Origin: an uncultured Aminicenantes bacterium
GTDB lineage: Bacteria > Acidobacteriota > Aminicenantia > UBA2199
DNA: 64,000 bases
Assembly: GCA_965195285.1 (NCBI GenBank)
Contig: CBDAFS010000039.1
Coordinates: 17,022 to 81,021, forward strand
Reading direction: 5' to 3'
The notes under the pieces are model-generated. The model made no database searches. It was not told where the DNA came from and saw only the letters and a list, made by a program, of their open reading frames with translations. The translations under genes and the position numbers were made by a program. Below are positions 1 to 64,000 of this stretch, one piece after another. How positions within the stretch are numbered: the stretch's first letter is position 1; the number at the start of each line of letters is the position of its first letter.

Positions 1-72
1 ATTCTGAGAAGTATAAATAGGGGGGAAAAACCAACACATCCAAAGCTGGAGGCTGGCCAGGACCGACTCGAT

Positions 73-3000
73 TCAGTTTGATTTATCCAGATTGGCCAGC
101 TGATTTTTTAGTGTTTTTCTCAGTTGGTTTTCCTCAACCGAACGACCGTATAGCTTGGCAATTTTCTGGTAGATAATCAAGGCTTCAGGGGATTTTTTCA
201 ATCTCATCAGCAATCCTGCTTTTTCCCACAGGCATGGAATATAGTTTGGATTGAACTCAAGACAATCCTCAACTTCTTCCATAGCTTCCCGATATCTCTG
301 GTTCCGTATCAAATATTGAATGTATTCGGTTTGAAAAAACTGGCGGTGATAACAGGTCACCCAGTATGAAAGCTGGGTTTTCAACTTCATCAGGTTCTTA
401 AAATTACTATTTGCATTATCAAATTGGCCTTCGCTTTCATAAATCAATGCCCTTAAATGCAAAAAATATTTATAAGGTATATAAAAATTCTTTTCAGACA
501 GATGGTAACGCTGTTTGATTTCCCGCAACCATTCCAGCTCCTGCTGGGTGGCTTTCAATTTGTTAAGTTTCAGTAAAACCATCCCTCTCAACCAGTGGGC
601 TTCCGCCACGGTATAATCATTGATATCTTTAGAATTATAGATGAGCAGCGATTGGTCCAGAATGGACAGTGCTTCATCCATATTCTTCTCCAAAAATTGA
701 ATATAGGCCTGTTTGACCATGGATCGGGCCCTCTCCTTTTTTGAATTGGTAAGCTGGTTATAATACAGTAAAACCGGTTTCACTTTCTGGTACTCAGCCT
801 TCAGGATATAAATGTCAGCCAGAGTCAGATTTGACCAGGGTACACTTTGACTGTTTTTTGACAGGGCGGCCAGTTTCATGGCCTCGGCAGAGGTCAGATC
901 ACCCGAATAAAAATACCCATCTCCGAGAGAGTCGAAAGAATTGGCGGATTGATCCAGGTTGCGGTAATCCTCAAATCGTTGAATGGCCTGGTTGTGATTT
1001 CCCAGATAAGAATAGCAATACCCCAAATGATTGATGGCCTTAGAATTCTTTCGGTTGATATCCAGAACCTGCTGATAAAAACCAATGGCCTTTTCCGCAT
1101 CTCCCCGGTGAAAGTACGCTTCTCCGAGTTCAAAAAAAGCATCCGGAAGAAATGGAAAATCTTCCTTCAACTTTTCCAGATTTTCGATTTCATCATTAAA
1201 ATTAAATTCCAGTCGGGATTTGAGAGCCTGTATTTTTAATCGGAAACTACCGGTGAGGTTATCCTTCAAACACACAACCTCCCGGATTAACTGTCTGGCC
1301 TCTTCCCGCCTACCCTTGAAATAGAAAATATCAGCCAGTAAATATTTGGCTACAGGGAGATCAATCGACTTTTTCAGGTGATATTCAGCCTGGCTGAATC
1401 GAAACTTACGGTAATATTTAAGTCCCTGGTAAAAACTTGAAAATCGTTTCCAATCACTGCCGAACAGGTCAGAGATTTTTTTTATTCTCACCTCATCCGC
1501 CTGTTTATTACCGAAAACACTTAAATACACACGTTTTGCCAGTGTGTCCACCTGACTGGAAAGCAATATATCCTTATTTTGTATGGGAATAGTGATGGGT
1601 AATTGCTTTTTCCCCCGGACCACCGGGATCAGTACGGCATCAATGTTGTAGAAGTCGTTGAACTGGGTAACCGTTCCCTTTAATTCAAACAATACCTTGA
1701 ATTTTTTCATGAGTTTTATCACCGTATTCCGGGAATCAAGTGTATTTTTCGCCATTTCCTGCCCGGGGATGTTTTCGGGCCCCCCCCCCACCTGATCCGA
1801 AACCAATACTCCCTTGGCACTAAAAGCGGAATCCGTTTCCATATCAAGACCGGAAGCAATATCCTCATTTATGGTTTTAAATTCCCGGAACTGATTTAAA
1901 GACTGGTACAGTAAGTAATTCAATTTTTCGAAGAGTTGTTTATCACTGCTTTGGTTTTTAAAATCATGTAAATAAATATAAAATTTTTCACCGGGGTCCG
2001 GAATCATCATTTTATCATCCCGGTGGCCAGTCAATATCAATAACAGGGCGATAATCAGGACCAGGGCCAGAGGTATTGATACCATTTTCATGATCCGGTG
2101 TTTGGTGTATATCAGTGGTTCGGTATGGGCCTTTATTTTTTTGATTCGGTAGACGATATCTCCCAGTCCTTCCTGGTCAGAAGTCCTCTGTATTCCTTTC
2201 ATCAATTTATTCTGATCCTGGGTATCAATAATTTCTGTTTTGAAATCAATATTCTTACTCTCAGCCTGCAGAATATAATCTTCCCGTATTTGCTCAAGAT
2301 TTTCTTTGATTGATTTAAAATCCGTTAACCGGTCTCCGGGTTTCTTCTCCAGGGCACATCTGACCATCTGCTTCAGTTGATCAGGTATATCGCGGAAAAA
2401 CTGTACGTCCCTGTTGATGACATTGTACAGTGTAGATATATGATCTTTATCCTGAAAGGGATTAATCCCTTCCAGCATTTCATACACCACCACCCCGAAA
2501 GAGAATATGTCGCTGGAGGGTTCCAGATGCTCTCCTCTGGCTTGCTCCGGTGACATGTAGCAAACGGTTCCCATTATAATTCCCTTTTCAGTGAAGTGGG
2601 TCGAATCGATCATATCCTTCTTTTTCATGATTGATTCATCCCTGAATTTCGCCAAACCAAAATCCAGAACCTTAACCGAACCCTTTTGATTAACCATTAA
2701 ATTGGCCGGTTTTATATCCCGATGAATAATCTGCTTGGAATGGGCTTCAATCATGCCTTCGCATATCTGGATAGTAATATCCAGGATTTTATTGATGCTT
2801 AACTTCTTCAGGCTTATGATCTGGTCAAGGGTCACACCATCAACAAATTGCATGACAATATAGTTGTTATTCTCTTCCTCATATATCTCGTATATGGTGC
2901 ATATATTCGGGTGTTCAAGCTGCGAGGCGGTTTGAGCCTCTCTCAGAAAACGGGCCTTTGAATAAAAATCATTGAGGGTTTTCTCCGAAATACATTTGAT

Positions 3001-3255
3001 GGCCACTTCCCTTTTTAACTTCTGGTCCCGGGCATGATAGATGGTTCCCATCCCTCCCCGTCCCAGACTTTTGATGATTTTGAAGCGGCGGTTCAGAAGT
3101 AAATCATCAAAGCTCAATTCCGCAGAATCCGATTCTCCTGTAGAGGACGTTCCGGATATTTGGATGGTGACATCCTCAGCCTGCATCTGAACACCACAGG
3201 ATTTACAGAACCGAGCATCAAGAGGATTATCACTGCCACAGGTCTTACATTGCAT
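73..3255 (-). CDS. Serine/threonine protein kinase with N-terminal zinc-ribbon, a single TM segment and an extracytoplasmic TPR-repeat domain
   Basis: ORF 73..3324(-). Hanks kinase motifs HRDIKPANLM, DFGLAK, MSPE. CxxC...CxxC ribbon (MQCKTCGS..CKSCG). Hydrophobic stretch (SIPLALVLIIALLLILTG). C-terminal half is rich in TPR-like repeats. The start is probably the internal Met at 3255, because the 3324 start is only 50 bp from the divergent gene. Confidence 0.8.
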   Translation of the reverse strand: MQCKTCGSDNPLDARFCKSCGVQMQAEDVTIQISGTSSTGESDSAELSFDDLLLNRRFKIIKSLGRGGMGTIYHARDQKLKREVAIKCISEKTLNDFYSKARFLREAQTASQLEHPNICTIYEIYEEENNNYIVMQFVDGVTLDQIISLKKLSINKILDITIQICEGMIEAHSKQIIHRDIKPANLMVNQKGSVKVLDFGLAKFRDESIMKKKDMIDSTHFTEKGIIMGTVCYMSPEQARGEHLEPSSDIFSFGVVVYEMLEGINPFQDKDHISTLYNVINRDVQFFRDIPDQLKQMVRCALEKKPGDRLTDFKSIKENLEQIREDYILQAESKNIDFKTEIIDTQDQNKLMKGIQRTSDQEGLGDIVYRIKKIKAHTEPLIYTKHRIMKMVSIPLALVLIIALLLILTGHRDDKMMIPDPGEKFYIYLHDFKNQSSDKQLFEKLNYLLYQSLNQFREFKTINEDIASGLDMETDSAFSAKGVLVSDQVGGGPENIPGQEMAKNTLDSRNTVIKLMKKFKVLFELKGTVTQFNDFYNIDAVLIPVVRGKKQLPITIPIQNKDILLSSQVDTLAKRVYLSVFGNKQADEVRIKKISDLFGSDWKRFSSFYQGLKYYRKFRFSQAEYHLKKSIDLPVAKYLLADIFYFKGRREEARQLIREVVCLKDNLTGSFRLKIQALKSRLEFNFNDEIENLEKLKEDFPFLPDAFFELGEAYFHRGDAEKAIGFYQQVLDINRKNSKAINHLGYCYSYLGNHNQAIQRFEDYRNLDQSANSFDSLGDGYFYSGDLTSAEAMKLAALSKNSQSVPWSNLTLADIYILKAEYQKVKPVLLYYNQLTNSKKERARSMVKQAYIQFLEKNMDEALSILDQSLLIYNSKDINDYTVAEAHWLRGMVLLKLNKLKATQQELEWLREIKQRYHLSEKNFYIPYKYFLHLRALIYESEGQFDNANSNFKNLMKLKTQLSYWVTCYHRQFFQTEYIQYLIRNQRYREAMEEVEDCLEFNPNYIPCLWEKAGLLMRLKKSPEALIIYQKIAKLYGRSVEENQLRKTLKNQLANLDKSN
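1780..1789. repeat. C10/G10 homopolymer tract inside the kinase CDS (encodes VGGGP); possible slipped-strand phase-variation site
   Basis: Direct read: gggc + ccccccccc at 1780-1789. In frame on the minus strand as gtg ggg ggg ggg ccc. Confidence 0.6.
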
Positions 3256-3373
3256 CGTCACTATTTTAGCAAATAGCCCGATTTTTATCAATTCCAAAGC
3301 TATCGGTTTCCATTCCTGAAACAATCAAAAACCCGGCTTTGCCTATACCGGGCCAAATTGGTATAATCACATC

Positions 3374-4519
3374 ATGGCTTCCTATGCCAATTACTCCCTA
3401 AAGGCCCGGGCAATCGCCCGGTTGATTGATTCCATAACCTGGCCTTTTGGAATATTCAGAAAAAATCAAAAACCTGAAAAAATTGAAAAAATTCTTCTGG
3501 TCAGACCCGATCACCTGGGAGATCTGCTGATGAATACCGATGCCATGTATTCATTAAAGAAAACATTCCCGCATTCCCAGATATTCCTGGTCACACCGGA
3601 TTGGAATCAGCCCATTGCCCAAAAGCTGGAATTCATCGATGAAATCATCCCCATTAACCTGAAATGGTATTGCTTTAACCGGGAACCACATACCCACTTA
3701 ATTGAATTGATAAAAAAAATATGGGTATTGAGGAAAATAAAAATTGATCTTTTTATCGATTTTAGGGGAGATTTTCGTATTGCCCTACTGTTCGGATTTT
3801 TCTCCGGTTCGAAAATCAGGCGTGGTTTCAGTAACCTGGGTGGCCGCTATCTATTAAACAACCATACCGTTTTTAACCGCAAAATCCATTTTTTTCAGCA
3901 GAATTTTGAACTGATCGCTCCTTTCACAGAGAGTAGATATCACTATAAAATTCCTTTGGATAAATCCGATGAACTCAAGGCAGAAGAACTCCTTTTGCGT
4001 TATGGGTTGAAACCCGGTTCTTTTGTGATAATACATCCGACGGTTGCCGGATACTGGAACTTAAAAAGATGGCCGCTTAACCATTTTGTTGAAGTGGCCC
4101 AGCATATAATTTTCAATCACCACCTTCAGATTATTATTTGCTCGGGACCTGCCGAGAGAGAGACCGGAAATTCACTTGCCCGGTCAGTTCCAGAATCAAT
4201 TAACCTGTCGGGCCGTTTAACCCTGATTGAATTCATAGCCTTATTGAGGCGAGCTTTTTTTCTAATCTCCAATGATTCGGCGCCCATGCATCTGGCCGTT
4301 CAGATCCTTACTCCCCTGATTGCGGTTTTTGGACCCACCAATTACCGGAGATCAGGCCCCTATCCACTCAATGAACGCCAGATCGCCGTAGAAGGTGATA
4401 TCGGATTGAAAAGGCCCCTGTTCGGAGTCCAATCCCTCGGGAAAGGATATTTTCCAAAACCTGAAACAGTAATAGGCAAAATTGATGAATTGATAAAATA
4501 TTTGGAAAATCAAAAGTGA
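3374..4519 (+). CDS. Glycosyltransferase family 9 (LPS heptosyltransferase-like)
   Basis: N-terminal motif ILLVRPDHLGDLLM is typical of ADP-heptose:LPS heptosyltransferases (RfaF/WaaC family). GT-B architecture. 381 aa. Confidence 0.75.
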   Translation: MASYANYSLKARAIARLIDSITWPFGIFRKNQKPEKIEKILLVRPDHLGDLLMNTDAMYSLKKTFPHSQIFLVTPDWNQPIAQKLEFIDEIIPINLKWYCFNREPHTHLIELIKKIWVLRKIKIDLFIDFRGDFRIALLFGFFSGSKIRRGFSNLGGRYLLNNHTVFNRKIHFFQQNFELIAPFTESRYHYKIPLDKSDELKAEELLLRYGLKPGSFVIIHPTVAGYWNLKRWPLNHFVEVAQHIIFNHHLQIIICSGPAERETGNSLARSVPESINLSGRLTLIEFIALLRRAFFLISNDSAPMHLAVQILTPLIAVFGPTNYRRSGPYPLNERQIAVEGDIGLKRPLFGVQSLGKGYFPKPETVIGKIDELIKYLENQK

Positions 4520-4608
4520 ATTCAACTTAGCCAAAACGTCCAGACCAGCTTTAAATCAGGGTGTTTTCCAGAGTCAGGAATCAGGGATGAGAATACAAAT
4601 TCCATCCG

Positions 4609-6207
4609 CTAGGAGGGGTTTTGATTAAGGATATAAATCTTCAGGCCATTTATGTCAATGGTCTCGGCTATTATTCTGAAAATGGTTTCTTTGACTCTCA
4701 GTAATTTTCCCACATACTTTTCCGGGGTTGAGGTGATCAAATAAATCCGATCATAGCCCGTCAAATCAATATTTGGTTCTGTTCTCTTAATGAGCTTTAC
4801 TGCTACTTTCCCATGTATAAAGGTTGATACCATAAAATGCTTTCTTTCCCTTTGGACTATCAGGAATTCATATTTTTCCAAATAATGGGGAATGACCCGG
4901 TAATCGGCAATGATGTTACTCAAGATAAATAAGGTCCGGCCCTCTTTTTTTATTTTATTAATTTCTGAAAAATAATATTCATAAATCTTTCTGATTGACA
5001 CCGAGTGGGAATGGGTAGTCTCGAATATCCGGATAACCTGAGAAAGTACATATTCTCCGGTGCGCTTATCCTGACCGCTGATTTTGATTTTGGCCTTGAA
5101 ATAATCCAGCTGTAGCGGGATAAAAAACAACAAGAGATTTACCATGACAATCCATTTGAACCTTGTTCTGATCCGCTGCCATTGAAAAAATCCGATGACC
5201 AGAATAACCATGCCGGTAAAGATTTCAAGTAAATACCCATTCTTTGGAAAGTACAGCAGCAATACAAAACCTAAATGTGGAAGTATCCACATGATTAAAA
5301 ACCAGGTATTGTTTTTTTTCAGGATTTTCAAAAATGAAATCTTTCCCGATCTGACCATCATTATCAATGTAAGGGGTATTATCTGGATGACCAAGGCCAG
5401 GATGACATTTTTGCAATTTTTTATGACCGTTAGCAGCAGGTTCTTGATTCCACCTAAATAACCACTGAGGATATTGTCCCTGATTATATAATCGGTAATC
5501 AAGGCATCCAGTGCATCCGGTGCCCTGGATAAGTAGAACACCCATTCTTTCAAAGCAAAATACCACAGGACATCAACAACTATAAACAGGGCAATAAAGG
5601 TCCATCTTTTCCAACCGGTTTTTATGCGAAAAAACATCACAAAGATGGCTAAAGGTAGCAAAACCAGCGGAATATTGGTTTTGATCAATCCTCCCAGCAA
5701 TATGACCAGAACCATATATGGATTCCATTTTTGCTGGAACACTTTATTCAGGCAATATACAATGCCGATAACGGCAGCCCCCTCGGTTAAATAAATGGTG
5801 GTGACTTGGGAGTGAAAGAAAACAATGGGAACGGTAAGAAAAAAGGCATACAGACCGGGGCTGAATTCTTTCTTGAGCAAATCTTTGGCCAGCAGCGTGG
5901 AAAACAGGGCAAAAATAAAATATGAAATCAGTACAATAGCCAGAAAGCCATAATAGCTGTTTTGAAAAATCCCGGCCAACATTTTCAAGATAAATACGAA
6001 CCCGATGTAACCGGGTGGATGGGGCTGGTTCAGAAACAGGTTAAACTCATCAATGGCCTTGACATAATTGACAGAATCCCATTCGTATAAATAAGGAAAC
6101 CTCAATATCACTGAAGCTGTCATGAAAATCATGGTCATCAAAAACAGACCCGGAAATCTCCATGCTGAATGACCACATTGATTTATTTTTAGTTGACTTG
6201 TCATCAC
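4609..6207 (-). CDS. Polytopic membrane protein, GT-C-fold glycosyltransferase-like (family uncertain)
   Basis: 532 aa with >10 hydrophobic segments. N-terminal loop has YEWDSVNY..PHPPGY. Sits in a glycosyltransferase operon. Its stop overlaps the start of the upstream GT4 gene. Confidence 0.45.
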   Translation of the reverse strand: MMTSQLKINQCGHSAWRFPGLFLMTMIFMTASVILRFPYLYEWDSVNYVKAIDEFNLFLNQPHPPGYIGFVFILKMLAGIFQNSYYGFLAIVLISYFIFALFSTLLAKDLLKKEFSPGLYAFFLTVPIVFFHSQVTTIYLTEGAAVIGIVYCLNKVFQQKWNPYMVLVILLGGLIKTNIPLVLLPLAIFVMFFRIKTGWKRWTFIALFIVVDVLWYFALKEWVFYLSRAPDALDALITDYIIRDNILSGYLGGIKNLLLTVIKNCKNVILALVIQIIPLTLIMMVRSGKISFLKILKKNNTWFLIMWILPHLGFVLLLYFPKNGYLLEIFTGMVILVIGFFQWQRIRTRFKWIVMVNLLLFFIPLQLDYFKAKIKISGQDKRTGEYVLSQVIRIFETTHSHSVSIRKIYEYYFSEINKIKKEGRTLFILSNIIADYRVIPHYLEKYEFLIVQRERKHFMVSTFIHGKVAVKLIKRTEPNIDLTGYDRIYLITSTPEKYVGKLLRVKETIFRIIAETIDINGLKIYILNQNPS

Positions 6208-7280
6208 TTTTTCTTCAGGATCTCCTTATAAATTGCCTGCATTTTTTCTCTGAATTTTCCCAGTGTATAGGCTTCGAGAATCCGTTTTCCCGACTCCAGC
6301 AACCTTTTTTCCAGTTCCGTATCTTCAATCAATTCATTGACTTTCATGGCAAATGCTTCCGGATCCAGTGGGTCATCGACATAAAGCGCCGATTCCCCCA
6401 TTACCTCAGGGATCGAACTTCTCCTGGATACCACGGACAGGGTTCCACAGCGCAGTGCTTCCAGTGGAGGGTAACCAAAACCTTCATACAGGCTTGGAAA
6501 GGCAAACACCTTGGCATTCTGATATAGATAGCTGAGTTCATTGTCCGAAACATAGCCACAAAAATGAACCCGGTGGTAATCACATTCATTCAAAAAAGTT
6601 AAAAGCTCCCTTTTACTGGAATCCTCTATTTGCCCGGCAATGACCAGGGGCAGCTTGTGAAAGCGAATCGACTGTACAACGGTCTTCAGATTCTTGATTT
6701 TGTCAATACCTCCGGTGTAAAACAAATATTCCGAGGGAAGTTCCATATCCGGTTTTTGAGCAAAGGCGGGATTGATATGCTTATCAAGCGCATTGTGAAT
6801 GACCCGTATCCGACCCTCAAGTTGAGGTAAATAATTGAGTAGATCATTGGCAGTATGACGGGAAACAGTTATCACTACATCGGCATTCCGGGCACTTTTA
6901 ATAATTTTCTTAAAAATATACCGGTGCCTGGCACTGGAAAAATCAGGGAAGATTAGCGGGGTCAGGTCATGAACCGTAAGGACATAAAAGATATTTTTCG
7001 GTTTTTTAGGCAATGCAAAAGCGGGTGAATGATAAACACGTATGGCCTTTTCAACCAACAGGTTTTTCAGCATCACATGATCGGTAAAGGTAATCAATCG
7101 TCTGGGGGAATTCAAAAATAATTTTCTTTCCAGTTCTGGCCAGAAATTCTTTTCATTGAAAAAAAGAAAATGGAATGCCCGTTCATTTTTAAAAATATCG
7201 ATCAATTGTCTAGTGTAGCGCCCGATTCCCCGGAATGCTGAATAGGTCTGTAAGGAGCGTCCGTCGATTAAGATCTTCAT
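6204..7280 (-). CDS. Glycosyltransferase family 4 (GT-B, retaining)
   Basis: C-terminal motif EGFGYPPLEALRCGTLSVVS is a GT4 (E-x7-E-like) signature. 358 aa. Confidence 0.8.
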   Translation of the reverse strand: MKILIDGRSLQTYSAFRGIGRYTRQLIDIFKNERAFHFLFFNEKNFWPELERKLFLNSPRRLITFTDHVMLKNLLVEKAIRVYHSPAFALPKKPKNIFYVLTVHDLTPLIFPDFSSARHRYIFKKIIKSARNADVVITVSRHTANDLLNYLPQLEGRIRVIHNALDKHINPAFAQKPDMELPSEYLFYTGGIDKIKNLKTVVQSIRFHKLPLVIAGQIEDSSKRELLTFLNECDYHRVHFCGYVSDNELSYLYQNAKVFAFPSLYEGFGYPPLEALRCGTLSVVSRRSSIPEVMGESALYVDDPLDPEAFAMKVNELIEDTELEKRLLESGKRILEAYTLGKFREKMQAIYKEILKKK

Positions 7281-8803
7281 CAGGCTATTCTCAGCAATGT
7301 TTTCAGTGCTTGCAATTGCTGACCCCTTAATTCATACTTTTCAAAGGATACCGAAATATAACGCCTGGTTTCAACCCGGGTGAAATAGCGTGATAAAATA
7401 TTCAAAAACCTTCGATCCTGGATCGGCTGTTCCTCCCAATCCAGTATCAGCAGGTTCAATGATGATCCGGTTTGTTTTTTTACACAATTTTTCAGATTCA
7501 AAAAGGTCGGAGACAATATCTTTACGTCACTTTTCAATAAATCAAAATAACACTGCGAATAGCGAATTTCTTCAGAAAGAACCGCAATTGAATCTTCTGA
7601 CATTCCTTCAGCTACTTGCCTGATTTGAGTTACGGCTTCCCGCCACTGCTGTTTGGTTTTGCGACCATAATAATCATGCTGAAAATAAATACCGGACACC
7701 GATACCATGAATACCGCCACAATGATAATCATTCTCAAAAAGCCCGACCGGATCATGGCAATGGCCGCGGCGATCAACACCAAAACCCCAGCCAGGATAT
7801 AGATTCCGTGCTTGAATGACAGCATGGGAACCATAAGCAGGGATCTCAGATAGGGAACAAATAATGAGAGGAAAATCCAACTGATGACAATTGGAATAGA
7901 AAACAGCAGTGATTTGAATTCACTACTCGTACAAGTCACTTGCCTCCCTTTCAGTATACATTTGACCACCAAAAACAGTAGTAAAACGGAAAACAGGATG
8001 TTCAGAAGAATTTCATTACCAAAAAAAGCCCTAAAAAGATTTAGGAAAAAAAGCGGATTGGGCGGGGCTTTTATCCAGTGATCGGTTTTCTGCAACATTT
8101 TTAAAACAAAACAGATCATGGGAACATATAAAAGGATCATCATCAGGCCGGCCATCAGGTGATGTCGGGTTGCTCTCAGGTTAAACAGTTTTTTTTGAAA
8201 GCCATAATAAAAACCTAAATAAATAAACTGCGACAGCAGAATAAACAATCCATAGTAATGTGTATACAACATCAAAACAGTATACAGAACATAGAAAAGC
8301 CTGTTTCTTTTCCCCGGCTCTTTCAAATCTTTGATAAAGAACAGAAAGGAGAGGGTAGTGAACAGAAAAAGCAATATATAGGGCCTGACTTCCTGAGAGT
8401 AATACAGGTGATAAAAGTTGACCGAAACCAGCAAACCGGCAATAAGTCCGGCCTGTCGGTTGAATATTTCCTTTCCCAAGAGAACCACAGGGTAAACACT
8501 GAGAATGCCAATCACTGCAGTAAAAAGCCGAGGGCTAAATTCATTGTAGCCAAAGAGTTTCATCCAGCTGTGCAGAAGTAAAAGAAACAAAGGGGGATGC
8601 GGGTCCCAGCGGGAAACCCCCACTATTCTGAATATGGAGAAATCGGGCGAACTGTGATAAATGGAAAACAGTTCATCTCCCCACAGACTTTGAAAATTCA
8701 ATCCCTTTAATCGTAAAAAAGCGGCGATAACCAGGATACCGAAAAACCAGACATGCTCAATTCTAAAATGTTTCTTCCAATCAGAACCGGATTCGAGCAT
8801 CAT
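7280..8803 (-). CDS. GT-C-fold membrane glycosyltransferase (ArnT/PMT-like, GT39/83-type)
   Basis: 507 aa, multi-TM. First extracytoplasmic loop has SLWGDELFS, a DE-containing motif typical of ArnT/PMT-family transferases. Confidence 0.6.
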   Translation of the reverse strand: MMLESGSDWKKHFRIEHVWFFGILVIAAFLRLKGLNFQSLWGDELFSIYHSSPDFSIFRIVGVSRWDPHPPLFLLLLHSWMKLFGYNEFSPRLFTAVIGILSVYPVVLLGKEIFNRQAGLIAGLLVSVNFYHLYYSQEVRPYILLFLFTTLSFLFFIKDLKEPGKRNRLFYVLYTVLMLYTHYYGLFILLSQFIYLGFYYGFQKKLFNLRATRHHLMAGLMMILLYVPMICFVLKMLQKTDHWIKAPPNPLFFLNLFRAFFGNEILLNILFSVLLLFLVVKCILKGRQVTCTSSEFKSLLFSIPIVISWIFLSLFVPYLRSLLMVPMLSFKHGIYILAGVLVLIAAAIAMIRSGFLRMIIIVAVFMVSVSGIYFQHDYYGRKTKQQWREAVTQIRQVAEGMSEDSIAVLSEEIRYSQCYFDLLKSDVKILSPTFLNLKNCVKKQTGSSLNLLILDWEEQPIQDRRFLNILSRYFTRVETRRYISVSFEKYELRGQQLQALKTLLRIA

Positions 8804-8846
8804 GCCCCCTCACCTATCTCTGAATCAGCTATATTCATCATCACAC

Positions 8847-9749
8847 TCAGGATTCCGCTCTTCGAGCAAACAAGTGTTCAACCAAACGCCAGAAGCGTCC
8901 CGGGATAGCCCTGGCAATTTTCAAGGCCTGTACATCATTCAGATTCCACCAGGATTCACCGGCCACTCCCACCTGGCTGTTGACCACCACCTCACATCCT
9001 AAAAATCTGGCTTCAACCGGCATGCGGCCGGCCGGTTCAAGGGCTTTCGGTAAAAAAACAAATTGTGAAGCGCCTTCAAATGTATTTAAAACCTGGTCGG
9101 GTTTCATATCTTTTATGATGATGGGATCGATTCCTTTTCCCTGGCAGTATTTCATTGCCGGTTTAAACCCCTTGATCGGACCTCTGGAATAGGCAATACA
9201 GGTGCCTTTCTTCTGGCGAGAGGAAGTCGATTGAAAACGTTTTACCCGTTTAAAATATGATTTATCCATTGCCGAACCACCCAAAACCAATTCCCTGGAA
9301 CAGGAAAAAAATGGATTTCGGTGAAAAACTGCCCTCTGGCGGTGGGTCAAAAAGATGACCCCGAGTGCAGTGCCATACAATGACCGGAGATAAAAATGGG
9401 GACAAATACACCAATGCCGGAAACGATGTGCAGGTTCCCAGGCTTCGGGAAAATTTCCCCGAAACCGGCAGATCCTCACATCATGCTCAAACAGAATATG
9501 TCGGCCAAAATGACAAATATCTTTAATCTGCTGTCGGGATGCCAGGGACAGATTGCCCAGTATATGCACATCAAAATCGTCCAAATGTTTCCATTTCAGA
9601 TCTTTTATGCGCACACCCTCCAACTTCCATGGACAGGTTTCGATAAGTGCTGCATCCGTCATCTCGGCACCGCCGGGGTACAGACTTCTCAAATCCCGGG
9701 GTTCATCACAAAACTTGTCCACCACAAATAAAATTCTAGGTTCAGACAT
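8847..9749 (-). CDS. Hypothetical protein in glycan operon (weak GT-B-like C-terminal motif)
   Basis: 300-aa ORF with coding-like composition. The segment FVFLPKALEPAGRMPVEARFLGCEVVV resembles a GT-B donor-binding region. No firm family assignment. Confidence 0.4.
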   Translation of the reverse strand: MSEPRILFVVDKFCDEPRDLRSLYPGGAEMTDAALIETCPWKLEGVRIKDLKWKHLDDFDVHILGNLSLASRQQIKDICHFGRHILFEHDVRICRFRGNFPEAWEPAHRFRHWCICPHFYLRSLYGTALGVIFLTHRQRAVFHRNPFFSCSRELVLGGSAMDKSYFKRVKRFQSTSSRQKKGTCIAYSRGPIKGFKPAMKYCQGKGIDPIIIKDMKPDQVLNTFEGASQFVFLPKALEPAGRMPVEARFLGCEVVVNSQVGVAGESWWNLNDVQALKIARAIPGRFWRLVEHLFARRAES

Positions 9750-9795
9750 GATGCATTTCCGTATCCGTATTTTCAGTCATAAGCCGGCTTCTGAT

Positions 9796-11055
9796 TCACT
9801 TAACCCAGAGTGTATTTTCAAAAACACCCTCCAATTGTTGATTCAGAATGTGTTGATTGAATTCCTTTTCCACAAAGGCCCGGCCATTATGTCCCATTTT
9901 CGTCCAGATCCGGTGGTGGCTGATCAGATACTCTATCCTTTCGGACAGGGCACTGACATCCTTTTCAGGAATCAGATAACCTGACTCCCCATCCAGCACT
10001 CCTTCGGGTATGCCGCTGTGAAGCGTGGAAATAACCGGCATTCCCATGGCCTGGGCTTCCATCAGTACTACCGGAATCCCCTCCTGATCACCACTTTCTG
10101 AGGTGATGCTGGGAAGGACAAAGATATGCGCTTGCAAGTACAATTCCAGGATTTCACTCTGATTGCACTCACCCAAAAAGTCTACCTGGGAATCAATTCC
10201 CAGCTGGCGGACCAGGTTTTCCAGCTTTTTTTTCAGCGGACCGTTTCCCGCAATAATATATTCTACATTTTGTGTTTTATGCAGGACTTTCGCTATGGCC
10301 CGAATGCTATATTCATGGCCTTTTTTTTCCACCAGCCGCCCAACGGTCAAGAGTTTTATTTTTTCTCCCGGTAATATCTTTTTCTGCTGAAATTCAAATC
10401 GGTTTACATCAATACCCATATGGTGAACCGTAATTCTATCCTCCTGGCAGCCCATTTGCATCAATTTACGTTTCCAGTGTTCACTGATAGGAAGGCATCG
10501 ATCGCAGATCCGGAATAAATCACGATAAATACCAGGACCGGAAATATGAACATATTCGGATAAATCATAACCGTGAAAAGTAGTTAAAAGCCGGACTCCG
10601 CCCCCCCCCTTCTTCAAACAGGCTCCGATCATCCCATTCTGACCGAAATGACAATGCAGTATATCAAAATTTTTTTTCAATACCGGAATATTATAAAAGA
10701 GCAATTTCAGGGAAAGGGCATCTTTTCCGTATCTGAAAATATTTAGGCAGCGTAATATTCTTAACGGGTTTTTAGAAAAATGAGATAAAAATAGAATAAA
10801 TCCCTTCAGGATCCGAAACAATTTGTTTGAGGGGATCCGGGGAAAATAAGTTGTTTTTTGTATCAGATTGTATTTGCCCACATCCGGATGTATTTTTTTT
10901 TCTCCTGGATTTTCCAAAGCAACAATTTCCACTTCATGGCCCGAAGAAATGAGAGCGGTTATTTGGTTTAATATGAAGGTTTCGGACAGACAGGGAAACC
11001 CGCCTACAATAAATGCGATCTTCATGGGGAATGATTTACTTTTTAAAAGTTTCAA
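9796..11055 (-). CDS. Glycosyltransferase family 4
   Basis: Motif GDQEGIPVVLMEAQAMGMPVISTLHSGIPE (GT4 signature). 419 aa. Contains a G9 tract encoding KKGGGG. Confidence 0.8.
   Translation of the reverse strand: MKLLKSKSFPMKIAFIVGGFPCLSETFILNQITALISSGHEVEIVALENPGEKKIHPDVGKYNLIQKTTYFPRIPSNKLFRILKGFILFLSHFSKNPLRILRCLNIFRYGKDALSLKLLFYNIPVLKKNFDILHCHFGQNGMIGACLKKGGGGVRLLTTFHGYDLSEYVHISGPGIYRDLFRICDRCLPISEHWKRKLMQMGCQEDRITVHHMGIDVNRFEFQQKKILPGEKIKLLTVGRLVEKKGHEYSIRAIAKVLHKTQNVEYIIAGNGPLKKKLENLVRQLGIDSQVDFLGECNQSEILELYLQAHIFVLPSITSESGDQEGIPVVLMEAQAMGMPVISTLHSGIPEGVLDGESGYLIPEKDVSALSERIEYLISHHRIWTKMGHNGRAFVEKEFNQHILNQQLEGVFENTLWVK
10601..10609. repeat. C9/G9 homopolymer tract inside the GT4 glycosyltransferase CDS; candidate phase-variation site
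   Basis: Direct read: ccg + ccccccccc + t at 10601-10609. Minus-strand codons are aag ggg ggg ggc. Confidence 0.6.
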
Positions 11056-12973
11056 AAATCAGTTGACGATCCTTAATGAACCTCGAATGCCAGAGCTCCA
11101 AATTAACAATTCTCCACAAAAACTCGGGGTTCTTCCGGGCCAGTACCGGGTAATCTCGGAGAATAGCCTGGTTATTCAGCCAGAGGGGATCCGCATCATT
11201 AATAATGCCGAATATGGTTTTCTTATTATCAATCAACCATTTTCCCAGAGGAAAGGGAAAGCCTCTCTTTCTTCTTCTCCACACAATGGACCGGGGTACA
11301 ATATCCTCGAAGGATTTGCGAAGAAACCACTTCAACCAGCCATTGCGGAAGAAATAACCGGGCGGAAGCGAAAAGACATAATCCACCACCCGGTAATCAA
11401 GAAAAGGATTCCTGACTTCAATGGGAATCCCCATATCACTTTTGTCACTTGAACTCATCCAGTAATACATCTTCAGGTCTTTCATGTTCTGGATATACAA
11501 TTGATTAATATCCTTGGGATATTCTAGAAACGGGATATACTCTTTTTCTGATTTAATATAGCGATCAAACTCCACTGGCTCTCTTCGATAATTCAAGATT
11601 TTACGGGCCAACAGCCTGGTTAAAGGGAAAAAACTGAGCGGGTATTTTTCCTTATAAAATAGAATGTTTTTGAAAAATGCAGAATAACTGCCCTTCTTCA
11701 ACAAGGCCCTCAGGGTGGGAATGGCATATTCCGTATATCCGGCAAAAACCTCATCGCCTCCTGCACCGCCAATGATCACCTTGTATCCCTGTTCGCGCAT
11801 TTTTTTCCTCAACAACTGACCGACCAAAAGAACAGGTCCATGAAAGGGTTCTTCAAGCAGGTATATGAAGTCATTCAGATATTCCCACAAATTCTCCTCT
11901 TCAAAATTAATCAAATGGTGGTTCACCTGTGGATACTGCTTAACCAGTTTCACGGCAAAATCTGATTCATCCACTTTCTTATTCTCATATTTGACTGAAA
12001 AAGCCGCAAAAGGAGCTGGATTTAGAGACGCTCGCAGGGCAACCAGGGAAGATGAATCCAATCCTCCGCTGAGCTCAAAAGCAACCGGAACATCTGCCCG
12101 CAGCCTTTCGGTCAAGGCAACTTTCATCAAATCTTTAAACTGCTCGGTTGATTGTTTAAAATCCACCTCGCTTTCATCCATTCTGTTATCCGGAAGTTCC
12201 CAATAATGACGGGAAGTCAATCTCCCGTCCGGCGTTACTTTCACTAAGGCGGCATTATCCATCATTAGAATTTCTCTCCAGAATGTGGAATGTCCGAAGT
12301 CCTTGATCCCGGAGATCAGATAGTTGTAAACGACTTCATCATCCAGATGGAGCTCAGATTTGTCCAGAATCGGTAACAGGGATTTTATTTCTGAAGCCCA
12401 CAATATCCTCTGACGGGAATGATAGACATAAAGTGGTTTTTTACCAATCCGGTCCCGGGAAAGTATCAGCAGGTTTTGATTCAAATCAAACAGGGAAAGG
12501 GCCCAGAATCCGCTGAGTTTCGAAAAACATTTCTCCCCCCAGTATTGATACGCTTCCAGAATAACTTCCGTATCCGACCTGGTCCTAAAGGTAATACCCT
12601 TTTGTTCCAATTCCTGCCGGAGTTCTATGTAATTAAAAATCTCACCGTTGAATACCAGGCAGGTTGTTTTCTGTCTGTTCCACATGGGTTGGTGACCGGA
12701 TGGCGAAATATCAATGATGGAGAACCGTTGGTGGGCCATGGCCAACTGATGAGAAAAATTTAAATTCACTTGGCCAACCGGGGCATACTTCTGCTTGATT
12801 TCCGGATGTGAGTGATTGGCAGACAGGTCCAGGCTATGCCCTTTGGTGGTATCAATCAACACATAGCCTTCATCATCCGGTCCCCTGTGGGCAATTTCCC
12901 TCGACATGCCCGCAATCATATCAGTACTCTTGATCTGATGTCGATAATTCCAGTATCCGGCAATTCCACACAT
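11036..12973 (-). CDS. Asparagine synthetase (glutamine-hydrolysing)-like amidotransferase
   Basis: N-terminal MCGIAGYW (class-II glutamine amidotransferase Cys2 nucleophile). PP-loop SGGLDSS. 645 aa. WbpS-like AsnB homologues are common in polysaccharide loci. Confidence 0.8.
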   Translation of the reverse strand: MCGIAGYWNYRHQIKSTDMIAGMSREIAHRGPDDEGYVLIDTTKGHSLDLSANHSHPEIKQKYAPVGQVNLNFSHQLAMAHQRFSIIDISPSGHQPMWNRQKTTCLVFNGEIFNYIELRQELEQKGITFRTRSDTEVILEAYQYWGEKCFSKLSGFWALSLFDLNQNLLILSRDRIGKKPLYVYHSRQRILWASEIKSLLPILDKSELHLDDEVVYNYLISGIKDFGHSTFWREILMMDNAALVKVTPDGRLTSRHYWELPDNRMDESEVDFKQSTEQFKDLMKVALTERLRADVPVAFELSGGLDSSSLVALRASLNPAPFAAFSVKYENKKVDESDFAVKLVKQYPQVNHHLINFEEENLWEYLNDFIYLLEEPFHGPVLLVGQLLRKKMREQGYKVIIGGAGGDEVFAGYTEYAIPTLRALLKKGSYSAFFKNILFYKEKYPLSFFPLTRLLARKILNYRREPVEFDRYIKSEKEYIPFLEYPKDINQLYIQNMKDLKMYYWMSSSDKSDMGIPIEVRNPFLDYRVVDYVFSLPPGYFFRNGWLKWFLRKSFEDIVPRSIVWRRRKRGFPFPLGKWLIDNKKTIFGIINDADPLWLNNQAILRDYPVLARKNPEFLWRIVNLELWHSRFIKDRQLIFETFKK

Positions 12974-13015
12974 GATTAATTGTCTAATTAAATAAGCTAT
13001 TCATCATTATCAAAA

Positions 13016-13966
13016 CTATATATCAATATTAAATAACTTCAACCACCTTCTTATGTATGAAGCGGTAAGCATTTTGGGCAATTTAGTCTTCTTAAACCGT
13101 GACGGAATAGGATTTGCATATAATTCCAATGATTCCCTTTTGATTATCTGCCTGATTTGTCTTAACAATTCCCGTGTTGTTCCTTTCTGAATTTCCTGAA
13201 AATAGAGAAAAGTAAGGTTTGCGCACATCATCTGATATCCGGAATAGTTCATTTTTTCAATAATGCAATTGTCACCTAATTCACAATTTAATTTCTTGTA
13301 GTAATCTATTGCACTGGCTATCATAAGAATACGATCCGCATTCATGCTTCTGCCATGAATCCGGTAAAAACCACCAATAAAAGGGAAATATTTAAAAGTC
13401 ACACCGGTTGCTGCTAAAATACTTAGCATGTACCTGTCTTCATTGGCTTTTAATTCAGCTTTAAATAAACCAAAATGTTTGAAAATATTTCTATTAAATA
13501 GTAATGAATGAATTGGAGTCGGATATGGTAACCAAAAATTATAATAATAAGGGAAAATATCATCAATTTTTCCAATATTCATAGACACAATCCTTTTAGA
13601 ATCATCAAATAGCCAATCAACCTCGCAATAGGTTATATCTGCATTCTGTTTTAGGGAAAATTCTATTTGCCTTGACAGTTTGTTTTTTTGTAAAAGATCA
13701 TCTGCATCAAGAAATTGAATATACTCACCTTTAGCAGCTTTAATTCCAGTATTTCTGGCTTCAGCAAGTCCGCAATTTTTCTGATTTATCAAACGAATCC
13801 TTTTGATGAACTTCTGGATAACAGGAAATGGATCATCAGTTGAACCGTCATTTACAACAATAATTTCAATATTGGAATAGGTTTGGTCTAAAACACTCTT
13901 TATTGCTTCTCCTATATATTTTCTCTGATTATACAGGGGAATAATAACACTTACTTTTGGTTTCAT
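13016..13966 (-). CDS. Glycosyltransferase family 2
   Basis: VSVIIPLYNQRKYIGEAIKSVLDQTY..IEIIVVNDGSTDD and a DAD-like motif (LDADD). GT-A fold. AT-rich gene. Confidence 0.8.
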   Translation of the reverse strand: MKPKVSVIIPLYNQRKYIGEAIKSVLDQTYSNIEIIVVNDGSTDDPFPVIQKFIKRIRLINQKNCGLAEARNTGIKAAKGEYIQFLDADDLLQKNKLSRQIEFSLKQNADITYCEVDWLFDDSKRIVSMNIGKIDDIFPYYYNFWLPYPTPIHSLLFNRNIFKHFGLFKAELKANEDRYMLSILAATGVTFKYFPFIGGFYRIHGRSMNADRILMIASAIDYYKKLNCELGDNCIIEKMNYSGYQMMCANLTFLYFQEIQKGTTRELLRQIRQIIKRESLELYANPIPSRFKKTKLPKMLTASYIRRWLKLFNIDI

Positions 13967-14057
13967 TTATGATATATCAATATCACTCAACAATTTCATT
14001 CATTCCTTAAATTAATAGACAATAACCAGAAATCATTTTAATTTTCGAGTAGTCTTA

Positions 14058-15117
14058 TCATTTATTGAGAGAAAATTTTGATCTTTTTAAAGCCTTCACA
14101 ATTTTATCAGTAAAAACTTTTAAAATATATTTTATTAGATTAATTTTTAATTCGATTGGCAATAAAAAAAAATCGGTTATCGATTTTTTAAACAGATTAT
14201 TCCTGAAATATAAATAAATATATTTATCTCGTTTATACTTTATGATATTTTTTATTTTTTTTTCTTTTAAACCAATTTTTTTTATCAAATTCGATTCTTT
14301 AGATAAGAGATTCTTATTAAATGTATCCAATAGAGTTAATATGTTTTTGAATATGTTAAAATTTTTTATATTCACATTGTCTAATTTCATATCCTTCAGA
14401 ACAGAATATTCATTGTTGGTGATTTTTTTGCCAATTATATCCTCAATTTTTTGTTTTGAAATTCTATTGGCTGAATTTATCTGCTGACATAAATATGTTG
14501 ACGACATATTAGATTTTGTTTCTCTCCAACTCACCAGCACTTTATTGATTTGAACTAATTTTGTTATTTTTGATAATCTTGTCCATAATTCATAATCCTG
14601 TGCTTTATCCATCCGCTCATCATACCCTCCGGAATTTATTACAATATCTTTACTGAAAAAAACCGTAGAATGTGCTATGCAATTCCCAAAATATAAAATA
14701 TAATACACTTCTTCCGGCGAAAATATTTTATCAAACCGTCCAACTCTTTTTCCGGCCACATCAATCACATCCGCCAAACTGAAAACAAATCCAATATCCT
14801 TATTGTTTTCTAAAAAATCATATTGCAATTTAAGTCGATCTTTCACAGAAATATCATCTGCATCCATTCGAACAATGTATTCACCTTTTGCCATCATTAA
14901 CCCTGTGTTTAATGATTTGGTTAAACCAATATTTCTCTCATTATTAATTATTTTAATTCTTAAGTCGCTGTAACTCTGCAATATTTCCGCAGTACTATCC
15001 GTAGAACCATCATTAATGATTATAAATTCGAAGTCTGTAAAAGTTTGCTCCAGGATACTATTAATGGCTTCTTTGAGAAAGCTCTCACAATTATAAACTG
15101 GCATTAAAACAGTAACT

Positions 15118-15146
<29 letters not shown>
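14058..15146 (-). CDS. Glycosyltransferase family 2
   Basis: VTVLMPVYNCESFLKEAINSILEQTFTDFEFIIINDGSTD and MDADD. 362 aa. Confidence 0.8.
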
Positions 15147-16985
<1,839 letters not shown>

Positions 16986-16986
<1 letters not shown>

Positions 16987-18833
16987 TAACTTTCCTTTTG
17001 TATAAGTTTTTTATCTTTTTTTCTTTTCTCCAAATACCATTCAAAAATTGGAGTATCAACTTGATTTATACTTCTATTAATATCACTATCACCACAAACA
17101 CCGTTAGGATACATACACTTACCTTTTTTTATATCTTCAAACAACTTTTGGGGAATATTTTCCCATATTTTATCAAAATTCTCTTTCTTTACATTACCCA
17201 TCTTCCGATCTTCACTTAATTTAAAATTACAGGGATAAACATCCCCGTTGGGAGCTAAATGGAAAAAAGTCTTACATGCATGGCATGGCATAATGCGTTT
17301 ATTTATTATTGAATCATAAAGATAACATGACTTAATATTTCCTTTATACTTTAAGAAATCTCCATGAACATCTTTAGTAAATTTAATTTTGTCAATACCA
17401 GTATAGCGTTCTAAAATAGGTATTAATTCAGAATTATTTTGAAAAACTAAATCTTCTTCTGTTGTACTAAAACGATCATTCATTACAGTCCAACATATAT
17501 GAACACCTAATCCTTTACTTTTGGCAAAATCTTGGACCCAATCGAAATACTCAACATTATCTCTAAGAAATGTAAAGCTAAAATCAACATTTGAAGAAAA
17601 TTCTTTCAATAATTCTGCCGTCCTTACAGTATTTTCAAAACTGCCATTTATACCCCTACTTTTATCATGTATTTTTTTAGGACCATTTAAACTTACACCA
17701 ATCAATGCCCATTTTAGATTGGGAGCAAGTGACTTTATTTTTTTAAAAAAATTATATGTCCTATCAGGATCATAGCCATTGGTCGTAATGCTAAACTTTG
17801 CTTTCTTTAATTTTTTATGAAGCGCTATCACTATTTCAGGAAAATCATTCCTCAATATTGGTTCTCCACCACTAAGAATCACTTCATTAACATCTTTTAA
17901 TAATTTATTATTTGTCAATTTATCTATATCATCAGAAGTAAGCTCCTCTTTTGGTAAGGTTTTATTCTTCCATATATTACAAGAAACGCATTTAAAATTA
18001 CACCGCCATGTCATTGTGTACCTAATACAAGTTATTGCGTCAAGCTTACTATCCTTAATTCTATCTTTTTGAAAAATTCTTTTTAATAACCTTTTTAATT
18101 TCTTCATTTTTGATACTATATTTTTCTGATTTTTTTTATTACCAATATCCTTTTCAAGAACACCCATCAAAATTGTGTGCCTGTTGTTCAGACAATCCTT
18201 TATCAGCACCTTTTCTCTCCAGTAAAAACCATATTTATTCATTAATTTTGAAATGCTAATAACATTAACTTTGTAGGGGTGCGCACTATCAGCATTTCTT
18301 TTCACTACCTTCCAAGAGGTGCCTGTATCCCCAATGTTTATCATAAACCACAATTCTCCGTCAGTTTTAAGAATATTAAAAATGGTATTGGTGGCAAGTT
18401 CGATATCTGAAACATGATCCAATACATTCCAACAGATAACAACATCAGCTTTAATATCAGTTTTATAGGTTTCTATTTCACTACAAATATATTTAACATT
18501 ATCATTAGAAAGATCCCACATTTTTTTATATTCATCTATAAGTGGATCTATTCCGATTGCAGTTGTATTGTTCAAATGGGAAATTACTGCGGTAGGTCCA
18601 CAACCAACCTCAATCACAACCTTATTTTTTAGGTCACTAATACTGCGATTTATATACATAAGACAGTATTTTCTGAAATAAATATTTGCAATTCTCCATT
18701 CATCAGGAGAGAATCCCTTCCATTCATTTTCCCTTATATTTGACCAAAAATCTAATTCTTCGATTTGTTTGGGTTTTAAACTACTTACATCCAATTCATC
18801 TCTAATTGTTTTTTGTTGCGATTTCTTCAGCAT
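16986..18833 (-). CDS. Methyltransferase / radical SAM (SPASM-type) fusion protein
   Basis: N-terminal VVIEVGCGPTAVISHL (SAM MTase fold). Then RCNFKCVSCNIW (CxxxCxxC radical-SAM cluster) and ILSGGEPIL. C-terminal Cys-rich SPASM-like segments (CHACKTFFHLAPNGDVYPCNF; KCMYPNGVCGD). 615 aa. Confidence 0.7.
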
Positions 18834-18868
18834 ACTTACCTCTTATTATTTTTTTGCTATCACAATAA

Positions 18869-20059
18869 TTATTTTACCTCATATAAAACCTTTAAAAAAT
18901 TTTTCCCTCTTGAATGGTCAATCCCTTTAAATTCTACAGGAATTCTCCACCAAAATAAATATCCAACTCTATTTTTGGACCATATTGCAATAATTATTTT
19001 CGTCATAGAATTATTGATTTGAATATTTTTTATTTCTATTTTTAAAGTATGTTTGCCTTTTTCTAAATTTATTTTTTTATTATATGCTTTATTAGTTGCC
19101 AGAAAATAAAGTGATCTCTCATTCCCACTGTAAATCCCAGTATCAATGTCTACATCCTCATAATCTATCCGAGATTTATATTTCATAGATATCGAAAAGG
19201 AATCGCCAGGGTATAATATTCTCTTGTCTATTTCGACATCAAAAAAGTTAATTTTTTCATTACCGCTACAAATTTTTTCTATACCTAAATCCCCTTTGCT
19301 AATAAATAAATTAGTATATTCCTTAATACCGTCTTCAACACGGTTAAAATATTTAGCCTTGCCATTGTTAAAAAAAATAACCTTTTCTGTAAAAGTTGAA
19401 ATTATGTGCATATTATGGGAGACTAATATAGCTGTTGTTCCATTTTTTTTGAGTTCGCCGATTTTATTGAAACATTTAATTTGAAACCCTTCATCCCCCA
19501 CCGCCAGCACCTCATCCACCAGCAGTATGTCTGGCTTGCAATGCACAGCCACAGCAAACCCCAGCCTCACAAACATCCCGCTTGAGTAAAACTTCACAGG
19601 CGTATCCAGAAAACCACCAATATCTGCGAACTCAACAATATCATCAAATTTTTTGTCCACCTCTTTTTTTGTCATTCCAAGAATTGCAGCATTTACATAA
19701 ATATTCTCTCTTCCAGTTAGCATGGGATGAAAACCAGCTCCTACTTCTATTAAAGCACCAACTCTTCCCTTAATGGTAATTTTGCCCTTGTCAGGCCAGA
19801 AAATTCCATTCAACATTTTTAACAGAGTTGTTTTACCGGAACCGTTCGGGCCAATAATCCCAAGCACTTCCCCCTTTTTTAATTCAAAAGAGACCTTTTT
19901 AACTGCCCAGAACTCATTTTTCCTTAAACTCTCGGGATGAGAACTCAAGCCTAAAATGTTCCTACCTATATCGGCTATGCCGTAAAGCATAGATCGTTTT
20001 AACGATTTACAATATTTTTTTGCCACATTCTCAACATTTACAGCCAAAATGTTATTCAT
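18869..20059 (-). CDS. wzt: Polysaccharide ABC exporter ATP-binding protein (Wzt/KpsT/TagH-like) with extended C-terminal putative carbohydrate-binding domain
   Basis: Walker A GIIGPNGSGKTT. Signature YSSGMFVRLGFAVA. Walker B ILLVDEVLAVGD. An extra ~150-aa C-terminal domain as in Wzt proteins. Confidence 0.8.
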   Translation of the reverse strand: MNNILAVNVENVAKKYCKSLKRSMLYGIADIGRNILGLSSHPESLRKNEFWAVKKVSFELKKGEVLGIIGPNGSGKTTLLKMLNGIFWPDKGKITIKGRVGALIEVGAGFHPMLTGRENIYVNAAILGMTKKEVDKKFDDIVEFADIGGFLDTPVKFYSSGMFVRLGFAVAVHCKPDILLVDEVLAVGDEGFQIKCFNKIGELKKNGTTAILVSHNMHIISTFTEKVIFFNNGKAKYFNRVEDGIKEYTNLFISKGDLGIEKICSGNEKINFFDVEIDKRILYPGDSFSISMKYKSRIDYEDVDIDTGIYSGNERSLYFLATNKAYNKKINLEKGKHTLKIEIKNIQINNSMTKIIIAIWSKNRVGYLFWWRIPVEFKGIDHSRGKNFLKVLYEVK

Positions 20060-20060
20060 C

Positions 20061-20909
20061 TTAAATTCTCTCTGCTACCCTGGTTTCGGTCAGGTGAAAA
20101 ACAAATAAGCAAAAAATAAAAACAAAAAAAGAAATAATAACGGAAACCCAAAAACCTGGCCATTCCTTCGAGTATCCGGTTAATATAAGATCCCTTGGCA
20201 CTGAAACAAGATAAAATAATGGATTATATTTTGTTATTTGAGCCAGAATCCCGGTGGTTGGCTTTGGATATAAGATGGGTGTTAAAAACATAAAAAACGT
20301 CATTAATATTGAAATAATATTTCCAATATCTCTCAAAATACCATTCAAAATTGATAGAATAAAACCAAGGCCAAGGGTTAAGATAAAGACTGGGAGTATA
20401 AGAATCGGAAATAAACATATGGCTGCATGTGGGGAATAACCATAAAATAAAAAAAGAATTCCTGCCAGAACAAATTGAATAAGGAAAGATACCAGTGATT
20501 GACCTATTGAAGCAATTACCAGTGATTTTTTTGAAAAGTTTATTTTTACAATCATCGATCCGGCCTTCACCAATGAATTTGAACCTGCAATAAGTCCTGA
20601 GGCAAACACCTGCCATATAGCAATTCCTAACACCGCAAAAATAGGATAGGGTACATCAATTTTCCCAAGGTTGAATATACCAGACCGATTAAGCATAATA
20701 AAAGTTCCTACACTAATAAGAGGAATTACAAAAGCCCATAAAACCCCGATAAATGATTGTTTATATATGCCCAGGAAATCTCTTTTAAAAAGTTGATAGA
20801 TTAACCAACGGCTTAGTTTTATTTCAGAAACAATCTCTTTAAAAATACAAAAATACCCATTCTTTAAAATATTGTCAGGTTCATATGTCTTTAATTTATT
20901 ATTATTCAT
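20061..20909 (-). CDS. wzm: ABC-2 type polysaccharide exporter permease (Wzm-like)
   Basis: 282 aa, 6 predicted TM segments. Immediately upstream of the Wzt NBD gene. Confidence 0.75.
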   Translation of the reverse strand: MNNNKLKTYEPDNILKNGYFCIFKEIVSEIKLSRWLIYQLFKRDFLGIYKQSFIGVLWAFVIPLISVGTFIMLNRSGIFNLGKIDVPYPIFAVLGIAIWQVFASGLIAGSNSLVKAGSMIVKINFSKKSLVIASIGQSLVSFLIQFVLAGILFLFYGYSPHAAICLFPILILPVFILTLGLGFILSILNGILRDIGNIISILMTFFMFLTPILYPKPTTGILAQITKYNPLFYLVSVPRDLILTGYSKEWPGFWVSVIISFFVFIFCLFVFHLTETRVAERI

Positions 20910-20965
20910 TAAATTTTAAACTTAGCTTTATATAAATACAGGTTTGTAAAAAAAATATAATCATT

Positions 20966-21916
20966 TTATTTTACTCTACTTTTTAACATAAAAAAATCAA
21001 CTAGATTTGTTATTGCACACTGTCCCATTGCCTCTATGGCTTCTTCAGTATGCCCTCCTATATGAGGAGTACAAATAAGATTTTCTGATTCCAAAAACTC
21101 TTTGTCTTCTGGAGGTTCCATTTCATAAACATCAATGGCTGAGCCAGCAATAATTCCATTTTTTAAAGCCCATTTTAAATCATCCTGTATTACAATTTCT
21201 CCTCGAGCAGTATTTATTAAAAAAGCCGATTTTTTCATTGTTTTCAACATGTTTTTATTAACCATATTTCTAGTTAGCTCTGTCAAGGGAGTATGTATTG
21301 TCACTATATCAGCTCTACTAAATATCTGTTCTTTAGAATATTCAATTAATCCTTTCTCTTTGTAATAATTATCTTGGTTTATGATATCATTCACTAATAT
21401 TTTGCATTTAAAATATTTTAATAACTCCACAATATCCTTCCCAATATTGCCAACCCCAATAATTCCGATTGTTTTCCCGGTCAACTCGTGACCACCCTTC
21501 CGGTTCCACCGCCCTTCTCTGAGCTCATCCGATGCCTGATAAAAATCTCTCATGAGGCAAATCATGAATCCCAGGGTAAGCTCGGCAACTGACCTCCGGT
21601 TAACACCCTTGGAAAACAAAACATCTACTCCATAATCTCGACAGGCCCGAAAATCAATATTATCCAGTCCGACTCCGTATTTTGATAAGACTTTTATTTT
21701 AGAAGAATTCCGTAATATATTTTCATCTATTCTCTCACGTCCAATGATTGAACCATCCAAATCCTGTAAAAAATCGATTAAATCATTTTTATCCAGCGGG
21801 TATTTGGTTTTATTTAATCTGATCTCGGCAAAATCATGTTTTTCAATTGCTTTTACCAGAAATGGATTCTGGGTAAAAGCAAAAGGTGTGATCCCAATTC
21901 TAATTTTATTTATCAT
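20966..21916 (-). CDS. D-isomer-specific 2-hydroxyacid dehydrogenase family protein
   Basis: NAD-binding GIIGVGNIGKDI. Catalytic-region motifs (NTARG, HIGG). 316 aa. AT-rich. Confidence 0.75.
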   Translation of the reverse strand: MINKIRIGITPFAFTQNPFLVKAIEKHDFAEIRLNKTKYPLDKNDLIDFLQDLDGSIIGRERIDENILRNSSKIKVLSKYGVGLDNIDFRACRDYGVDVLFSKGVNRRSVAELTLGFMICLMRDFYQASDELREGRWNRKGGHELTGKTIGIIGVGNIGKDIVELLKYFKCKILVNDIINQDNYYKEKGLIEYSKEQIFSRADIVTIHTPLTELTRNMVNKNMLKTMKKSAFLINTARGEIVIQDDLKWALKNGIIAGSAIDVYEMEPPEDKEFLESENLICTPHIGGHTEEAIEAMGQCAITNLVDFFMLKSRVK

Positions 21917-22056
21917 TTAAACAATAAGCTACCGCCGCTGATAGTTTGCATACCTACAAATAATATCACGATAGCATCAATAATAAATCACTTTCAATAT
22001 AGCATATCTGGTTTTTTTTTCAAGAGACTGGTTCAGTGGGAAACAGGCTCGGCAGG

Positions 22057-22395
22057 CTATTTCTTCCCACCCTTCTCCTTTTGATTCTTTTTATCCTTTA
22101 CAATAACCACGACCTTCTCGTTTTTCTTCATCAACCACAATTTTTCCCTGGCTTTCTTCTCAAGTGCCAGGGGATTATTTTTTAGTTCCCGGATCTCCTG
22201 CTCCAACTGTACTTTTTCCTGCTCAAGCCCTTCGATTTTTTCCTCTAAATCTTTTATTTTGGTCTGAGTAGTAATGATCTCAATAATGCCCCCCTCGCCG
22301 AAAAAAAAAGTGAGAATAATGATTAATATAAGCAGGGCAATCAGCATTAAAAATCCTTTTGAAGTTAAAAATTTCCTTGTCTTGTTTTTATTCAA
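22057..22395 (-). CDS. Septum formation initiator family protein (FtsB/DivIC-like)
   Basis: 112 aa: N-terminal TM, a coiled-coil, then ALEKKAREKLWLMKKNEKVV, which resembles the FtsB C-terminal motif. Confidence 0.55.
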   Translation of the reverse strand: MNKNKTRKFLTSKGFLMLIALLILIIILTFFFGEGGIIEIITTQTKIKDLEEKIEGLEQEKVQLEQEIRELKNNPLALEKKAREKLWLMKKNEKVVVIVKDKKNQKEKGGKK

Positions 22396-23797
22396 TCAAC
22401 TGCCTCCCCATTTTAATCAATTCAGTGGTCCTTTGCTTCAGGGGTGATTCGGCATAGATACGGAGTAAATGATTGGTACCGGATTCTCGCAATAAAAGCC
22501 AGGATTTTTGAAATATAAATTTGATGCCGTCATCAAATAATATCTCTTTCGGTTTTAAACCATTTACATTAAAATCCCTGTGTTTCAACAGATTCAGGAA
22601 TTTCTTCTTTCTGGACTCATTAACCCTGACCGAAATCTCCTTGCTATATAGCTTTGAAAATTTGAGTGAAAAATTCTTCAGGATCTTATCCATGTCCAAC
22701 TTATAATAAGCCAGCATCTCGGTTACCAATAAGTTAAAAAGAATGCCATCTTTAATGTTGATTCCCTTATTCAGGGAAGCCCCATTAGAACTTTCTACTC
22801 CAATAAATGTTTTTCTTTTGGAAAGCATATCTGCCACATATTTGAATCCCACCGGGGTTGTATAGACTTTTCGAAAATAATAATTGGCAACCCTCTGAAT
22901 ATAGTCTGTGGTGGATATCGATTTGACAATACCGCCCTCCATTTTCCTGATGGTTATCAGGTATTCAATCAGCGGGGGAACAATCATGTTGGCATTGATA
23001 TACTTTCCTTTGGCATTGACAATACCGAACCGATCCCCATCAATATCCGTGGCCACTCCGATATCGGCCTTTTTTTCACACACCAGCTCAGAGAGTTCTC
23101 TTAAATTCTCACTGTTGCACGATGGAATAACCGCACCAAAAGACGAATAGGGAAAATTATGAATACTCTCAATTTCAATATCATTTTTGCTCAACACATA
23201 ATCCAAATATTCCCTGGAAGCGCCATATAAATTGTCCACAACGATCACCACACCTGAATCTCGTATTAAATTAAAATCAATTATGCTTTCAATATAATCA
23301 ATATAAGGACTTCTGAGATCGATAGTTTCAATTAGCTCTTTGTTTGCATATTGGGGTCTGAAATGAAAACCGTGCTGAATCTTCTCCACTTCCTTTTCTA
23401 TCTGATTGGTTTCTGATGGCATTGCAGGGGCCCCATTATGGTTGAAAACCTTAATCCCATTGTATACTGGTTTGTTATAGCTGGCCGTAAAGTTGATGGC
23501 ACCGCAACACCGGTAGCTAACGGTCCCCAGGGAAATAGCAGGGAGCGGGGCATCCCGGATGGAAAAATAAGTTTTTACGCCGAACAATGATAACATTTTC
23601 GCGGTTTCGGAGGCGAATTGCCTGGATAAAAATCGGGTATCATAGTTGACGATGATTTTCAGTTCTTTTCCGGGATATCTTTTTTTCAGGTAATTAAAAT
23701 AGGCCTGGGTGAAAATTCTCACATTTTTAAAGGAGAATTCCCGTCCCATTCTGGCTCGCCAGCCATCGGTTCCGAATTTGATCACTCCCATACTCAA
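22388..23797 (-). CDS. Phosphoglucomutase/phosphomannomutase family protein (alpha-D-phosphohexomutase)
   Basis: GTDGWRA N-terminal motif. Active-site loop FTASYNKP (a variant of TASHNP). Metal loop DIDGDRFG. Sugar-binding GVESSNG. Confidence 0.75.
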   Translation of the reverse strand: MSMGVIKFGTDGWRARMGREFSFKNVRIFTQAYFNYLKKRYPGKELKIIVNYDTRFLSRQFASETAKMLSLFGVKTYFSIRDAPLPAISLGTVSYRCCGAINFTASYNKPVYNGIKVFNHNGAPAMPSETNQIEKEVEKIQHGFHFRPQYANKELIETIDLRSPYIDYIESIIDFNLIRDSGVVIVVDNLYGASREYLDYVLSKNDIEIESIHNFPYSSFGAVIPSCNSENLRELSELVCEKKADIGVATDIDGDRFGIVNAKGKYINANMIVPPLIEYLITIRKMEGGIVKSISTTDYIQRVANYYFRKVYTTPVGFKYVADMLSKRKTFIGVESSNGASLNKGINIKDGILFNLLVTEMLAYYKLDMDKILKNFSLKFSKLYSKEISVRVNESRKKKFLNLLKHRDFNVNGLKPKEILFDDGIKFIFQKSWLLLRESGTNHLLRIYAESPLKQRTTELIKMGRQLIE

Positions 23798-23886
23798 TAG
23801 ATAGTATAAAACCTGAAATTTATCAATTTTACTGCAATTAAGCGGTATTTCGGTTAATACAACAGGGTATTAAACCTTTTCATTCA

Positions 23887-25218
23887 TCAAAAAGGAATAA
23901 AGGAATTCCATCCGTTGGGTAATATTTTGGCCACATCATTCAACAAAACAAACACCATCAGGGCAATGAGTATAATAAATCCGGTGTTGATCAAAATGGC
24001 TTTTACCTTCTGGTTCAATTCTTTTCGAATGACCGCTTCAATCGAATAAATCATCAAATGCCCGCCATCAAGAGCCGGAATTGGAAAAAGATTGATGATT
24101 CCCAATTGGAGGGAAATAAAGGCAATTAAAATAAAAAAATTGGATAAACCGCTTTCCATGGCTTTTTGAGAAAACTTGGCAATTTCAATGGGTCCGGATA
24201 AATTCTTGGGTGACAGCTTACCCACCAACATTTTCTTAAAAGCATTGAAAGTCAGAAAGGTCAGATTGCTCAACTCATCAACACTTTTGCGCATGGATTC
24301 AAAGAAACCATAATTGACAGTCACAGTGGGTGAATGAGGTGTCATCTCAATACCGATGACGCCTTTCTTCTGTACCTTTTTAGGTGTGATATTAAAATCC
24401 AGAATATCCTGATCGCGTTTTACGGTAAATATCAGCAGCTGGTTTGGATTTGAGGCAATAACCTTTCCGATTTCAAAATAGTTTAAATTCTGTCTGTTGA
24501 TGGCCAGAATCACGTCCCCCTTTTTCAATCCGGCATTAATTGCAGGTTCGCTTGGGTTCAGGGTACGAATCTCTGTTTTATGATCCCAGTATAATCCGGC
24601 ATATCCAATATTATATTTGGAGTGGGACTCAATTTCTAACTTGAGGAATAGTTGCTTTCGGTTCCGCTCGACAACCACATCAAGAATCTCATTGGGATTG
24701 GCCCCTATATTCATTTCCAGTTCTTTCCAATTATTGATCTTTCTTTGACCGACAGAGACTATAATATCACCTTTTTTTATTCCCGCTTTAGCTGCAGGAG
24801 ATTCTTTCTCAACAAATCCGATTCGTGGAGGCTCGAACTTATATTGTTCTGCCTCAATTCCGCTGATATTGATAACAGTCAGTATAAAAAAAGATAACAG
24901 TATATTCATGGCCGGTCCCATGATCAGGATAAATATCTTTTGGGCGCGGTTTTTGGACTGGAATTCATGCGGCTTCAGCTCTTCTGAATCATATTCCTCC
25001 TCTCCAGCCATTTTCACAAATCCCCCTAAAGGGATTAAACTCAGTCTGAAATCCGTATGGCCAATTTTTTTCCCGAACAGGCGTTTTCCGATTCCGAAAG
25101 AAAAAACGTCAACTCTTACTTTCATTAAAATCGCTGCTAAATAATGACCCAGTTCATGTACAAATACAATAATACCCAGCACAATGGCAAAAGCTAAAAT
25201 TTGGTATAAAACAATCAT
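23887..25218 (-). CDS. rseP: RIP metalloprotease RseP (site-2 protease) with PDZ domains
   Basis: HELGHYLAA HExxH motif in TM1. Two PDZ-like segments. C-terminal TM. Conserved position downstream of dxr. Confidence 0.85.
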   Translation of the reverse strand: MIVLYQILAFAIVLGIIVFVHELGHYLAAILMKVRVDVFSFGIGKRLFGKKIGHTDFRLSLIPLGGFVKMAGEEEYDSEELKPHEFQSKNRAQKIFILIMGPAMNILLSFFILTVINISGIEAEQYKFEPPRIGFVEKESPAAKAGIKKGDIIVSVGQRKINNWKELEMNIGANPNEILDVVVERNRKQLFLKLEIESHSKYNIGYAGLYWDHKTEIRTLNPSEPAINAGLKKGDVILAINRQNLNYFEIGKVIASNPNQLLIFTVKRDQDILDFNITPKKVQKKGVIGIEMTPHSPTVTVNYGFFESMRKSVDELSNLTFLTFNAFKKMLVGKLSPKNLSGPIEIAKFSQKAMESGLSNFFILIAFISLQLGIINLFPIPALDGGHLMIYSIEAVIRKELNQKVKAILINTGFIILIALMVFVLLNDVAKILPNGWNSFIPF

Positions 25219-26378
25219 TTTGGTTTTCTCCGCTTAATATAATTTGTAGTCTTATTCTTGGTATCCTTAATGGTTTCATCTAAATCATCGAGGGAATGGA
25301 TGGGATAAAACTTTTCACCGTGAAGAATAGTTTCTACCACATCAAATATATCATTGAAAGATATCTCTTCCTTTAAAAAATACTCCGCTGCAACTTCATT
25401 GGCTGCATTGAATACCGCTCCTGCATTTTTTTTCATTTCCAGTACATAATAGGCCAATTCAATAGACCTGAACTTATCCGTATCAACCGGATAGAAGTCA
25501 AATTTCTTTAAATCACTCAGATTCAAACCTTTACTTTCGAAAAATATCCTCTCCGGATAACTTAAAGAATATAAAATCGGAATTCTCATATCTGGCCAGC
25601 TTAATTGAGCGATCAGGGAAGAATCAATAAATTCAACCATTGAATGCACAATGCTCTGCGGATGAATGACCACATCAATTTGATCTTTATTCAAATTAAA
25701 TAGATAATGAGTCTCAATAATTTCCAAGGCCTTATTCATCAAGGTTGCCGAATCCAGTGTGATTTTTGTACCCATAGACCAGGTGGGATGGGTCAGAGCC
25801 TCTTTTACGCTGATCTGAGAAAATTCCCGTTTACTTCTTCTGAAAAAAGGACCCCCCGAAGCAGTCAGTATGACTCTTTTCAAATATTCTTTTTTATTGA
25901 CCCCGATACTCTGAAAAATAGCACTTTGTTCGCTGTCGATTGGGATCAGCTCTGCCCGGGACCGACTCAATTCAAAATTTATCAACTCTCCGGCAGCCAC
26001 CAGTGTTTCCTTGTTGGCCAGGCAAATCCGCTGGTTGTTTCGAATGGAAATTATGGTAGCAGCCAGTGACGACGTTCCGCTAATGGCCGAGATTACCGTA
26101 TCAATCCCATTGTCCGATACAATTTCTTCGATGCCATGATCTCCATAATAAAATTTTTTATCCGGGAAAAGGTTTTCTAATCGATCGGCATCATTTTTAT
26201 ACTTGACACTGATTCGATCCGGGTTGAAAAATTTAATTTGCTCCTGTAATAATTTGATGTTCTCACCGGCAGCAATAGCAACCAGCCGGAACCGATCCCG
26301 GTTGGCATCGATGACGTCCAGTGAATTCCTTCCGATTGAACCGGTGGATCCCAACAGGGCGATATTTTTTAATTTCAT
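25215..26378 (-). CDS. dxr: 1-deoxy-D-xylulose 5-phosphate reductoisomerase
   Basis: N-terminal LGSTGSIG NADPH motif. 387 aa. uppS-cdsA-dxr-rseP synteny. Confidence 0.9.
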   Translation of the reverse strand: MKLKNIALLGSTGSIGRNSLDVIDANRDRFRLVAIAAGENIKLLQEQIKFFNPDRISVKYKNDADRLENLFPDKKFYYGDHGIEEIVSDNGIDTVISAISGTSSLAATIISIRNNQRICLANKETLVAAGELINFELSRSRAELIPIDSEQSAIFQSIGVNKKEYLKRVILTASGGPFFRRSKREFSQISVKEALTHPTWSMGTKITLDSATLMNKALEIIETHYLFNLNKDQIDVVIHPQSIVHSMVEFIDSSLIAQLSWPDMRIPILYSLSYPERIFFESKGLNLSDLKKFDFYPVDTDKFRSIELAYYVLEMKKNAGAVFNAANEVAAEYFLKEEISFNDIFDVVETILHGEKFYPIHSLDDLDETIKDTKNKTTNYIKRRKPK

Positions 26379-26411
26379 ATCCTTACAATTTGTTGATTTC
26401 AGTATTCCCGA

Positions 26412-27215
26412 TTATGCATTCCAAAAAAATAAAATGAGATAATACAGCAATGGAGAACAAAAAATATAACTATCCAAACGGTCAAGAAAACCACCATGAC
26501 CCGGTAATATGGCGCCGGAATCCTTTTGATTGGCGGCTCTCTTAAACAGGGATTCAATCGGATCTGAAAGCTGAGAAAACAGGGCAATCAGGCCTCCGGT
26601 TAAAATTGCCTTCCAAATTTCAACCTCGACTGGAAAAATCAACATGGCCAGCCAGCCGGCCGGAGCAGCTGTAAGTATGGCAGCAATCAAACCCTCCAAG
26701 GTTTTTTTCGGGGATGCAACCGGGTATATTGAGTGTTTGCCCACCCACCTGCCAATGAAATAGGCTCCCGAATCACCAATCAAAATGACAAAAATCAGAA
26801 AAAAAAGATAATTGACTCCCAATTCTCTTAATTTAAAAATAAAGTACAGGGGGATGTAAATATAAAAAACAGTTAAAAAATGGATTCCAATATCCTTGAT
26901 AAAAGCGGATAACTCCTCTGATTTTCTGACAGAAAATAAAAAAAACAGACCGAATCCAAAAACAATCCCCATTATAGACATCATCAAATCAGGTTGGTTG
27001 AAAGTGAAATGTGATGCAATAATCGAACCAAAAATAAATATCAACAACAGGGAATAGGTTTTGGGCTTGCATAGTTTTATGAATTCATAGGCCACTATAC
27101 TGAAGATCAAATAGAGAAACAGGGAAAACAACAAAGAAGGAAGAAATTTTATGCAAACAAAAATAATGGGAATAATAACCATAGCGGTTAGTGTGCGAAC
27201 TGAAGTTTCCTTCAT
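26412..27215 (-). CDS. cdsA: Phosphatidate cytidylyltransferase
   Basis: Multi-TM. C-terminal signature PGHGGFLDRLDS. Confidence 0.85.
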   Translation of the reverse strand: MKETSVRTLTAMVIIPIIFVCIKFLPSLLFSLFLYLIFSIVAYEFIKLCKPKTYSLLLIFIFGSIIASHFTFNQPDLMMSIMGIVFGFGLFFLFSVRKSEELSAFIKDIGIHFLTVFYIYIPLYFIFKLRELGVNYLFFLIFVILIGDSGAYFIGRWVGKHSIYPVASPKKTLEGLIAAILTAAPAGWLAMLIFPVEVEIWKAILTGGLIALFSQLSDPIESLFKRAANQKDSGAILPGHGGFLDRLDSYIFCSPLLYYLILFFWNA

Positions 27216-27970
27216 ATGGCTCCGAACCTCCTTCCCCTTTCCTGATATTCTTTTATTGCCTTTAAATAATCATAAACTTTGAAATCAGGCCAGAGTGTCT
27301 GGGTAAAATACAATTCTGAATAGGCAATTTGATATAATAAAAAATTTGAAATTCGTAGTTCGCCTGAAGTTCTGATCAATAAATCCGGATCAGGGCAGTC
27401 ATGGGTATTCAGGTAGTTTTCAAAAAGTTTCTCATTGATATCGGAAGCAGAAACATTATCAATAATAATCTTTCTAACTGCATTGATAATCTCATTTCGT
27501 GCCCCATAACTTAAAGCCAGGTTAATCTGCAGGTTTTTATAATGGCCTGACATTTTTTCGGTTTCCAATAATTTTTTCCTCAAACGAGGCGGTATTTTCC
27601 CCAAATCACCTATAGTTTTCAGTTTAATCTTGTTTTCACTCAGAATCCCACTTTTCTCAGCCAAGTTTTTATATAGCAAATCCATCAGTTTATTTACTTC
27701 CCTTGGCGGACGTTTCCAGTTTTCACTCGAAAACACAAATAGGGTCAGATATTTAATCCCGATCCGGGAGGAACACTCGGCAATAATCCGGGCGGATTTT
27801 GCCCCTTCCAAATGTCCTTCGATTCTGTTCAGTTTTCGTTTTTTAGCCCAGCGTCCGTTCCCATCCATGATGATGGCCACATGCCGGGGGAGTTTTCTTT
27901 TATTAATTTTCAGGAGCAGATCTTCTTCTCTACTGCCTTCCTTAACAAAAAATTTAAAACGGTTCTGCAT
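27212..27970 (-). CDS. uppS: Undecaprenyl diphosphate synthase (cis-prenyltransferase)
   Basis: HVAIIMDGNGRWA and EGH..GA motifs. The likely start is the internal Met (MQNRFKFF) at 27970 rather than the 28039 ORF start. Confidence 0.85.
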   Translation of the reverse strand: MQNRFKFFVKEGSREEDLLLKINKRKLPRHVAIIMDGNGRWAKKRKLNRIEGHLEGAKSARIIAECSSRIGIKYLTLFVFSSENWKRPPREVNKLMDLLYKNLAEKSGILSENKIKLKTIGDLGKIPPRLRKKLLETEKMSGHYKNLQINLALSYGARNEIINAVRKIIIDNVSASDINEKLFENYLNTHDCPDPDLLIRTSGELRISNFLLYQIAYSELYFTQTLWPDFKVYDYLKAIKEYQERGRRFGAI

Positions 27971-28103
27971 CCAAAAATTATATGTTTTCACCCTGGCTTT
28001 GTCAACACCATTCAACCGACACCATGAGCGGTTTGGCAAACCTGATTTTCCATTCTACAAATAAAATGTAAATTAATGCAGGATGAAGCAATGATTAAAA
28101 AAT

Positions 28104-28132
28104 TTGACAAATTTAAATATCTTATATAAAAT
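28104..28132 (+). promoter_or_regulatory. Candidate sigma70-type promoter (TTGACA-17-TAAAAT) for the cNMP/FHA gene
   Basis: TTGACA at 28104-28109, a 17-nt spacer, TAAAAT at 28127-28132, 12 nt upstream of the ATG at 28145. Confidence 0.4.
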
Positions 28133-28144
28133 GTTATTAATCAT

Positions 28145-28906
28145 ATGGCCATGAAAGGTTCGAAAAAACTGACAACCCACTATAATAAAGGAGATATCAT
28201 CTACAACGTAGGTGATGAACAAAATAATTTCTATATTATCGATAAGGGAAAAGTACAGATACTGCTTGGAGATAACCAGGTGGTTTTGGCCACCCTGGTT
28301 ACCGGTGATTTTTTTGGTGAAGAATCCCTCAATGAAAATCAAAATGCTGCTTATACCATTGAAGTTATCGAAGATTCAGAAATTATAAAAATCTCCTATT
28401 CATCACTGAAGGAAATGATGAATAAGAACCGGGAAATTTCTTTGAAAATTCTCAAAAAATTATCGGATAAAAACCTGAATATTTTCAATAATTTATTGAA
28501 TCTAAAAACCAAATCGGTTACTCCGGAAAAGATTCCCAAAACCAGCGCTGATGAAGAGGAAATCACCTCTGAAAAGCTGAGTCCGGATATAAAAGCCTAC
28601 CTGATCATCCAGCGGTCCAACCGGATCGTTCAACTGACCAAAATTAATACATTCCTGGGTCGCCGTGACTATACCACCGGTTTTATTCCGGATGTGGATT
28701 TAACCAAAGAAGATGAAGAAAAATATATTTCCCGGAAACATTCTAAAATATCTTACTCGGATGGCAAGTTTTTCCTTTCAGAAGAACCGGGTGCAATCAA
28801 CGGGACATTTTTAAACGGGACCAAATTGAATACCGGTGTAAAATACGAACTCAACAATGAAGATGAAGCCACTCTCTGCCACCTCAACATCATTTTCAAA
28901 TACTGA
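28145..28906 (+). CDS. Cyclic-nucleotide-binding domain protein with C-terminal FHA domain
   Basis: N-terminal cNMP-binding fold (FYIIDKGKV..GDFFGEESL). C-terminal FHA motifs (TFLGRRDYTTGF..SRKHSKISY..NGTFLNGTKL). Confidence 0.7.
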   Translation: MAMKGSKKLTTHYNKGDIIYNVGDEQNNFYIIDKGKVQILLGDNQVVLATLVTGDFFGEESLNENQNAAYTIEVIEDSEIIKISYSSLKEMMNKNREISLKILKKLSDKNLNIFNNLLNLKTKSVTPEKIPKTSADEEEITSEKLSPDIKAYLIIQRSNRIVQLTKINTFLGRRDYTTGFIPDVDLTKEDEEKYISRKHSKISYSDGKFFLSEEPGAINGTFLNGTKLNTGVKYELNNEDEATLCHLNIIFKY

Positions 28907-28962
28907 TAGTTCTAATATCGATATACAGAAAAATCAAAAAAAGATAAAAACTCTCATTTATT

Positions 28963-29136
28963 CTATTCTGAAATTTTGATGTGGCCTGAATCGAGTTGCT
29001 GTTGGATGGATTGGGCCATTTCCTTGATGTCATCAAGCGTTTCTTTGATATACAACGGAGTGGTCGGATCACTCAGTATTTCATCCACCTTTTCAATGAT
29101 AACCCGGACTTTCCAGGCCAACTCTTTCTGAATCAT
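28963..29136 (-). CDS. Small hypothetical protein (57 aa)
   Basis: Translated by hand: MIQKELAWKVRVIIEKVDEILSDPTTPLYIKETLDDIKEMAQSIQQQLDSGHIKISE. It looks more protein-like than the overlapping 75-aa plus-strand ORF. Below the 60-aa ORF-track cutoff. Confidence 0.3.
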   Translation of the reverse strand: MIQKELAWKVRVIIEKVDEILSDPTTPLYIKETLDDIKEMAQSIQQQLDSGHIKISE

Positions 29137-29209
29137 TATTACCCCCTGTTTTCATTTTACCGTAAAAACTTTTTTTTTCAACCCTATTGTATTCCGGATC
29201 GACATCATT

Positions 29210-30207
29210 TCATTCAATGTTAAATTCTATATTGGAAGGTCTACAGGTGTTTTTATTCCAGTATTTCTGGATCACTTCCATAAGTTCACTTGAGTTTAAA
29301 TCAATGGTATTCAACGGATCTGGGCCAAACCGAAAATTGAAGGCATCCACCTCTTGACTCCAGGCTGACCATTGTAGTTCCCAGACCCAAAGGGAATAGT
29401 TCATATTAAGATCTTCAAAACATTCCATCTGCTCATCCATGAATCGGGCTGCACCGCATACCCATCTCATAATTCCATACTCATTACAAGCAACCCGTAC
29501 ACCATATTGAGCTTTATAGTTATCAATAACTCCCAATAGGGCATTTAACCAATCTTCATTCACCTGATCCGGTATCCCATCCCAGTCGATATCAAAAAAA
29601 CCCGGATAACAATATTGACCTTCCGGATTCTGATGGGTATAAACAACCGGAGCATATTGATGGACAGTATAAAGTGTCTTGGGATCCGAGACCGGTACAA
29701 CATAGGACAGCCATTCCACAGCGCTATACCCCATTCCCCCGATCAGTATGGGGATATCCACATCAACTTCTCTTATGCCAGAAACAATCCTGGGAAATAA
29801 CTGGTTCCAATCGTAGAGGGTATTTGAATACTGATCATAGAACTCCTCCTGATTCCATAAATTCAACCAGATTTCATTTGAATTGGGTTCCACCATAAGG
29901 TCATAACCAATCAAATACGGACAATCCTTAAAGTGGTAGGCTGTTTGCTTCCACATGTCTACCCAGGCATTCTGCGCATCAGTGTTTACCCAGACATGAT
30001 CATTATAATAACTTTCATCAAACCATTCTCCATCCTCTCCCTAAAAAAAAGTGAACTCACTCCGACCGGGTCCGGTTCCCATGAAATCATTTCCATCAAG
30101 TTCAGGATATACTCTGCGTTGATATATATTGGCTCCCCGTAGCAGGGTTCCCTATTCCCAAAGTTTCCATTTGGAATCAATCTCCCGTATGTTTGTTTCA
30201 TCTTCAC
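29210..30207 (-). pseudogene. Glycoside hydrolase family 5 (cellulase-like), apparently frameshifted in an A8 run
   Basis: ORF 29210..29956 carries GH5 motifs (YDLMVEPNSNE acid/base, HQYAP, VRVACNEYG nucleophile). Its frame extends upstream to a TAG that immediately follows the A8 run at 30043-30050. Upstream ORF 29986..30207 supplies the N-terminal ~70 aa. A ±1 change in the homopolymer gives a ~340-aa enzyme. No signal peptide. Confidence 0.55.
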
Positions 30208-30352
30208 TTTTAAATAACTGACATGAATCCAGGGTAAAAATTAAAAAAACAGATATAGTGCAAAAATAAATTATTTTTATTTTTAAGAAAAACATATCAC
30301 TCGGATTTATCATATAATAAATAATATTTTATTACAAAAGGACTTTGATACA

Positions 30353-30382
30353 TTGCAATAACCGGTTATATCCGGTATAATT
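30353..30382 (+). promoter_or_regulatory. Candidate promoter TTGCAA-17-TATAAT with embedded 10-bp palindrome TAACCGGTTA
   Basis: TTGCAA at 30353-30358. TATAAT at 30376-30381. Perfect palindrome TAACCGGTTA at 30358-30367 in the spacer, a possible operator. Upstream of the EamA ATG at 30420. Confidence 0.35.
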
Positions 30383-30419
30383 GCTGCTTATTTTCATCCC
30401 CTTTGCCAACAGGAAAATC

Positions 30420-31307
30420 ATGATCTATTTAGGTGAAATTCTGGCTCTGAGTGCCGCATTATTCTGGGCCATTGGTGTCATTCTTTTTAAAAAGAGCGGT
30501 GAAAATATGTCACCGTTATCGCTTAACCTATTTAAAAACCTCATCGCCATGGCCCTTTTCATTCCAACCATTCCATTACTTGGCGAGAGCTTTAATCCCG
30601 GTCAGCCTTTATCTGCCTGGATCATGCTGGGATTATCCGGGCTTCTGGGGATCACACTTGCCGATACCCTTTTTTTTATATCACTGAATAAACTGGGCGC
30701 AAGTCTGGTGGCCGTGGTTGACACCTCATATACGCCCTTTCTGCTTTCCATGGGCTATATTTTTTTGGGTGATCGAATCGGACCCATTGCTTTTTTGGGG
30801 GCCTGCCTTATTGTGGCGGGATTGATCATCGGTTCCCTCAGCAAACCTGAACCGGGCCGAACCCGAAAAGATATCCTTATCGGAACCATCATCGGCATAA
30901 CAGGTATATTTACCATGGTGGTGGGGATTATCATTATAAAAGATATTCTCAATAATGCACCGTTGATTTGGGCATCCGGTGTCCGCCTTTTTTTTGGATT
31001 TATGGGTTTAATCCCCATTATATTTTTTAACCGTACCAGGCGTAACCGATTTCTAACCAATTTAAGGCAGCCCCAAACCTGGAAGATAGGAGTTCCGGCT
31101 GCCATCAGCGGATCGTTCCTGGCTATGATCTGCTGGGTGGGCGGATTGAAATACACCGACGTATCCATTGCCGGAATGTTAAACCAGTTATCAACCATTT
31201 TTATCTTTGTACTGGCAATCCTGTTTCTTAAAGAGTCGGTCAGTTGGAAACGGATACTGGCAATATTCTTGTCTTTTTTAGGTGCAGTACTGGTCATTCT
31301 ACGCTAA
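30420..31307 (+). CDS. EamA/DMT-family transporter (10 TM, two EamA repeats)
   Basis: Two homologous 5-TM halves typical of drug/metabolite transporters. ATG at 30420 with an AGGA Shine-Dalgarno site (the ORF-track start at 30381 is a TTG). Confidence 0.7.
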   Translation: MIYLGEILALSAALFWAIGVILFKKSGENMSPLSLNLFKNLIAMALFIPTIPLLGESFNPGQPLSAWIMLGLSGLLGITLADTLFFISLNKLGASLVAVVDTSYTPFLLSMGYIFLGDRIGPIAFLGACLIVAGLIIGSLSKPEPGRTRKDILIGTIIGITGIFTMVVGIIIIKDILNNAPLIWASGVRLFFGFMGLIPIIFFNRTRRNRFLTNLRQPQTWKIGVPAAISGSFLAMICWVGGLKYTDVSIAGMLNQLSTIFIFVLAILFLKESVSWKRILAIFLSFLGAVLVILR

Positions 31308-31340
31308 AATATTATTCCTATTCACATCATGGGTTTGCAA

Positions 31341-32789
31341 TCAATCAAAGTAATAAACGGGAAGGGAATCGATTTGATTGAGCAACCGAAAGAAATGAGT
31401 TCTCAAACCCTTCAGCTTGACTGCAATGACAATGATGTCAACCGGAGTCTGTCTTTTTGAAAACCGACTCAGTTCAACCCGGGTGAAATGTCGATACTGA
31501 TCCTGCTGAACTCCGGATTCAATAAGAACAATATCCCGGATCCCCATGATTCGATGGAGAAAATCAATAACCCGGCCCCTAATCGCTGAAGACCCATAAA
31601 CAGCCACTGATTTGATTTCTTTGTTGAAGTCCTTCTGATTCAGATTAAAGACATCATCACTATGTTGTAGCCGTGGATAATACAGGGGAAACAACCGTTC
31701 AAAAAGATTCGGCTTCTTGTCGGATTTGAAAAAGGAGGGAAGTCGATGGTTCAACCTATCGATTATGGATTGTGATGTCTTTTCGACATTCCATTTCGCT
31801 GCATCCACCCGGGCCCGGCTGGCTTTAATTAGGGCATCCGCATAATTTTTATATAGGATCAACAGTTTAGCTTTCAAATCCCCGATGTCCGGTTCCGCCC
31901 ACTTAGAGCCAAAAAACCCAGGATATCTCAAATAATGATTTGCCTCGATATCAACCAGTTCAAATTTAATCAGATACGAATTTTTTGAATTTAAAAATTC
32001 ACATTGTCCGCCCCATCCGGTGGTTATGATGGGAGTACCAACCTGCATGACAGCTAACAAAGGCCGGCCGATTCCCTCGCCCCGGGAAGGTAATATGAAG
32101 CAATCCGCCCTGCGGTAAAGGGAATACAATTCTTTTTCAGTCAAAACCGCATTCAGTATACGAACCTCGGGAATTTCCTCTGGAAGGTTGAACTCATCCT
32201 TTATTTTTGTCAAAGTGGCATTGGTTTTAAGTACCAAACAGATATCATCATTGCTTTTAAAGGTTTCAATATAGGCCTTCAGTAATACATCCAGTCCTTT
32301 GCGGTAACGGGCATTATAATTAAACAGGGATAGTAGTACAAACTTGTTCTTCATCTCCAGCTGGTAAAGGGAACCGGGATCCGGAATCTTCAAATCAACC
32401 GGACTGGAAATGACAAACATCTTCTCCGGACTGACCCCTGATTTCCGGAACAGGTCAAAACAAAAATGATTGGGAACCCAGATTTCATTCAGTCGATTGA
32501 AGCGATAAACCCAGCTAAATGGAATTCTTGAAACTTCCAACATGGTCCGGGTAATGGAATACTGTTCCGGATTTGGTTGATAGGATCCATGCCTAAAGGA
32601 ATGAAACACAATGGGAATGCTGGGATCACTGTCACTTTGAAAATCAAATTCGCTGGGCCCCAGCCGCTTGTTTTTTCCAACCACCTTGACTTCTACTCCC
32701 TGGTTTTTAAGACCTCGTATCATAACTCTGGCCTCATCCGAATAACCTGAATTGGCAAAAATATTTTCACAAAACCACTGTATTTTCAT
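31341..32789 (-). CDS. Glycosyltransferase family 4 with ~110-aa C-terminal extension
   Basis: Motif GEGIGRPLLAVMQVGTPIITTGWGGQCEF (GT4 signature). 482 aa. Confidence 0.7.
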   Translation of the reverse strand: MKIQWFCENIFANSGYSDEARVMIRGLKNQGVEVKVVGKNKRLGPSEFDFQSDSDPSIPIVFHSFRHGSYQPNPEQYSITRTMLEVSRIPFSWVYRFNRLNEIWVPNHFCFDLFRKSGVSPEKMFVISSPVDLKIPDPGSLYQLEMKNKFVLLSLFNYNARYRKGLDVLLKAYIETFKSNDDICLVLKTNATLTKIKDEFNLPEEIPEVRILNAVLTEKELYSLYRRADCFILPSRGEGIGRPLLAVMQVGTPIITTGWGGQCEFLNSKNSYLIKFELVDIEANHYLRYPGFFGSKWAEPDIGDLKAKLLILYKNYADALIKASRARVDAAKWNVEKTSQSIIDRLNHRLPSFFKSDKKPNLFERLFPLYYPRLQHSDDVFNLNQKDFNKEIKSVAVYGSSAIRGRVIDFLHRIMGIRDIVLIESGVQQDQYRHFTRVELSRFSKRQTPVDIIVIAVKLKGLRTHFFRLLNQIDSLPVYYFD

Positions 32790-32850
32790 TTCATCTTAAT
32801 CTGATATCTTTTTACAATTTTCTATTTTTTGTCTTCTTAACTTCTCATAT

Positions 32851-33429
32851 TCATAACTTCTTTTTTAGAAGTTCTCCATATCTGAAACAATCCATGGTAT
32901 GGTCATTGACCATACCCACGGCCTGCATAAACGCATAACAGATAGTGGGACCCACAAAACTAAACCCTCTTTTTTTCAAATCCTTACTCATGGCAACCGA
33001 TTGGGTAGAAACTGCGGGCAATTGGCTGAGCTGTTTCCATTTATTAATAATTGGCTTGCCACTCACGAAGCGCCATATATAGTTATCAAAACTCCCAAAT
33101 TCGTCTTGAATGCCCAGGAATGCGCCGGCATTCCGGACCGCTGATTCTATTTTTAAACGGTTTCTGATAATACCCTTATCCTGCAACAACCTATTGATTT
33201 TTTCCCGGCTGAAACGGGCCACCTTGCCGGGATCAAAACCATCGAACACCCTTCGGTAATTCTCCCGCCTTTTTAAAATGGTCAACCAGCTTAACCCGGC
33301 TTGAGCACCATCCAGAATCAGAGCCTCAAAAAATTCAATATCATTATGGACTTCCACTCCCCATTCGGTATCATGATACTGGATATAAATCAAATCATCA
33401 GTAACCCATTCACAACGTTTTTTTTGCAT
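32851..33429 (-). CDS. tag: DNA-3-methyladenine glycosylase I
   Basis: KKRCEWVTDD..IQYHDTEWGV..AGLSWLTILKRRENYR..CYAFMQAVGMVNDH closely parallels E. coli Tag, including the C-terminal zinc ligands. Start chosen at the internal ATG preceded by GGAGG. Confidence 0.85.
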   Translation of the reverse strand: MQKKRCEWVTDDLIYIQYHDTEWGVEVHNDIEFFEALILDGAQAGLSWLTILKRRENYRRVFDGFDPGKVARFSREKINRLLQDKGIIRNRLKIESAVRNAGAFLGIQDEFGSFDNYIWRFVSGKPIINKWKQLSQLPAVSTQSVAMSKDLKKRGFSFVGPTICYAFMQAVGMVNDHTMDCFRYGELLKKKL

Positions 33430-33499
33430 ATTTGATACCTCCGCCATTACTATTTTTCATTTAAACCATCATCCTCTTTCAGATTTTGGTTGAAAACAA

Positions 33500-34213
33500 T
33501 CAGTCCGGAAAATGTTTTTTTAAGATTTCGCGGGCAATGACCAAATCCGCCTGATAGGTAATTTTTATATTTAACTCACTGCCTTCGATGATAAAGATTT
33601 CTGCCAGATTCGATTTAAAAATCAAGGAACAGTCATCCGGACTGTTTATGATCTCTTTTTCCCTGGCCAATAGATGAGCCCTTTGGATTAGTTGCCGCTC
33701 GAATGCCTGTGGCGTTTGAACCCGCTTTACAAATTGGCGATCGGGAATTGTTTTGATCTGAGAATGCGGATCAATTTCAATCACAGTATCGGAAAAAGAT
33801 ACCGCCGGGGCCACAGCTGAATATTTTCCCAGGCTGTTTATCAATTCATCAATGATGGTTTTGGGGATCAATGGCCTGGCCACATCATGTATGAGGATTT
33901 TCTCCACATCGCCTCCGGCTGCCATTACACCAATATATGATGATTCCTGCCGGGAGCTGCCTCCGGCCAATATGGATTCGATTTTCCTATAGTTATTTTT
34001 GACAATATTCACGGTTCTATTATGATAGTCCTGATTTTCAACCAGCACTATGCCATCAATCCCCGGGTGATTCTCAAATCGGTCCAGGGAGTGTTCCAAT
34101 ATTGTTTTCTCTCCGATCCGGGAAAATTGTTTGGGATATGCTTCTGCAAAACGCTGGCCCGAACCCCCGGCCAATAAGATCGCCACTGTTCGGTTCATTA
34201 TCGAATTTTCCAT
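33500..34213 (-). CDS. ispD: 2-C-methyl-D-erythritol 4-phosphate cytidylyltransferase
   Basis: VAILLAGGSGQRF nucleotide-binding motif. 237 aa. Confidence 0.85.
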   Translation of the reverse strand: MENSIMNRTVAILLAGGSGQRFAEAYPKQFSRIGEKTILEHSLDRFENHPGIDGIVLVENQDYHNRTVNIVKNNYRKIESILAGGSSRQESSYIGVMAAGGDVEKILIHDVARPLIPKTIIDELINSLGKYSAVAPAVSFSDTVIEIDPHSQIKTIPDRQFVKRVQTPQAFERQLIQRAHLLAREKEIINSPDDCSLIFKSNLAEIFIIEGSELNIKITYQADLVIAREILKKHFPD

Positions 34214-34297
34214 TTTGTCGGTTTGTCTTTGATATTTTACCCAATACTGCCCAAAAACTCAATCCGCAATCTTCGTATTCCCTTGACACCAGATCGG

Positions 34298-34326
34298 TTG
34301 ACAAAAAAAAGGTTAGATGATAAAAT
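34298..34326 (+). promoter_or_regulatory. Candidate sigma70 promoter TTGACA-17-TAAAAT upstream of rpmE
   Basis: TTGACA at 34298-34303, a 17-nt spacer, TAAAAT at 34321-34326. GGAGG Shine-Dalgarno site at 34337-34341. ATG at 34347. Confidence 0.45.
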
Positions 34327-34346
34327 TCAATATCCTGGAGGATAAA

Positions 34347-34553
34347 ATGAAAAAAGGAATACATCCTGAATATATGGAATGCACGGTAACCTGCGCCTGC
34401 GGCAATACATTCAAAACCAGGGCAACCACAAAACAGATTGAAATCGAAATCTGCTCTTCCTGTCATCCTTTCTATACCGGAAAACAGAAATATGTGGATA
34501 CTGAAGGAAGAATAGAAAAGTTTAAAAAGAAATACGGTTATCAGGAAAAGTAA
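34347..34553 (+). CDS. rpmE: 50S ribosomal protein L31
   Basis: MKKGIHPEY...CxxC zinc motif ([17 protein letters not shown]). 68 aa from the internal ATG with a GGAGG Shine-Dalgarno site. Confidence 0.9.
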
Positions 34554-34594
34554 TACATGTTTCTTTTTTTCTAACCCTCTTCATATACTGATTC

Positions 34595-35716
34595 ATGACT
34601 ATGGAAGCACCGGTCTCCATTTCCCAACAAAAGCTATTTAATCATCTGGAACAACTCCATCTGAAATACAATTCCATTTCAGACCAGCTCTCCAAAACTG
34701 AAATTATCAATAACCTGGTAAAACTGAAGGAACTGTCCAAGCAGCTTTCCCATTTGAAACCCCTTGAAGACAAATACCTGAAAATGAAAAAATATTCCAC
34801 TCAGAGAGTGGAAACCGAAATCCTGTTGAAAAACTCGGATGAAGAAGCCATGAAAGAATTGGCCAGAGAAGAGATTGAACAACTTAATAATAAAATCAGC
34901 CAAATCGAACAGGAAATAATCCAGCTTCTGGTAATCGATCAAACCGAAGAAAACAGAAACGTATTCCTTGAAATCAGGGCCGGCGTCGGTGGGAATGAGG
35001 CATCGCTTTTCGCATCCGACCTATTGAGAATGTACTCCAGAATCGCTGAGCAAAAGGGATGGAAATCCGAAATCATCTCAACTACCTATTCAGCTATTGG
35101 GGGAATAAAAGAAATCATTCTCCATATCAAAGGAAACACGGTAAACCAAAATCTTCAGTTTGAAAGCGGCGTTCATCGTGTCCAAAGGGTCCCGGTTACC
35201 GAAGCCAGCGGCAGGATCCACACCTCCACCGTAACCGTCGCGGTTATGCCAGAAGCTGAAGATGTGGAAATTAAGATCAATCCCAAAGATATTAGAACTG
35301 ATACATTTTCGGCATCAGGACCCGGGGGGCAACATGTAAACAGAACCCAATCTGCCATTCGGATCACCCATAACCCCACCGGGATAGTGGTTACCTGCCA
35401 GGATGAAAAATCTCAGCACAAGAATAAGGACAAAGCCATGAAGGTACTTAAAGCCAGATTGTTCGAATTTGAAAAAAAGAAGCAGGAAAGCAGCATTGCC
35501 GACTCCAGAAAATCCCAGGTGGGATCCGGAGAAAGATCTGAAAAAATCAGAACCTATAATTTCCCCCAGAATCGGGTTACCGATCATCGAATAACCGGAA
35601 AAAATTTCAATCTGGAAAGCATTCTTAACGGCCTCATCAATGATTTATTCAAAGAACTACATGAAGTATATTCTAAAAAAATGATTGAGGAAAAACTTAA
35701 TCAAATCATCGCTTAG
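34595..35716 (+). CDS. prfA: Peptide chain release factor 1
   Basis: GGQHVNRTQSAIRITHNPTG (GGQ motif). PVT tripeptide (RF1-type stop-codon recognition). Confidence 0.9.
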   Translation: MTMEAPVSISQQKLFNHLEQLHLKYNSISDQLSKTEIINNLVKLKELSKQLSHLKPLEDKYLKMKKYSTQRVETEILLKNSDEEAMKELAREEIEQLNNKISQIEQEIIQLLVIDQTEENRNVFLEIRAGVGGNEASLFASDLLRMYSRIAEQKGWKSEIISTTYSAIGGIKEIILHIKGNTVNQNLQFESGVHRVQRVPVTEASGRIHTSTVTVAVMPEAEDVEIKINPKDIRTDTFSASGPGGQHVNRTQSAIRITHNPTGIVVTCQDEKSQHKNKDKAMKVLKARLFEFEKKKQESSIADSRKSQVGSGERSEKIRTYNFPQNRVTDHRITGKNFNLESILNGLINDLFKELHEVYSKKMIEEKLNQIIA

Positions 35717-36564
35717 TGTACTATTCCGATTTATATTACCAGACCCTGCAAAACCTGCCCCGCTATTCCAGAAATAAGGATTCGCAATCGAACCTGGCTC
35801 TGGATATTCAGATTTTGATGGAAAAGGCATTCGGACTTTCCAGAGATCAATTCTGGATAATGAAACAGAATCAAATTACGGATAGATGTCAGTTGAGAAA
35901 ATTTTACCGGTATCTGGAAAGACTCAAAAACCACGAGCCACTGGCTTACATTATTCAGGAGAAGCAATTCTATACTGCCAGTTTTTTTGTGAATAAACAT
36001 GTTCTGATTCCACGGCCGGAGACAGAATTGATAGTAGAAAAAGCAATCGATACATTGACCTCACCGGCCAGGGTACTGGACATTGGAGCCGGCAGCGGGA
36101 ATATTTCCATTGTCATCGCACTGGAAACCGGCTCAATGGTATTAGCGATTGAAAAGGAAAAAAAAACATTTCAGGTATTATGCCACAATATTGGAATTCA
36201 CCGAGTCAAAGGACAGGTCATTCCCCAACACTCAGATTTATTTCCAAAAAAAAAATCAACATTCGACCTGATTGTATCAAACCCCCCCTATGTTTCCGAG
36301 AATGAGTGGATTGACCTTCCCCCACACATCAGAAACCATGAGCCCAAGCAGGCATTGGTCTCTGGCCCCAGCGGATACGAAATAATTGAAAAAATCATAT
36401 CAAGAGCCAAAGATTATTTGAAACCAACAGGAAAACTGCTGATTGAAATCGGATACCAGCAGAAGCCGGTAGTCGAGAAATTACTGATAGATGCTGACTT
36501 CCATCATATAGATTTTATAAATGATTACGGTCAGATTCCACGGATTGCCTGTGCACAACCATGA
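35716..36564 (+). CDS. prmC: Release factor glutamine N5-methyltransferase (HemK/PrmC)
   Basis: VLDIGAGSGNI SAM motif. IVSNPPYV (NPPY) motif. Conserved position after prfA. Confidence 0.85.
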   Translation: MYYSDLYYQTLQNLPRYSRNKDSQSNLALDIQILMEKAFGLSRDQFWIMKQNQITDRCQLRKFYRYLERLKNHEPLAYIIQEKQFYTASFFVNKHVLIPRPETELIVEKAIDTLTSPARVLDIGAGSGNISIVIALETGSMVLAIEKEKKTFQVLCHNIGIHRVKGQVIPQHSDLFPKKKSTFDLIVSNPPYVSENEWIDLPPHIRNHEPKQALVSGPSGYEIIEKIISRAKDYLKPTGKLLIEIGYQQKPVVEKLLIDADFHHIDFINDYGQIPRIACAQP

Positions 36565-37916
36565 GAACACTTTTATTAAATCCTTACATCCATGACTTTA
36601 CCGCCTTCGATTTATGGTTGAGGCCCATTGGGCTTCTATATATCGCCGCTGTCTTAAAAAAATATACGGATTGCGAAATACACTGGATCGATGTTCTGGA
36701 CCGATTTCAGGATCTGAAAGGAAGTGAAACCAAATCAAGTGAAGACGGAAGGGGGAAATTCCATCAGGAAATCATTGAAAAACCAGAGATTTATAAACAA
36801 ATTCCCCGTCACTATTCCAGATACGGAATGCCGGTTAGCCTTTTTAAAGAAAAACTGGATCAACTGCCGGATCTCGATTTCATTTTTATAACCAGTCTCA
36901 TGACCTACTGGTTTGATGGGATTGTTTTTTCCATTGAACATTTGAGAGAAAGATTTCCCAGAGCCAAAATCATTCTGGGAGGAATATTGCCTACCCTGCT
37001 TTCAAGAAAAATCAAAAAAAGCATCCGGGTTGATGATATCATTGAAGGATATGGCGAGGGCCAGGTTCTGGAATACCTGAAAAATAACCGGGTTCACTGT
37101 AATAACCACCCTGATTTCTCAAAAATCGACAACATCCCCTTTCCAGCCTACGAGTACTTATCCAGTCAACGGATTCTCCCTTTATTGACCTCCAGAGGCT
37201 GCCCCTATCAATGTACCTATTGCGCTACCAACCTCTTGAATCCCGGTTTCTTTGAAAGATCCAGCCCCAACATCATTCGGGAAATAAACACCCTGGTTGA
37301 GAAATACAGTCCCGAACATATAGTGATATTTGATGATGCCTTTCTGGTCAATCAACAGAATCGATTCCAGAGAGTATTTAGTGAAATCAAGAACATATCC
37401 GGAATAAAATTTCACACACCCAACGGTCTTCATGCAAGGGAGATCAAACCCGAAACTGCGGATCTTTTATTCAAGTCCGGATTTAAAACCATCAGACTCA
37501 GTTTCGAATCCATCAAAGCTGAAATCCTTAAGAGGAGTTCCAATAAGGTGAACATCGAACAAATGTCCTGGGCAATTCAAAATTTGGAAAACGCCGGATA
37601 CAGGCGGAGAGAGATTGAAGTATACTTGCTATTCGGCATAAACGGACAGACCCGGGCAGACCTGCGCGACACCCTGCTATTTATGGGAGATCTGGGTGTC
37701 ATTCCCCGTTTATCCTATTTTTCTCCGGTGCCAGGTACCATCGATTACCTGAATCTCCAACAACAGGGAATTTTATCCCGGGATCTGGATTTATATGAAA
37801 CCAATAAAACCTATTTTGTCTATCAGAAATCAGGGTTAACCGAGTCAGATATCCATCATATCAAAGAGTTGACCAATCAAATCGTCTGTTCAAACCGGGA
37901 AACTTCACCCGATTGA
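36561..37916 (+). CDS. B12-binding-domain radical SAM protein
   Basis: CPYQCTYC CxxxCxxC motif. N-terminal Rossmann-like B12-binding-type domain. 451 aa. Confidence 0.7.
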   Translation: MRTLLLNPYIHDFTAFDLWLRPIGLLYIAAVLKKYTDCEIHWIDVLDRFQDLKGSETKSSEDGRGKFHQEIIEKPEIYKQIPRHYSRYGMPVSLFKEKLDQLPDLDFIFITSLMTYWFDGIVFSIEHLRERFPRAKIILGGILPTLLSRKIKKSIRVDDIIEGYGEGQVLEYLKNNRVHCNNHPDFSKIDNIPFPAYEYLSSQRILPLLTSRGCPYQCTYCATNLLNPGFFERSSPNIIREINTLVEKYSPEHIVIFDDAFLVNQQNRFQRVFSEIKNISGIKFHTPNGLHAREIKPETADLLFKSGFKTIRLSFESIKAEILKRSSNKVNIEQMSWAIQNLENAGYRRREIEVYLLFGINGQTRADLRDTLLFMGDLGVIPRLSYFSPVPGTIDYLNLQQQGILSRDLDLYETNKTYFVYQKSGLTESDIHHIKELTNQIVCSNRETSPD

Positions 37917-38581
37917 AATGGTGGGAACTGGCCGGACTGAAGATTCAGTTTGTTCAAATACGGAATTAAAACCTCTTTCCAGGCCTTGTAACCTTGCCTG
38001 GATAGATGCAACCCGTCAACCGTATATTCTGAACTGAGCCCATTGCCCGGGCAGAGTGTGGCATTTAAATCAATAAAATCGATTTGATTGTTTTCAGCAA
38101 ACTCTTTTAAACGGCTATTCAATTCCTCAACCTGGCGGTTGATTTCTCCGGATTTAAATATTCCTGAAGAAACAAAAAGGGTTGATTGAATCACCGGTCT
38201 TATCTGGTTTCGAACTAGCTTCTGTATCAGGAAAATATAATTTTCATATATCTTCTCAACTGCAAATCCATGAGAAAGATCATTGATGCCGCCCATTATG
38301 AAACACAGAACCGGTTTCAGTCGAATGACAGAATCCAACCGGGTGATGAATCTGGCGGTCGTATCACCATTGATTCCCTTGTTCTCCACATCATTGCGAT
38401 CTAACAAGACATTCCAGTTGGTTCGGAAGGTAATGGAATCACCCAGCATGACAATCTTCACCGATTGACCCGGAGACGATTCAAGCGATTGTTTGGTTAC
38501 TGAATTCGTATCAAATGAAACCAGTAAATAGATAGAAACCATTAACAGTAAGATAAAAGCCAATCCAAAGAGTTTGCTCAT
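37877..38581 (-). CDS. SGNH/GDSL-family hydrolase, membrane-anchored
   Basis: GDSITF (Ser nucleophile block I). GGINDL (block III). N-terminal signal anchor. Start taken at the internal Met MSKLFGLAF. Confidence 0.65.
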   Translation of the reverse strand: MSKLFGLAFILLLMVSIYLLVSFDTNSVTKQSLESSPGQSVKIVMLGDSITFRTNWNVLLDRNDVENKGINGDTTARFITRLDSVIRLKPVLCFIMGGINDLSHGFAVEKIYENYIFLIQKLVRNQIRPVIQSTLFVSSGIFKSGEINRQVEELNSRLKEFAENNQIDFIDLNATLCPGNGLSSEYTVDGLHLSRQGYKAWKEVLIPYLNKLNLQSGQFPPFQSGEVSRFEQTI

Positions 38582-38589
38582 GGAGATAT

Positions 38590-39294
38590 CTATTGATGTT
38601 TCAATTGCAGGGCCTCTATTTCCGAAACCGAAATGTTGTTCTGCAGGCAATCCATACACTGATAGTATTTATCAAATCCATCCCGGTATCTGGGCCTGAA
38701 TTTATGGAAAGTGTCCTGTCGGCAATGGCTGCAATAGACCCTGTAACCACTCTTTTTCCAGCCAGGATCATCGATAATTCCTCGCTTGGACACACACCAG
38801 TCCCACACCACCCTGCAAGCCCGGCAATCCGAAAGGGCCCGGTGTTGTCCGCCCAGTTCTTCAATTTTTCTTCCGGTTGCCACATTAAAGGCTTTGGAGA
38901 GTGGAAACCTTTTGCTGGAAAAAAAACCTTCCAGTTCTTCATATATATAAATGAATTCCTTCATGCAGCAAATGACATCCGCTTGGGCCCAGATATCTTC
39001 AGGGAAAAATCGGACATCAAATTCAGCATTGTAAATAATGAGTTTGCCAACAGACTGAAAAATGGCCCGTATGTCTCCCATTACATCCTCCAACAATGGG
39101 GCATCGTTGACCATATCCTCATGAATCCCGTGGATACCAATTACCCGCTCCGGTATTGGTTTCCGGGGATTTATTAGGGTGTTTATTAAAACCGTATCTG
39201 AATGATCAATGATTGCCAGTTCAACAATCTTATCTGCAGGAGGATGTAAACCGGTTGTTTCCGTATCCAGAAAAACAGTCAATTTCTTGCTCAT
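38590..39294 (-). CDS. DEDDh 3'-5' exonuclease (DnaQ/epsilon-like) with C-terminal Cys4 zinc-ribbon
   Basis: Exo motifs FLDTETTGL, YNAEFD, HRALSD. C-terminal YCSHCRQD...YQCMDC. Confidence 0.7.
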   Translation of the reverse strand: MSKKLTVFLDTETTGLHPPADKIVELAIIDHSDTVLINTLINPRKPIPERVIGIHGIHEDMVNDAPLLEDVMGDIRAIFQSVGKLIIYNAEFDVRFFPEDIWAQADVICCMKEFIYIYEELEGFFSSKRFPLSKAFNVATGRKIEELGGQHRALSDCRACRVVWDWCVSKRGIIDDPGWKKSGYRVYCSHCRQDTFHKFRPRYRDGFDKYYQCMDCLQNNISVSEIEALQLKHQ

Positions 39295-39394
39295 CTGCTT
39301 TTATCTATAAAAATTTTATCACAAGTCGCAATCATTTAAAATCTTTACCTGTTTTTCAACCCTTATTTCAGAGTACATCAGTATATAAATTTCA

Positions 39395-41284
39395 TCAGGT
39401 GAGCAATACCTGCAAGTTGATATTCTTCATCTCCAGAATTCCTGAACCAATCAGTATCTCCGGATGCGAATGAATTTCCATTTTTCCTTTAAATTTGCCT
39501 CTTATTTTTTGTCTTGAAATCAGGTATACATGATTGATATTCAAGGTTAACTTGAATCGGGTATAGATTTCCCTCATTTGAGCACCCAGGCTTCGCAGGT
39601 TATTGGATCTGACTTCCAGTAAATATACCTGATAATAAGGAGGCAATGAAAACCACTTTCTGTATTTCAGCTCCCTTAGAAAAAACGCACTCTCCTGTTC
39701 AATCAACTTCAAGGCATAATGAAAATGAAATGTTGAAAAGACATGAATTACACCGGCATGCTTAACCAGTTCCTTCAATTCCGAAACCATTGAAAAAATC
39801 ATTTCACCGGTATTGTATTCATTCATGTTGAAAACCGATTCTGGTCGATGGTAAACCATGGAATCAAAAAGATTTTTAAAAAATGGATTCACCAGTACGG
39901 GAGTGGCAATAACGATCCGGTTTTTCTCAATCCGATCAAGAACAGAGTTAACATCCTTCATGTCCTCGGCAGTAAGCGATAAAACACCTTTTTCAGAAAT
40001 CTTTTTTCTAACGATTTCTTTCATACTGGCAATACTCGGATCCTTTACTTCCATCAATTCATCTGTACATACAGAACATTTTCGAAAATGTTCTTGGTTT
40101 AAATTACAGCGGGTACAGTTGATATTAAATTCATGTCTTACGGTTAGAATTCCTCCGCAGGATGGACACTTCTGGATTTTTTTGCATTTTTGACAATACA
40201 GAAAAATAGATGATTTTTTTTTATTTATAATAATCAGTATTTTTTCATTCTCCATAAAACGGTTTTTCAACCATTCGATCAATGGGTCAGGTATTCCTTT
40301 CTCCTTCCGGGGAATAGAACTGACCTCAACCTTAATACCTTTGTCTATCCTTCTATCTTCAATTTTAATCTCCGCCTGTTTCGAAAAAACCCTTGAGGTA
40401 AAGGTTGAAAATCCCTCGATCAACGGAATTTCATATTTATCGGAACGGATCCGGGCGATATGATTGAGGTTAAAATCCGTGTAATGGCTTTTTTGATGGG
40501 TAAACGATCCTGCTCTTTCGGAAATCACACAACCCAGATTTTCAATGGGAAGCATTATTGCTGATAATCCCCCTATCAAAACACCAGATTCACCATTGGC
40601 ATATCGATACCATATTTGCTCTCTCCGGGAGATCGGTACCTGAGAATAATACAAATCCGAATCCCGGATGTTCTTTATCCAAAACTCGGCTGTCCAGCGA
40701 TCCGGGACCGTGATCAATACAGACTGATCTTTTCTTTTGTAGAAATCGATTATTTCACTATACACATCGAGTCGATCATATGAGATCACAAATCGGTTTT
40801 TAACTCTAGATTCCGGTACTGAAACCTGCTGAGGACTCCCGGGTAGTTCGGAGTACTCATGTTTATAGAAAAAGCGAATGGGTTTTTCCTTTGAAAGCTG
40901 CTCGGCTTCCAATAGACTCAGGTGTTTGAAATTTTTAATTTCATTTTCCTTCTTATAAAACAGGTTCTGAGTTGATTTCTGTCGGGGAGAAAGTGAATAA
41001 TCCAGTATCAAGCCTTGCGAAGAAAAATATGAATCCGATACGGTGCTGGCAAAAGTAAAGTAGGTATCGGAAACAGGATTCTCATCGATAACTCCAACAA
41101 CCTTTTTTACTTTCCCAGAATACCCAGATTCATTTTTGACCACCCAACCGGTGATCAGGCGTTTGCCAAAGGGAATCACAATCCGCTTCCCGGGTCCGAT
41201 ATCATTGGCGTTTCCTAAAAATTCATAGGTGAATTGTTCAAAAATATTTATGGAGAGCGATACCTGAATCCGCATTACACTCAT
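39395..41284 (-). CDS. PriA-like primosomal protein N' homologue with degenerate helicase motifs
   Basis: N-terminal 3'-DNA-binding-like domain (KRIVIPFGKRLITGWVV). PriA-type Cys-rich zinc region (CQKCKK..CPSCGG..H..CTRC..CSVC). The Walker A position lacks G-x4-GKT. The Walker B/DEEH position reads ISERAG. Confidence 0.55.
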   Translation of the reverse strand: MSVMRIQVSLSINIFEQFTYEFLGNANDIGPGKRIVIPFGKRLITGWVVKNESGYSGKVKKVVGVIDENPVSDTYFTFASTVSDSYFSSQGLILDYSLSPRQKSTQNLFYKKENEIKNFKHLSLLEAEQLSKEKPIRFFYKHEYSELPGSPQQVSVPESRVKNRFVISYDRLDVYSEIIDFYKRKDQSVLITVPDRWTAEFWIKNIRDSDLYYSQVPISRREQIWYRYANGESGVLIGGLSAIMLPIENLGCVISERAGSFTHQKSHYTDFNLNHIARIRSDKYEIPLIEGFSTFTSRVFSKQAEIKIEDRRIDKGIKVEVSSIPRKEKGIPDPLIEWLKNRFMENEKILIIINKKKSSIFLYCQKCKKIQKCPSCGGILTVRHEFNINCTRCNLNQEHFRKCSVCTDELMEVKDPSIASMKEIVRKKISEKGVLSLTAEDMKDVNSVLDRIEKNRIVIATPVLVNPFFKNLFDSMVYHRPESVFNMNEYNTGEMIFSMVSELKELVKHAGVIHVFSTFHFHYALKLIEQESAFFLRELKYRKWFSLPPYYQVYLLEVRSNNLRSLGAQMREIYTRFKLTLNINHVYLISRQKIRGKFKGKMEIHSHPEILIGSGILEMKNINLQVLLT

Positions 41285-41967
41285 GAACCGGATGCTTCTT
41301 TAACGATAGACAGTACTTTTTGCATATCTTCCCATACATTCCATTTGACTTTTGAAATTTCTGACTGTAGTCTCTGACGTAGGATATAGGAAGGATGGAA
41401 AGTCGGAATAACCGGAACCCCATTGAATTCAAAACACTGTCCCCGAACTCTGGAAATGGAATACTGGCCACCCAGAAGATTTTCCAAAGCAACTTTCCCC
41501 AAACATACCAATACCTTTGGATTTAATACTTCAATCTGTCGCTTTAAATACGGCAGGCAGGCATCCACTTCATCTTTCATGGGATTTCTATTGTTGGGAG
41601 GCCTGCACTTAAGGATGTTTCCGATAAATACCTGCCCCCGGTCATATCCCATTTTTTTCAACACTTTATCCAACAACTGCCCGGCCTTGCCAATAAAGGG
41701 CCGTCCAAATCTGTCCTCTGTCTCCCCCGGACCTTCTCCGATAAAAAAAATATCTGGCGACAAAGAGCCTTCTCCGGGGACATAATGAAGTTTGGTTTTA
41801 TGTAAAGGACACTTGGTGCACTGTTTGATTTCATTATGGATTTCATTTATAAGCAGGCCCGGATCATCGGCCTGAACTTCTAAAAATTCAACTCCGATTT
41901 CTCGATAGAATTCCAAAACTTCTTTCAATTGGTCCTGTACATTCGGATGAATATGTAATTCTTTCAC
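41281..41967 (-). CDS. Uracil-DNA glycosylase family 4 (Fe-S type)
   Basis: GEGPGETEDRFGRPFIGKAGQLL and the HPS motif (TFHPSYILR). N-terminal CTKCPLHKT Fe-S cysteines. Confidence 0.8.
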   Translation of the reverse strand: MKELHIHPNVQDQLKEVLEFYREIGVEFLEVQADDPGLLINEIHNEIKQCTKCPLHKTKLHYVPGEGSLSPDIFFIGEGPGETEDRFGRPFIGKAGQLLDKVLKKMGYDRGQVFIGNILKCRPPNNRNPMKDEVDACLPYLKRQIEVLNPKVLVCLGKVALENLLGGQYSISRVRGQCFEFNGVPVIPTFHPSYILRQRLQSEISKVKWNVWEDMQKVLSIVKEASGS

Positions 41968-42623
41968 TGCTCAACCCTGATTTCTTTTGCACCGATTTCA
42001 AATATTTTATCCCAGAGCTTTACTGCAATCTCCGTCTTGCTCATCATCGGGAGTTTTTCAATGTTCACACTGGTCATGAAATAGACCTGATTGGAATCCA
42101 CATTAAAAGCCGGGTTTTTTTCAGATATCTGGTTTAGAACCAGGAGGTCCAGCTTCTTCCGCTTAAATTTACTTCTTGCTTGGGAAAATATGTTTTCGGT
42201 CTCCGCAGCAAATCCGATCAATATTTGATTTTTTTGCTTTCGCTTTCCCGCCTCAAGAAGTATATCAGGATTTTTTTTTAGTTCCAATAGCATTTTTTCA
42301 GTCTTCTTCTTTATTTTCCGGGAACGATATCGGAGGGGCCGATAGTCACTGACTGCCGCAGCCATGATGATCACCTCAGCGTCTTTTAAATTTTCAAGTA
42401 CTTTGGATCTCATTTCCGAGGTAGTCTCTATCTGAATACACCTGCACCCTTCGGGCAGCAAATGAGTAGGTCCGGTGATAAAAACGATTTCTTCGATATT
42501 TCTCTTGATGGCTTCACTGGCGATATAAAATCCTGTTTTCCCCGATGATCGATTTGAAATATATCGAATGGGATCAATCGGCTCAATCGTTGGCCCGGAA
42601 GTTATCAGTACTTTTTTAAACAC
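41964..42623 (-). CDS. coaB: Phosphopantothenate--cysteine ligase (CoaB), separate ORF with GTG start
   Basis: VLITSGPTIEPIDPIRYISNRSSGKTG matches the CoaB dinucleotide-binding motif. Starts at a GTG that overlaps the coaC stop (GTGTTTAA). Confidence 0.75.
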   Translation of the reverse strand: MFKKVLITSGPTIEPIDPIRYISNRSSGKTGFYIASEAIKRNIEEIVFITGPTHLLPEGCRCIQIETTSEMRSKVLENLKDAEVIIMAAAVSDYRPLRYRSRKIKKKTEKMLLELKKNPDILLEAGKRKQKNQILIGFAAETENIFSQARSKFKRKKLDLLVLNQISEKNPAFNVDSNQVYFMTSVNIEKLPMMSKTEIAVKLWDKIFEIGAKEIRVEQ

Positions 42624-43146
42624 TCAGGATTCCCAGACAGAATTCGTATATTTTTTCAACTTGAGCCAGCCGGCCTCTTCCCTCTTTTGCGCAGGCCAGT
42701 GAACCCTCATCCGGGTCAATAATCTCAATGCCCCTTGAGCGGATTTTGGCCAGGTTATCTTGGACAGCAATATTATCATACATGAGAGTATTCATGGCAG
42801 GGGCAATGACGACTTTTTTATAAAATGCCAGAAAGGTAGTTGACAGCAAATCATCGGCAATACCATTGGCCATCTTCCCAATAATATTGGCAGTCGCCGG
42901 TGCCACCAGGAGCAATTCATGCTCAGTGCATATATTGATATGAAGCAAAGGATCCTGGCGTTCTCTGAATTGTTCATCATAGACTTTCCCAGGGGTAAAG
43001 GTTTCAAAAGTAAGAGGTGAAATGAATTTTTTTGCGTTTTCTGTAAGGATCACACTGACCGAATGATCATTTTTTTGAAATAACCTTAAAATTTCTACTG
43101 ATTTATATGCACTTATTGATCCGGTTACCCCGAGAATGATATTCAT
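42616..43146 (-). CDS. coaC: Phosphopantothenoylcysteine decarboxylase (CoaC flavoprotein)
   Basis: MNIILGVTGSISAYKSVEI and PAMNTLMY motifs of the HFCD flavoprotein family. Confidence 0.75.
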   Translation of the reverse strand: MNIILGVTGSISAYKSVEILRLFQKNDHSVSVILTENAKKFISPLTFETFTPGKVYDEQFRERQDPLLHINICTEHELLLVAPATANIIGKMANGIADDLLSTTFLAFYKKVVIAPAMNTLMYDNIAVQDNLAKIRSRGIEIIDPDEGSLACAKEGRGRLAQVEKIYEFCLGILSV

Positions 43147-43790
43147 TCTTGCCCCCTTATCATGTTTAAAACAAGGTCTTTTTTAAAATCCGATCTCTGA
43201 CAAAAAGCCATATAAATACAGTTCAAATCAGAAAAAGCCCTGTCTTTATCATCATTTACAACCAAAAAATCGTACATGACATACTGATCCAGCTCATCCT
43301 TGGCACGGGCCAACCGCTTTTGATTCTCTGAACTAAGGCCTTCACCATGTCTATTGATTAATCTCTTTTCCAGTTCATCCATTGAAGGAGGTACCACAAA
43401 TACATACCAGGCCCCGGGAAATCGTGATTTCAAATTCCTGGCTCCCTGAATATCGATATCCAGAATCAGAATTTCATCCCGTTTTGATTTTGCCTGAATT
43501 TCCCTCCAGCTGGTACCGTAATAATTCATATGAACCTCTGCCCACTCCAGAAACTGATCCCCGTCTATCATTTTTATGAAATCTTCCTTTGTTACAAAAT
43601 AATAATCCTTCCCCTCCTTTTCACCTTTTCTTTTGGATCTGGTGGTATGAGAAACCGAAAATAATAAACCTGGATGCTGTTTCAACAACATCCGAATTAA
43701 AGTTGATTTCCCGGAACCGGAAGGTCCGGAAATCACCATCAAATTATTATTCATTTCCTCACCCGTTTTTAACCTCACCGTATCAACCAC
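43143..43790 (-). CDS. gmk: Guanylate kinase
   Basis: ISGPSGSGKSTL P-loop. Downstream of yicC as in many bacteria. The real start may be the internal MNNNLMVISGPSG. Confidence 0.85.
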   Translation of the reverse strand: MVDTVRLKTGEEMNNNLMVISGPSGSGKSTLIRMLLKQHPGLLFSVSHTTRSKRKGEKEGKDYYFVTKEDFIKMIDGDQFLEWAEVHMNYYGTSWREIQAKSKRDEILILDIDIQGARNLKSRFPGAWYVFVVPPSMDELEKRLINRHGEGLSSENQKRLARAKDELDQYVMYDFLVVNDDKDRAFSDLNCIYMAFCQRSDFKKDLVLNMIRGQE

Positions 43791-44675
43791 TCACTCGACA
43801 TTTTGAATTTGCTGTCTTATTTTCTCAATTTCCCTTCTGATAAGCAATATGTAGTCATGAATCTTCATTGAATTGATTTTGCTGCCAATCGTATAGGTTT
43901 CCCTCTGCATCTCCTGGCAGAGAAAATCCATTTCCCGGCCTTTGGTTCTGATTTTTTTATCTTTACCCAGCTGCAACAACCTTTTGTGATGGGCCTTTAA
44001 ACGGTTGACCTCTTCAACAATGCAACTTCTCTCAGCAGCTATGGCAGCTTCCTGAGCCACTCTTTTTTCATCAATTTCAAATTCATTAAGAAATTTTAGA
44101 ATTTTTTCTTTTAGTTTTATGAAATTTTCGCTCTCCAATTTTAAGGCTTCCCTTTCAACCACTTCAATTATATCTCCAATTTTCATGAGACTGACCTGCA
44201 TATCGTTAAATATGGATTCACCCTCAGAAATCCTGCTTTGCAAAAAACCATTAAAAACCTCACGAGTGGTTTTCATGATCTTCCTGGTTTTTTTATCATC
44301 AACATCATCAAATCGATAATCAAGGTGGAAAATCATGGGAAATCTGAACATGGAATCCAGGGAAAACGTCAATTCACCTTTGTGTTTCCGTTGGATACGG
44401 GCAACCTTATCCAATATTTCTTCCAGCAAAACTTCATTGAATTGAATATCCCATTTCTTGGGATTGTATTCGAAAAAATCGAAAACGATTTCAATCTTAC
44501 CCCGACATATCTTTTGCCTGAATAGAGCCTTGATTGATTTCTCAAAATGAGGTGTGATTCCGGTTCCCCTGAAATTCAGGTCCAGGAACCTGTGGTTATA
44601 GGATTTGAATGAAATGAACATAGAGTAATCGATGCCACTGCATCTCCCCTGAGCAAACCCGGTCATACTCTTCAT
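43791..44675 (-). CDS. yicC: YicC-family stress-induced protein
   Basis: N-terminal MKSMTGFA, 294 aa, coiled-coil C-terminus. Conserved yicC-gmk arrangement. Confidence 0.75.
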   Translation of the reverse strand: MKSMTGFAQGRCSGIDYSMFISFKSYNHRFLDLNFRGTGITPHFEKSIKALFRQKICRGKIEIVFDFFEYNPKKWDIQFNEVLLEEILDKVARIQRKHKGELTFSLDSMFRFPMIFHLDYRFDDVDDKKTRKIMKTTREVFNGFLQSRISEGESIFNDMQVSLMKIGDIIEVVEREALKLESENFIKLKEKILKFLNEFEIDEKRVAQEAAIAAERSCIVEEVNRLKAHHKRLLQLGKDKKIRTKGREMDFLCQEMQRETYTIGSKINSMKIHDYILLIRREIEKIRQQIQNVE

Positions 44676-46480
44676 TTTTCCATCTTAATATCCATCTCGG
44701 GAAATTGCAAATTGTATAGTGAGTAATAGAGTCCTTTCCTTTTTAATAGCTCCTGATGATCTCCGCTTTCATTTATCTCTCCCCTATCAATGACCAGTAT
44801 TGTATCCGCTTCAATGATGGTGGATAACCGATGGGCAATAACAAAAGTTGTCCTATTTTTCATGACTTCAACCATGGCTTCGTGAATCAACTTCTCTGAT
44901 TCGGAATCCAGTGATGAGGTCGCCTCATCAAAAAACAATATGGCCGGCTTCTTTAAAATGGCACGGGCAATGGCTATTCTCTGACGCTGGCCAGTGGACA
45001 GGAATACCCCTCTTTCACCGACAATGGTATTATACTGATTGGGAAGTTTTTCAATAAATTCGGATGCTCTGGCAATCATGGCAGCTTTTCTGACTTCTTT
45101 CAAGGAATAATGAGACTTTCCATAGGCAATATTATTGACTATTGAATCATTGAAAAGAAAAACATCCTGGGTGACCAGGCCAATGGACTGTCGGAGTGAC
45201 TTCAGGCTAAAATCCCGAATATCTCTCCCATCGACCAGTATTTGGCCCGAGGACACGTCATAAAAGCGTAAAAAAAGATTCATCAGGGTCGTCTTTCCGG
45301 ATCCGCTGGACCCGACCAGAGCCAGCATCTCATTTGCCTTCACTTTGAAACTGATATTTTTTATGACCGGAGTGTTTTGATCATAGGAAAAAGAAACATC
45401 CTTGAATTCTACCTGGCCTTTTACCGATCTTACATTCTTTACACCGGGTTCATCCATAATCGGATTTTTACAGTCAATGATCTGTAAAACCCTTTCATAT
45501 CCGGCCTTCCCTTGTTGGAAATCATTATTGGCCTGGGACAGTCTTTTCATTGGATTATACATCAAAAACAGAGCAGCCAGGAAAGAGGAAAACTGCCCGG
45601 GAGACATGAAGCCTCCAGCGACTCTTTTCATTCCAATCAGAAAAATTAAGGCAGCCACAATCCCACCGATAATATTCATGATTGGGGCAGACAAGGAATA
45701 AATCAGGGCAATCTTGGAATTAATCTTGTAATGATTTGTATTCAGTTCCGAAAACTTCCGAATCTCATACGTCTCCATATTATAGGCTTTCACGATTCTA
45801 TTTCCGGTAACCGTCTCGGTTAAAAAATTCGAAAGTTCCCCGATCGCTACCTGTGATTGCATACCCCTTTTTTTTACCCTTTTACCAAAAACGACCAATA
45901 TAACAGTGGCACTTGGAATTATTATAAAAGAGAACAATGACATATACCAATCCTGATAGAAGATAACTGCGAAAAGAAACAGCAAGGTCAAGGTTTCTCT
46001 CACATATACGGCCAGGGTTTCAGAAACGGCAAATTTTATCTTCTCGATATCATTGGAGATGCGGGATACCAGATCACCGGTCTTGGATTTGGATAAAAAA
46101 TCAATTGATTGATTAATAAGATGAATATATAGCCGATCCCGGATTCCTTTGACTACCTTGAGTCCAAGCGTTTTCATGAAATAGAGAGATAAAAATGTAA
46201 AGATAGATTGCCCCAGAAAACACAGAAACAAAAGTTGAGGAAGAACAATGACCATATCCTCCGGTTTGGCATTGAAAATACGAATAATCAGGTCACGTAT
46301 ATCCCGGCTTTTTTCAGTTATATACCCGCCCCCCTGAATGAACAACTCATCCATTACCGGCCGAATGATCAGGGCAAAAAGCGCAGTGAACAGAGCCACC
46401 ATGGCCATAAAAAACAGGGCCATAAAAAATCGGAATAAATAAGGCTTAATGTTGGATAAGAGACCATTCTGTTTATTCAT
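44672..46480 (-). CDS. ABC exporter, fused permease/ATPase (MsbA-like lipid exporter)
   Basis: Six-TM domain. NBD motifs GSSGSGKTT, LSTGQRQRIAIARA, ILFFDEATSSLD. Start taken at the internal Met (MNKQNGLL) to avoid overlap with pssA. Confidence 0.75.
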   Translation of the reverse strand: MNKQNGLLSNIKPYLFRFFMALFFMAMVALFTALFALIIRPVMDELFIQGGGYITEKSRDIRDLIIRIFNAKPEDMVIVLPQLLFLCFLGQSIFTFLSLYFMKTLGLKVVKGIRDRLYIHLINQSIDFLSKSKTGDLVSRISNDIEKIKFAVSETLAVYVRETLTLLFLFAVIFYQDWYMSLFSFIIIPSATVILVVFGKRVKKRGMQSQVAIGELSNFLTETVTGNRIVKAYNMETYEIRKFSELNTNHYKINSKIALIYSLSAPIMNIIGGIVAALIFLIGMKRVAGGFMSPGQFSSFLAALFLMYNPMKRLSQANNDFQQGKAGYERVLQIIDCKNPIMDEPGVKNVRSVKGQVEFKDVSFSYDQNTPVIKNISFKVKANEMLALVGSSGSGKTTLMNLFLRFYDVSSGQILVDGRDIRDFSLKSLRQSIGLVTQDVFLFNDSIVNNIAYGKSHYSLKEVRKAAMIARASEFIEKLPNQYNTIVGERGVFLSTGQRQRIAIARAILKKPAILFFDEATSSLDSESEKLIHEAMVEVMKNRTTFVIAHRLSTIIEADTILVIDRGEINESGDHQELLKRKGLYYSLYNLQFPEMDIKMEK

Positions 46481-46538
46481 ATTTTCGGTTTCCCGAGGAT
46501 CTTTATACCAATTACTCCGACTATGAGACCTTGTGCCT

Positions 46539-47216
46539 CTATGTATCCTTTTCAACGATTGCCTTTTTCTTCCTTTTTTTGAATCGGCCGGAGATGAAAA
46601 AAAACAAGGGTGAGGTTACATACAGCAAGGTTAAAATTGGAATGGTAAATGAAGGGTACTTTATTGAAAAGGAAATAACCGCTGCCAGGATAAACAACGC
46701 CAACAGGCTGTGTTTGGGTTTGATTTCTTTCAGGGTTCGATAGCGAATATTGGAAATCATCAGGAAAGCAATAAGCAGTACATAAACCACAAACAATATG
46801 GCATGATTTTTTTGTTGAAGGGGGATTTCCACCATCAATACAATAGATACCACTGCCATTGCAGCCAATGGTATGGGCAAGCCGATAAAGATATTGGTGG
46901 GAAAAGCCTTGGCTTCATGGTAAACATTGTACCGGGCCAGCCGTATTACCCCGGCGCTTAAGAATATGAAACCAATGATCTGGCCGAACTGGAAATTCAA
47001 GGTTTGAAACCCCCATTGATAAATCAGAATACCGGGAACCAGACCGAATGTAACTGCATCGACCAGAGAATCGAATTGCATACCAAAACTGGATTCTGTC
47101 TTGGTTAAACGGGCAATGGTACCATCAAACCCATCCATCACAACACCAATTATAACCAGATATGATGCGGTAATATAATTGTTTTTGAATATTTGAACTA
47201 CAGCCAGATAACCCAT
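46539..47216 (-). CDS. pssA: CDP-diacylglycerol--serine O-phosphatidyltransferase
   Basis: CDP-alcohol phosphatidyltransferase motif DGFDGTIARLT...FDSLVD. Followed by psd. Confidence 0.75.
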   Translation of the reverse strand: MGYLAVVQIFKNNYITASYLVIIGVVMDGFDGTIARLTKTESSFGMQFDSLVDAVTFGLVPGILIYQWGFQTLNFQFGQIIGFIFLSAGVIRLARYNVYHEAKAFPTNIFIGLPIPLAAMAVVSIVLMVEIPLQQKNHAILFVVYVLLIAFLMISNIRYRTLKEIKPKHSLLALFILAAVISFSIKYPSFTIPILTLLYVTSPLFFFISGRFKKRKKKAIVEKDT

Positions 47217-47302
47217 AAAAAGGTTGAATGTGGTAAAAACCGAAGGCAGGAAAGAAATGTTGATGAGTTTGGAAATACTGACTTTCCGAATTCGCTTTTT
47301 TT

Positions 47303-47929
47303 TTACTCTTGGTTTTTTATCTTTCCGATTAATGTCAAGCCTCCATAGACTTTGTCACCTTTTTTTACCTGTAAAGATACCGATTTGGGAATAAACAGCT
47401 CTGCTCGGGAGCCAAACATGATGATCCCGATTTTACTGCCGGTATTTATTTTGTCTCCCTGATGCACCCACATCCTGATTCTTCTGGCAGCAATGCCCGC
47501 AATCAATTTCAGAGTATATTGGAATGATTTGGAATTAACGGTTAAATTAATCTGCTCATTGAGTTCAGAGGCCTTATCCCGATAGGCGGGCAGGAATTCT
47601 CCTTTAAAATATTCCATTTTTTCCATCTGCCCCTTGTAGGGAAGACGGGTAACATGAACGTTAAATATTGAAAGAAAAACAACAAGACGATTGGAATCGG
47701 TTTCAGAGACAATATCCAGAATGGTACCGTCTACCGGGGAAACCCATTCATGGTCCCGGGCAACTATTTTACGTGGTGGATCTCTGAAAAAAAAAGCAAA
47801 ATAGGCAGTAAAAATGTACAAGATTACGGCAAATATATATGACAGAACCGGGATCTTCAATAATAAAAAAATCAGCCCCAGCAAAAAGGGAATGACCACA
47901 AAAGGGATACCTTCTTTTGCCATGATCAC
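47303..47929 (-). CDS. psd: Phosphatidylserine decarboxylase-related protein (archaeal-type small PSD)
   Basis: 208 aa, N-terminal TM. FGSRAEL maturation-site-like motif. Adjacent to pssA. Confidence 0.6.
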   Translation of the reverse strand: MIMAKEGIPFVVIPFLLGLIFLLLKIPVLSYIFAVILYIFTAYFAFFFRDPPRKIVARDHEWVSPVDGTILDIVSETDSNRLVVFLSIFNVHVTRLPYKGQMEKMEYFKGEFLPAYRDKASELNEQINLTVNSKSFQYTLKLIAGIAARRIRMWVHQGDKINTGSKIGIIMFGSRAELFIPKSVSLQVKKGDKVYGGLTLIGKIKNQE

Positions 47930-47959
47930 CTCGAATTGTCTAAATAGTATAGAGAAATT

Positions 47960-48796
47960 TTAGCTGGGTTCATTTAAATCACCGCCATTTTCCTTCTTTT
48001 TCTGTTCTTTGTATTCACGGCAAAACTTCAGATAGGATTGCATGTTTCTATCCTTACCGATTACAGAAAGTGTTGAAGTAATACACTCGGTAATTGATTT
48101 CCCCAGTACATTTAATACTATATAATCCAGGCCTTTTTCAATGGCTAGAGAAAGAAAATAAGCATTGATCAGATACCGCTTGGGTAAACCCTCGGACAAG
48201 GTACACAGGTTGGCAATGGTCTTTACCTGTGGAAAATCCAGTTTAAACAATTCCAGGGTATTTAAAAAAGTCTTGCCATTGGAAAAATCATCTTCTAACG
48301 GCCTTACCGTGGGGTCCAATAAAATGTGACTCCTTTCAATTCCCATATCCAGTAAATAGTCAACATACCTCTGGGCAATCAGCAGTGATTTCTCGGGGTA
48401 GATATTGGCCTTTGACTGATGATCATTTATCAGGGCAATAATTTTTACCTTATCATTCTGCATGATATTGATAATGGAATCCAGTTTTTTTTTATTAAAT
48501 TCAATATCTCCGATCATCAGATCTTTCTGGGCAATCTTGGTAACTTCTATCAGGGTTTCAATTTTATTGCTTCTGACCAAAACTTTCCCACCATTCTCTT
48601 CAACCACCGGAATGACTTCCCTTAAAAAAGGGACCTCATTGTGAAGCAATGATACCGCATTAAGCTGGATGTATTCAGCCCCCATTTCAACCTGAGCAGT
48701 AATTTCCCTTTTGATGAATTCGAAATCCATCTTGTTCATCTTGTCGAGAATCTTCTTGTTACAGGAATTTAACGAATTTCCAATTATTCTAATCAT
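47960..48796 (-). CDS. Pterin-binding (DHPS-like TIM barrel) domain protein
   Basis: MIRIIGNSLNS..., EMGAEYIQLNA and DPTVRPLE resemble pterin-binding/DHPS-fold proteins. Assignment is tentative. Confidence 0.35.
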   Translation of the reverse strand: MIRIIGNSLNSCNKKILDKMNKMDFEFIKREITAQVEMGAEYIQLNAVSLLHNEVPFLREVIPVVEENGGKVLVRSNKIETLIEVTKIAQKDLMIGDIEFNKKKLDSIINIMQNDKVKIIALINDHQSKANIYPEKSLLIAQRYVDYLLDMGIERSHILLDPTVRPLEDDFSNGKTFLNTLELFKLDFPQVKTIANLCTLSEGLPKRYLINAYFLSLAIEKGLDYIVLNVLGKSITECITSTLSVIGKDRNMQSYLKFCREYKEQKKKENGGDLNEPS

Positions 48797-48821
48797 TTTT
48801 TTTCTCTGATCTGTTAATCAA

Positions 48822-49733
48822 TTATACATTGAAGAATTCTTTTAAAATGGTTATCACATCCAGACCTGCTCTTTCCTGGCCCTCGACCGTTGATGCCCCC
48901 AGGTGAGGAGCTGGAAAGACCTTCTCATGATCAATCAGTTCAAACTGGTCCGGAGGTTCTTTTTCATAGACATCAAGGGCAACAGCTTTTAATTTATCTT
49001 CCTTCAATGTTCCCAACAAAGCCTTTTCATCCACCACACCGCCCCGGGCAACATTAATTAAAACGGCATTTTGCTTCATTAAATCAAACTCCTTGGCGGA
49101 TATCAGATTTTTGGTTGATTCATTCAGGGGCAGGTGTATGGAAATGAAATCCGATTTCATCAACAACTCTTCCAGCGAAACCTGTTTGGCATTGATATCG
49201 GTTTGAATCTCCAGCATATCGCAAAACAGTACATTCATTCCCATGGCCAGTTCGCGTTTTGCAATTTCTTTTCCAATTCTTCCGAAACCAATAATGCCGG
49301 CCGTCTTTCCATAAACCTCCATACCTTTGGAAAAAAACTTCTTTTCCCATTTATGCTCTTTCATACTTTTATAAGCCGGCCCGACAAACCTGCATATTCC
49401 CAGCATCAGAGCCAATGTATATTCAGCAACCGTAATCGAAGTGGCAAAGGGGGTGTTCCGAACTTCAATTCCCTGTGACTTGGCATATTCAACATCAACA
49501 TTATCGAGACCGATACCGGCTCGAACTACTAATTTCAGATTCGATCCGTGTTCCAGTATTTCTTTCCTTAATTTGGTTGCACTCCTGATCACCACGGCAT
49601 CGAATTTTCCGATCTCTCCCTTTAACACATCAGGTGCAAGGCCTGTATTTTCAATCACTTCAAATTCCGGAATTTCCTTTAATTGTTCTATGGCTTTGGG
49701 ACTCAACTTGTCAGCCAATAATATTTTTATCAA
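48822..49733 (-). CDS. D-3-phosphoglycerate dehydrogenase-like 2-hydroxyacid dehydrogenase
   Basis: GIIGFGRIGKEIAKR NAD motif. NVARGGVVDE. HLGAST. 303 aa. Confidence 0.75.
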   Translation of the reverse strand: MIKILLADKLSPKAIEQLKEIPEFEVIENTGLAPDVLKGEIGKFDAVVIRSATKLRKEILEHGSNLKLVVRAGIGLDNVDVEYAKSQGIEVRNTPFATSITVAEYTLALMLGICRFVGPAYKSMKEHKWEKKFFSKGMEVYGKTAGIIGFGRIGKEIAKRELAMGMNVLFCDMLEIQTDINAKQVSLEELLMKSDFISIHLPLNESTKNLISAKEFDLMKQNAVLINVARGGVVDEKALLGTLKEDKLKAVALDVYEKEPPDQFELIDHEKVFPAPHLGASTVEGQERAGLDVITILKEFFNV

Positions 49734-50033
49734 TTTTTATCCTCCTGTCCATTTTTTTGAACCATTAGAAAATTTCTCTGTATAAAAGAATCATTCTGTA
49801 ATGGGAAGTGATTTTTTTAACGGTATTGAGTCCAACATCAACCCCTTTAACCATCCAGCAGAGCTCAAATCGTCTGTTTTTCATTTTTATCAAATTAGCA
49901 TCATTAGGTTATCAAAATTTTGACTTGCTGTCAAGATTTAAAGTTGACCGGGTATATCTTTTCCCTTTACCTGCACAACTTCCTGCTGTATAATAAACTG
50001 GTGACAGCCGGATAAGTTCGGTGCCCGAACGAG

Positions 50034-50447
50034 GTGATAATCATGAAAAAAGAAGCCATTGAAAAGTATTTAAACCAAATAAGAAAAAACGCCTCCTTTA
50101 TTTCACCCGGGGTTCTGGAACCACTTCCATACAACAATGAAAAAGAAAACACATGGGTTGAGATAAAAAATCCGGAATTTACTTCCCTATGCCCCAAAAG
50201 CGGCTTGCCTGATTTTGGCTGTATTACCATTAAATACCTTCCGGACCGATATATTGTGGAATTGAAATCGTTAAAATATTATTTTATTCAATTTAGAAAT
50301 ACCGGGATTTTCTATGAAAATCTGAATCAATTGATCCTCGATCACTTGGTGGAAGTGATCAAACCGATCGAAATGATCATCCACTCAGAATTCACCCCCC
50401 GGGGTGGGATCAGTACCCGGATCACCTCTACCTATAAAAATAAATAG
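50034..50447 (+). CDS. queF: NADPH-dependent 7-cyano-7-deazaguanine reductase
   Basis: EFTSLCPKSGLPDFG (catalytic Cys). QueF motif ELKSLKYYF. 137 aa. Confidence 0.85.
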   Translation: MIIMKKEAIEKYLNQIRKNASFISPGVLEPLPYNNEKENTWVEIKNPEFTSLCPKSGLPDFGCITIKYLPDRYIVELKSLKYYFIQFRNTGIFYENLNQLILDHLVEVIKPIEMIIHSEFTPRGGISTRITSTYKNK

Positions 50448-50542
50448 GCTTCAGCATTATATGAAAACAATGAACATCCCGTGATTGGTAAAAAAGTTAA
50501 ACTGGTAATATTATTAAGTTATCATGTACAGGTAAGGCCAAG

Positions 50543-51523
50543 ATGAGAGCATTGATAACCGGAGCCACCGGATTTATCGGAAGTCATTTATCCGAATGGT
50601 TATTGAAAAAAGGCTTTGAAGTCCATTGTTTGATTAGAAAAACCAGTAACCTGCGCTGGATCAGACCGCTTCAGATCCGCCTGATTGAAGCTGACTTCAG
50701 TGACAGCCAGTCTCTTAATCGGGCTGTAGCGGGTATGGATTACATATTCCATCTGGGGGCTGTTATCAACTCAAATCAGTGGGAGACCCATTTCCGTGTT
50801 AATTTCATGAATACAAAATATTTGATAGAAGCCTGTCTGCGAAACAATCTCAATTTGAAAAAATTTGTTCTGGTCTCCAGTATTGCGGCCATGGGACCGG
50901 GTGAAAAAGATAAGTTTATGATTGAAACCGATCCCTGTAAGCCCCGATCTTTATACGGTAAAAGCAAGAGACTGGCTGAAAAAATCGTTTTAAAATATAA
51001 AGATACCATTCCCACGGCCATCATCAGACCTCCCAATGTGCTGGGCCCGAGGCAAAGAGAAATATACCTGGCCGCCAAACTCATCAAAATGCGATTGGTA
51101 CCCCGTATCGGAAATGAAGACAAACAGACCAGCCTGTGTTATGTGGGCGATCTGGTCGAAGCCATACGATTGGTTGCAGAAAGAGAGGAAGCCAATGGGC
51201 AGATATATCTGGTCACCGATTCCAACACCTATGCCTGGAAGGAAATAAGCGACCAGATAGCCAAAGAACTTGGAACCGGGAAGCTATTCCTGCGAACTCC
51301 TTACTCCATTCAATATATTATTGCCTTCATTTCCGAAGCCATCTCCACCATGACCCGTTCCACTCCCATTCTAACCATACAAGATTTGAAATCATCCAGA
51401 CATTTTTACTGGTTATATGATGACTCCAAAATAAGAAGGGAATTGGGTTTTATATCAAAAACCGATATGAAACAAGCAGTCCGGAAGACCATCCAGTGGT
51501 ACCGGGACCAGAATATGATCTGA
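50543..51523 (+). CDS. NAD-dependent epimerase/dehydratase family protein (extended SDR)
   Basis: ITGATGFIGSHL Rossmann motif. YGKSK catalytic Tyr-x3-Lys. 326 aa. Confidence 0.75.
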   Translation: MRALITGATGFIGSHLSEWLLKKGFEVHCLIRKTSNLRWIRPLQIRLIEADFSDSQSLNRAVAGMDYIFHLGAVINSNQWETHFRVNFMNTKYLIEACLRNNLNLKKFVLVSSIAAMGPGEKDKFMIETDPCKPRSLYGKSKRLAEKIVLKYKDTIPTAIIRPPNVLGPRQREIYLAAKLIKMRLVPRIGNEDKQTSLCYVGDLVEAIRLVAEREEANGQIYLVTDSNTYAWKEISDQIAKELGTGKLFLRTPYSIQYIIAFISEAISTMTRSTPILTIQDLKSSRHFYWLYDDSKIRRELGFISKTDMKQAVRKTIQWYRDQNMI

Positions 51524-51596
51524 TATTCTCAGTCCAGATTGACATCCTGGATTATTTGTGTTACTTAAATTTCTATTTATTAATCAATTCGGTATC

Positions 51597-53318
51597 ATGT
51601 CAAGAAAAACAATTATATTACACTTATTATTTTGCTTTATGCTAACCGCGATATGGTCACCCCCGATTCTGCCTGGAGCCAGTGAAAAAAGAATTTTTTT
51701 TTCCACAATCGATTTGAACCGGAATTTCAGTTTAAAATTGGGTGATGCCACGATACAGCCGGTTGCATTTTTTTCTGAATCCCTAACCGGGAAAACAATC
51801 AAAAGAACACTCTCCAACACCTATTTTCTCGGATTACCGGAAGAGGGTGTGCAAAAAAATTCGAAAAGATTCACGCGCGCACTACTTTTTAACTGTGGAC
51901 TTATATTAATTAGTTCAGTTCATTACTGGATAAAGTACAGTGAATGGATTGAGGATTGGCAGTATGAACTAACCTGGGAAGACCAAAAAATCCGGTTTTT
52001 TTCTATGGAAGCACATCGATTCGATTCAAATCCTTTTTTTACCAACTGGTCCCACGCCCTTTCGGGTGCCGCCTACTATAATTTTGCCCGCTATCACCGG
52101 TTGAATAAACTGGAATCACTTCTATTTATATTCGGCTCATCTTTATGGTGGGAATATTTTACTGAATGGCGCGAAGTGATATCAATTAACGATACGATCT
52201 ACTCTGGGATCGGCGGGGGACTATCAGTGGGAGAACCGCTGTACTGGATCGGGAGCTATTTTACACAAAAAAAGGGTATTGGGAATAAAATACTCGGTTT
52301 TATTTTCAATCCGGTTGTAGCCATAAATGATTTGCTGGACAACAAAAAACATATGAGTTATCTCGACCTTCAGCGGTTTGCCAGGCCTGAATTCAATTTA
52401 TTCATTGGCACCCAAATGGTATCCACCAGCGAAGATGAAAACAGCACCTCAACTCAATTTCATACCGGTCTCGACATTCGATTTTATACAATCGAAGGAT
52501 ACAGGGAACCCGGAACCGTAAATAAATTTATTAAAGACACCCTTTTAAGTGAATTATTTGTTGATTTAATCTTTGGAGCCAATACGTTAGAAGAGCACAG
52601 CATCTTTGCTAAAGCAGTTATATTCGGACATTTTATCCAAAAAATAAAACAAGACTCATACAAAAATCTAAAAGGGTACAGCTTTTTTGCAGGTGCGGGT
52701 TCTGCCTTTGATTATTTTAAAAAAAGGGCTGTTGTTTATTATGACCAATTTGAATATCACTTTGACTTTGCCGGAGGAGAAGAAGCTCCTCAGCCCACTG
52801 AGTTTACTGATAAACTGGCCATAATAAATTTAATCGGGCCGGTTTTCGAACTTTCCATTTACTCAGGCCAGTTCGAATTCAGATCATCTATCAGTGCTTA
52901 TATTGATTTTGCTCTATTGAATTCACTGGCTCTAAATGAATATTCAATTGATAATGATCTTTACGAACCACAAATGAAAACCACACTTTCACACTATGGA
53001 TATTACTATGCATTCGGATTTACATTTTCATCTGATATGGATTTGAATTATAAAAATATCCAGTTAAAAGGAAAAATAAAATACCAATACTACGACTCTA
53101 TTGAAGGCCTGGACAGGTTTCAAGATGATGTGGAAGATGATTGCAATATCAGGGATACCCGGTTTATGTATAAAATCAGTCTTGGTTATGCCCTATCAAA
53201 AAGTCCGGTAACAATCCAGCTTGCCTATGAACATATTGACCGGGAAGGAACACTCAAGGACATCACCCATACCTTCTCGGAAGATCGAATTTACGCCCAG
53301 CTGAAAATTTCATTATAA
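51597..53318 (+). CDS. Secreted hypothetical protein (possible outer-membrane protein)
   Basis: Signal-peptide-like N-terminus (MSRKTIILHLLFCFMLTAIWSPPILPGA). ~570 aa rich in aromatics and Gly with no enzymatic motifs. C-terminal ...RIYAQLKISL. Confidence 0.45.
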   Translation: MSRKTIILHLLFCFMLTAIWSPPILPGASEKRIFFSTIDLNRNFSLKLGDATIQPVAFFSESLTGKTIKRTLSNTYFLGLPEEGVQKNSKRFTRALLFNCGLILISSVHYWIKYSEWIEDWQYELTWEDQKIRFFSMEAHRFDSNPFFTNWSHALSGAAYYNFARYHRLNKLESLLFIFGSSLWWEYFTEWREVISINDTIYSGIGGGLSVGEPLYWIGSYFTQKKGIGNKILGFIFNPVVAINDLLDNKKHMSYLDLQRFARPEFNLFIGTQMVSTSEDENSTSTQFHTGLDIRFYTIEGYREPGTVNKFIKDTLLSELFVDLIFGANTLEEHSIFAKAVIFGHFIQKIKQDSYKNLKGYSFFAGAGSAFDYFKKRAVVYYDQFEYHFDFAGGEEAPQPTEFTDKLAIINLIGPVFELSIYSGQFEFRSSISAYIDFALLNSLALNEYSIDNDLYEPQMKTTLSHYGYYYAFGFTFSSDMDLNYKNIQLKGKIKYQYYDSIEGLDRFQDDVEDDCNIRDTRFMYKISLGYALSKSPVTIQLAYEHIDREGTLKDITHTFSEDRIYAQLKISL

Positions 53319-53324
53319 ATCAAT

Positions 53325-54032
53325 CTACAATAACTTAAAAACATCCTCTTCCTTCAAGAGTTTTTCAGCACTTCCAGCAAAGGCAAATTTACCATTGCGC
53401 ATCACATATCCCCTATCAACATACTGTAATGCCAGCCGGGCATTCTGTTCCACTATTAAAACTCCAATATCTTTTTTTAAAGCAACAAGTTTTTTAAATA
53501 GAATTTTCATATAATTGGGAGACAGGCCAGCAGTGGGTTCATCCAGGATGAGAAATTCCGGCTCTGTAATCAGAGACCGGGCCAATGAGAGTATCTGTCG
53601 TTCTCCCCCTGAAAGACTACCAGCAATACGTTTTAAAAGAGGTTCTAAAATTGGAAAAGTTCTGAGTACATTCTCAATCCTGGCAGCCAGTACTCCTCTA
53701 TCTTCCATGGTATATCCACCCATTTCCAGGTTTTCGTGAACCGTCATCCCGGAAAATACCTTGCCTCCATCAGGTACAAAAGCGATTCCGGATCTAAATA
53801 ACTCATAGGGTTTATTATGGATGATCGAAAGACTGTCTCTTTTAATGTCACCTTTTTTTATATACCCGTCATATGCATCTATTATGCCCACCAGGGATCT
53901 CAGCAAAGTGGTTTTTCCCGACCCGTTGGGCCCTAAAATAGCAACCATCTCACCTTTATTGATGATCATATTGATATCTTTAATGATATCAATATTGTTA
54001 TAACCTGCAGTCAGACTTTTAACTTCTATCAC
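53325..54032 (-). CDS. livF: Branched-chain amino acid ABC transporter ATP-binding protein
   Basis: GPNGSGKTTL, LSGGERQILSLARSL, LILDEPTAGL. 235 aa. Confidence 0.8.
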   Translation of the reverse strand: MIEVKSLTAGYNNIDIIKDINMIINKGEMVAILGPNGSGKTTLLRSLVGIIDAYDGYIKKGDIKRDSLSIIHNKPYELFRSGIAFVPDGGKVFSGMTVHENLEMGGYTMEDRGVLAARIENVLRTFPILEPLLKRIAGSLSGGERQILSLARSLITEPEFLILDEPTAGLSPNYMKILFKKLVALKKDIGVLIVEQNARLALQYVDRGYVMRNGKFAFAGSAEKLLKEEDVFKLL

Positions 54033-54829
54033 TCCTCTCCTCCAAAGTAGGCATCAATGACTTTCTTATCTTCCAGAACAACATTTGGTTTGCCATCCGC
54101 AATAACTTCACCTTTATCCAGAACAATGACCCGTTGTGCCACTTCCCGGACTGTTTGCATGTCATGTTCGGCAAAAACAATGGTTTTACCTGATTTTCTC
54201 CATTCCCTAAACAGAGCAATAATTCTCTTCCTGATTTCCGGGAACACACCAGCAGTGGGTTCATCAAATAAAAACAGTTCCGAATCAAGCGCCCGGGCTC
54301 TCATTAACTCCAGCAATCTTCTCTGGCCATGGGATAGATTACCGGCCATTTCATGGGCCATATCATCCAGTTCTGCATTTTTTAAATACATCCTGGATTC
54401 CTCTTCTATTCGTGTACAACTATATTTTATAAAAGGATTTAATCCATAAAAAAGACCTTCTCTTTTTCTCTCTTCCAAAGCAATTAACATATTATCCATC
54501 ACAGAAATTCCGGGAAATATTCTTCCAATCTGAAATGTTCGTCCGATTCCCCTTGCTGAAATATTGTAAGGTGAAAGTTTGACTATGTTTTGTCCCTTGA
54601 AATCAATAGATTTTGTATCTCTATTAGCATCCAGATAACCCATGATAACATTGATCAGGGTTGTTTTTCCGCTGCCATTTGGTCCGATAAGTGCTGTGAT
54701 GGATTGTTTTTCGATATTCAAATTGAGTTTGCTTAATGCTCTAACACCATCAAAACTTTTACTCAAATTCCGGATGGATAAAATATGATTTTCCAGATGA
54801 TTTCCGTTTTTCGCACTCATTTTTATCAT
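54029..54829 (-). CDS. livG: Branched-chain amino acid ABC transporter ATP-binding protein
   Basis: GPNGSGKTTL, LSHGQRRLLELMRA, LFLFDEPTAG. 266 aa. Confidence 0.8.
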   Translation of the reverse strand: MIKMSAKNGNHLENHILSIRNLSKSFDGVRALSKLNLNIEKQSITALIGPNGSGKTTLINVIMGYLDANRDTKSIDFKGQNIVKLSPYNISARGIGRTFQIGRIFPGISVMDNMLIALEERKREGLFYGLNPFIKYSCTRIEEESRMYLKNAELDDMAHEMAGNLSHGQRRLLELMRARALDSELFLFDEPTAGVFPEIRKRIIALFREWRKSGKTIVFAEHDMQTVREVAQRVIVLDKGEVIADGKPNVVLEDKKVIDAYFGGEE

Positions 54830-54839
54830 TTTATAAGAG

Positions 54840-55709
54840 CTATTTCCACTTTACTTTTCCCAATATTCCCTGGGGCCGGAATATCATCAATATCACCAGG
54901 ATTAATCCATATAACATCTGTCTGAGTTGTGCGGCAATGGATGAAGGCAATCCCAAAAATCTAAGAGCTTCCGGTATGGCTATTAAGAGAAAAGCACCCA
55001 GAATGGCGCCTCGAAGGGTTCCCATACCCCCAAAAATGACCATCAGCAGAATGGTAATGGATTCCATCACCGTAAAGCTCGAGGGATCAATAAAAGTGAT
55101 ATAATGGGCATATAATGCACCGGCAATTCCGGCAAAAAATGCGCCGGTCATAAACACCTTCAATTTAAAAAGAGGGGTGTTTTTTTTCAAAGCCCGGGCA
55201 GCTCGCTCATCTTCTCGGATGGCTTTCAAAACCCTTCCAAAAGGTCTTTTTACCAATAATATCAATAGGAAATAAGTAATAAAAGCAATCAATGCTACAA
55301 AAATCAAATATTGCCAGACCTCACTGAATTCAAATCCAAAAACAGATAAAGCTGGAATACCGGGCAGACCCATGGGACCCCGGGTAAGAGATACCCAGTT
55401 TTTAGCCACCACATAAGCAATGATGCCAAAGCCAAAGGTTGCCAGAGCCAGGTAATCTCCCTTCATTTTTATGGCCGGATAAGACACAATGGCTCCGGCA
55501 ATGGAAGCCAAAATTCCACCTATAAGCATTCCCAGAAGAGGGGGAAATCCCAAATTTAAAGCCAGTAAGGTTGATGTATAAGCTCCAACTAATGAAAAAG
55601 CAGCATGGCCAAGAGATGGGATACCGGTATAGCCGACTATGATATCAAGACTCATGGCCAGTATGGCATAAATCCCGAATATCACTAATATATGTAAAAA
55701 ATATTCCAC
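54840..55709 (-). CDS. livM: Branched-chain amino acid ABC transporter permease
   Basis: 289 aa polytopic permease of the LivM/BraE type. Confidence 0.75.
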   Translation of the reverse strand: MEYFLHILVIFGIYAILAMSLDIIVGYTGIPSLGHAAFSLVGAYTSTLLALNLGFPPLLGMLIGGILASIAGAIVSYPAIKMKGDYLALATFGFGIIAYVVAKNWVSLTRGPMGLPGIPALSVFGFEFSEVWQYLIFVALIAFITYFLLILLVKRPFGRVLKAIREDERAARALKKNTPLFKLKVFMTGAFFAGIAGALYAHYITFIDPSSFTVMESITILLMVIFGGMGTLRGAILGAFLLIAIPEALRFLGLPSSIAAQLRQMLYGLILVILMIFRPQGILGKVKWK

Positions 55710-55711
55710 GT

Positions 55712-56614
55712 TCAGCGCTCCTTTTTACCTAAAATTCCCTGGGGCCTGAACAACAGGAATATTAAAAATATTCCAAATACAATGGCATCCTTCCATCCGG
55801 CAGGCATGAACCAAACAGCCAGGTTCTCGGTAAATCCCAGGAAAAGACTTCCAACCAGGGCTCCCCAGATGCTGCCAATTCCTCCAATTATAACGGCAAT
55901 GATTCCTTTTAACAGAATGTTAAATCCCATGGTGGGTTCCAGATTGGTTTCCAGGGATATCAGCACACCGGAAAGCCCGGCAATAGCCGAACCCAGTATG
56001 AATGCAAACAGTATGATTTTTTCCGGGTTTATTCCCACGATACTGGCTGTTATTGGATCATTAGACACCGCCCTCATGGCTTTTCCAATCTTGGTGTATC
56101 CGGTAATGAATAGAACAAAAATAAATACAACCATTGCTGAACCAATGATGAGAATCTGTATGGGTGTAATTATTCCACCCAGAAAATGTAGCCCTTCTTT
56201 AACCGGTCCGGTTCTCAAGGTTAAAATTTGATTGCCATAAATCATGGCAATCAGATTCTGGATAAAAATGAATATCCCAAAAGAGGCCAGAAGTAAAATT
56301 AAATTGGATGCCTTCCGTTTCCTTAAAGGCTTATAAACCATTCTGTCAATCAAAATCCCTGCAATCGCAGCTACAACCATAGCTAACAAAGCAGCGAATA
56401 TATATAAAAATATTGGAGATGCTTCAGAACTTCCCCTCCTGGACTCCCCTACCCACCAACTCATCAATGAAAAAGCAGTATACGCCCCAACCGTATAAAC
56501 CGCACCATGAGCCAGATGAAAAAACCTTATAGTGGAATATATTATCGAAAAGCTTGCTGCAACCAACAAATAATTTCCGACTAAAATTAATGTATTAAAA
56601 AGTATCTGACTCAT
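55712..56614 (-). CDS. livH: Branched-chain amino acid ABC transporter permease
   Basis: 300 aa polytopic permease of the LivH/BraD type. Confidence 0.75.
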   Translation of the reverse strand: MSQILFNTLILVGNYLLVAASFSIIYSTIRFFHLAHGAVYTVGAYTAFSLMSWWVGESRRGSSEASPIFLYIFAALLAMVVAAIAGILIDRMVYKPLRKRKASNLILLLASFGIFIFIQNLIAMIYGNQILTLRTGPVKEGLHFLGGIITPIQILIIGSAMVVFIFVLFITGYTKIGKAMRAVSNDPITASIVGINPEKIILFAFILGSAIAGLSGVLISLETNLEPTMGFNILLKGIIAVIIGGIGSIWGALVGSLFLGFTENLAVWFMPAGWKDAIVFGIFLIFLLFRPQGILGKKER

Positions 56615-56693
56615 TTATGTTAACCAAACTTTTTATTTTAATTTTTTTCAATATGATTTGCAAAATAAATTTACTTTTTTTATATGCACTCTT

Positions 56694-57698
56694 TTACCAT
56701 AAATCACCTATAACATTAGCAAAAGCAATCATTCCATTTTTTGCGGATGATGTCTTTAAAGAATTAAGACTCTCAATAGCTTCACTAGTATTAACTTTAA
56801 TAATTCTTTTACATTGATCAATCGAACCGGAATCTTTGATTATCTCAAAACATTTTTTCAGACTTTTTTCATTATTTTTTTTACGTTTAAAAGTCTTTAA
56901 TAAAAAATTTCTATCTTTTTCATTGGCAAGTTGTAAAGCCATTATAAATGGTAATCTCATTTTTTTCTGTTTTATATCTCCTCCTAATTGTTTTCCAATG
57001 AGTCTTACATTTCCAATAATTTCAAGAACATCATCTTTGATTTGGAAAGCAACTCCCAAAAATTTACCATAAGTAGAGATTGAATTAATTTCCTTAATAT
57101 TTCCTCCCCCAAGAATTGCTCCAATTTTCAAACTGCATATGATCAATGAAGCTGTGGTTTTTGAAATCATTTCCATATATTGCTTTTCAGTGATGTTCTG
57201 ATTGTATTCAAAATCTAAATCAAGAAACTGACCTATATATAATTCTTTATATGTTTCTTTTAATGTTTCTTCTGATTTTAATATCCTATTAACAGGAATC
57301 TTATCATTTGAATACAATTCAGACATTGCAGCATGTGCAACGCTATTTAGGATTTCACCTATTATTACTGCTTTTTTTGCACCATGAGCAGAATAAACTG
57401 ATATAACTCCTCCTCTCAAGGATGATTCATCTAGAAAATCATCAATAATTAAAGTAGAAAAATGAAAAAGTTCAACAGCAATTGCTGCTGGTAGAATTAT
57501 GTTATATTCACCTCCAACAGATTCACAGGCTAATTTCATCAAGAAGGGTCTTTCTCTATGTCCTTTAGGCTTTAATGCAAATTCAATTATCTTTTTTATT
57601 TTAATTTTTTGAATATTTAAAAACTTGAAAATTTCATCATCAATTATTTTACTATTCTCTTTAAATATTCTATTGATAGATTGGTGTAAATTTATCAT
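56694..57698 (-). CDS. Polyprenyl diphosphate synthase (trans-isoprenyl diphosphate synthase)
   Basis: First Asp-rich motif LIIDDFLDE (DDxxD). Second motif FQIKDDVLE. 334 aa. Very AT-rich gene. Confidence 0.7.
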   Translation of the reverse strand: MINLHQSINRIFKENSKIIDDEIFKFLNIQKIKIKKIIEFALKPKGHRERPFLMKLACESVGGEYNIILPAAIAVELFHFSTLIIDDFLDESSLRGGVISVYSAHGAKKAVIIGEILNSVAHAAMSELYSNDKIPVNRILKSEETLKETYKELYIGQFLDLDFEYNQNITEKQYMEMISKTTASLIICSLKIGAILGGGNIKEINSISTYGKFLGVAFQIKDDVLEIIGNVRLIGKQLGGDIKQKKMRLPFIMALQLANEKDRNFLLKTFKRKKNNEKSLKKCFEIIKDSGSIDQCKRIIKVNTSEAIESLNSLKTSSAKNGMIAFANVIGDLW

Positions 57699-57904
57699 AA
57701 TGAAGAATATAATCTAAATCAATCAACTTCATATTTAATTTCAGATTCTGGCCTTTTTTTAGAGTTCTTAATTTTAAATAAAAACCTTTTTTTCATTAGA
57801 TCAAAAAGCTTTTTTGTTTTCAAATGTTTTTTTAAGATACGCTTAGTTGGCTTTTCTCCGAGAACCAATTGTGCCATTCAAATTCCTCCATATCCATATT
57901 AATA

Positions 57905-58699
57905 CTAATATTGAATATACTGCAATTTCTCAAATGTTTCAATTTGAGTTGAATAACTCCCTGCTTTCGTTTTTCCTGCAGTAATCACTAATTTTACTTT
58001 ATTCTTTAATTCAAAATCCTTCTTAAGATCAATTGTTGAAATTGCTAATATATCATCTGCTAAAGCAAAATCTCTAATTTCAATATTATTATTGAGTACA
58101 TCTTTTCTATTACAAACTTTTAAAGTTATATTAGCTTCTTTGGAATTTTGCCCGAGCAGACTTTTCTCTAACTTTTTGTATGTAATTGTCTCATTAGTAG
58201 GTATTATATATCGTGTTTTTTTGATATCTTTTACTTTTAAGAGATTATTATATTCTTTTAGATGTTCGTTATATTTATACCAATCACTTAGATGAATTGT
58301 ATAGGTGGTTTCCCATTTTTTTTCTGCGAAATATAATCCACTAATCAAAAATTTTATATACTCCTCACATGTTACATTAAAAGGAATTTCAATTTCATTT
58401 CCTTTTAAAGCTGAATTCAGTATTGTGAATATTATAATTTTTGACTTTGTTAATGCACTTATATTACATTCTTTTAATACTTTGAGTAGATTGGGGCAGA
58501 TATTTTTATATTCCAAAATAAATGAAGTAGTGAAGTAAGAAACAATAGCTATACTTATGAGGCCAAGATAATAATATAAAAGTTTTGAGATAGAGCTATC
58601 ATCAGGTGTGTTTATAATTACATCAAAAATAAATGTTATAAGTAATGAAAAAAATATCGAAAATAGAATATTTGAAGTATTTTTTAATTTATCTTTCAT
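57905..58699 (-). CDS. Hypothetical membrane protein (2 N-terminal TM segments plus soluble domain)
   Basis: 264 aa, AT-rich, no recognisable motifs. Confidence 0.4.
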   Translation of the reverse strand: MKDKLKNTSNILFSIFFSLLITFIFDVIINTPDDSSISKLLYYYLGLISIAIVSYFTTSFILEYKNICPNLLKVLKECNISALTKSKIIIFTILNSALKGNEIEIPFNVTCEEYIKFLISGLYFAEKKWETTYTIHLSDWYKYNEHLKEYNNLLKVKDIKKTRYIIPTNETITYKKLEKSLLGQNSKEANITLKVCNRKDVLNNNIEIRDFALADDILAISTIDLKKDFELKNKVKLVITAGKTKAGSYSTQIETFEKLQYIQY

Positions 58700-58716
58700 A
58701 ATTATTATTGGTTATA

Positions 58717-59841
58717 TTATTCATATATTTGAAACTTCCCACCCCTTACAATTTTGATTACAGCTTGTTGAATCACATCACCATTTTTATCAAATGTTGT
58801 ATCACCAACAATTCCTGGATAATGCTTTACTGTATATATATAATTTTTAATACTTTCCGCAGTTAATTCAGCATTTGATTCTAATATCGCCAATGATATA
58901 ATCTTAATAGCATCATAACTCAAGGCAGCAAAAATATCTGGTTCCACATTATATTTATCTACATATTTTTTTACAAATTTTTTGATATTATGGGCATTAC
59001 TTTTTGGATCATAAGTTCGAGCTGAATATATAACACCTTCGGCAGAATCACCTGCAATCTTAAGAATCTCAGGATCCTCAAACATCACAGTGCTTAAAAA
59101 CTGTTTGTTAATGTCAAGCTCTCTTGATTGTCTAAGTAATTGCGCTAGTTCTTTATAGCCGATAATATAGATTGCATCTGGATTATACTTTTTTATTTTA
59201 GATAATTGTAAACGAAAATCTGTAGTTCCTTGATCAAAAGTTTCTGAAATCAAGATTTCTCCGCCTAATTTTATATAATTTGTGGTAAATACATCTTTTA
59301 TTCCTAAGCCATAGTCATTATTTACATAAAGAATAGCAACTTTTTCCAATTTCATTTTTCTAATTGAAAATTCAGCCATAATATTCCCTTCAAAAATATC
59401 AGATGCACAATTTCGAAAAATATAATCACCAGCATTAGTTATTTCAGGTGCAGAAGATGTTGGAGAAAGTAATACAACTTTGTTTTTATTCAAAATTGGC
59501 GATACTGCCAAAGTCACACTACTGAACAAACCACCAATTATAACTGGTACATTATGTGTTGATATCAACATTTGAACTGCTAAAACACCTGTTTTTGGAT
59601 CACCTTTTGAATCTTCAAAAATTACTTCGATTTTTTTCTTAGTACTTTTTTTTTCATTTATTTCATCAATAGCAAGATTAATAGCATTTTTTGCTGTTTC
59701 CCCATATTTAGCACCATCTCCAGTTAAAGGCATAATAGCGCCAATCTTTATTACAGTTTCCTCTTTTATTGGTTTACAACTTTGAGCACAAATAATCAAC
59801 AATACTAAACAGACTGCTAATGAATAATTTTTTTTACTCAT
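58717..59841 (-). CDS. Lipoprotein, type-I periplasmic binding protein (LivK/branched-chain amino acid binding family)
   Basis: Lipobox LLIICAQSC. IKIGAIMPLTGDGAKYGE..VPVIIGGLFSSV is typical of Leu/Ile/Val-binding SBPs. AT-rich, unlike livFGMH. Confidence 0.7.
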   Translation of the reverse strand: MSKKNYSLAVCLVLLIICAQSCKPIKEETVIKIGAIMPLTGDGAKYGETAKNAINLAIDEINEKKSTKKKIEVIFEDSKGDPKTGVLAVQMLISTHNVPVIIGGLFSSVTLAVSPILNKNKVVLLSPTSSAPEITNAGDYIFRNCASDIFEGNIMAEFSIRKMKLEKVAILYVNNDYGLGIKDVFTTNYIKLGGEILISETFDQGTTDFRLQLSKIKKYNPDAIYIIGYKELAQLLRQSRELDINKQFLSTVMFEDPEILKIAGDSAEGVIYSARTYDPKSNAHNIKKFVKKYVDKYNVEPDIFAALSYDAIKIISLAILESNAELTAESIKNYIYTVKHYPGIVGDTTFDKNGDVIQQAVIKIVRGGKFQIYE

Positions 59842-60081
59842 AAAAACCTCCCAACAACCTTAATTATAAAATTAATTAAATCAAATTCAAAAAAAAAAGT
59901 CAAATTGAAAAAAGTATTTTCATAAATTAATATACATAAACATTTAAATAAGAAGAATTGAATAAATTCGATTTAAAATCCCAATTCAAATATTGACAAA
60001 AAAAAAGAATTTATTAATAATACAAATGGGATACAGAATTTATTTCTTATAGTTAAAATTAGTTTTTTCAAAATAAAACAA

Positions 60082-61314
60082 ATGTATTACATAGAACTAT
60101 TTTCAGGTGCCGGTGGATTATCCGAAGGTTTCATAAAAGCAGGGTTTAAACCAATAGCCCATATTGAGATGGATAAAAATTCATGTTGTACATTAAAAAC
60201 CAGACATGCTTATCACTATTTAAAAAAAAAGAGGAAACTGGATATATATCAATCCTATTTAAAAAAAGAAATATCACGCGAAGATTTGTATTCAACAATC
60301 CCTGATGATTTAATTGAATCAATTATAGAGACAGAAATTACAGAAAATAATCTAAAACTTATTTTCAATAAAATAAAATATTTTCAAAAAAGTAAAAGTA
60401 TATCAGATATTGATTTAATTATTGGGGGCCCTCCCTGTCAGGCATATTCAACCATTGGAAGAGCAGCAACAAAAAACAAAAAGTCTTTTGACCTTAGAAA
60501 TTATTTGTATCAACTATACGGTCGTTTTTTATTGGAATTCAAACCAAAATTATTCTTATTTGAAAATGTACCGGGTATAAAAACAGCAGGAAATGGTCAG
60601 TATTATTGTAGTTTGAAGGACGAATTCAGAAATTTTGGATATGAAATTGAAGATAGAATGCAAAATGCTGCAGATTATGGCGTCATACAGAGAAGAGAAA
60701 GAGTTATCATAATTGGCTGGCGGAAGGATATACAGTTTAGATATCCTGAATTTGAGAATATTGAGAATAAATGGACGGTTAAGGATATATTATTCGATTT
60801 ACCTGAATTGAAAGCTGGAGAATCAATTAATATTGGAAAGTATATAAGTAAACCATCTGAATATATAAAAATGTTCAATATCCGTAATGGAAGTGATATT
60901 TTGACCCAACATATAGCTAGACCTCATAATAAAAAAGATTTAAGAATTTATAAACTGGCAATTGAAAAGTGGAACAAAAACCATAAGAGAATAATGAATT
61001 TCGAAATTCCAGACAAAATTAGAACCCAGAAAAACATTTCATCATTCCTTGATCGATTTAAAGTTGTATCAAAAGATGATTTATCACATACATTAATAGC
61101 TCATATAGCAAAAGATGGACATCATTATATTCATCCGGATATTGAACAGTTAAGATCTATTAGTATTAGGGAAGCAGCAAGGATCCAATCTTTCGAAGAT
61201 AATTACTATTTTGAAGGCCCAAGAACTTCTATTTTTAATCAAATTGGAAATGCAGTCCCTCCACTCTTGTCCTATGCTATTGCTTCAAAAATAAGGGATA
61301 TTATAAATGTCTAA
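60082..61314 (+). CDS. DNA (cytosine-5)-methyltransferase
   Basis: Motif I ELFSGAGGL. Motif IV GGPPCQAYS. Motif VI LFENVPG. Motif X QIGNAVPP. Variable TRD in between. 410 aa. Confidence 0.85.
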   Translation: MYYIELFSGAGGLSEGFIKAGFKPIAHIEMDKNSCCTLKTRHAYHYLKKKRKLDIYQSYLKKEISREDLYSTIPDDLIESIIETEITENNLKLIFNKIKYFQKSKSISDIDLIIGGPPCQAYSTIGRAATKNKKSFDLRNYLYQLYGRFLLEFKPKLFLFENVPGIKTAGNGQYYCSLKDEFRNFGYEIEDRMQNAADYGVIQRRERVIIIGWRKDIQFRYPEFENIENKWTVKDILFDLPELKAGESINIGKYISKPSEYIKMFNIRNGSDILTQHIARPHNKKDLRIYKLAIEKWNKNHKRIMNFEIPDKIRTQKNISSFLDRFKVVSKDDLSHTLIAHIAKDGHHYIHPDIEQLRSISIREAARIQSFEDNYYFEGPRTSIFNQIGNAVPPLLSYAIASKIRDIINV

Positions 61315-63403
61315 AGAGCTAGCTTTTAAGCCCAAGGCAAGATTATTGTTACAATTAGGTGAACAACTAATCCGTAATGAAAGCATAGCACTTATGGAAA
61401 TTATCAAAAATTCATATGATGCTGATGCCTCTAAAGTATCAATATCCATGAAAAATGTTGATGACACAAAAAAAGGTGAAATAATCATTGAAGATAATGG
61501 TATCGGAATGGATGAAAGAATTATAGAAGATGTATGGATGCAACCAGGAAGTAATTATAAATCATCATTATTTGAAAAAAGAGTTAGAACCGTAAAATAT
61601 AAAAGATTACCAATAGGAGAAAAGGGAATTGGAAGATTTGGGGTACACCGTCTGGGTCAGGAAATTGAGATAATCAGCAAGAAAGAAGGTAAAAATGAAG
61701 TTTATTTAAAAATTAATTGGAGTAAATTTGAGAAAGATGACTTTTTGTCAAATATAAAAGTAAATTTATTTGAAAGACTACCTCAATATTTTCTTAAGGG
61801 AAATACAGGTACTAAAATAATAATTAATAAACTACGAAAATCCTGGAGTCGTATTGAAGTGAGAGAATTATATAGATCAATAAACACTTTGAATTCCCCT
61901 TTTAAATCATATGACTCTTTCGAAGTTGACTTTTCAATTGATAAAAAGAAATGGTTAGAAGGACTTCTTTCATTTGATGATATAAAAAAATATGCCCTTT
62001 ATTATTCCATAGCCTCTATTGAAGGAAATGAAATCAAAGATTTCAAGTATGAATTCCGTCCCTGGGATACAATGGTAAAACTAAATGAAAGGAAAGTTGA
62101 AGATAAGCATATCAGGATGGTAAAAAAGATTTATGATGAAGAAAAAAGAAAAAATGTTTATGTTGATATTGATCTAAATAAATCTAAAATAGGAAAGATA
62201 AGTTTTGAGATTTTAATTTTCGATAGGGAAAGAAGAATATTATCTTTAGGAGTTACCGATAGAAAAGGATTTGATGAATACCTAAATGAAAATGGTGGTA
62301 TAAGGGTTTTCAGGGATGGAATTAGAATATATGATTATGGTGAAAAAAGTAATGATTGGCTTGACCTTGACATAAAAAGAGTTAATCGACCCGGGGAAAC
62401 AATTAGTAATAATCTTGTTATGGGTGCAGTCTATCTTGATCGAGAAAGTAGTACTGATTTAGTTGAAAAAACAAATAGAGAAGGTTTCATTGAAAATAAT
62501 GCGCTATCTGAATTTATATTGGCTATTGATTTTGCTTTAAACAATATTTTGACATATAGAAGTATTGATAAAAATAAAGTCAGAACAATATATAGTAATA
62601 TTGATACAAATGAACCTGTTACTGAAAATTTGCGAGAACTGAAGAACAAAATAGAAAAAAATATTGAAAAAGGGGAATTTAAAAAGGAACTATTAAAAAC
62701 AATAAAAAACATTGATAAAGATTACAAATATATAAAAGAGATTTATGTAAAAAGCGCTAGTGCTGGTTTAAGTCTTAGTATTGTCATCCACGAAGTTGAA
62801 AAAATTTTAGCAGAATTGGTAAAAATAGTAGAAGCAACAGGATCAAGAGAAAGAATAAAATTTCTAGTAAACCACCTCGATAAAATTGTTAATGATTATG
62901 CAACCATAATTAAACAAAGCAAAAAGGAAAAAAGTAATCTAAAATCTCTCATCGATCAATCTCTTTTCAATTTAACCTATAGGATTAAGGCACATAATCT
63001 GAACGTAATCAGATCTTACGAAAAATATAAAGAAAATCCAGTTGTTACATGCGCACAAAATTTGGTAATAAGCGTAATCATGAATATCATTGATAATTCA
63101 ATCTTCTGGATAAATTATGCAAATAGACAAGTAAAAAAACTATATATCACATTAACCGATGAAATACCGGAACATACTTCAATATTAATTGCAGATAATG
63201 GTCCGGGATTTCATATTTCTCCAGAAGACGCAATAAAGCCCTTTATAACGGAAAAACCAGGAGGTATGGGGCTAGGATTACATCTCGCAGATGAAGTTAT
63301 GAATGCACAGGGCGGAAAACTATTATTTCCTGAAAAATTTGATTTCAAGCTACCAGTAGACCTTCAAAATGGTGCAAAAATTTTACTAGCTTTTAAAAAT
63401 TAA
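61307..63403 (+). CDS. Dual-GHKL ATPase protein: N-terminal MutL/MORC-like Bergerat domain plus C-terminal histidine-kinase-like ATPase domain
   Basis: N-terminal EIIKNSYDADA / IEDNGIGMD / GEKGIGRFG. C-terminal NIIDNSIFW / IADNGPGF / GGMGLGLHLADEV. Possible H-box SIVIHEVEKIL before the C-terminal domain. Start overlaps the MTase stop (ATGTCTAA). Confidence 0.65.
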   Translation: MSKELAFKPKARLLLQLGEQLIRNESIALMEIIKNSYDADASKVSISMKNVDDTKKGEIIIEDNGIGMDERIIEDVWMQPGSNYKSSLFEKRVRTVKYKRLPIGEKGIGRFGVHRLGQEIEIISKKEGKNEVYLKINWSKFEKDDFLSNIKVNLFERLPQYFLKGNTGTKIIINKLRKSWSRIEVRELYRSINTLNSPFKSYDSFEVDFSIDKKKWLEGLLSFDDIKKYALYYSIASIEGNEIKDFKYEFRPWDTMVKLNERKVEDKHIRMVKKIYDEEKRKNVYVDIDLNKSKIGKISFEILIFDRERRILSLGVTDRKGFDEYLNENGGIRVFRDGIRIYDYGEKSNDWLDLDIKRVNRPGETISNNLVMGAVYLDRESSTDLVEKTNREGFIENNALSEFILAIDFALNNILTYRSIDKNKVRTIYSNIDTNEPVTENLRELKNKIEKNIEKGEFKKELLKTIKNIDKDYKYIKEIYVKSASAGLSLSIVIHEVEKILAELVKIVEATGSRERIKFLVNHLDKIVNDYATIIKQSKKEKSNLKSLIDQSLFNLTYRIKAHNLNVIRSYEKYKENPVVTCAQNLVISVIMNIIDNSIFWINYANRQVKKLYITLTDEIPEHTSILIADNGPGFHISPEDAIKPFITEKPGGMGLGLHLADEVMNAQGGKLLFPEKFDFKLPVDLQNGAKILLAFKN

Positions 63404-63421
63404 ATAGGGGGTACAATATTG

Positions 63422-64000
63422 ATGTATCATATTGATATACCTAAGAATGGATCCGTAGTAATTATAGATGATAAAATCAAAGAAGTTATACCTTTATTTA
63501 ATATACTTTCAAAAGCTGGAATTTCCTTTACTTATTATTCAGGTACTGATCTTGAAGAATTACCTGAAAAACCTATCCAAACGATAAGGGCAGTTTTTCT
63601 TGATATTCAATTAATACCTGCTTTAAATGCTCATAGCTATTCACAAATGGCTCTAAATTTGCTTGAAAAAATTATTCCAGACGATAATGGTCCTTATATT
63701 CTGTTAATCTGGAGTACAAATCAAAGGCAATATGCAGAAACACTTGAAGCACAGATTATAGGCCCTAATTATTCAAGAAGACCAGCAATAATAATACATT
63801 TAGATAAAATAGATTATTTTAAACAAGAAATACTACAAAAAAATAGTAACACACAAGAAGTGAAATTTATCCCTAAATCTGATGCATTTAAATCTATCAC
63901 AAAAAAAATAAATTCTGAATTAGAAAAGGTTAAGGTTTTCCACCTTTTCACCTTATGGTCCGATATAATAAATAATTCTGCAAATGAACATGTAAACAAT
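63422..64000 (+). CDS. Receiver (REC)-domain protein, partial (continues past window end)
   Basis: Hand translation: MYHIDIPKNGSVVIIDDKIKEVIPLF..IRAVFLDIQLIPALN. Acidic DD pocket and an LDIQLP-type phospho-acceptor motif. AGGGGG Shine-Dalgarno site 10 nt upstream. No stop before 64000. Confidence 0.5.
   Translation, partial: MYHIDIPKNGSVVIIDDKIKEVIPLFNILSKAGISFTYYSGTDLEELPEKPIQTIRAVFLDIQLIPALNAHSYSQMALNLLEKIIPDDNGPYILLIWSTNQRQYAETLEAQIIGPNYSRRPAIIIHLDKIDYFKQEILQKNSNTQEVKFIPKSDAFKSITKKINSELEKVKVFHLFTLWSDIINNSANEHVNN

Follow-up and report, generated by a model that had tools for sequence, protein, structure and literature searches.

Two long poly-G tracts in a kinase gene and a glycosyltransferase gene of an uncultured Aminicenantes bacterium: probably young homopolymers rather than long-maintained phase-variable switches

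Introduction

An uncultured Aminicenantes bacterium from sediment carries long poly-G tracts inside the genes for a glycosyltransferase and a membrane kinase. Are these tracts phase-variable contingency loci, or are they homopolymers of recent origin? The question arises in a 64-kb window (the whole stretch of DNA that was analysed, 64,000 nucleotides), for which the original prediction had proposed both genes as candidate switches. The tracts have the prerequisites of such loci: a length of nine and ten G, an intragenic position, truncation of the product by a change of ±1 and, for the GT4 glycosyltransferase, placement in a glycan cluster. The proposal falls short in that relatives show no length difference, no OFF allele or product is found, and the tract is not conserved. 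The two runs are probably young, lineage-specific homopolymers that are incidental and slippage-prone, not long-maintained switches.

The tracts and their host genes

The plus strand carries C10 at positions 1780-1789 and C9 at positions 10601-10609. Both host genes lie on the minus strand, so the sense-strand tracts are G10 and G9. The G10 tract is part of V-G-G-G-P in the extracytoplasmic linker of a Ser/Thr protein kinase (codons 512-516 of a 1083-codon ORF, GTG GGG GGG GGG CCC), and the G9 tract lies within KKGGGG of a GT4 glycosyltransferase (residues 137-142 of 409, AAG AAG GGG GGG GGC GGA). The original prediction had given these coordinates and peptides exactly, and its statement that both runs are in frame and that slippage by ±1 truncates both products agrees with the computed frames. 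In silico, a ±1 change leaves a GT4 product of 146 or 153 aa and a kinase product of 529 or 534 aa when numbering begins at the TTG start of the ORF. The shifted kinase frame stops 13-19 codons past the tract, and the predicted product retains the kinase domain and the transmembrane (TM) helix but lacks the TPR domain. Relative to gene length the tracts sit at 34% and 47%, neither of them close to the 5′ end.

The kinase gene is called at 73-3297 on the minus strand; the ORF from the TTG start spans 73-3324, with an alternative ATG start at 3255. The called product has 1074 aa and is 100% identical to protein P0134. It consists of an N-terminal zinc ribbon, a kinase domain, one TM helix, a hypervariable linker and C-terminal TPR repeats, with Pfam matches to Pkinase (2.8e-53), multiple TPR families and DZR. 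The single hydrophobic stretch is MVSIPLALVLIIALLLILTG. A Pkinase domain, a single TM helix and C-terminal repeats together place the protein among Hanks-type Ser/Thr kinases, and its TPR domain presumably lies outside the cell. The earlier term "ectodomain linker" is a fair description, as the tract lies about 75 residues past the TM helix, in a region that is rich in indels in the homologue alignment and missing from most homologues.

The tract-bearing glycosyltransferase is a WcaL-like GT4 enzyme of GT-B fold, encoded at 9796-11025 on the minus strand. Its Glyco_transf_4 N-domain (5e-19) and Glycos_transf_1 C-domain (1e-42) are those of a retaining GT-B enzyme, and its GT4 matches in the PDB include PimB′ (3oka, 5e-20). 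The NCBIfam WcaL model matches end to end, but its 285 bits fall short of the equivalog cut-off (537.6); the enzyme is accordingly WcaL-like and not a WcaL equivalog. In an AlphaFold model with two Rossmann domains (mean pLDDT 89.1), the Gly run at residues 139-142 is predicted to cap helix 129-140 and turn into strand 143-150 of the N-terminal domain. Among GT4 homologues only Gly141 is nearly invariant, and its neighbours read GAG, ISG or ING. A 419-aa version of the enzyme, P0131, has no entry in the contig index.

The GT4 gene belongs to a surface-glycan (LPS/EPS-type) biosynthesis cluster at 3374-20909. The cluster encodes a GT9 heptosyltransferase-like protein, a 532-aa protein of no assigned function, a second GT4, a PMT_2 membrane glycosyltransferase, a 300-aa protein of no assigned function, the tract-bearing GT4, an AsnB-type amidotransferase, two GT2 enzymes, a frameshifted epimerase, a methyltransferase-GT2, a radical-SAM/SPASM methyltransferase and an ABC-2 exporter pair. 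From window position 1 to about 12-15 kb, a stretch that runs from the kinase through the AsnB-type amidotransferase or the neighbouring GT2 genes, the related contigs L003, L004 and L007 have the same gene order; L008, which has no PMT_2 gene, largely retains it. Recoding of TAG, considered as an explanation for a GH5 gene, was ruled out, because TAG terminates 9 of the 55 ORFs.

Rarity of the runs in the window

The original prediction held that tracts of this length are rare by chance in a moderate-GC genome. The rarity is borne out, and the composition needs correction: at 37.6% G+C the window is low in GC. It contains 164, 41, 8 and 1 G/C runs of lengths 4, 5, 6 and 7, a drop of about four- to fivefold with each extra base, after which lengths 9 and 10 turn up. 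Three runs thus reach at least seven, the third being a C7 at 36282-36288. An order-0 simulation expects 0.03 runs of at least nine per window. Shuffling of synonymous codons inside each of the 55 ORFs, which preserves the proteins and the codon usage of each gene, yields 0.091 such runs against 2 observed, an excess of about 20-fold with a probability of 0.003 for two or more. Markov models of orders 1-5 were set aside in favour of these two procedures because they had been trained with the tracts included, which inflates the expectation.

GGG accounts for just 18% of Gly codons. Given this codon usage, it is improbable (P = 0.003) that all seven Gly codons across both runs (three in the kinase and two in the window's GT4 allele, plus those of the shared G8/G10 alleles) would be GGG. 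The runs exceed chance even when the Gly-rich peptides are allowed for. No other class of simple sequence repeat (SSR) was found. G-quadruplex formation was dismissed without computation, as one G run cannot give four tracts.

Alleles in related contigs

Related Aminicenantes contigs that are 90-98% identical around the tracts supply eight GT4 and six kinase alleles from independent metagenomes, all of them consensus assemblies, which hide minority tract lengths. The kinase alleles carry G4 (L008), G6 (L011, L012), G8 (L003, L004) and G10 (the window, L010). JGI samples 3300042087 and 3300033153 are among the sources of G10/G8 alleles. The GT4 run is G6 (AAG GGG GGT GCC) in five relatives (L007, L002, L013, L008, L005/L006), G3AG5 in L003, G9 in the window and L001/L010, and G10 in L004. 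These alleles differ by substitutions only: no difference in tract length and no indel of any kind occurs among the eight GT4 and six kinase alleles, and none of these consensus alleles is OFF, every tract being in frame. Over 11.5 kb of L004 (97.5% identity) and 13 kb of L007 (96.8%), alignment with the window needs zero gaps. The tracts of at least eight amount to a small sample of five consensus observations, all ON.

The homopolymer state is not conserved in relatives, even at 97-98% identity. Interruption of the run by other Gly codons, which the original prediction had named as speaking against a switch, is found once: L003 encodes the same KKGGGG with GGA GGG GGC through a synonymous G>A change. 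Elsewhere the close relatives have GGAG or AGAG at the GT4 site and VGGEP, VGGKS or VKGKS at the kinase site. One relative, L013, carries a natural null allele of GT4 with a nonsense mutation at codon 265. Protein P0128, a 264-aa GT4 fragment that ends at an A8 run, was considered as a homopolymer frameshift and rejected, since its DNA has an AAA>TAA nonsense change and no indel.

Eleven predicted frameshift products were looked up by exact sequence among 15 billion proteins and none is on record; this counts only weakly as a negative, since a match would require a near-identical strain. A search of metagenome contigs with the 532-aa gene that lies between the tracts returned zero relatives, and a gapped DNA pattern across the GT4 tract found no match there; this collection seems not to include the lineage. 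Among genome contigs the sole match is a 3-kb contig of the MAG CSMAG_1370 (L009), which lacks either tract. Contig L007 stops 45 nt upstream of the kinase tract, where strain SNPs occur; tract heterogeneity was considered as the cause of this break, and the distance from the tract is too great for k=31.

Origin of the long runs

The related alleles have the same length, are in frame and differ by substitutions alone, which marks the long runs as young. Each run would have started as a shorter stretch of G and lengthened as single bases at its edges were substituted. In the kinase the proposed path leads from GTT AAG GGG AAA through GTT GGG GGG AAA and GTG GGG GGG GAA to GTG GGG GGG GGG, and in GT4 from AAG GGG GGT GCC to AAG GGG GGG GGC. 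The flanking AAA and T-GCC are common to the more distant relatives, the G8 alleles retain AA and only the window has GG, so that, judged from these alleles, the long state is the derived one. Each change toward the window allele in the kinase series turns a base flanking the run into G.

Both sites are variable beyond their surroundings. The kinase tract has 7 variable sites in 15 nt, which places it among the most variable 0.5% of the gene's windows; the GT4 tract, with 5 in 15, is within the top 10%. The overall substitution spectrum is balanced (128 AT>GC and 136 GC>AT changes), which argues against a general GC drive. The tract positions probably tolerate almost any residue, one of them lying in an indel-rich linker and the other in a helix-cap turn. 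Transient-misalignment ("dislocation") mutagenesis yields edge substitutions that copy the base of the run. The edge copying seen here may reflect this process, and compensated +1/-1 indels would give the same pattern.

A run of 9-10 G would be more prone to slippage than ordinary sequence, which would make each tract a fragile site with occasional null GT4 alleles or TPR-less kinase alleles. Such fragility is probably a by-product and not a selected trait. Housekeeping genes of the lineage also tolerate long homopolymers: within the 64 kb and about 30 kb of relatives there are a G8 in the YGLGGD motif of Sua5/TsaC (L011), a C7 in the NPPY motif of PrmC, which also has A9 and A10, and A/T runs of nine in PriA, CoaBC and Psd. 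In the same sequences the two runs of at least nine G/C both lie in or beside the glycan cluster, the classic home of contingency loci. This setting is one counterpoint to an incidental origin, and the presence of two such runs in 64 kb, a Campylobacter-like density, is another.

Weighing the alternatives

If the tracts were true contingency loci, slippage would reversibly toggle GT4 between ON and OFF, altering a surface glycan (for instance in escape from phage), and the kinase would alternate between a full-length and a TPR-less form; the tracts would be new, under second-order selection for mutability. Their lengths correspond to the modal lengths of switching tracts in C. jejuni, a species whose G8-G11 tracts have been measured as hypermutable (PMC3401435). 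Both tracts are intragenic and a ±1 change brings early stops, presumably reversibly. The surface-glycan setting, the rarity of such runs by chance, the stepwise growth of the run in the lineage and the G10 in GT4 of L004 fit as well, and the null allele of L013 suggests that loss of the enzyme is tolerated or at times favoured. Against this stand the uniform length and ON state of the eight GT4 and six kinase alleles, the predicted OFF products that are not on record, the loss of the homopolymer at 97-98% identity and its interruption in one relative. Moreover, the sole null allele found is a point nonsense mutation and not a slippage event, similar runs occur inside essential housekeeping genes, and the tract sites lie away from the 5′ end. 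Under PhasomeIt-type criteria, which take G/C runs of at least seven inside an ORF, both genes would be flagged (PMC6321876). Many phase-variable genes are confined to single isolates even in Campylobacter (PMC6321876), so a tract that is not conserved lowers the contingency claim and does not exclude it. On balance this reading is unlikely, and so is its specific form, in which a member of the free-living Aminicenantes of sediments would have newly evolved poly-G loci that toggle GT4 and remove the TPR sensor of the kinase.

Selection at the protein level for poly-Gly linkers or turns, with the homopolymeric DNA as a side effect, would suit two runs that encode Gly in a turn or linker and the near-invariance of Gly141 in GT4. 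It is a decidedly improbable account: close relatives function with other peptides at both sites, GGG codons are not required for Gly, the GTT>GTG substitution lengthens the kinase run at its 5′ edge yet leaves the amino acid unchanged, and a poly-Gly peptide with mixed codons is seen once, in L003. Sequencing or assembly error, such as Illumina errors after G runs, deserves mention because homopolymers are error-prone and because the window-specific changes GAA>GGG and GGT GCC>GGG GGC turn run-adjacent bases to G much as phasing errors would. The Logan assembly of ERR12308021 is 100.000% identical to window positions 1-15137, tracts included, although it may share the same reads. The long ORFs are intact across both tracts, and the G8 kinase alleles and the G9-type and G10 GT4 alleles of L003 and L004, which were assembled from different JGI metagenomes, fall into one consistent series. 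The homopolymer noise that the original prediction allowed for is therefore very improbable. Transcriptional slippage or programmed ribosomal frameshifting could yield a defined kinase-plus-TM isoform without the TPR sensor. The well-known slippage-prone motifs are A/T runs; furthermore, the main frame is the zero frame and relatives that otherwise match the kinase at 92-98% identity around this site lack the tract, which leaves this mechanism scarcely plausible. Two young homopolymers extended at their edges remain the probable explanation.

Comparison with known systems

The closest comparison is with the poly-G/C loci of C. jejuni, which include the LOS glycosyltransferase gene cj1139/wlaN and capsule and flagellar-glycosylation genes. 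The resemblance lies in a low-GC genome, intragenic poly-G of 9-10 (the modal C. jejuni tract is G9; PMC3401435), a glycosyltransferase of a surface-glycan cluster and premature stops upon a ±1 change. C. jejuni tracts, however, vary in length within and between strains and form a species-wide "core phasome" (PMC6321876), whereas the Aminicenantes alleles are equal in length, show no OFF state and lack a run conserved at 97-98% identity. The LOS switches of Neisseria and Haemophilus (lgtA, lgtC and lgtG poly-G; lic tetranucleotides) and the poly-G tract of Klebsiella rmpA likewise place a repeat in a glycan-biosynthesis or regulator gene, where a frameshift would alter a surface phenotype. In meningococci, mononucleotide tracts change state at rates of 1e-4 to 1e-5 even when MMR is present (PMC3401435). 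The switches of these genera are experimentally shown and host-associated, whereas the Aminicenantes tracts belong to an uncultured sediment lineage.

Incidental coding homopolymers, or proto-microsatellites, arise by substitution and grow by transient-misalignment mutagenesis; the micro-evolving homopolymeric tracts known from surveys of prokaryotes are examples. They share with the present tracts edge substitutions that copy the run base, unconstrained codons and occurrence in housekeeping genes. Prokaryotic genes generally contain fewer poly-G/C runs than expected (PMC2831843), and long ones are thus rare and transient; two runs of at least nine within 9 kb are unusual for this class (P = 0.003). 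A full-text literature search that combined "Aminicenantes" with "phase variation" returned no paper.

Significance

Nothing in these alleles demonstrates on/off switching by either tract. The present value of the case lies chiefly in method: the presence of a long G run within a surface gene, though statistically unusual, is insufficient to call phase variation, and a handful of related metagenome contigs can tell a conserved run from one that is length-variable or merely young. If the tracts do switch, they would count among the earliest signs that homopolymers drive phase variation in a sediment candidate phylum. SSR phase variation, mainly host-associated so far, would then also be known from an environmental anaerobe, with phage as the presumed pressure, and the series from G4 through G6 and G8 to G10 by edge substitutions would offer a rare view of the birth of a contingency locus.

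The Poly-G Tracts and Their Genes

The kinase tract is a run of ten G in the sense direction (C10 on the plus strand, 1780-1789) within a Hanks-type Ser/Thr kinase gene on the minus strand (73..3324). The kinase is composed of an N-terminal zinc ribbon, a Pkinase domain (2.8e-53), one hydrophobic helix, and a C-terminal TPR domain, and the tract codons GTG GGG GGG GGG CCC (V-G-G-G-P) lie about 75 residues past the transmembrane helix. The GT4 tract is a sense G9 (C9 on the plus strand, 10601-10609) within a GT4 glycosyltransferase gene on the minus strand (9796..11025; Glycos_transf_1, 1e-42), where AAG AAG GGG GGG GGC GGA encodes KKGGGG. This enzyme matches NCBIfam WcaL end to end, but its 285 bits fall short of the 537.6 equivalog cut-off, and it is therefore WcaL-like rather than a WcaL equivalog. 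It is surrounded by a surface-glycan cluster, flanked by the kinase gene, that contains a GT9 heptosyltransferase-like gene, a second GT4, a PMT_2 protein, an AsnB-type amidotransferase, two GT2 genes, methyltransferases, a radical-SAM/SPASM enzyme, and an ABC-2 exporter. Homologues carry names that assign the sequence to Candidatus Aminicenantes.

The window sequence confirms the positions and peptides (VGGGP and KKGGGG) of the original prediction, both in frame, and its claim that ±1 slippage truncates both proteins holds in silico. Such a change in the GT4 tract is predicted to bring a stop at 146 or 153 aa, with loss of the entire C-terminal donor-binding domain. In the kinase, it would bring a stop at 529 or 534 aa, retaining the kinase domain and transmembrane helix and losing the TPR domain.

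Chance Expectation and Other Homopolymers

The window has a G+C content of 37.6%, and GGG accounts for only 18% of Gly codons. Each added base lowers the number of G/C runs about 4-5-fold (164, 41, 8, and 1 for lengths 4-7), after which come the lengths 9 and 10; the C7 at 36282-36288 is the only other run of at least 7. In an order-0 simulation, 0.03 runs of at least 9 are expected per window, and a synonymous-codon shuffle within each of 55 ORFs, which leaves all proteins and per-gene codon usage unchanged, gives 0.091, with P = 0.003 for two or more. The two tracts thus exceed chance expectation, as had been claimed.

Long homopolymers are not confined to surface genes here. Sua5/TsaC (Sua5/YciO/YrdC), a t6A-synthesis housekeeping gene downstream of the kinase and past window position 1, carries G8 in L011 (10362-10369) and G7 in L012 (9738-9744), two related loci that extend beyond the kinase. 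Because the run codes for the conserved YGLGG(D/N) motif in a housekeeping protein (YGLGGD in L011), long G runs in the lineage are not limited to surface genes. The PrmC housekeeping methyltransferase gene (35716-36564) contains plus-strand runs of A9 (36158-36166), A10 (36246-36255, encoding FPKKKS), and the C7, which encodes the NPPY catalytic motif. PrmC would also count as phase-variable under PhasomeIt cut-offs (A/T of at least 10, G/C of at least 7). Further A/T runs of 9 occur in PriA, CoaBC, Psd, and other genes, and the window contains no di- to penta-nucleotide SSRs.

The GT4 gene has two other runs, an A9 near its 5′ end (10893-10901, about codons 42-45, GEKKI) and an A8 (10226-10233, LKKKL) that is broken by substitution in the related loci L004 and L007. 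Two runs of 9 also occur in the neighbouring GT2 gene (14164-14172 and 14255-14263). The 240-nt intergenic region separating two divergent genes (58717-59841 on the minus strand and 60082-61314 on the plus strand) contains an A10 (59889-59898) and an A9 (59998-60006), possibly as promoter-spacer homopolymers.

Alleles in Related Populations

Exact-protein look-ups yielded relatives' contigs from JGI, ENA, NCBI, and Logan assemblies, with 90-98% identity to the window in the regions around the tracts. The GT4 allele is G6 in L007, L002, L013, L008, and L005/L006 (AAG AAG GGG GGT GCC/GCT, KKGGAG), G9 in the window and L001/L010 (AAG AAG GGG GGG GGC, KKGGGG), and G10 in L004 (AAG AGG GGG GGG GGC, KRGGGG). 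In L003 it is G3AG5 (AAG AAG GGA GGG GGC), so that KKGGGG is encoded by interrupted codons, a pattern that the original prediction had named as counting against a switch. The kinase allele is G4 in L008 (GTT AAG GGG AAA TCC), G6 in L012 (GTT GGG GGG AAA TCC) and L011 (GTT GGG GGG AAA CCC), G8 in L003 and L004 (GTG GGG GGG GAA CCC), and G10 in the window and L010 (GTG GGG GGG GGG CCC).

In all of these alleles, the tract region is identical in length and the frame is intact, and alignments to the window contain zero gaps over 11.5 kb in L004 and 13 kb in L007. Protein-cluster members, represented by protein only, read KKAGAG for GT4 and VGGKP or VGGKS for the kinase, and none is truncated at the tract point. 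A collection of 15 billion proteins contains none of eleven predicted OFF-frame products, those of frameshifted tract lengths. The L007 contig (Logan SRR29278622) ends at window-equivalent 1835, 45 nt upstream of the kinase tract, a break not attributable to tract heterogeneity because strain SNPs sit right there.

Origin of the Long Runs

At the positions taken over by the long runs, the more distant relatives have bases in common (AAA following the kinase run, T-GCC following the GT4 run), and the long runs are therefore derived. Both the synonymous interruption by A in L003 and the extension by one G in L004 came later. Variable sites number 7 in 15 nt for the kinase tract window (top 0.5% of that gene's windows) and 5 in 15 nt for the GT4 tract window (top 10%). 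Substitutions between the window and L004 are balanced overall (128 AT>GC, 136 GC>AT), and the growth is therefore local to the runs and not a GC drive. Strains also differ at the edges of other runs, including G6 versus G5 at 20-25 and 2 of 8 A/T runs of at least 8.

The kinase tract falls in a stretch of 30-40 residues missing from most homologues in a 16-sequence alignment. The GT4 AlphaFold model (mean pLDDT 89.1) has a helix at 129-140, a turn, and a strand at 143-150, a layout that makes GGGG (139-142) the helix C-cap and turn. Among 28 GT4 homologues, only Gly141 is nearly invariant, and adjacent positions read GAG, ISG, or ING. The runs probably grew either through substitutions at their edges or through compensated +1/-1 indels, both of which fit the data; on this account they occupy unconstrained loops, with fragility as a by-product.

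Interrupted Genes and a Variable Cassette

The same GT4 exists as a null allele in L013 (711-1940; ENA ERZ23498458 scaffold_10242), from a related population about 93% identical. Codon 265 is changed from AAA to TAA, a point nonsense change without an indel that leaves ORFs of 264 and 126 aa; the site corresponds to about 10231-10233, where the window carries the A8 run.

Within the glycan cluster, an NAD-dependent epimerase/dehydratase gene (15118-16088, minus strand) is split by a frameshift. Its N-terminal part starts at 16088 and ends in DNIKPF*, and the remainder is in a different frame; the shift occurs at CCTTTTTAAG, about 15915-15925, where one added T would mend the frame. Either the gene is a pseudogene or the frameshift is an assembly error. 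It belongs to a strain-variable cassette at 15137-19404, which in the window also holds a methyltransferase-GT2 fusion and a methyltransferase/radical-SAM/SPASM protein. The Logan contig reaches no further than 15137, and L003 loses its match at 15135 and regains it at 19404, with different genes between (sulfatase, B12/radical-SAM).

A GH5 cellulase-family lipoprotein gene (29210-30295, minus strand; signal peptide ...FLIFTLDSC) has two in-frame TAG codons, at 30154-30152 (GAA TAG GGA) and 30043-30041 (TTT TTT TAG GGA, directly after a T8 run), in an otherwise intact frame of about 360 codons. TAG terminates 9 of 55 ORFs, which rules out recoding and makes the gene a pseudogene.

Phase Variation or Incidental Runs

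Known contingency loci differ in length between and within strains, and those of Campylobacter include a conserved core phasome with a modal tract of G9 and rates that increase with length (PMC3401435, PMC6321876). Like these, both tracts possess the sequence prerequisites of a switch, and PhasomeIt-type cut-offs would pick them out; to this extent the original prediction stands. Unlike them, the alleles compared here show no length polymorphism, no OFF alleles, and no conservation of the repeat. Newly born, adaptive contingency loci are favored by the tract density (2 in 64 kb), by the setting among surface-glycan genes, and by the natural null allele in L013. That allele arose by nonsense change rather than slippage. 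The comparison with relatives speaks, on balance, against a switch, and this explanation is rather unlikely.

The best-supported account is that the tracts are probably young, incidental runs. Prokaryotic genes generally carry fewer poly-G/C runs than expected (PMC2831843), which fits long runs being transient. Three explanations rank below both of these: protein-level selection for poly-Gly is improbable, and programmed slippage and an artefact are each very improbable. Homopolymer sequencing noise, the alternative originally offered, is an unlikely source: over window 1-15137, which takes in both tracts, the Logan assembly of ERR12308021 (L010) shows 100.000% identity, long ORFs run intact through both tracts, and intermediate alleles come from separate metagenomes. 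A full-text literature search found no papers linking Aminicenantes with phase variation. The tracts are a fresh instance of coding homopolymeric tracts, an already-known phenomenon.

What the first reader, a model, noticed from the sequence alone, without database searches (positions are those of the whole stretch)
39395..41284. PriA-like protein with intact 3'-DNA-binding and zinc-ribbon regions but degenerate Walker A/B (helicase-dead) motifs
Domain order and the Cys-rich C4-C4-type region match PriA. However, the G-x4-GKT P-loop is absent (the region reads RLDVYSEIIDFY) and the DEEH box reads SERAG. A helicase-inactive PriA paralogue could be a regulatory or DNA-binding-only factor. Alternatively the lineage may restart replication differently.
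Basis: partly seen in the sequence, partly recalled or inferred. Interest (0 to 1): 0.5.

Follow-up and report, generated by a model that had tools for sequence, protein, structure and literature searches.

The report
Helicase-dead PriA orthologue of Aminicenantes
This gene is the lineage's own copy of the replication-restart protein PriA; it keeps its fold, its DNA-end pocket and its zinc fingers but has lost every ATP-handling motif, a natural "pseudohelicase" like the one already described in Deinococcus.

Summary
ORF 39395-41284 (-) encodes a 629-aa protein with a PriA 3'-DNA-binding domain, a full-length PriA fold (AF2 pLDDT 89; Foldseek E~1e-33 to 8FAK/6DGD/4NL4) and all eight zinc-binding Cys. 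The ATPase site is gone: Walker A GSGKT reads SYDRL (Ec K230->Arg), DEEH reads ERAG (catalytic Glu->Arg), and both motif VI arginines are lost. These changes are shared by all 34 close relatives and ~30 more 50%-identity clusters; every member with an organism name is Candidatus Aminicenantes or Acidobacteriota. dN/dS is 0.17, so it is not a pseudogene. The "paralogue" reading is not supported. The gene sits in the ancestral yicC-gmk-coaBC-(UDG)-priA slot. A complete Aminicenantes genome (CP070825.1) carries a less decayed 716-aa PriA in that same slot, also without GKT or motif VI. The most likely function is ATP-independent recognition of abandoned forks and recruitment of the replicative helicase, as shown for D. 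radiodurans PriA and E. coli priA300 (K230R). It is therefore a new, more deeply eroded member of a known kind. It scores below TIGR00595's cut-off, and NCBI annotates it as hypothetical. I could not scan a whole genome of this clade for a second priA.

The parts
39395..41284 (-). priA* : 629-aa PriA orthologue, predicted pseudohelicase (whole ORF including stop)
   Evidence: ORF. PriA_3primeBD and sub-threshold TIGR00595. Full-length PriA fold. dN/dS 0.17 against the 93%-identical relative L001.
40985..41284 (-). 3'-DNA-binding domain (residues 1-100), with the 3'-end pocket residues retained
   Evidence: PF17764 matches residues 7-96. Ec Y18/G37/K61 correspond to Y20/G40/K60, kept in 33/34 family members. 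Ec D17 is Thr, as in 6/23 canonical PriAs. Residue roles from PMC5778457.
40790..40984 (-). Short winged-helix-position segment plus disordered linker (residues 101-165)
   Evidence: Much shorter than in canonical PriAs in the alignment. In the AF2 model, residues 104-140 form small beta/alpha elements and 145-153 have pLDDT <50. Fold type not established.
40355..40789 (-). RecA-like lobe 1 with dead motifs I, Ia, Ib, II and III (residues 166-310)
   Evidence: Aligned to PriA lobe 1. dN/dS 0.13.
40739..40792 (-). Former Walker A region FVISYDRLDVYSEIIDFY (residues 165-182); Arg171 stands at Ec K230
   Evidence: 34/34 family members have Arg here and no GK[ST]; 23/23 canonical PriAs have Lys.
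40505..40534 (-). Former Walker B region GCVISERAGS (residues 251-260): Ec D320->E256, E321->R257, E322->A258, H323->G259
   Evidence: R257 is invariant in 34/34; position 256 is E in 28 and D in 6.
40199..40354 (-). RecA-like lobe 2, N-terminal part, with motif IV INKKKS (residues 311-362)
   Evidence: Ec R427/R428 (contacts to lagging-strand ssDNA; PMC13594977) stay basic: K/R in 33/34 and K in 32/34.
40055..40198 (-). Cys-rich region: four CxxC pairs, two predicted Zn sites (residues 363-410)
   Evidence: Eight Cys align to Ec C436/439/445/448/463/466/476/479 and are kept in 33-34/34 family members and 23/23 canonical PriAs.
39725..40054 (-). RecA-like lobe 2, C-terminal part, with dead motif V (ATPVLVNP) and deleted motif VI (SELKELVKH) (residues 411-520)
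   Evidence: Ec Q540->Pro in 32/34; R584->Leu in 29/34; R587 falls in a gap in 34/34.
39398..39724 (-). PriA C-terminal domain (residues 521-629) with the conserved R..LPP motif
   Evidence: R542 and P549 are invariant in all 58 aligned PriAs and P548 nearly so. The Foldseek alignment to PriA spans the full length. Pfam PriA_C itself does not score.
41281..41967 (-). Family-4 uracil-DNA glycosylase, immediately upstream; its stop overlaps the priA* start (ATGA)
   Evidence: PF03167. TIGR00758 197.9 bits against a 125.3 cut-off. 4-nt overlap. UDG-priA adjacency is conserved in L002, L004 and L009.
41964..43146 (-). coaB (41964-42623) and coaC (42616-43146): split coaBC, part of the conserved priA neighbourhood
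   Evidence: PF04127 and PF02441. Same order in L002 and L004; fused coaBC in L009 and L005.
43143..44675 (-). gmk (43143-43790) and yicC-like gene (43791-44675): the upstream end of the conserved block
   Evidence: PF00625; PF03755 with PF08340. Same block next to a canonical priA in L005.

Best explanation
This is the orthologous priA (replication-restart initiator) of a clade of Candidatus Aminicenantes, and it has evolved into a pseudohelicase. The protein keeps the PriA architecture: 3'BD, two RecA-like lobes, a two-zinc Cys-rich region inserted in lobe 2, and the C-terminal domain. It also keeps the residues that cap the 3' end of the nascent leading strand and the basic motif IV residues that hold lagging-strand ssDNA. 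It can no longer bind or hydrolyse ATP. There are no P-loop glycines, Arg replaces the Walker A Lys, Arg replaces the catalytic Glu, and both motif VI arginine fingers are gone. Proposed mechanism: it recognises abandoned forks and D-loops by their structure, without ATP. It encloses already single-stranded lagging-strand template with its Cys-rich region. It then serves as the landing platform that brings the replicative helicase DnaB, with the lineage's own loader, back onto the fork. It cannot unwind a duplex lagging arm itself. Shown here: homology, fold, motif loss, conservation, purifying selection and orthologous position. Inferred: loss of ATPase activity, from the sequence together with the E. 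coli K230R and D. radiodurans precedents. Also inferred, by analogy: a retained role in restart and recruitment of DnaB.
For: The motif loss is complete and family-wide: K230->R in 34/34, E321->R in 34/34, R584/R587 lost in 34/34, no GK[ST] in 63/63 full-length family sequences. The fold is retained: pLDDT 89.1, and Foldseek to PriA 8fak/6dgd/4nl4 gives E 7e-34 to 8e-33 with TMq 0.63-0.71. Non-catalytic functional residues are retained: Y18/G37/K61 equivalents in 33/34, eight Cys in 33-34/34, basic motif IV, and R..LPP in the CTD. Purifying selection acts on every domain: dN/dS 0.17 overall, 0.13 in lobe 1 and 0.11 in the CRR. The position is orthologous. The window, L002/L003 and L004 all read yicC-gmk-coaC-coaB-UDG-priA*. 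A canonical priA sits in yicC-remA-gmk-rpoZ-coaBC-priA-def-fmt. The 716-aa PriA of complete genome CP070825.1 sits in ABC-yicC-gmk-coaBC-UDG-priA. The nearest relative outside the family is that Aminicenantes 716-aa type (136 bits against ~68 for canonical PriAs). It too lacks GKT and motif VI in 120/120 sequences, which points to an old loss followed by further erosion. The window holds only one PriA-like locus. Precedents: E. coli priA300 (K230R) has no ATPase or helicase activity yet behaves almost like wild type in vivo and assembles primosomes (PMC5778457). D. radiodurans PriA, with the same K->R change, has no ATPase or helicase activity but binds ssDNA, forks and DnaB (PMC4504706). The PriA CRR can enclose a lagging-strand ssDNA gap of 9 nt or more without unwinding (PMC13594977).
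Against: No biochemistry exists for this protein. Loss of ATPase activity is inferred from sequence. The whole genome could not be searched, so a second, canonical PriA elsewhere is not excluded. PriA is the fastest-diverging gene of its block: 22% identity to the 716-type orthologue against 31-50% for the six neighbours, and 42-48% against 50-77% within the family. That pattern fits relaxed constraint but would also fit a change of function. The winged-helix region is much reduced, so fork recognition may differ from E. coli. The partner proteins (DnaB, a loader, SSB) were not seen in the window.
Confidence: 0.7

Rival explanations
1. One reading: an extra, helicase-dead PriA paralogue that acts as a DNA-binding or regulatory factor, while a canonical PriA encoded elsewhere in the same genome performs restart.
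For: Only 64 kb of this genome was available, so a second copy cannot be excluded. Two clearly different PriA types (629 aa and 716 aa) both carry Aminicenantes labels.
Against: The two types occupy the same syntenic slot in different genomes, which is what orthologues do. No 629-type cluster found lies on the 4.43-Mb genome that carries the 716-type, though that test had limited sensitivity. No PriA with an intact P-loop and an Aminicenantes label turned up: all 120 closest relatives of the 716-type lack GKT. The slot matches that of a canonical priA in another phylum.
Confidence: 0.1
2. A neofunctionalised orthologue. It still derives from priA, but it no longer initiates restart and has taken on another structure-specific DNA role. 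One candidate is a function coupled to the co-transcribed family-4 uracil-DNA glycosylase, such as marking or protecting forks that run into base-excision intermediates.
For: The UDG-priA adjacency is conserved in all Aminicenantes loci examined, with a 4-nt overlap in the window and in L009. PriA diverges faster than its neighbours. New family-specific invariant residues (R171, R257, the FSTFHFHY block) show constraint on something other than ATPase chemistry.
Against: The 3'-end pocket, CRR, motif IV basic pair and CTD, which are the restart-relevant parts, are the parts that are conserved. Gene adjacency alone does not show functional coupling. The less eroded 716-type in the same operon position still scores as bona fide PriA (TIGR00595 466 bits).
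Confidence: 0.12
3. The protein is still an ATPase/helicase that uses a non-canonical nucleotide site, for example the proposed second weak nucleotide site of PriA, or Arg-based phosphate binding.
For: [quoted passage not shown] Both RecA-like lobes are retained and under selection.
Against: Every element that touches ATP or Mg in SF2 helicases is changed at once: the P-loop glycines, Lys and Thr; the catalytic Glu; the motif V Gln; and both motif VI Arg. K230R alone abolishes activity in E. coli.
Confidence: 0.03
4. A decaying pseudogene, or an annotation or assembly artefact.
For: It scores below the curated PriA threshold, and NCBI names its relatives 'hypothetical protein'.
Against: The reading frame is intact at 629 aa. 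About 35 full-length 50%-identity clusters exist. dN/dS is 0.17. Fifty-three columns are invariant across 34 sequences. The fold prediction is confident.
Confidence: 0.01

Closest known systems
Deinococcus radiodurans / Deinococcus-Thermus PriA pseudohelicase (Lopper et al. 2015, PMC4504706)
   Same: Both are PriA orthologues with the Walker A Lys replaced by Arg and a degenerate Walker B. The Deinococcus protein is experimentally devoid of ATPase and helicase activity, yet it binds ssDNA, forks and DnaB. This is the same kind of object and the model for the proposed mechanism.
   Different: The phylum differs (Aminicenantes/Acidobacteriota). Erosion here also removes motif VI, motif V Gln, the motif Ib Arg and most of the winged-helix segment, and it drops the protein below TIGR00595's cut-off. 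Whether the two losses share ancestry could not be tested, because no Deinococcus sequence was available. There is no biochemistry for this protein.
E. coli PriA K230R (priA300)
   Same: It carries the identical substitution at the Walker A lysine. The mutant lacks ATPase, helicase and translocase activities but supports primosome assembly and near-wild-type growth through the PriA-PriB pathway (PMC5778457).
   Different: It is a single engineered change in an otherwise intact helicase, and it depends on PriB/DnaT, which are proteobacterial proteins not known in this lineage. The natural protein has lost many more motifs.
Canonical PriA helicase (E. coli / K. pneumoniae; PDB 4NL4, 6DGD, 8FAK; TIGR00595)
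   Same: It has the same domain order and fold, 3'BD pocket residues, eight-Cys CRR and CTD R..LPP motif. A Firmicute-like example shares the gmk-coaBC genomic slot.
   Different: Identity is about 19-22%. Motifs I, II, V and VI are destroyed and the WH region is reduced. The TIGR00595 score is 126 against a 230 cut-off.
716-aa 'primosomal protein N'' of other Candidatus Aminicenantes (e.g. P0276, CP070825.1)
   Same: It is the closest relative outside the family, it occupies the same ABC-yicC-gmk-coaBC-UDG-priA slot, and it also lacks GKT (K230->R) and the motif VI arginines.
   Different: It keeps a DE-type Walker B, motif V GTQ and a full-length WH region. It is ~30% identical to E. coli PriA and passes TIGR00595 (466 bits), so it is annotated as PriA. 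It looks like an earlier stage of the same decay.
Actinobacterial PriA (e.g. M. tuberculosis Rv1402), which I recall being flagged in UniProt as lacking detectable helicase domains
   Same: It may be another lineage with a helicase-motif-poor PriA. This rests on memory only and was not tested here.
   Different: The query scores only 20-65 bits against the PRK14873 PriA models, so it is not a member of those subfamilies.

Membership tests
PriA (primosomal protein N' / replication restart protein, TIGR00595) | N-terminal 3'-DNA-binding domain (PF17764) with the 3'-end pocket residues | tested here: met
   PF17764 E 1.2e-11, 44.7 bits against a 22.7 cut-off. Y20/G40/K60 match Ec Y18/G37/K61.
PriA (primosomal protein N' / replication restart protein, TIGR00595) | Overall PriA architecture and fold (3'BD, two RecA-like lobes, CRR inserted in lobe 2, CTD) | tested here: met
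   AF2 pLDDT 89.1. The nine best Foldseek hits are all PriA chains, with E from 7e-34 to 1e-26 and TMq 0.55-0.71.
PriA (primosomal protein N' / replication restart protein, TIGR00595) | Cys-rich region CxxC-Xn-CxxC-Xn-CxxC-Xn-CxxC binding two Zn | tested here: met
   C364/367/373/376/390/393/403/406 align to the eight E. coli Cys. Zinc binding itself was not tested.
PriA (primosomal protein N' / replication restart protein, TIGR00595) | C-terminal domain (PriA_C, PF18074) | tested here: inconclusive
   The Pfam model does not score. However, R542 and P549 are invariant across all 58 aligned PriAs, P548 is nearly so, and the fold alignment spans the C-terminus.
PriA (primosomal protein N' / replication restart protein, TIGR00595) | SF2 helicase motifs I (GxGKT), II (DEEH) and VI (QxxGRxGR) | tested here: not met
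   The motifs read SYDRL, ERAG and ELKEL plus a gap. Pfam DEAD, Helicase_C and ResIII do not score.
PriA (primosomal protein N' / replication restart protein, TIGR00595) | Score above the curated equivalog cut-off | tested here: not met
   TIGR00595 126.3 bits against 230.35. All PRK05580 and PRK14873 models are far below their cut-offs.
PriA (primosomal protein N' / replication restart protein, TIGR00595) | Orthologous genomic position (supportive, not defining) | tested here: met
   The yicC-gmk-coaBC-priA block is shared with a canonical priA (L005) and with the Aminicenantes 716-type (L009).
PriA (primosomal protein N' / replication restart protein, TIGR00595) | DNA-dependent ATPase and 3'-5' helicase activity | not testable with these tools
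   Predicted absent from the motif loss; needs biochemistry.
PriA pseudohelicase (Deinococcus-Thermus type, PMC4504706) | Descends from PriA, with the Walker A Lys replaced by Arg and a degenerate Walker B | tested here: met
   R171 in 34/34 and [ED]-R-A-G in place of DEEH. Definition taken.
PriA pseudohelicase (Deinococcus-Thermus type, PMC4504706) | No ATP hydrolysis and no duplex unwinding in vitro | not testable with these tools
   Inferred only.
PriA pseudohelicase (Deinococcus-Thermus type, PMC4504706) | Retained binding to ssDNA and forks, and interaction with DnaB | not testable with these tools
   Only indirect support: the 3'BD pocket, motif IV basic residues and CRR are conserved.
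PriA pseudohelicase (Deinococcus-Thermus type, PMC4504706) | Common descent with the Deinococcus-Thermus proteins (same loss event) | not tested
   No Deinococcus or Thermus PriA sequence could be obtained with the tools. All named relatives here are Aminicenantes or Acidobacteriota.

The most novel reading that the evidence does not exclude
PriA ATPase activity was lost once, early, in the lineage leading to Aminicenantia (and perhaps neighbouring Acidobacteriota). The protein then eroded stepwise under continued selection: the 716-aa type has lost motifs I and VI, and the 629-aa type has additionally lost II, V, Ib and most of the WH region. If so, this is a natural deletion series that defines the minimal ATP-independent restart scaffold. 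In the most derived form, the two new invariant arginines (R171 at the Walker A Lys position and R257 at the catalytic Glu position), together with E/D256, would occupy the former nucleotide pocket as a built-in lock that fixes the two RecA-like lobes in one conformation. [quoted passage not shown]
Probability: 0.3. Interest if true: 0.55.

Novelty: new member of a known kind. Interest (0 to 1): 0.35.

Why it matters
The current review literature treats Deinococcus as the single exception to conservation of PriA helicase activity (PMC5778457). These data add a second, uncultivated and environmentally widespread lineage (Aminicenantes/Acidobacteriota) in which the P-loop and arginine fingers are missing from the PriA in the ancestral priA slot. 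In one clade the erosion is so deep that curated models no longer call the gene PriA. There are three practical consequences. First, genome surveys would wrongly score these MAGs as lacking PriA. Second, the 716-aa relatives are annotated as a "helicase" although they almost certainly are not. Third, the graded series shows which parts of PriA selection keeps once the motor is dispensable: the 3'-end pocket, the zinc-binding region, the basic motif IV pair and the CTD. That is useful for separating PriA's scaffold function from its motor function. It does not reveal a new kind of system.

Tried and rejected
- **Pseudogene:** rejected, because dN/dS is 0.17 and ~35 full-length clusters are conserved.
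- **Co-resident paralogue:** I reopened this when the 716-aa PriA type turned out to be Aminicenantes too. I rejected it as the best reading once that type was found in the same syntenic slot in a complete genome.
- **Whole-genome search for a second priA:** not possible.
- **Last homology search:** I used it with a broadened family profile (A4), hoping to list all 629-type clusters and see whether any lies on the 4.43-Mb genome. It returned only the same 35 clusters, because the word-index preselection limits its reach, so it is a weak test.
- **Cluster look-ups for taxonomy:** most entries were unnamed. Only P0068, P0225, P0108/P0346 and P0111 were informative.
- **SSB-pocket residues:** the numbers I recalled from memory (W82/Y86/R697/Q701) did not map onto those residues in the E. 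coli sequence, so I make no claim about SSB binding.
- **P-loop "deletion":** MAFFT auto mode shows a 3-4-residue gap in the P-loop but L-INS-i aligns it without a gap. I therefore claim only loss of Gly, Lys and Thr, not a deletion.
- **Arg171/Arg257/Glu256 geometry:** could not be checked, because the model coordinates are not exposed.
- **Literature:** searches for PriA with Aminicenantes or Acidobacteria found nothing relevant.
- **Distance tree:** the NJ tree groups nearly all P-loop-less PriAs together. Long-branch attraction, and the fact that sequences were sampled by similarity to this family, prevent me from treating a single loss as established.
Full report
**1. What is there.** The ORF at 39395..41284 (minus strand) is real and encodes 629 aa.
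- Pfam finds only the PriA 3'-DNA-binding domain (residues 7-96, E 1.2e-11).
- The curated PriA equivalog TIGR00595 aligns to residues 173-584 at E 1.2e-36, but scores 126 bits against a cut-off of 230. All PRK05580/PRK14873 PriA models are far below threshold.
- phmmer against PDB sequences finds only E. coli and K. pneumoniae PriA, at E~1e-14.
- An AlphaFold2 model built on a 58-sequence alignment is confident (pLDDT 89.1, pTM 0.86). Only residues 145-153 are disordered.
- The nine best Foldseek hits in the PDB are all PriA chains (8fak_H E 6.9e-34, TMq 0.71; also 6dgd, 6dcr, 4nl4, 4nl8). The next family, Mfd, follows at 1e-10.

So the protein is a full-length PriA homologue.

**2. The catalytic motifs.** I aligned the protein and its relatives to E. 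coli K-12 PriA, taken from NC_000913.3. The comparison set was 34 family members and 23 canonical PriAs.

| Motif (E. coli) | Family | Notes |
|---|---|---|
| I, G227-S-G-K230-T231 | S-Y-D-R171-L | Arg in 34/34, no Gly |
| Ia, VPEIxLTPQ | VPD(N/R)xTA | |
| Ib, GTRSA | GGLSA | |
| II, D320-E321-E322-H323 | E256-R257-A258-G259 | position 256 is E in 28, D in 6; Arg257 in 34/34 |
| III, GSATP | GFSTFT | |
| V, GTQ | ATP | Q540->P in 32/34 |
| VI, QVAGR584AGR587 | ELKEL plus a gap | R584->Leu in 29/34; R587 absent in 34/34 |

- All 23 canonical PriAs in the same alignment keep K230, D320, E321, R584 and R587.
- Whether the P-loop also carries a short deletion depends on the alignment method, so I do not claim one.

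**3. What is kept.**
- The 3'-end pocket residues defined for E. coli (Tyr18, Gly37, Lys61; PMC5778457) are present in 33/34 members. Asp17 is Thr, as in 6/23 canonical PriAs.
- All eight zinc-binding Cys are present (C364/367/373/376/390/393/403/406).
- The motif IV pair R427/R428 contacts lagging-strand ssDNA in the PriA pore (PMC13594977). It stays basic in the family: K/R in 33/34 and K in 32/34.
- In the CTD motif R..LPP, R542 and P549 are invariant across all 58 aligned PriAs and P548 is nearly so.
- The family also has new invariant positions of its own, including R171, R257 and an FSTFHFHY block.

**4. Not a pseudogene.** Against the 93%-identical relative from MAG DAOVIP010000129 (L001), dN/dS is 0.17 overall. 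It is 0.13 in former ATPase lobe 1 and 0.11 in the CRR. A profile search of 1.84 billion representative proteins finds roughly 35 full-length 50%-identity clusters of this type, at 440-970 bits. Two outliers follow (P0095, P0096), and everything else scores 227 bits or less. None of the 63 full-length family sequences has GK[ST], a DE Walker B or motif VI.

**5. Which organisms.** Every family member that carries an organism name is "Candidatus Aminicenantes bacterium" or "Acidobacteriota bacterium". NCBI calls them "hypothetical protein", consistent with the sub-threshold TIGR00595 score.

**6. Orthologue or paralogue.** In the window the gene order on the minus strand is ABC transporter, yicC, gmk, coaC, coaB, family-4 UDG, priA*, DEDDh exonuclease. 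The UDG stop overlaps the priA* start in an ATGA.
- The same yicC-gmk-coaC-coaB-UDG-priA* block occurs around relatives that are 48% and 43% identical (L002/L003, L004).
- A canonical priA on a 5.3-Mb contig lies in yicC-remA-gmk-rpoZ-coaBC-priA-def-fmt (L005). The degenerate gene therefore occupies the ancestral priA slot.
- The paralogue question reopened when the best non-family hits, a ~716-aa group, proved to be Aminicenantes as well. P0276, P0311, P0317 and P0336 are named "primosomal protein N' [Candidatus Aminicenantes bacterium]".
- P0276, in the complete 4.43-Mb genome CP070825.1, lies in ABC-yicC-gmk-coaBC-UDG-priA with the same 4-nt UDG/priA overlap (L009). The two types are therefore alternative occupants of one locus in different lineages, which makes them orthologues.
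- All 120 sequences of the 716-aa type lack GKT (G-PxEKRE, again K230->R) and the motif VI arginines. They keep a DE-type Walker B and motif V GTQ, and they still pass TIGR00595 (407-466 bits).
- The window's protein is closer to this type (136 bits) than to canonical PriAs (~68 bits). The 716-type is ~30% identical to E. coli PriA, against ~19% for the 629-type.
- Between the window and CP070825.1, the six neighbouring genes are 31-50% identical and PriA is 22% identical. Within the 629-type, neighbours are 50-77% identical and PriA 42-48%.
- The window holds one PriA-like locus only.
- I could not scan a whole 629-type genome. A broadened profile search did not extend beyond the same 35 clusters, none of them on the 4.43-Mb contig.

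**7. Wider pattern.** Among the 102 non-family representatives of at least 500 aa nearest to this family, 41 lack GK[ST] and 40 of those also lack motif VI. The two that could be named are Candidatus Aminicenantes (AC-335-G13; its 715-aa cluster co-member P0346 carries the Juan de Fuca composite name) and Acidobacteriota.
- A bootstrapped neighbour-joining tree (192 sequences, 615 columns) recovers the extended 629-type family in 100/100 replicates.
- It places that family at the tip of a nested series of P-loop-less PriAs that includes all fourteen 716-type representatives. The clade free of canonical PriAs has about 105 members, with a bootstrap mean of 102.
- This fits one old loss followed by progressive erosion. 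Long-branch attraction and biased sampling keep it a hypothesis.

**8. Mechanism.**
- Established knowledge: E. coli PriA K230R (priA300) has no ATPase, helicase or translocase activity. It still supports primosome assembly and near-normal growth through the PriA-PriB route (PMC5778457).
- Established knowledge: D. radiodurans PriA, with the same K->R change and a poor Walker B, has no measurable ATPase or unwinding activity. It binds ssDNA (Kd ~215 nM), forks (~109 nM) and DnaB (PMC4504706).
- Established knowledge: PriA's CRR can swing up and enclose lagging-strand ssDNA when a gap of 9 nt or more already exists (PMC13594977).
- My inference: the Aminicenantes protein is an ATP-independent, structure-specific fork and D-loop recognition scaffold. 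It uses the 3'BD pocket, the CRR, the basic motif IV pair and the CTD, and it recruits the replicative helicase. It cannot clear a duplex lagging arm itself.
- The loss of ATPase activity is inferred from sequence. The retained restart role is inferred by analogy and from which parts are conserved.

**9. Comparison and novelty.** The closest known object is the Deinococcus-Thermus PriA pseudohelicase. [quoted passage not shown] I found no paper on PriA in Aminicenantes or Acidobacteria. This is therefore a new lineage and a deeper degree of erosion, but the same kind of thing. I rate it a new member of a known kind, of moderate-to-low interest. Two points are useful in practice. The 629-type is missed by curated PriA models. 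The 716-type is annotated as a helicase although its P-loop and arginine fingers are gone.

**10. Limits.**
- There is no biochemistry.
- No complete genome of the 629-type clade was examined.
- No Deinococcus sequence was available for comparison.
- Taxonomy rests on a handful of source names.

Noticed in passing
window 41964-43146 (-); L002, L004, L009: coaBC is split into separate coaC and coaB genes (8-nt overlap) in the window and in the other 629-type loci. It is a single fused 398-aa gene in the 716-type genome CP070825.1 and in the Firmicute-like L005. The split tracks the clade that has the most eroded PriA.
   Followed up: partly
window 41281-41967 (-): A family-4 uracil-DNA glycosylase (TIGR00758, 198 bits against a 125 cut-off) is inserted between coaB and priA*. 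Its stop overlaps the priA* start (ATGA). UDG-priA adjacency is conserved in all Aminicenantes loci examined, of both PriA types, but is absent next to the canonical priA of L005 and L006.
   Followed up: partly
window 38590-39294 (-): A 234-aa DEDDh/DnaQ-like 3'-5' exonuclease with a Cys-rich C-terminal tail lies 100 nt downstream of priA* on the same strand. It is conserved in L002/L003 but not in L004 or L009.
   Followed up: partly
P0100-P0205 (representative proteins, not in the window): Of the 102 PriA representatives of at least 500 aa nearest to this family, 41 lack the GK[ST] P-loop and 40 of those also lack motif VI. They fall into several length classes (about 611-823 aa). The few named ones are Aminicenantes or Acidobacteriota. 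P-loop-less PriAs therefore seem much commoner in metagenomes than the literature suggests.
   Followed up: partly
L009 10001-12151 (P0276) and relatives P0227-P0345: The 716-aa Aminicenantes PriA passes TIGR00595 (466 bits) and is annotated 'primosomal protein N''. However, all 120 sequences examined have K230->R, no GKT and no motif VI arginines. It is probably a pseudohelicase that is currently annotated as a helicase.
   Followed up: partly
window ~14000-22000: This is a low-GC island (27-33% GC against ~40% elsewhere). It encodes GT2 glycosyltransferases, a methyltransferase-GT2 fusion, a radical-SAM/SPASM-methyltransferase fusion, an epimerase/dehydratase fragment and an ABC-2 exporter pair. 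It looks like a horizontally acquired glycan (O-antigen-like) cluster.
   Followed up: partly
window 60082-63403 (+): Within a second low-GC stretch (27-30% GC from ~56 kb), a C5 cytosine DNA methylase (PF00145) overlaps the start of a 698-aa GHKL-ATPase protein. That protein is weakly similar to BbrUII/HgiDII-family restriction enzymes (NF050001, 90 bits against a 550 cut-off). The pair is probably a type II restriction-modification system.
   Followed up: partly
window 73-3324 (-): A 1083-aa protein combines an N-terminal Ser/Thr protein kinase domain with C-terminal TPR repeats.
   Followed up: no
L007 1655-3595 (P0036) and P0155: This is another PriA variant from an unnamed lineage. Walker A is lost (NEKR) and motif VI is lost, but an acidic EEEEH Walker B and motif Ib GTRSA are kept. 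It passes TIGR00595 at 297 bits.
   Followed up: partly

Follow-up and report, generated by a model that had tools for sequence, protein, structure and literature searches.

A prenyl synthase-containing 5' module, probably exchanged as a unit, in a LIV-type ABC importer operon of an uncultured Aminicenantes bacterium

The operon described here falls into a distinct clade of ABC importers of the LIV/HAAT type. Within this clade a variable enzyme cassette parts the binding-protein gene from livH, and the binding protein and the cassette would move together as an exchangeable module. The example at hand lies near the end of the window, the 64,000-nucleotide stretch of DNA from an uncultured Aminicenantes bacterium that was analysed (GCA_965195285.1 CBDAFS010000039.1:17022-81021). 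Its 5' module encodes a binding protein, a membrane protein named X and a divergent prenyl diphosphate synthase. The module appears to have come from a donor far richer in AT and to have been joined to a resident livHMGF core at a 79-nt spacer before livH. Taken as a whole, an exchangeable 5' module on a resident core, with probable import of a compound other than a standard α-amino acid, is the best explanation of the data and a fairly likely one. No description of this operon type was found in the literature.

The operon consists of eight genes on one strand, for the binding protein, X, a small ORF, the prenyl synthase, LivH, LivM, LivG and LivF. The gaps between them are, in operon order, 17, 27, 20, 79, 2 and 10 nt, followed by a 4-nt overlap, and the genes are presumably co-transcribed. 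No terminator was predicted inside the operon, including the 79-nt spacer, in a scan that was overall at chance level, and a search of 53-64 kb against Rfam gave no riboswitch or leader. The resident core begins with the livH-like permease gene (55712-56614, minus strand; PF02653, BPD_transp_2) and continues on the same strand with the livM-like permease gene (54840-55709; PF02653), the livG-like ATPase gene (54029-54829; PF00005 with a BCA_ABC_TP_C tail, PF12399) and the livF-like ATPase gene (53325-54032; PF00005). Together with the Peripla_BP_6 binder these are the parts of a HAAT/LIV importer. The E. coli LivJ/LivK-LivHMGF system (HAAT, TC 3.A.1.4) has the same composition of one Peripla_BP_6 protein, two BPD_transp_2 permeases and two ATPases, one with BCA_ABC_TP_C. 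The window differs, however, in having three genes between the binding-protein gene and livH, and in the separate history of its 5' module. A scan of species-representative genomes with LivH gave no close relative, the best matches (66% and 58%) both being on short contigs.

The first gene of the operon (58717-59841, minus strand) encodes a probable lipoprotein of the Peripla_BP_6 family (PF13458, 188.2 bits against a cut-off of 31.7) with a lipobox-like AQSC. The nearest solved structures are the LivJ/K-type binders 3TD9, 4GNR, 4N0Q and LivJ itself. Four LivJ pocket residues are shared with the window protein, namely Ser79, Thr102 (Ser in the window), Tyr150 and Tyr202. Glu226 and Gly227 of LivJ, in contrast, are Val252 and Met253 in the window, within the sequence FLSTVMFED at residues 248-256, and this replacement is part of a subfamily-wide FLSxxMFED motif. 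Glu226 is the residue that we take to be the contact of the α-ammonium group in the ligand pocket. No acidic residue occupies its position in any of the seven synthase-linked binding proteins, in that of locus L101 or in any of the 120 nearest relatives, whereas Asp or Glu is present in 62 of 64 livH-linked binding proteins from synthase-free loci, as well as in LivJ, 3TD9, 4GNR and 4N0Q. Judged by these residues, the ligand is probably not a standard α-amino acid.

The last gene of the module (56694-57698, minus strand) encodes a 334-residue protein of the trans-prenyl diphosphate synthase family (PF00348, 186.6 bits against a gathering threshold of 27). The initial annotation credited it with DDxxD motifs. 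This is correct for the first Asp-rich motif, DDFLD at residues 86-90, but the second reads DDVLE (222-226), and its last position is E or D among members of the clade. While both Asp-rich motifs are kept in the liv-linked synthases, four other motifs are changed relative to the consensus of about 130 generic relatives: GGKRxRP has become xGxRERP (KGHRERP in the window), RRG has become RGG, KT has become TT and GKxT has become K[MK]R (KKMR in the window). The protein thus resembles IdsA and the type I GGPP synthases in its full-length Pfam match, its DDFLD without insertion, its GQxxD and its DDVLE, and differs from them in the four altered motifs and in its scores against the NCBIfam equivalog models. 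It falls below the cut-offs of all 16 of these, among them IdsA, GGPPS, FPPS, HepT and IspB, the best being IdsA with 218.5 against 468. Type I GGPP synthases carry an aromatic residue at position -5 or -4 before the first Asp-rich motif; the window protein has Ser and Thr there. A metagenome scan with the synthase found only four weak generic relatives, all of them apart from liv genes, as is the case at the generic synthase loci L087 and L089; a plasmid search returned only generic synthases of at most 30% identity. A heteromeric HepS/HepT-like enzyme with X as its small subunit was considered and rejected for want of any supporting similarity.

The closest published parallel comes from the archaeon Calditenuis ramacidaminiphagus, in which liv clusters, with horizontally acquired transporter genes, are collocated with idsA (GGPP synthase) and with the gene for HMG-CoA reductase, and in which leucine carbon has been proposed to enter isoprenoid lipids via mevalonate (PMC12979851). 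The two systems are alike, as compared by layout, in that LIV-type genes stand beside the gene of a short-chain prenyl diphosphate synthase. The archaeal case, however, is mevalonate-based and is described as collocation only, whereas the window operon has a fixed gene order that includes X, a divergent synthase and an altered binding pocket, and occurs in a bacterium that uses the MEP pathway. It could still be asked whether an ordinary branched-chain amino acid importer and an ordinary GGPP/FPP synthase feed leucine carbon into isoprenoid lipids here too. The Calditenuis argument itself, the archaeal IdsA as the best NCBIfam match of the window synthase and the amino acid ligands of the nearest solved binding proteins all speak for it. 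Nevertheless, this reading is unlikely. The acidic pocket residue of canonical members is missing from the binding protein, the synthase reaches no equivalog cut-off and deviates in its substrate-site motifs, and the operon contains no HMG-CoA or leucine-catabolic gene. Dxr and IspD, encoded in the genomic backbone, belong to the MEP route and not to mevalonate. Furthermore, sister cassettes carry radical SAM/SDR or peptidase genes instead.

The module stands out clearly by its base composition. GC3 averages 0.444 ± 0.031 over 39 backbone genes, but is 0.170 in the synthase gene (z = -8.8), 0.177 in the X gene (z = -8.6) and 0.163 in the binding-protein gene (z = -9.1). The three genes are indeed compositionally foreign, and they lie where the initial annotation had placed them. 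The core genes are intermediate (livF 0.360, livG 0.330, livM 0.400, livH 0.405). The fall to 0.16-0.18 sits exactly at the start of livH and is far beyond what chance would produce; measured in 300-nt windows, GC is 0.38 at 56.45 kb and has sunk to 0.24 by 56.6 kb. The 79-nt spacer (56615..56693, minus strand) contains this step and is the putative recombination breakpoint. DNA similarity to L084 and L082, two of the nearest core relatives, starts at the livH ATG, and there is none upstream of it. GC3 climbs from 0.28 at the 5' end of livH to 0.48 at its 3' end, but a breakpoint within the gene was rejected because the window LivH is nearer to L084 than to L091 over its full length. An AT-rich glycan locus is also present in the window, at 13-22 kb.

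The order of binding protein, X, small ORF, synthase and livHMGF on one strand recurs in several unrelated metagenomic lineages. The full layout is found at L091 and L094; the loci L095-97 and L092 end at contig ends, and L098/99 and L084 are variants. The synthase is therefore an integral member of the operon and not an insertion, contrary to the initial proposal that it and the two-TM protein had come by insertion to lie between livH and a LivK-like gene: at least five other lineages have the conserved set ahead of livHMGF. All five close binding-protein relatives sampled have a synthase gene, whereas in 80 loci with more distant livH genes there is none within 10 kb. The slot between binding protein and livH is occupied differently in the nearest relatives of the core. 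That of L084 holds a small ORF, a synthase, an M28 peptidase and a sigma54-type AAA+ protein; that of L101 a two-TM protein without an assigned family, a radical SAM protein, an unassigned ORF and an SDR; and that of L082 a SAM methyltransferase.

The two parts of the operon have different relatives. The window LivH, LivM, LivG and LivF are 70, 81, 63 and 71% identical to those of L084 (LivH 70-73% to L084 and L082, LivM 79% to L101), compared to 44% for the binding protein and 28% for the synthase. Against L091 the core proteins show only 54, 64, 46 and 42% identity, but the binding protein 61% and the synthase 47.5%. In neighbor-joining trees, built from few taxa that are metagenomic fragments without taxonomy, the core (LivHMF) unites the window with L084 and L101 in 200 of 200 bootstraps. 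The binding protein, in contrast, groups the window with L091, L092, L094 and L095 (200/200) and never with L084 (0/200). The disagreement of the trees, together with the other cassettes carried by the closest core relatives, indicates that the 5' module was exchanged as a unit, and this modular-exchange account is likely to be right.

A purely vertical history has to be weighed against this. The operon could be ancestral, its 5' genes having become AT-rich through a gene-specific bias such as low expression, xenogeneic-silencer-like selection or fast evolution. A milder GC3 gradient, with the cassette lowest, the liv core higher and the flanks highest, is seen in every locus compared, and part of the AT bias of the cassette may consequently be intrinsic to its genes. 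The identities of the window to L091 and L094 are also mutually consistent, at 54-64%, between binding protein and core. The initial annotation had named related genomes with the same gene order and similar composition as a sign of ancestry, and in part this is seen, as the order occurs with locally uniform composition at L091, L094 and L095. These loci are not, however, the nearest relatives of the core, which are L084, L101 and L082 with their different cassettes. At the other loci the step is 0.03-0.08 GC3 units, but in the window it is 0.23 (z about -9), and the low GC3 extends to adjoining, functionally unrelated restriction-modification genes. Tetranucleotide usage deviates most in the left half of the AT-rich block (r = 0.42-0.49, compared to 0.81-0.87 for the equally short liv segment). 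With the unanimous bootstrap conflict between core and binding protein added, vertical inheritance is quite unlikely. As to the exchange itself, its direction is read from composition, because no close relative shows the locus as it was before; L084 and L101 could instead be the ones that changed, the window having kept the older module type.

The initial annotation suggested that a foreign cassette had replaced the native binding-protein gene. That the 5' part of the operon was replaced is indeed the reading that fits best, because the history of the binding protein differs from that of livHMGF, but the present binding protein is not a remnant 'livK' and belongs with the synthase. The stricter version, in which a canonical livK-livHMGF operon lost its livK to an unrelated cassette and the synthase and two-TM genes are accidental passengers, would fit the abrupt AT-rich step at livH, the adjoining restriction-modification system of the same composition and the usual position of the binding-protein gene in distant relatives, immediately before livH. 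However, several independent lineages, with GC3 ranging from 0.2 to 0.65, have the same four genes in the same order ahead of livHMGF, and by this recurrence the version is largely refuted already. Moreover, the type of binding protein co-varies with the cassette, both synthase and binding protein carry clade-specific motif changes, and none of the nearest core relatives (L084, L101 and L082) has a canonical adjacent livK. Accidental passengers are thus improbable.

X (57905-58699, minus strand), located directly after the binding-protein gene, has 264 residues with two TM segments at its N terminus (7-33 and 44-63) and a C-terminal domain of about 190 residues. It had been described as a two-TM protein of no known family, and this holds: no match was found in Pfam, NCBIfam, PADLOC or the PDB, and a profile of X was likewise without matches in the PDB and Pfam. 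A word-seeded search returned only X itself, and the homologs, all in the same operon position, came to light through synteny: L092 (37% identity), L095 (30%) and L094 (26%), with E values of 1e-23 to 1e-32. L091 perhaps also encodes a member. X is, by its predicted architecture and position, a new family, the features of which are found in the window, L092, L094 and L095. A single-sequence structure model was unusable (pLDDT 36.7). Scans of viral contigs with X and with the binding protein were negative.

The initial annotation counted three AT-rich genes and overlooked a small basic ORF of 52 residues (57719-57877, minus strand) between the genes for X and the synthase. Its reality is uncertain, but it has a GGAGG ribosome-binding site and is a called gene in the Logan contig L081. 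Every related locus has an ORF of 37-63 residues adjoining its synthase gene, and a start of the MAQL[VL]L type is common to the window, L095 and L094. At L091 a 50-residue ORF overlaps the 3' end of the synthase gene and terminates in FWH. ComQ is a PF00348-family enzyme with altered IPP-site motifs, and a ComQ/ComX-like system, in which the synthase would prenylate the adjacent small peptide to make a signal, could account for these ORFs and for the altered IPP-site motifs of the window enzyme. The likeness to ComQXPA is one of layout only, however. The small ORFs share at most the N-terminal MAQLxL, contain no conserved Trp or Cys and are rich in Lys, as expected for chance ORFs in AT-rich DNA. 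The operon has no precursor gene with a conserved Trp and no kinase or regulator of the ComP/ComA type, there is no sign of affinity to ComQ in NCBIfam or Pfam, and the transporter is an importer and not an exporter. A peptide signal of this kind is highly improbable.

The AT-rich block extends well beyond the operon. It spans about 9.5 kb, from 56,615 to about 66,155, the right end being read from the overlapping Logan contig L100. Both borders (56.6 kb and 66.15 kb) are sharp and coincide with gene boundaries. A divergent intergenic region with a GC of about 0.20 (59842..60081) is presumed to contain the promoters of both operons, although promoter-like matches in it were at chance level. 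It is followed on the plus strand by the genes for a Dcm-type C5 DNA methyltransferase (60082..61314; PF00145, 205 bits; TIGR00675, 171.8 against a cut-off of 100.65; GC3 0.217) and for a GHKL ATPase protein resembling the BbrUII/HgiDII restriction enzymes (61307..63403; PF13589; GC3 0.199), which scores 89.7 bits with NF050001, under the cut-off of 550. The 5' part of a 442-residue ORF without an assigned family (63422..64000, plus strand) closes the window, and gene calls on L100 continue the block with HNH_2 and HhH-GPD genes. Off-window, gene GC3 is 0.17-0.25 and then returns to backbone values of 0.36-0.52.

It had been suggested that the module shares an island with the methyltransferase/GHKL operon. 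The two are indeed contiguous within one bounded block, but the composition-corrected tetranucleotide usage of the two halves correlates only with r = 0.53, so that a single origin and a single transfer of both are unproven. As in the initial annotation, neither an integrase nor attachment repeats were seen, and the search for an integrase or tRNA now reaches 9.4 kb past the window. No integrase or recombinase domain is present in the ten block genes, no tRNA was found, and there are no direct repeats of 11 nt or more at the borders. Of the usual features of genomic islands, the block thus shows atypical composition with sharp borders and phylogenetic incongruence with the flanking genes, but not an integrase or recombinase, a tRNA target or flanking direct repeats. 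A bounded segment without an integrase would more readily arise by homologous or illegitimate recombination than by site-specific integration. It resembles the integrase-less replacement islands known, for example, from O-antigen or capsule loci, in which an AT-rich variable cassette lies by conserved genes and different cassettes fill the same slot of related genomes without an integrase or att sites. Here, however, it is the front half of an ABC importer operon that is exchanged, with the specificity-determining binder in it, and not a glycan cluster. An assembly artefact is scarcely credible: although the source contig is metagenome-derived and the Logan assembly of run ERR12308021 breaks inside the block, in the divergent region at 59892-59920, each border is internal to a single Logan contig that is 100% identical to the window (56.6 kb in L081, identical over 47905-59920; 66.15 kb in L100, identical from 59892; this second assembly may use the same reads), the borders are intact gene boundaries in a plausible operon, and the same architecture occurs in other samples.

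If the exchangeable-module reading is adopted, the lipoprotein would capture a ligand that LivHMGF imports, and the cytoplasmic prenyl-diphosphate enzyme, together with membrane-anchored X, would act on or with it. The best guess from motifs and gene context is that a non-α-amino ligand is imported and coupled to prenyl chemistry. Even so, a function of importing and prenylating is less likely than not. With the MEP pathway already present, the host has no evident metabolic need for the prenyl enzyme of the operon. A broader proposal is more doubtful. The operon might represent an undescribed 'import-and-modify' class of ABC operons, in which a binder with a non-amino-acid pocket and a matched enzyme cassette are swapped horizontally onto a conserved LivHMGF. 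The enzyme of the X-synthase module would then be a prenyltransferase acting on the imported ligand or a small peptide, with X as its partner, and would not elongate chains.

LIV/HAAT transporters are as a matter of routine annotated as importers of branched-chain amino acids. The 120 nearest relatives of the window binding protein, all without the acidic pocket residue of canonical members, indicate a large subfamily, which sits in operons with embedded exchangeable cassettes of the prenyl synthase-like, radical SAM/SDR or peptidase/AAA+ kind. What was a generic call of a foreign island has become a specific structure with mapped borders. If the interpretation given here is true, automated annotations of such systems are probably wrong on the substrate, and two uncharacterised families would be defined, that of X and a clade of prenyl synthases in which the substrate-site motifs are rewired. 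The operons would also offer a tractable case of modular evolution, with the specificity of the transporter and the chemistry downstream of it passing jointly from genome to genome.

The liv operon lies on a single strand. It begins with a gene for a Peripla_BP_6 binding protein carrying a lipobox-like AQSC (58717-59841, minus strand) and continues with X, a 264-residue ORF with two N-terminal hydrophobic segments (57905-58699, minus strand), a 52-residue ORF preceded by a GGAGG ribosome-binding site (57719-57877), a PF00348 polyprenyl synthase gene (56694-57698, minus strand) and livH, livM, livG and livF (53325-56614, minus strand), which contain the expected Pfam domains. The gene content and coordinates of the initial annotation were correct, although the 52-residue ORF between the X and synthase genes was missing from its list and, of the two Asp-rich synthase motifs described as DDxxD, the second is DDVLE. 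Searches of Pfam, NCBIfam and PADLOC gave no match to X. The genes are separated by gaps of 17, 27, 20, 79, 2 and 10 nt and by one 4-nt overlap, and no terminator was predicted across the operon. A single transcript would start within 59842-60081, the AT-rich region between the divergent operons.

The synthase, X and binding-protein genes have a GC3 of 0.163-0.177, compared to 0.444 +/- 0.031 for 39 backbone genes (z about -9), so the AT-richness originally ascribed to them relative to livFGMH and the backbone is borne out by the GC profile. The GC3 of livH and livM is 0.40; livG (0.33, z -3.7) and livF (0.36, z -2.7) are also below the backbone. Measured in 300-nt windows, the GC content is 0.38 at 56.45 kb and falls to 0.24 at 56.6 kb.

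The proteins of the window are recorded both in a 138.9-kb NCBI contig and in the Logan assembly of run ERR12308021. Window positions 47905-59920 match one Logan contig, L081, at 100% identity, so this contig spans the composition step between livH and the synthase gene. A second Logan contig, L100, overlaps the window without mismatch from position 59892 onward (4109 nt) and reaches 9.4 kb beyond it. In L100 the composition jumps back to that of the backbone at ~66,155, where a convergently oriented Peptidase_C69 gene has a GC3 of 0.47. Because the restriction-modification operon remains AT-rich up to this point, the block measures ~9.5 kb (56,615-66,155), and it contains two divergent gene sets. 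A chimeric join at its borders is unlikely since both fall inside single contigs from the second assembler, with the caveat that the two assemblies may share the same reads. The Logan assembly splits at 59892-59920 into two contigs with a 29-nt overlap; the site is inside the block, in the spacer of 20% GC that separates the binding-protein gene from the Dcm gene, and the split may be due to branching of the assembly graph, to low sequence complexity or to differences between strains. No integrase or tRNA was found in the block or in the 9.4-kb extension, and no border repeats of 11 nt or more were found at the block edges. The reported lack of an integrase or attachment repeats thus extends past position 64000.

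The left half of the block is the most deviant segment in composition-corrected tetranucleotide usage (r 0.42-0.49 versus the backbone), whereas the equally short liv segment has r 0.81-0.87. The suggestion that the left half shares an island with the methyltransferase/GHKL operon is supported by the contiguity of the AT-rich block, but the two halves correlate with each other at only r = 0.53.

The right half is the restriction-modification operon, which occupies 60082-64000 and runs on past the window. It opens with an AT-rich pair encoding a Dcm methyltransferase and a GHKL protein (BbrUII/HgiDII-like, below cut-off). The pair is followed by genes for an uncharacterised 442-residue protein, an HNH_2 nuclease and an HhH-GPD glycosylase (L100 3531-6264, equivalent to window 63422-66155; GC3 0.17-0.25). 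The glycosylase may act together with the C5 methylase by repairing T:G mismatches, in a Vsr-like role. Just outside the island, a PqqD gene and two radical SAM/SPASM genes of backbone composition form a RiPP-maturase-like trio (L100 10966-13502, equivalent to about 70857-73393). Another AT-rich block is located at 13016-21916 (minus strand, GC3 0.17-0.31). It encodes two GT2 glycosyltransferases, a methyltransferase-GT2 fusion, a 615-residue methyltransferase/radical SAM/SPASM protein, a Wzt/Wzm-like pair of ABC_tran and ABC2_membrane proteins and a 2-hydroxyacid dehydrogenase. This block resembles an ABC-transporter-dependent, O-antigen-like glycan locus; such loci typically have a low GC content.

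A scan of species-representative genomes with LivH gave best relatives of only 66% and 58% identity, none of them close. In these distant loci the binding-protein gene is normally directly beside livH, and no polyprenyl synthase gene was found within 10 kb. In one of them, a Sedimentisphaerales MAG with a 58% identical LivH (L002, 1-1400), the place ahead of livH is taken not by a binding-protein gene but by a divergent P-loop ATPase gene with a GAGKT motif, DUF87/HerA-like by eye.

A large protein database contained closer relatives, 67-73% identical for LivH and 58-64% for the binding protein, and every close binding-protein relative with retrieved context has the layout of the window, on one strand. 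Among these metagenomic loci, L094 has a binding protein, X, a 57-residue ORF, a synthase and livHMGF; L091 has a binding protein, a 297-residue 2-TM protein, a synthase, a 50-residue ORF and livHMGF. The contigs of L095-97 end after a binding protein, X, a 63-residue ORF and a synthase, and that of L092 after a binding protein and X. In L098/99 the order is binding protein, 37-residue ORF, synthase, 223-residue multi-TM protein and livHMGF; a DUF87 gene is situated upstream of the L098 operon. A word-seeded search left X an orphan; at the equivalent operon position, X homologues are present in L092 (37%, E 4e-32), L095 (30%, E 7e-26) and L094 (26%, E 5e-23). The GC3 of these loci ranges from about 0.2 to about 0.65, so they stem from very different organisms. 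In a metagenome scan none of the generic synthase relatives was linked to liv genes, and their GGKRVRP motif is intact. The synthase and the 2-TM protein, initially regarded as an insertion, instead form a conserved unit with the binding protein that recurs 5' of livHMGF.

In the nearest relatives of the transporter core this slot holds other genes. The L084 operon (4730-13303) encodes a binding protein, a 52-residue ORF, a divergent synthase, an M28 peptidase, a 690-residue sigma54-type AAA+ protein and LivHMGF. In the sister operon L101 (5250-13185), which with L102 belongs to the same transporter clade, the binding protein is followed, in place of X and the synthase, by a cassette of an uncharacterised 398-residue 2-TM protein, a radical SAM protein, an uncharacterised 220-residue protein and an SDR. 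The slot of L082/83 contains only a SAM methyltransferase. LivH, LivM, LivG and LivF of the window are 70, 81, 63 and 71% identical to those of L084, but the binding protein only 44% and the synthase 28%; against L091 the core gives 54, 64, 46 and 42%, the binding protein 61% and the synthase 47.5%. Neighbor-joining trees of the few, fragmentary comparison loci are equally discordant. The groups {window, L084, L101} and {window, L084} are both recovered in 200 of 200 bootstraps with LivH+M+F, whereas the binding-protein tree recovers {window, L091, L092, L094, L095} in 200 of 200 and {window, L084} in none of 200. Binding-protein type therefore tracks cassette type and not the core lineage. 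LivH of the window is nearer to L084 than to L091 throughout its length, and at the DNA level the resemblance to L084 and L082 starts at the livH ATG, which places the breakpoint in the 79-nt spacer, the site of the composition step. Exchange of a 5' module on a livHMGF core is accordingly the probable origin of the arrangement.

GC3 rises from the cassette to livHMGF to the flanks in the window, L084, L091, L092, L094, L098 and L101, with host GC between 0.2 and 0.8, the gradient being milder elsewhere than the step in the window. Its presence in every locus points to horizontal mobility of the entire operon type, and to a still greater mobility of the cassette. Defence or mobility genes (integrase, DUF87, MmeI, N6_N4 MTase) are repeated neighbors of the operon. 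L101 has Prok-JAB/ThiF genes upstream and a phage-type integrase gene downstream, and L084 has N6_N4 MTase and HEPN/NTase genes upstream.

The nearest solved structures to the window binding protein are the amino-acid binders 3TD9, 4GNR, 4N0Q and LivJ/LivK. LivJ Glu226, which we take to contact the ligand α-ammonium group, and Gly227 align with Val252-Met253 of the window protein, and with Ala-Leu in L101. The 120 nearest database relatives all lack Asp or Glu at the Glu226 position, but 62 of 64 livH-linked binding proteins of synthase-free loci have one or the other. All seven synthase-linked binding proteins contain FLS[TIF][VAS]MFED. Binding proteins of the FLSxxMFED type account for at least 826 hits at E <= 1e-30. 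LivJ Ser79, Thr102 (Ser in the window), Tyr150 and Tyr202 are conserved. A docking study confirmed Ser79 and Thr102 as polar contacts, along with the hydrophobic residues of the pocket list (PMC6983066).

The synthase is a strong match to PF00348, yet falls under every NCBIfam equivalog cut-off (best archaeal IdsA, 218 versus 468). In an exhaustive HMMER search just about a dozen clusters, defined at 50% identity, score more than 200 bits (35-54% identical) before the generic family starts; one of them is the L095 enzyme itself, and the top cluster, P0242, is the closest match of the L091 and L094 enzymes (51-56%). Set against the consensus sequence of about 130 generic relatives, the clade linked to liv retains both Asp-rich motifs and GQxxD, but GGKRxRP has become xG[HNMQ]RERP (and is gone entirely in L098 and L084), RRG has become RGG, RQG or RCG, KT has become TT and GKxT has become K[MK]R. 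In this family the affected motifs are those that hold the diphosphate groups of the allylic substrate and of IPP, and on the strength of these changes the window enzyme is probably specialised and not a housekeeping synthase. Dxr, IspD and UppS are encoded in the backbone, by a uppS-cdsA-dxr-rseP cluster and ispD (23887-28039 and 33500-34213); with dxr and ispD present, the host makes its isoprenoid precursors by the MEP pathway.

The lipoprotein would deliver its ligand to LivHM, with LivGF supplying energy; the ligand would keep a carboxylate-type handle, probably without an α-ammonium group. X is predicted to be N-in with a cytoplasmic C-terminal domain, and together with the cytoplasmic synthase-like enzyme it would act either on the imported compound or in parallel with it. 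The main argument for a functional coupling of importer and cassette is that binding-protein type is co-inherited with cassette type. That the compound is imported and then prenylated is a tentative and rather doubtful reading.

The closest published parallel is the archaeon Calditenuis, in which liv clusters collocated with idsA and HMG-CoA reductase were read as leucine feeding isoprenoid lipids (PMC12979851). This model fits the window operon less well, because both the binding pocket and the synthase are altered, the host uses the MEP pathway and the sister cassettes are non-isoprenoid. A ComQ/ComX-like system is suggested by the small ORF next to the synthase in all loci, but these ORFs are hardly conserved and lack Trp. 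In L091 only, the 50-residue ORF (3837-3989) begins within the last part of the synthase gene, a ComX-like position, and its product terminates in ...CDTFWH, with a C-terminal Trp.

No description of such an operon type was found in the searchable literature. The AT-rich island of the initial annotation is real and its horizontal transfer is a reasonable reading, but its interesting content is a recurrent operon type with an exchangeable 5' module that specifies ligand and chemistry, and in which two uncharacterised protein families are involved.

Follow-up and report, generated by a model that had tools for sequence, protein, structure and literature searches.

What is the role of a DNA methyltransferase gene that runs into the gene of a protein with two ATPase modules, itself followed by a receiver-domain gene? 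The question is raised by the end of a 64,000-nt stretch of DNA (the window, i.e., the whole stretch that was analyzed) from an uncultured Aminicenantes bacterium, for which an earlier note had proposed an undescribed defense or epigenetic signaling system linked to DNA modification. The claim of novelty fails because the trio matches a system already published in silico in 2021 (PMC8011034), an outcome that the note itself had named as counting against its proposal. The locus is a member of an already described, experimentally uncharacterized class, and its best reading is a restriction or abortive-infection system marked by methylation and gated by a phosphorelay. The trio is widespread, and its function is a predicted one.

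Organization of the Operon

The window stops within an operon of five genes, coding for a C5-cytosine DNA methyltransferase (MTase), a kinase-like protein (GHKL2), a receiver protein (X), an HNH_2 nuclease and a short MutY/Mig-type glycosylase (Table 1). The operon was completed on L001, a contig of another assembly that is identical to the window over the 4109 nt in which the two overlap (0 mismatches) and on which X occupies positions 3531-4859 and ends at the equivalent of window position 64750. The junctions between the genes consist of overlaps of 8, 4, and 4 nt or of an 18-nt gap, the 3' end of the MTase gene and the 5' end of the GHKL2 gene having in common the 8 nt ATGTCTAA (61307-61314). 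The whole operon lies within a low-GC island of ~9.5 kb; between ~56.6 kb and the last position of the window the GC content is 0.25-0.30, versus ~0.40 elsewhere. The open reading frames and coordinates, the overlap and the low-GC island are all as the earlier note had described them.

Table 1. Positions of the operon features in the window.
Feature	Position	Strand	Remarks
C5-cytosine DNA methyltransferase (MTase)	60082..61314	+	410 aa
Kinase-like protein GHKL2	61307..63403	+	698 aa
Protein X, first 193 codons	63422..64000	+	full length 442 aa, past window end
Sigma-70-like promoter match TTGACA-17-AATAAT, 11/12	59993..60021 (= L001 102-130)	+	consensus match only

The best promoter match is found in the AT-rich intergenic region, ~60 nt 5' of the MTase start, in a region whose total of sigma-70-like sites is not above the shuffled expectation. 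A-runs can also be found in the intergenic region upstream of the operon; none of the sequence features inspected points to phase variation. According to a Pfam scan, the three genes upstream code for a polyprenyl synthetase, a protein without match and a periplasmic binding protein. The genes that come next downstream of the operon code for a C69 peptidase, a Dak2/DegV protein and a glycosyltransferase. No tRNA is present in the 64-kb window. A phage origin was rejected, the sole near-full-length matches being two short unannotated fecal contigs; the remaining three hits of that search cover the N-terminal GHKL region only (≤25% of the query).

Domain Architecture of the Encoded Proteins

The MTase matches Pfam DNA_methylase (2.4e-60) and, above its cut-off, TIGR00675 dcm (2.8e-50), and its translation displays FSGAGG, PPCQ, ENV and GNAVPP as well as QRRER. 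It also matches the PADLOC DrmMII and MTase_II models (DrmMII, 1.5e-164). DISARM class 2, in which a DrmA helicase, DrmB (DUF1998) and DrmC/DrmE accompany DrmMII, was nevertheless rejected, as the MTase alone matches DrmMII and the other four operon genes match no Drm model.

GHKL2 combines two ATPase modules of different types. Its N-terminus (~aa 1-390) is a MORC/MutL-like GHKL+S5 ATPase, in which Bergerat-fold motifs I-III are followed by an S5-fold transducer (HATPase_c_3, aa 27-152, 4.7e-22). The middle of the protein is a helical DHp with an H-box (His495-Glu496), and the C-terminus (~aa 540-698) is a histidine-kinase CA domain (HATPase_c, aa 586-674, 4.5e-16). The motifs MEIIKNSYDA, DNGIGM, GIGRFG, NIIDNS, DNGPGF, and GGMGLGLHL are all present. 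Over its first 180 aa, GHKL2 resembles the NCBIfam BbrUII/HgiDII model, below the cut-off of that model (1.6e-25), and also matches a PADLOC REase_II model; no PADLOC model covers GHKL2 beyond the GHKL N-terminus, or X. Weak PADLOC matches to MzaB, REase_II, and CARF were dismissed as domain-level or chance.

Protein X harbors a true receiver fold (aa ~10-130; D16 D17, D61, S98, K129), then a three-helix linker and a beta-rich C-terminal domain (aa ~280-435) with the invariant signature C344-D345..K350..R354..R435. The same full-length architecture is found in all 2088 cluster representatives (50% identity) of the X family. The C-terminal output domain tentatively resembles the MazF/CcdB fold. 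At the sequence level X was rejected as a member of the MazF/PemK/CcdB family, the resemblance being one of fold only: no link was detected by Pfam, a profile built from 71 X C-termini retrieved nothing relevant to MazF among PDB sequences, and hhalign against a presumed E. coli MazF sequence gave no signal. In a Foldseek search of the PDB with X, receiver domains dominate and MazF is not among the matches listed.

These observations bear on an alternative in which the three core genes make up a toxin system that acts by abortive infection and is triggered by the phosphorelay: X, as a MazF/CcdB-like RNase or gyrase poison, would arrest the cell when the MORC-kinase senses invading DNA, and the HNH nuclease would be an add-on. 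Such a toxin is unlikely given the sequence and Foldseek results just described, and an MTase that marks self DNA constitutively is found more typically in restriction than in abortive-infection systems.

The HNH_2 nuclease (257 aa; Pfam, 3.9e-13) is encoded just past the window end on L001 and matches PADLOC R-M-type HNH models (3e-93 and 4.6e-48). The glycosylase, at the 3' end of the operon, is a 212-aa HhH-GPD protein whose iron-sulfur loop has the spacing C-x6-C-x2-C-x5-C and which lacks the MutY C-terminal domain. It matches the REBASE-derived PADLOC "Type II nicking endonuclease" model (9.5e-41), and its NCBIfam mutY score (148.9) lies below the equivalog cut-off (286.5).

The domain searches proposed in the earlier note uphold its Dcm-type MTase and its dual GHKL protein, with matches to DNA_methylase, HATPase_c_3, and HATPase_c and with every motif that it had quoted. 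Pfam Response_reg matches no member of the X family, but the third reading frame, from 63422, does encode the receiver domain that had been read there. The statement that no nuclease is visible holds within the window and not beyond it; the guess that an effector lies farther downstream proved sound, as the nuclease and the Mig-type glycosylase are found there.

Conservation and Gene Neighborhood

The kinase is encoded in at least 551 of ~186,000 species genomes, from many bacterial phyla and Archaea. Its neighborhood was compared over 81 loci (genome contigs, L001, and L002), where the counts are approximate because genes were called crudely as longest open reading frames. The MTase is found immediately 5' of the kinase in 63/81 loci and X immediately 3' in 71/81, so that the trio which the earlier note proposed to trace across genomes is indeed co-conserved. 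MTase, GHKL2, and X are translationally coupled, and the coupling is conserved across hundreds of species.

Strict purifying selection acts on the two ATP sites, on the H-box histidine and on the receiver residues. Of 82 GHKL2 homologues, 81-82 have the same residue at each of the ATPase, H-box, N, G1, and G2 sites, with His495, Glu31, Asn35, Asp38, Asp63, and the Gly motifs conserved in all 82. In X, Asp61 and Lys129 are conserved in 71/71, Asp16 in 70/71 and Ser/Thr98 in 69/71. Kinase and X co-evolve, with a pairwise identity correlation of r = 0.83, and it is this together with residue conservation that points to a His-Asp phosphorelay from GHKL2 to X.

The partner MTases form one clade with a mean identity of 50% to the window MTase. 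In C5 methylases, the target-recognition domain lies between motifs VIII and IX; this variable stretch measures 142-150 aa in 51/57 of the partners. The correlation between MTase and kinase identity is weak (r = 0.22), so a physical complex of the two is not implied. This weak correlation, and nothing else, speaks for the view that an orphan Dcm gene came by chance to lie beside a two-component system with which it has nothing to do. With the 8-nt start/stop overlap, an MTase immediately upstream across phyla and partner MTases of a single clade, chance has scarcely any probability left, and it is already refuted because the neighborhood is conserved.

What follows X is more variable. Among 65 evaluable loci, X is followed by only a Vsr/Mig gene or by nothing in 39, and by HNH_2 in 12, including the closest relatives (58-60% identity). 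These counts are evidence that the system often consists of the three core genes alone, and the neighborhood data favor the kinase/X pair as the effector machinery itself, versus the regulatory role proposed in PMC8011034. That role belongs to a rather improbable alternative, an ordinary Type II-like R-M system made of the MTase, the HNH_2 enzyme and the V-gene glycosylase, in which the kinase and receiver would merely time or tune R-M expression; the PADLOC matches of the HNH protein and of the MTase (MTase_II) agree with it.

A role in methylation-coupled repair has also to be considered. E. coli MutL stimulates Vsr, and the MutL/MORC-like ATPase could likewise aid very-short-patch T:G repair by Vsr/Mig after a Dcm-type methylase, with the phosphorelay signaling damage. 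This is very improbable: ~40% of the loci lack Vsr/Mig while GHKL2-X is a constant feature, the loci are located in defense islands or on mobile elements that also carry HNH and further nucleases, and Vsr is common with C5 methylases anyway.

Proposed Mechanism

A function in defense or restriction is likely. On balance, the locus is probably a horizontally acquired, methylation-based self/non-self defense operon of the two-component-like paraMORC class. In such an operon, the C5-MTase would mark host DNA. The GHKL+S5 module, which takes the place of the sensor domain of ordinary kinases, would act as an ATP-driven DNA clamp that reports DNA which is foreign or lacks methylation; the MTase may serve as its specificity subunit. 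The clamp signal would lead to autophosphorylation of His495 and to transfer of the phosphate to Asp61 of X, and phospho-X, in the subclade of the window, may also license the downstream HNH_2 nuclease for DNA cutting. The short MutY/Mig-type glycosylase, filling the slot held by Vsr in many related loci, would repair T:G mismatches arising from 5-methylcytosine deamination.

If this mechanism is true, it joins two-component signaling with restriction-modification, two major bacterial themes, and provides a prokaryotic model for MORC-type ATPases reading DNA methylation, with a bearing on eukaryotic MORC biology. A more doubtful extension is that MTase, MORC-kinase, and X constitute a self-contained immune system, in which a methylation-reading MORC clamp triggers the phosphorelay and switches on a MazF/CcdB-like effector domain, HNH or other nucleases being optional. 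As an anti-phage system gated by a phosphorelay and marked epigenetically, it would be the first of its kind, and it would span Bacteria and Archaea.

Comparison With Known Systems

N-terminal GHKL ATPases that control a nuclease in anti-phage defense or restriction are found in Shedu type I-D and in BbrUII/HgiDII, and VcSduA (Shedu type I-D/paraMORC3) requires its ATPase glutamate (PMC12137116). Unlike GHKL2, these proteins carry a PD-(D/E)xK nuclease fused into the same polypeptide and have neither kinase core nor receiver, the GHKL domain being the sole feature in common. Protein X differs from MazF, PemK, and CcdB in its invariant Cys-Asp..Lys..Arg signature. The glycosylase resembles the Mig.MthI-type T:G mismatch glycosylases, or REBASE "V" genes, as a short HhH-GPD protein accompanying a C5 methylase, with a specificity that is here predicted.

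Prokaryotic MORC/paraMORC GHKL+S5 ATPases have been described in R-M operons, among them paraMORC1, which has a conserved C-terminal extension and co-occurs with HNH (Iyer, Abhiman & Aravind, 2008; PMC2292703). The locus is similar in its GHKL+S5 module, its linkage to cytosine methylase, Vsr, and HNH, and its sporadic, laterally mobile distribution. Neither a histidine-kinase core nor a receiver partner is described in the 2008 paper, and the operon of the window lacks an SF-II helicase.

The closest counterpart is the trio defined by comparative genomics by Bellieny-Rabelo, Pretorius & Moleleki (2021; PMC8011034), in which a C5 methylase gene is followed by a kinase composed of HATPase_c_3, a DHp-like HEF_HK and HATPase_c, adjoining a Response_reg_2 protein. 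This two-component-like system was tied to R-M systems and paraMORC ATPases, often with HNH_2, the commonest nuclease nearby, and Vsr, and its authors speculated that the pair regulates R-M. One of their representatives comes from Kordiimonas lacus (KORLAC_RS15945). Aligned over its full length (100%), GHKL2 shares 53% identity with a "sensor histidine kinase [Kordiimonas]" (P0116), a link to that representative at genus level; the neighboring proteins are 33% (X; 2e-54) and 53% (MTase) identical, and the gene order is the same as in the window. PF19191 (HEF_HK) and PF19192 (Response_reg_2) gave no match at E ≤ 1 with the window proteins or with members from Kordiimonas, Rhizobium, Leyella, and Flavobacterium; the models are apparently missing or ineffective in the Pfam copy used, because even other family members were unmatched. 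The literature search found no experimental or functional study of the trio, and DefensePredictor (2026) lists HATPase+REC only as an unvalidated prediction.

The locus agrees with the HEF_HK/Response_reg_2 system in its soluble kinase (HATPase_c_3, an H-box of His then an acidic residue, HATPase_c), in the adjacent receiver-like protein with acidic pair, Asp, Thr/Ser, Lys, and no known output domain, in the upstream C5-MTase, and in having HNH_2 and a V gene that serves to repair deamination close by; it differs in having a Mig/MutY-type glycosylase in place of Vsr. To the 2021 description the analysis adds all five genes of the operon, phosphorelay residues that hardly vary, the co-evolution of kinase and receiver, evidence for a three-gene core that is often the complete system and, tentatively, a MazF-like fold of the output domain.

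Organization of the operon

The low-GC locus at the end of the window carries the genes for a C5-methyltransferase (MTase), the 698-aa protein GHKL2 (the kinase) and a receiver-domain protein, X (Table). For the first two ORFs, the ORF listing and direct reading agree with the earlier note, including the overlap (ATGTCTAA at 61307-61314), where gene 2 starts, its ATG falling within the final codons of the MTase ORF. The X gene begins 18 nt past the GHKL2 stop, preceded by an AGGGGG Shine-Dalgarno-like stretch. Exact look-up of the 698-aa protein retrieved a 40.8-kb Logan contig from another assembly, L001 (window position = L001 position + 59891), which overlaps the window by 4109 nt with 0 mismatches and completes the operon with HNH_2 nuclease and HhH-GPD glycosylase genes.

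The low GC content noticed earlier was borne out (0.25-0.30 from ~56.6 kb to the window end versus ~0.40 in most of the window). Beyond the operon on L001, where a convergent C69 peptidase gene follows the glycosylase gene, GC is back to 0.39-0.49, and the island is therefore about 9.5 kb in size. Three minus-strand genes share it; the 264-aa protein among them has no Pfam match, and the Peripla_BP_6 gene adjoins branched-chain amino-acid permease genes of normal GC. A second island of low GC (0.27-0.35), at 13000-22000, encodes a surface-polysaccharide cluster and has the look of an ordinary variable glycan locus; an epimerase/dehydratase ORF at 15118-15801, lacking the N-terminal NAD-binding part, could be a pseudogene, either truncated or frameshifted.

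Features of the operon and of other low-GC loci
Feature	Size	Coordinates	Strand	Source or content
Gene 1, C5-MTase	410 aa	60082-61314	+	ORF listing, direct reading
Gene 2, GHKL2	698 aa	61307-63403	+	ORF listing, direct reading
Gene 3, X	442 aa	63422 onward, past window end; L001 3531-4859	+	ORF listing, L001
HNH_2 protein	257 aa	L001, 4-nt overlap with X gene		Pfam 3.9e-13
HhH-GPD protein	212 aa	L001, 4-nt overlap with HNH gene		End of operon
Three island genes		56694-59841	-	Polyprenyl synthetase, 264-aa protein, Peripla_BP_6 binding protein
Surface-polysaccharide cluster		13000-22000	-	Two GT2 glycosyltransferases, SAM-methyltransferase/GT2 fusion, 2-hydroxyacid dehydrogenase, 615-aa methyltransferase-radical-SAM-SPASM protein, ABC-2 (Wzm/Wzt-like) exporter pair
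Epimerase/dehydratase ORF	227 aa	15118-15801	-	GDP_Man_Dehyd profile positions 90-331 only

Domain composition of the encoded proteins

As the earlier note had proposed, gene 1 encodes a canonical Dcm-type C5-MTase (Pfam DNA_methylase 2.4e-60; TIGR00675 above cut-off). It also matches one PADLOC DrmMII (DISARM) model at 1.5e-164; no further DISARM gene was present among the genes checked around it, and automatic annotation could wrongly call the locus a partial DISARM. GHKL2 matches HATPase_c_3 at aa 27-152 (4.7e-22) and HATPase_c at aa 586-674 (4.5e-16) in Pfam; in NCBIfam, its C-terminal 150-180 residues match many sensor kinases and its N-terminal 180 residues match, below cut-off, the BbrUII/HgiDII restriction-enzyme model. 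With matches at both ends, the "dual Bergerat-fold" reading is thus correct, and by its domains GHKL2 joins an ATPase module of the MORC/MutL type to a complete class-I histidine-kinase core. The kinase ATP-binding and H-box residues are each invariant in 81-82 of 82 sequences.

X received no assignment in Pfam, NCBIfam or PADLOC. A structure model built from 27 homologues (pLDDT 84.7) retrieved StyR (4e-4), AmiR, FixJ and PorX in Foldseek, identifying X on structural grounds as a receiver protein, as claimed earlier. Among 71 homologues from genomes, Asp61 and Lys129 are conserved in all, Asp16 in 70, Ser/Thr98 in 69 and Asp17 in 67. Beyond the receiver, the model has three long helices and then a beta-rich C-terminal domain bearing Cys344 (71/71), Asp345, Lys350, Arg354 and Arg435; the full-length architecture is identical in all 2088 cluster representatives.

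PADLOC HNH models align with the HNH protein nearly end to end (3e-93). The 212-aa protein scores 9.5e-41 against the PADLOC "Type II nicking endonuclease" model and, below cut-off, matches NCBIfam mutY and nth; both an HhH motif and a cluster loop of the form C-x6-C-x2-C-x5-C are present, whereas the C-terminal domain of MutY is missing. We take it to be a putative Mig.MthI-type T:G-mismatch glycosylase offsetting 5-methylcytosine deamination, which may fill the role held by Vsr in related loci.

Distribution and gene neighborhood

Scanning one genome per species, kinase relatives were found in at least 551 species, the matches listed including Bacteroidota, Bacillota, Pseudomonadota, Planctomycetota, Verrucomicrobiota, Spirochaetota, CPR lineages, and methanogenic and thaumarchaeal Archaea. 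In 81 loci annotated by our own ORF calls and jackhmmer/HMM searches, the MTase lies directly upstream of the kinase in 63 and X directly downstream in 71, mostly with 1-8-nt overlaps; the trio is conserved elsewhere, and adjacency of a methylase and a two-component system by chance is excluded. Where the genes after X could be evaluated (65 loci), the operon stops at X in 30, continues with Vsr or Mig alone in 9, with HNH_2 in 12 (including this window and its closest relatives, 58-60% identity) and with another gene in 14.

The system is present on conjugative plasmids. A distant version (32% identity) on the conjugative Rhizobium gallicum plasmid pRgalIE4872a (NZ_CP017102.1; L084) has the order kinase-X-...-dcm-vsr-type II restriction endonuclease, then an opposite-strand HNH gene, the methylase being downstream; PGAP names the pair just 'ATP-binding protein' and 'hypothetical protein'. 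In phage records, only two matches are near full length, both of them short contigs lacking annotation; the remaining three are limited to the N-terminal GHKL region. One archaeal chromosome, from an uncultured Cenarchaeum MAG, has three kinase-like genes (one in L076, two in L083/OY282369.1). X-like sequences also occur in L083, as split fragments and as an ORF of 923 aa, suggesting that the module was duplicated and rearranged in Thaumarchaeota.

Possible mode of action

Across 57 loci, pairwise identities of kinase and X correlate (r = 0.83), and the two co-evolve; those of MTase and kinase are almost independent (r = 0.22). The partner MTases all fall within one clade, with a mean identity of 50% to the window's MTase. 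In C5 methylases, the target-recognition domain sits between motifs VIII and IX, and this variable stretch is 142-150 aa long in 51 of the 57.

That both ATPase sites, the phosphorylatable His and the receiver residues are strictly conserved, and that kinase and X co-evolve, argues for a functional His-Asp relay. The MORC/MutL-type module would serve as a DNA-sensing input in place of a kinase sensor domain, the C-terminal domain of X would be the output, and the HNH_2 nuclease would be a likely DNA-cleaving partner in this subclade. The pair could instead merely regulate transcription of a separate R-M system, but a DNA-binding output domain is missing from X, no other nuclease is present in most loci and the pair is translationally coupled behind the methylase, all of which argues against this; the kinase-X pair is more likely itself the restriction or effector machinery, and its action may lead to DNA restriction or to abortive infection of the toxin type. 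A repair-assist role modelled on MutL and Vsr is possible, although less consistent with the data.

Comparison with the published class

While the architecture and probable role proposed in the earlier note stand, its description of the system as "undescribed" does not: it is the HEF_HK/Response_reg_2 system, published in 2021 in an entirely computational study (Bellieny-Rabelo, Pretorius & Moleleki, 2021; PMC8011034). Starting from a Pectobacterium two-HATPase protein and its neighbor, that study defined two Pfam families, HEF_HK (with a DHp-like H-box) and Response_reg_2, linked in 91.6% across 644 regions, with HATPase_c_3 + HEF_HK + HATPase_c as the dominant kinase architecture, and traced descent to the paraMORC ATPases described by Iyer et al. 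(2008) (PMC8011034). Our literature search found no experimental follow-up, and a 2026 machine-learning paper lists HATPase+REC merely as an unvalidated prediction. The interest lies in a widespread, experimentally uncharacterized class and the clues added here, rather than in a new discovery.

Since the Pfam copy used did not report PF19191/PF19192 even for Kordiimonas, Rhizobium, Leyella and Flavobacterium members, membership was judged by homology. A Kordiimonas lacus protein serves as a representative in the 2021 paper (PMC8011034). Along its full length, GHKL2 shares 53% identity with the "sensor histidine kinase" of Kordiimonas, encoded in the order Vsr-MTase-kinase-X-HNH_2-integrase; the MTases are also 53% identical, X matches its counterpart at 2e-54 and the HNH domains are 33% identical. 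Judged by these similarities, the locus adds a new and somewhat divergent member to a class published in silico, GHKL2 being ~58-60% identical to its nearest kinase relatives. As in that class, a C5 methylase lies upstream of the pair and an HNH_2 nuclease, the best represented of the nearby nucleases, is present; whereas Vsr is frequent downstream in the published class (PMC8011034), this locus has a Mig-type repair gene instead.
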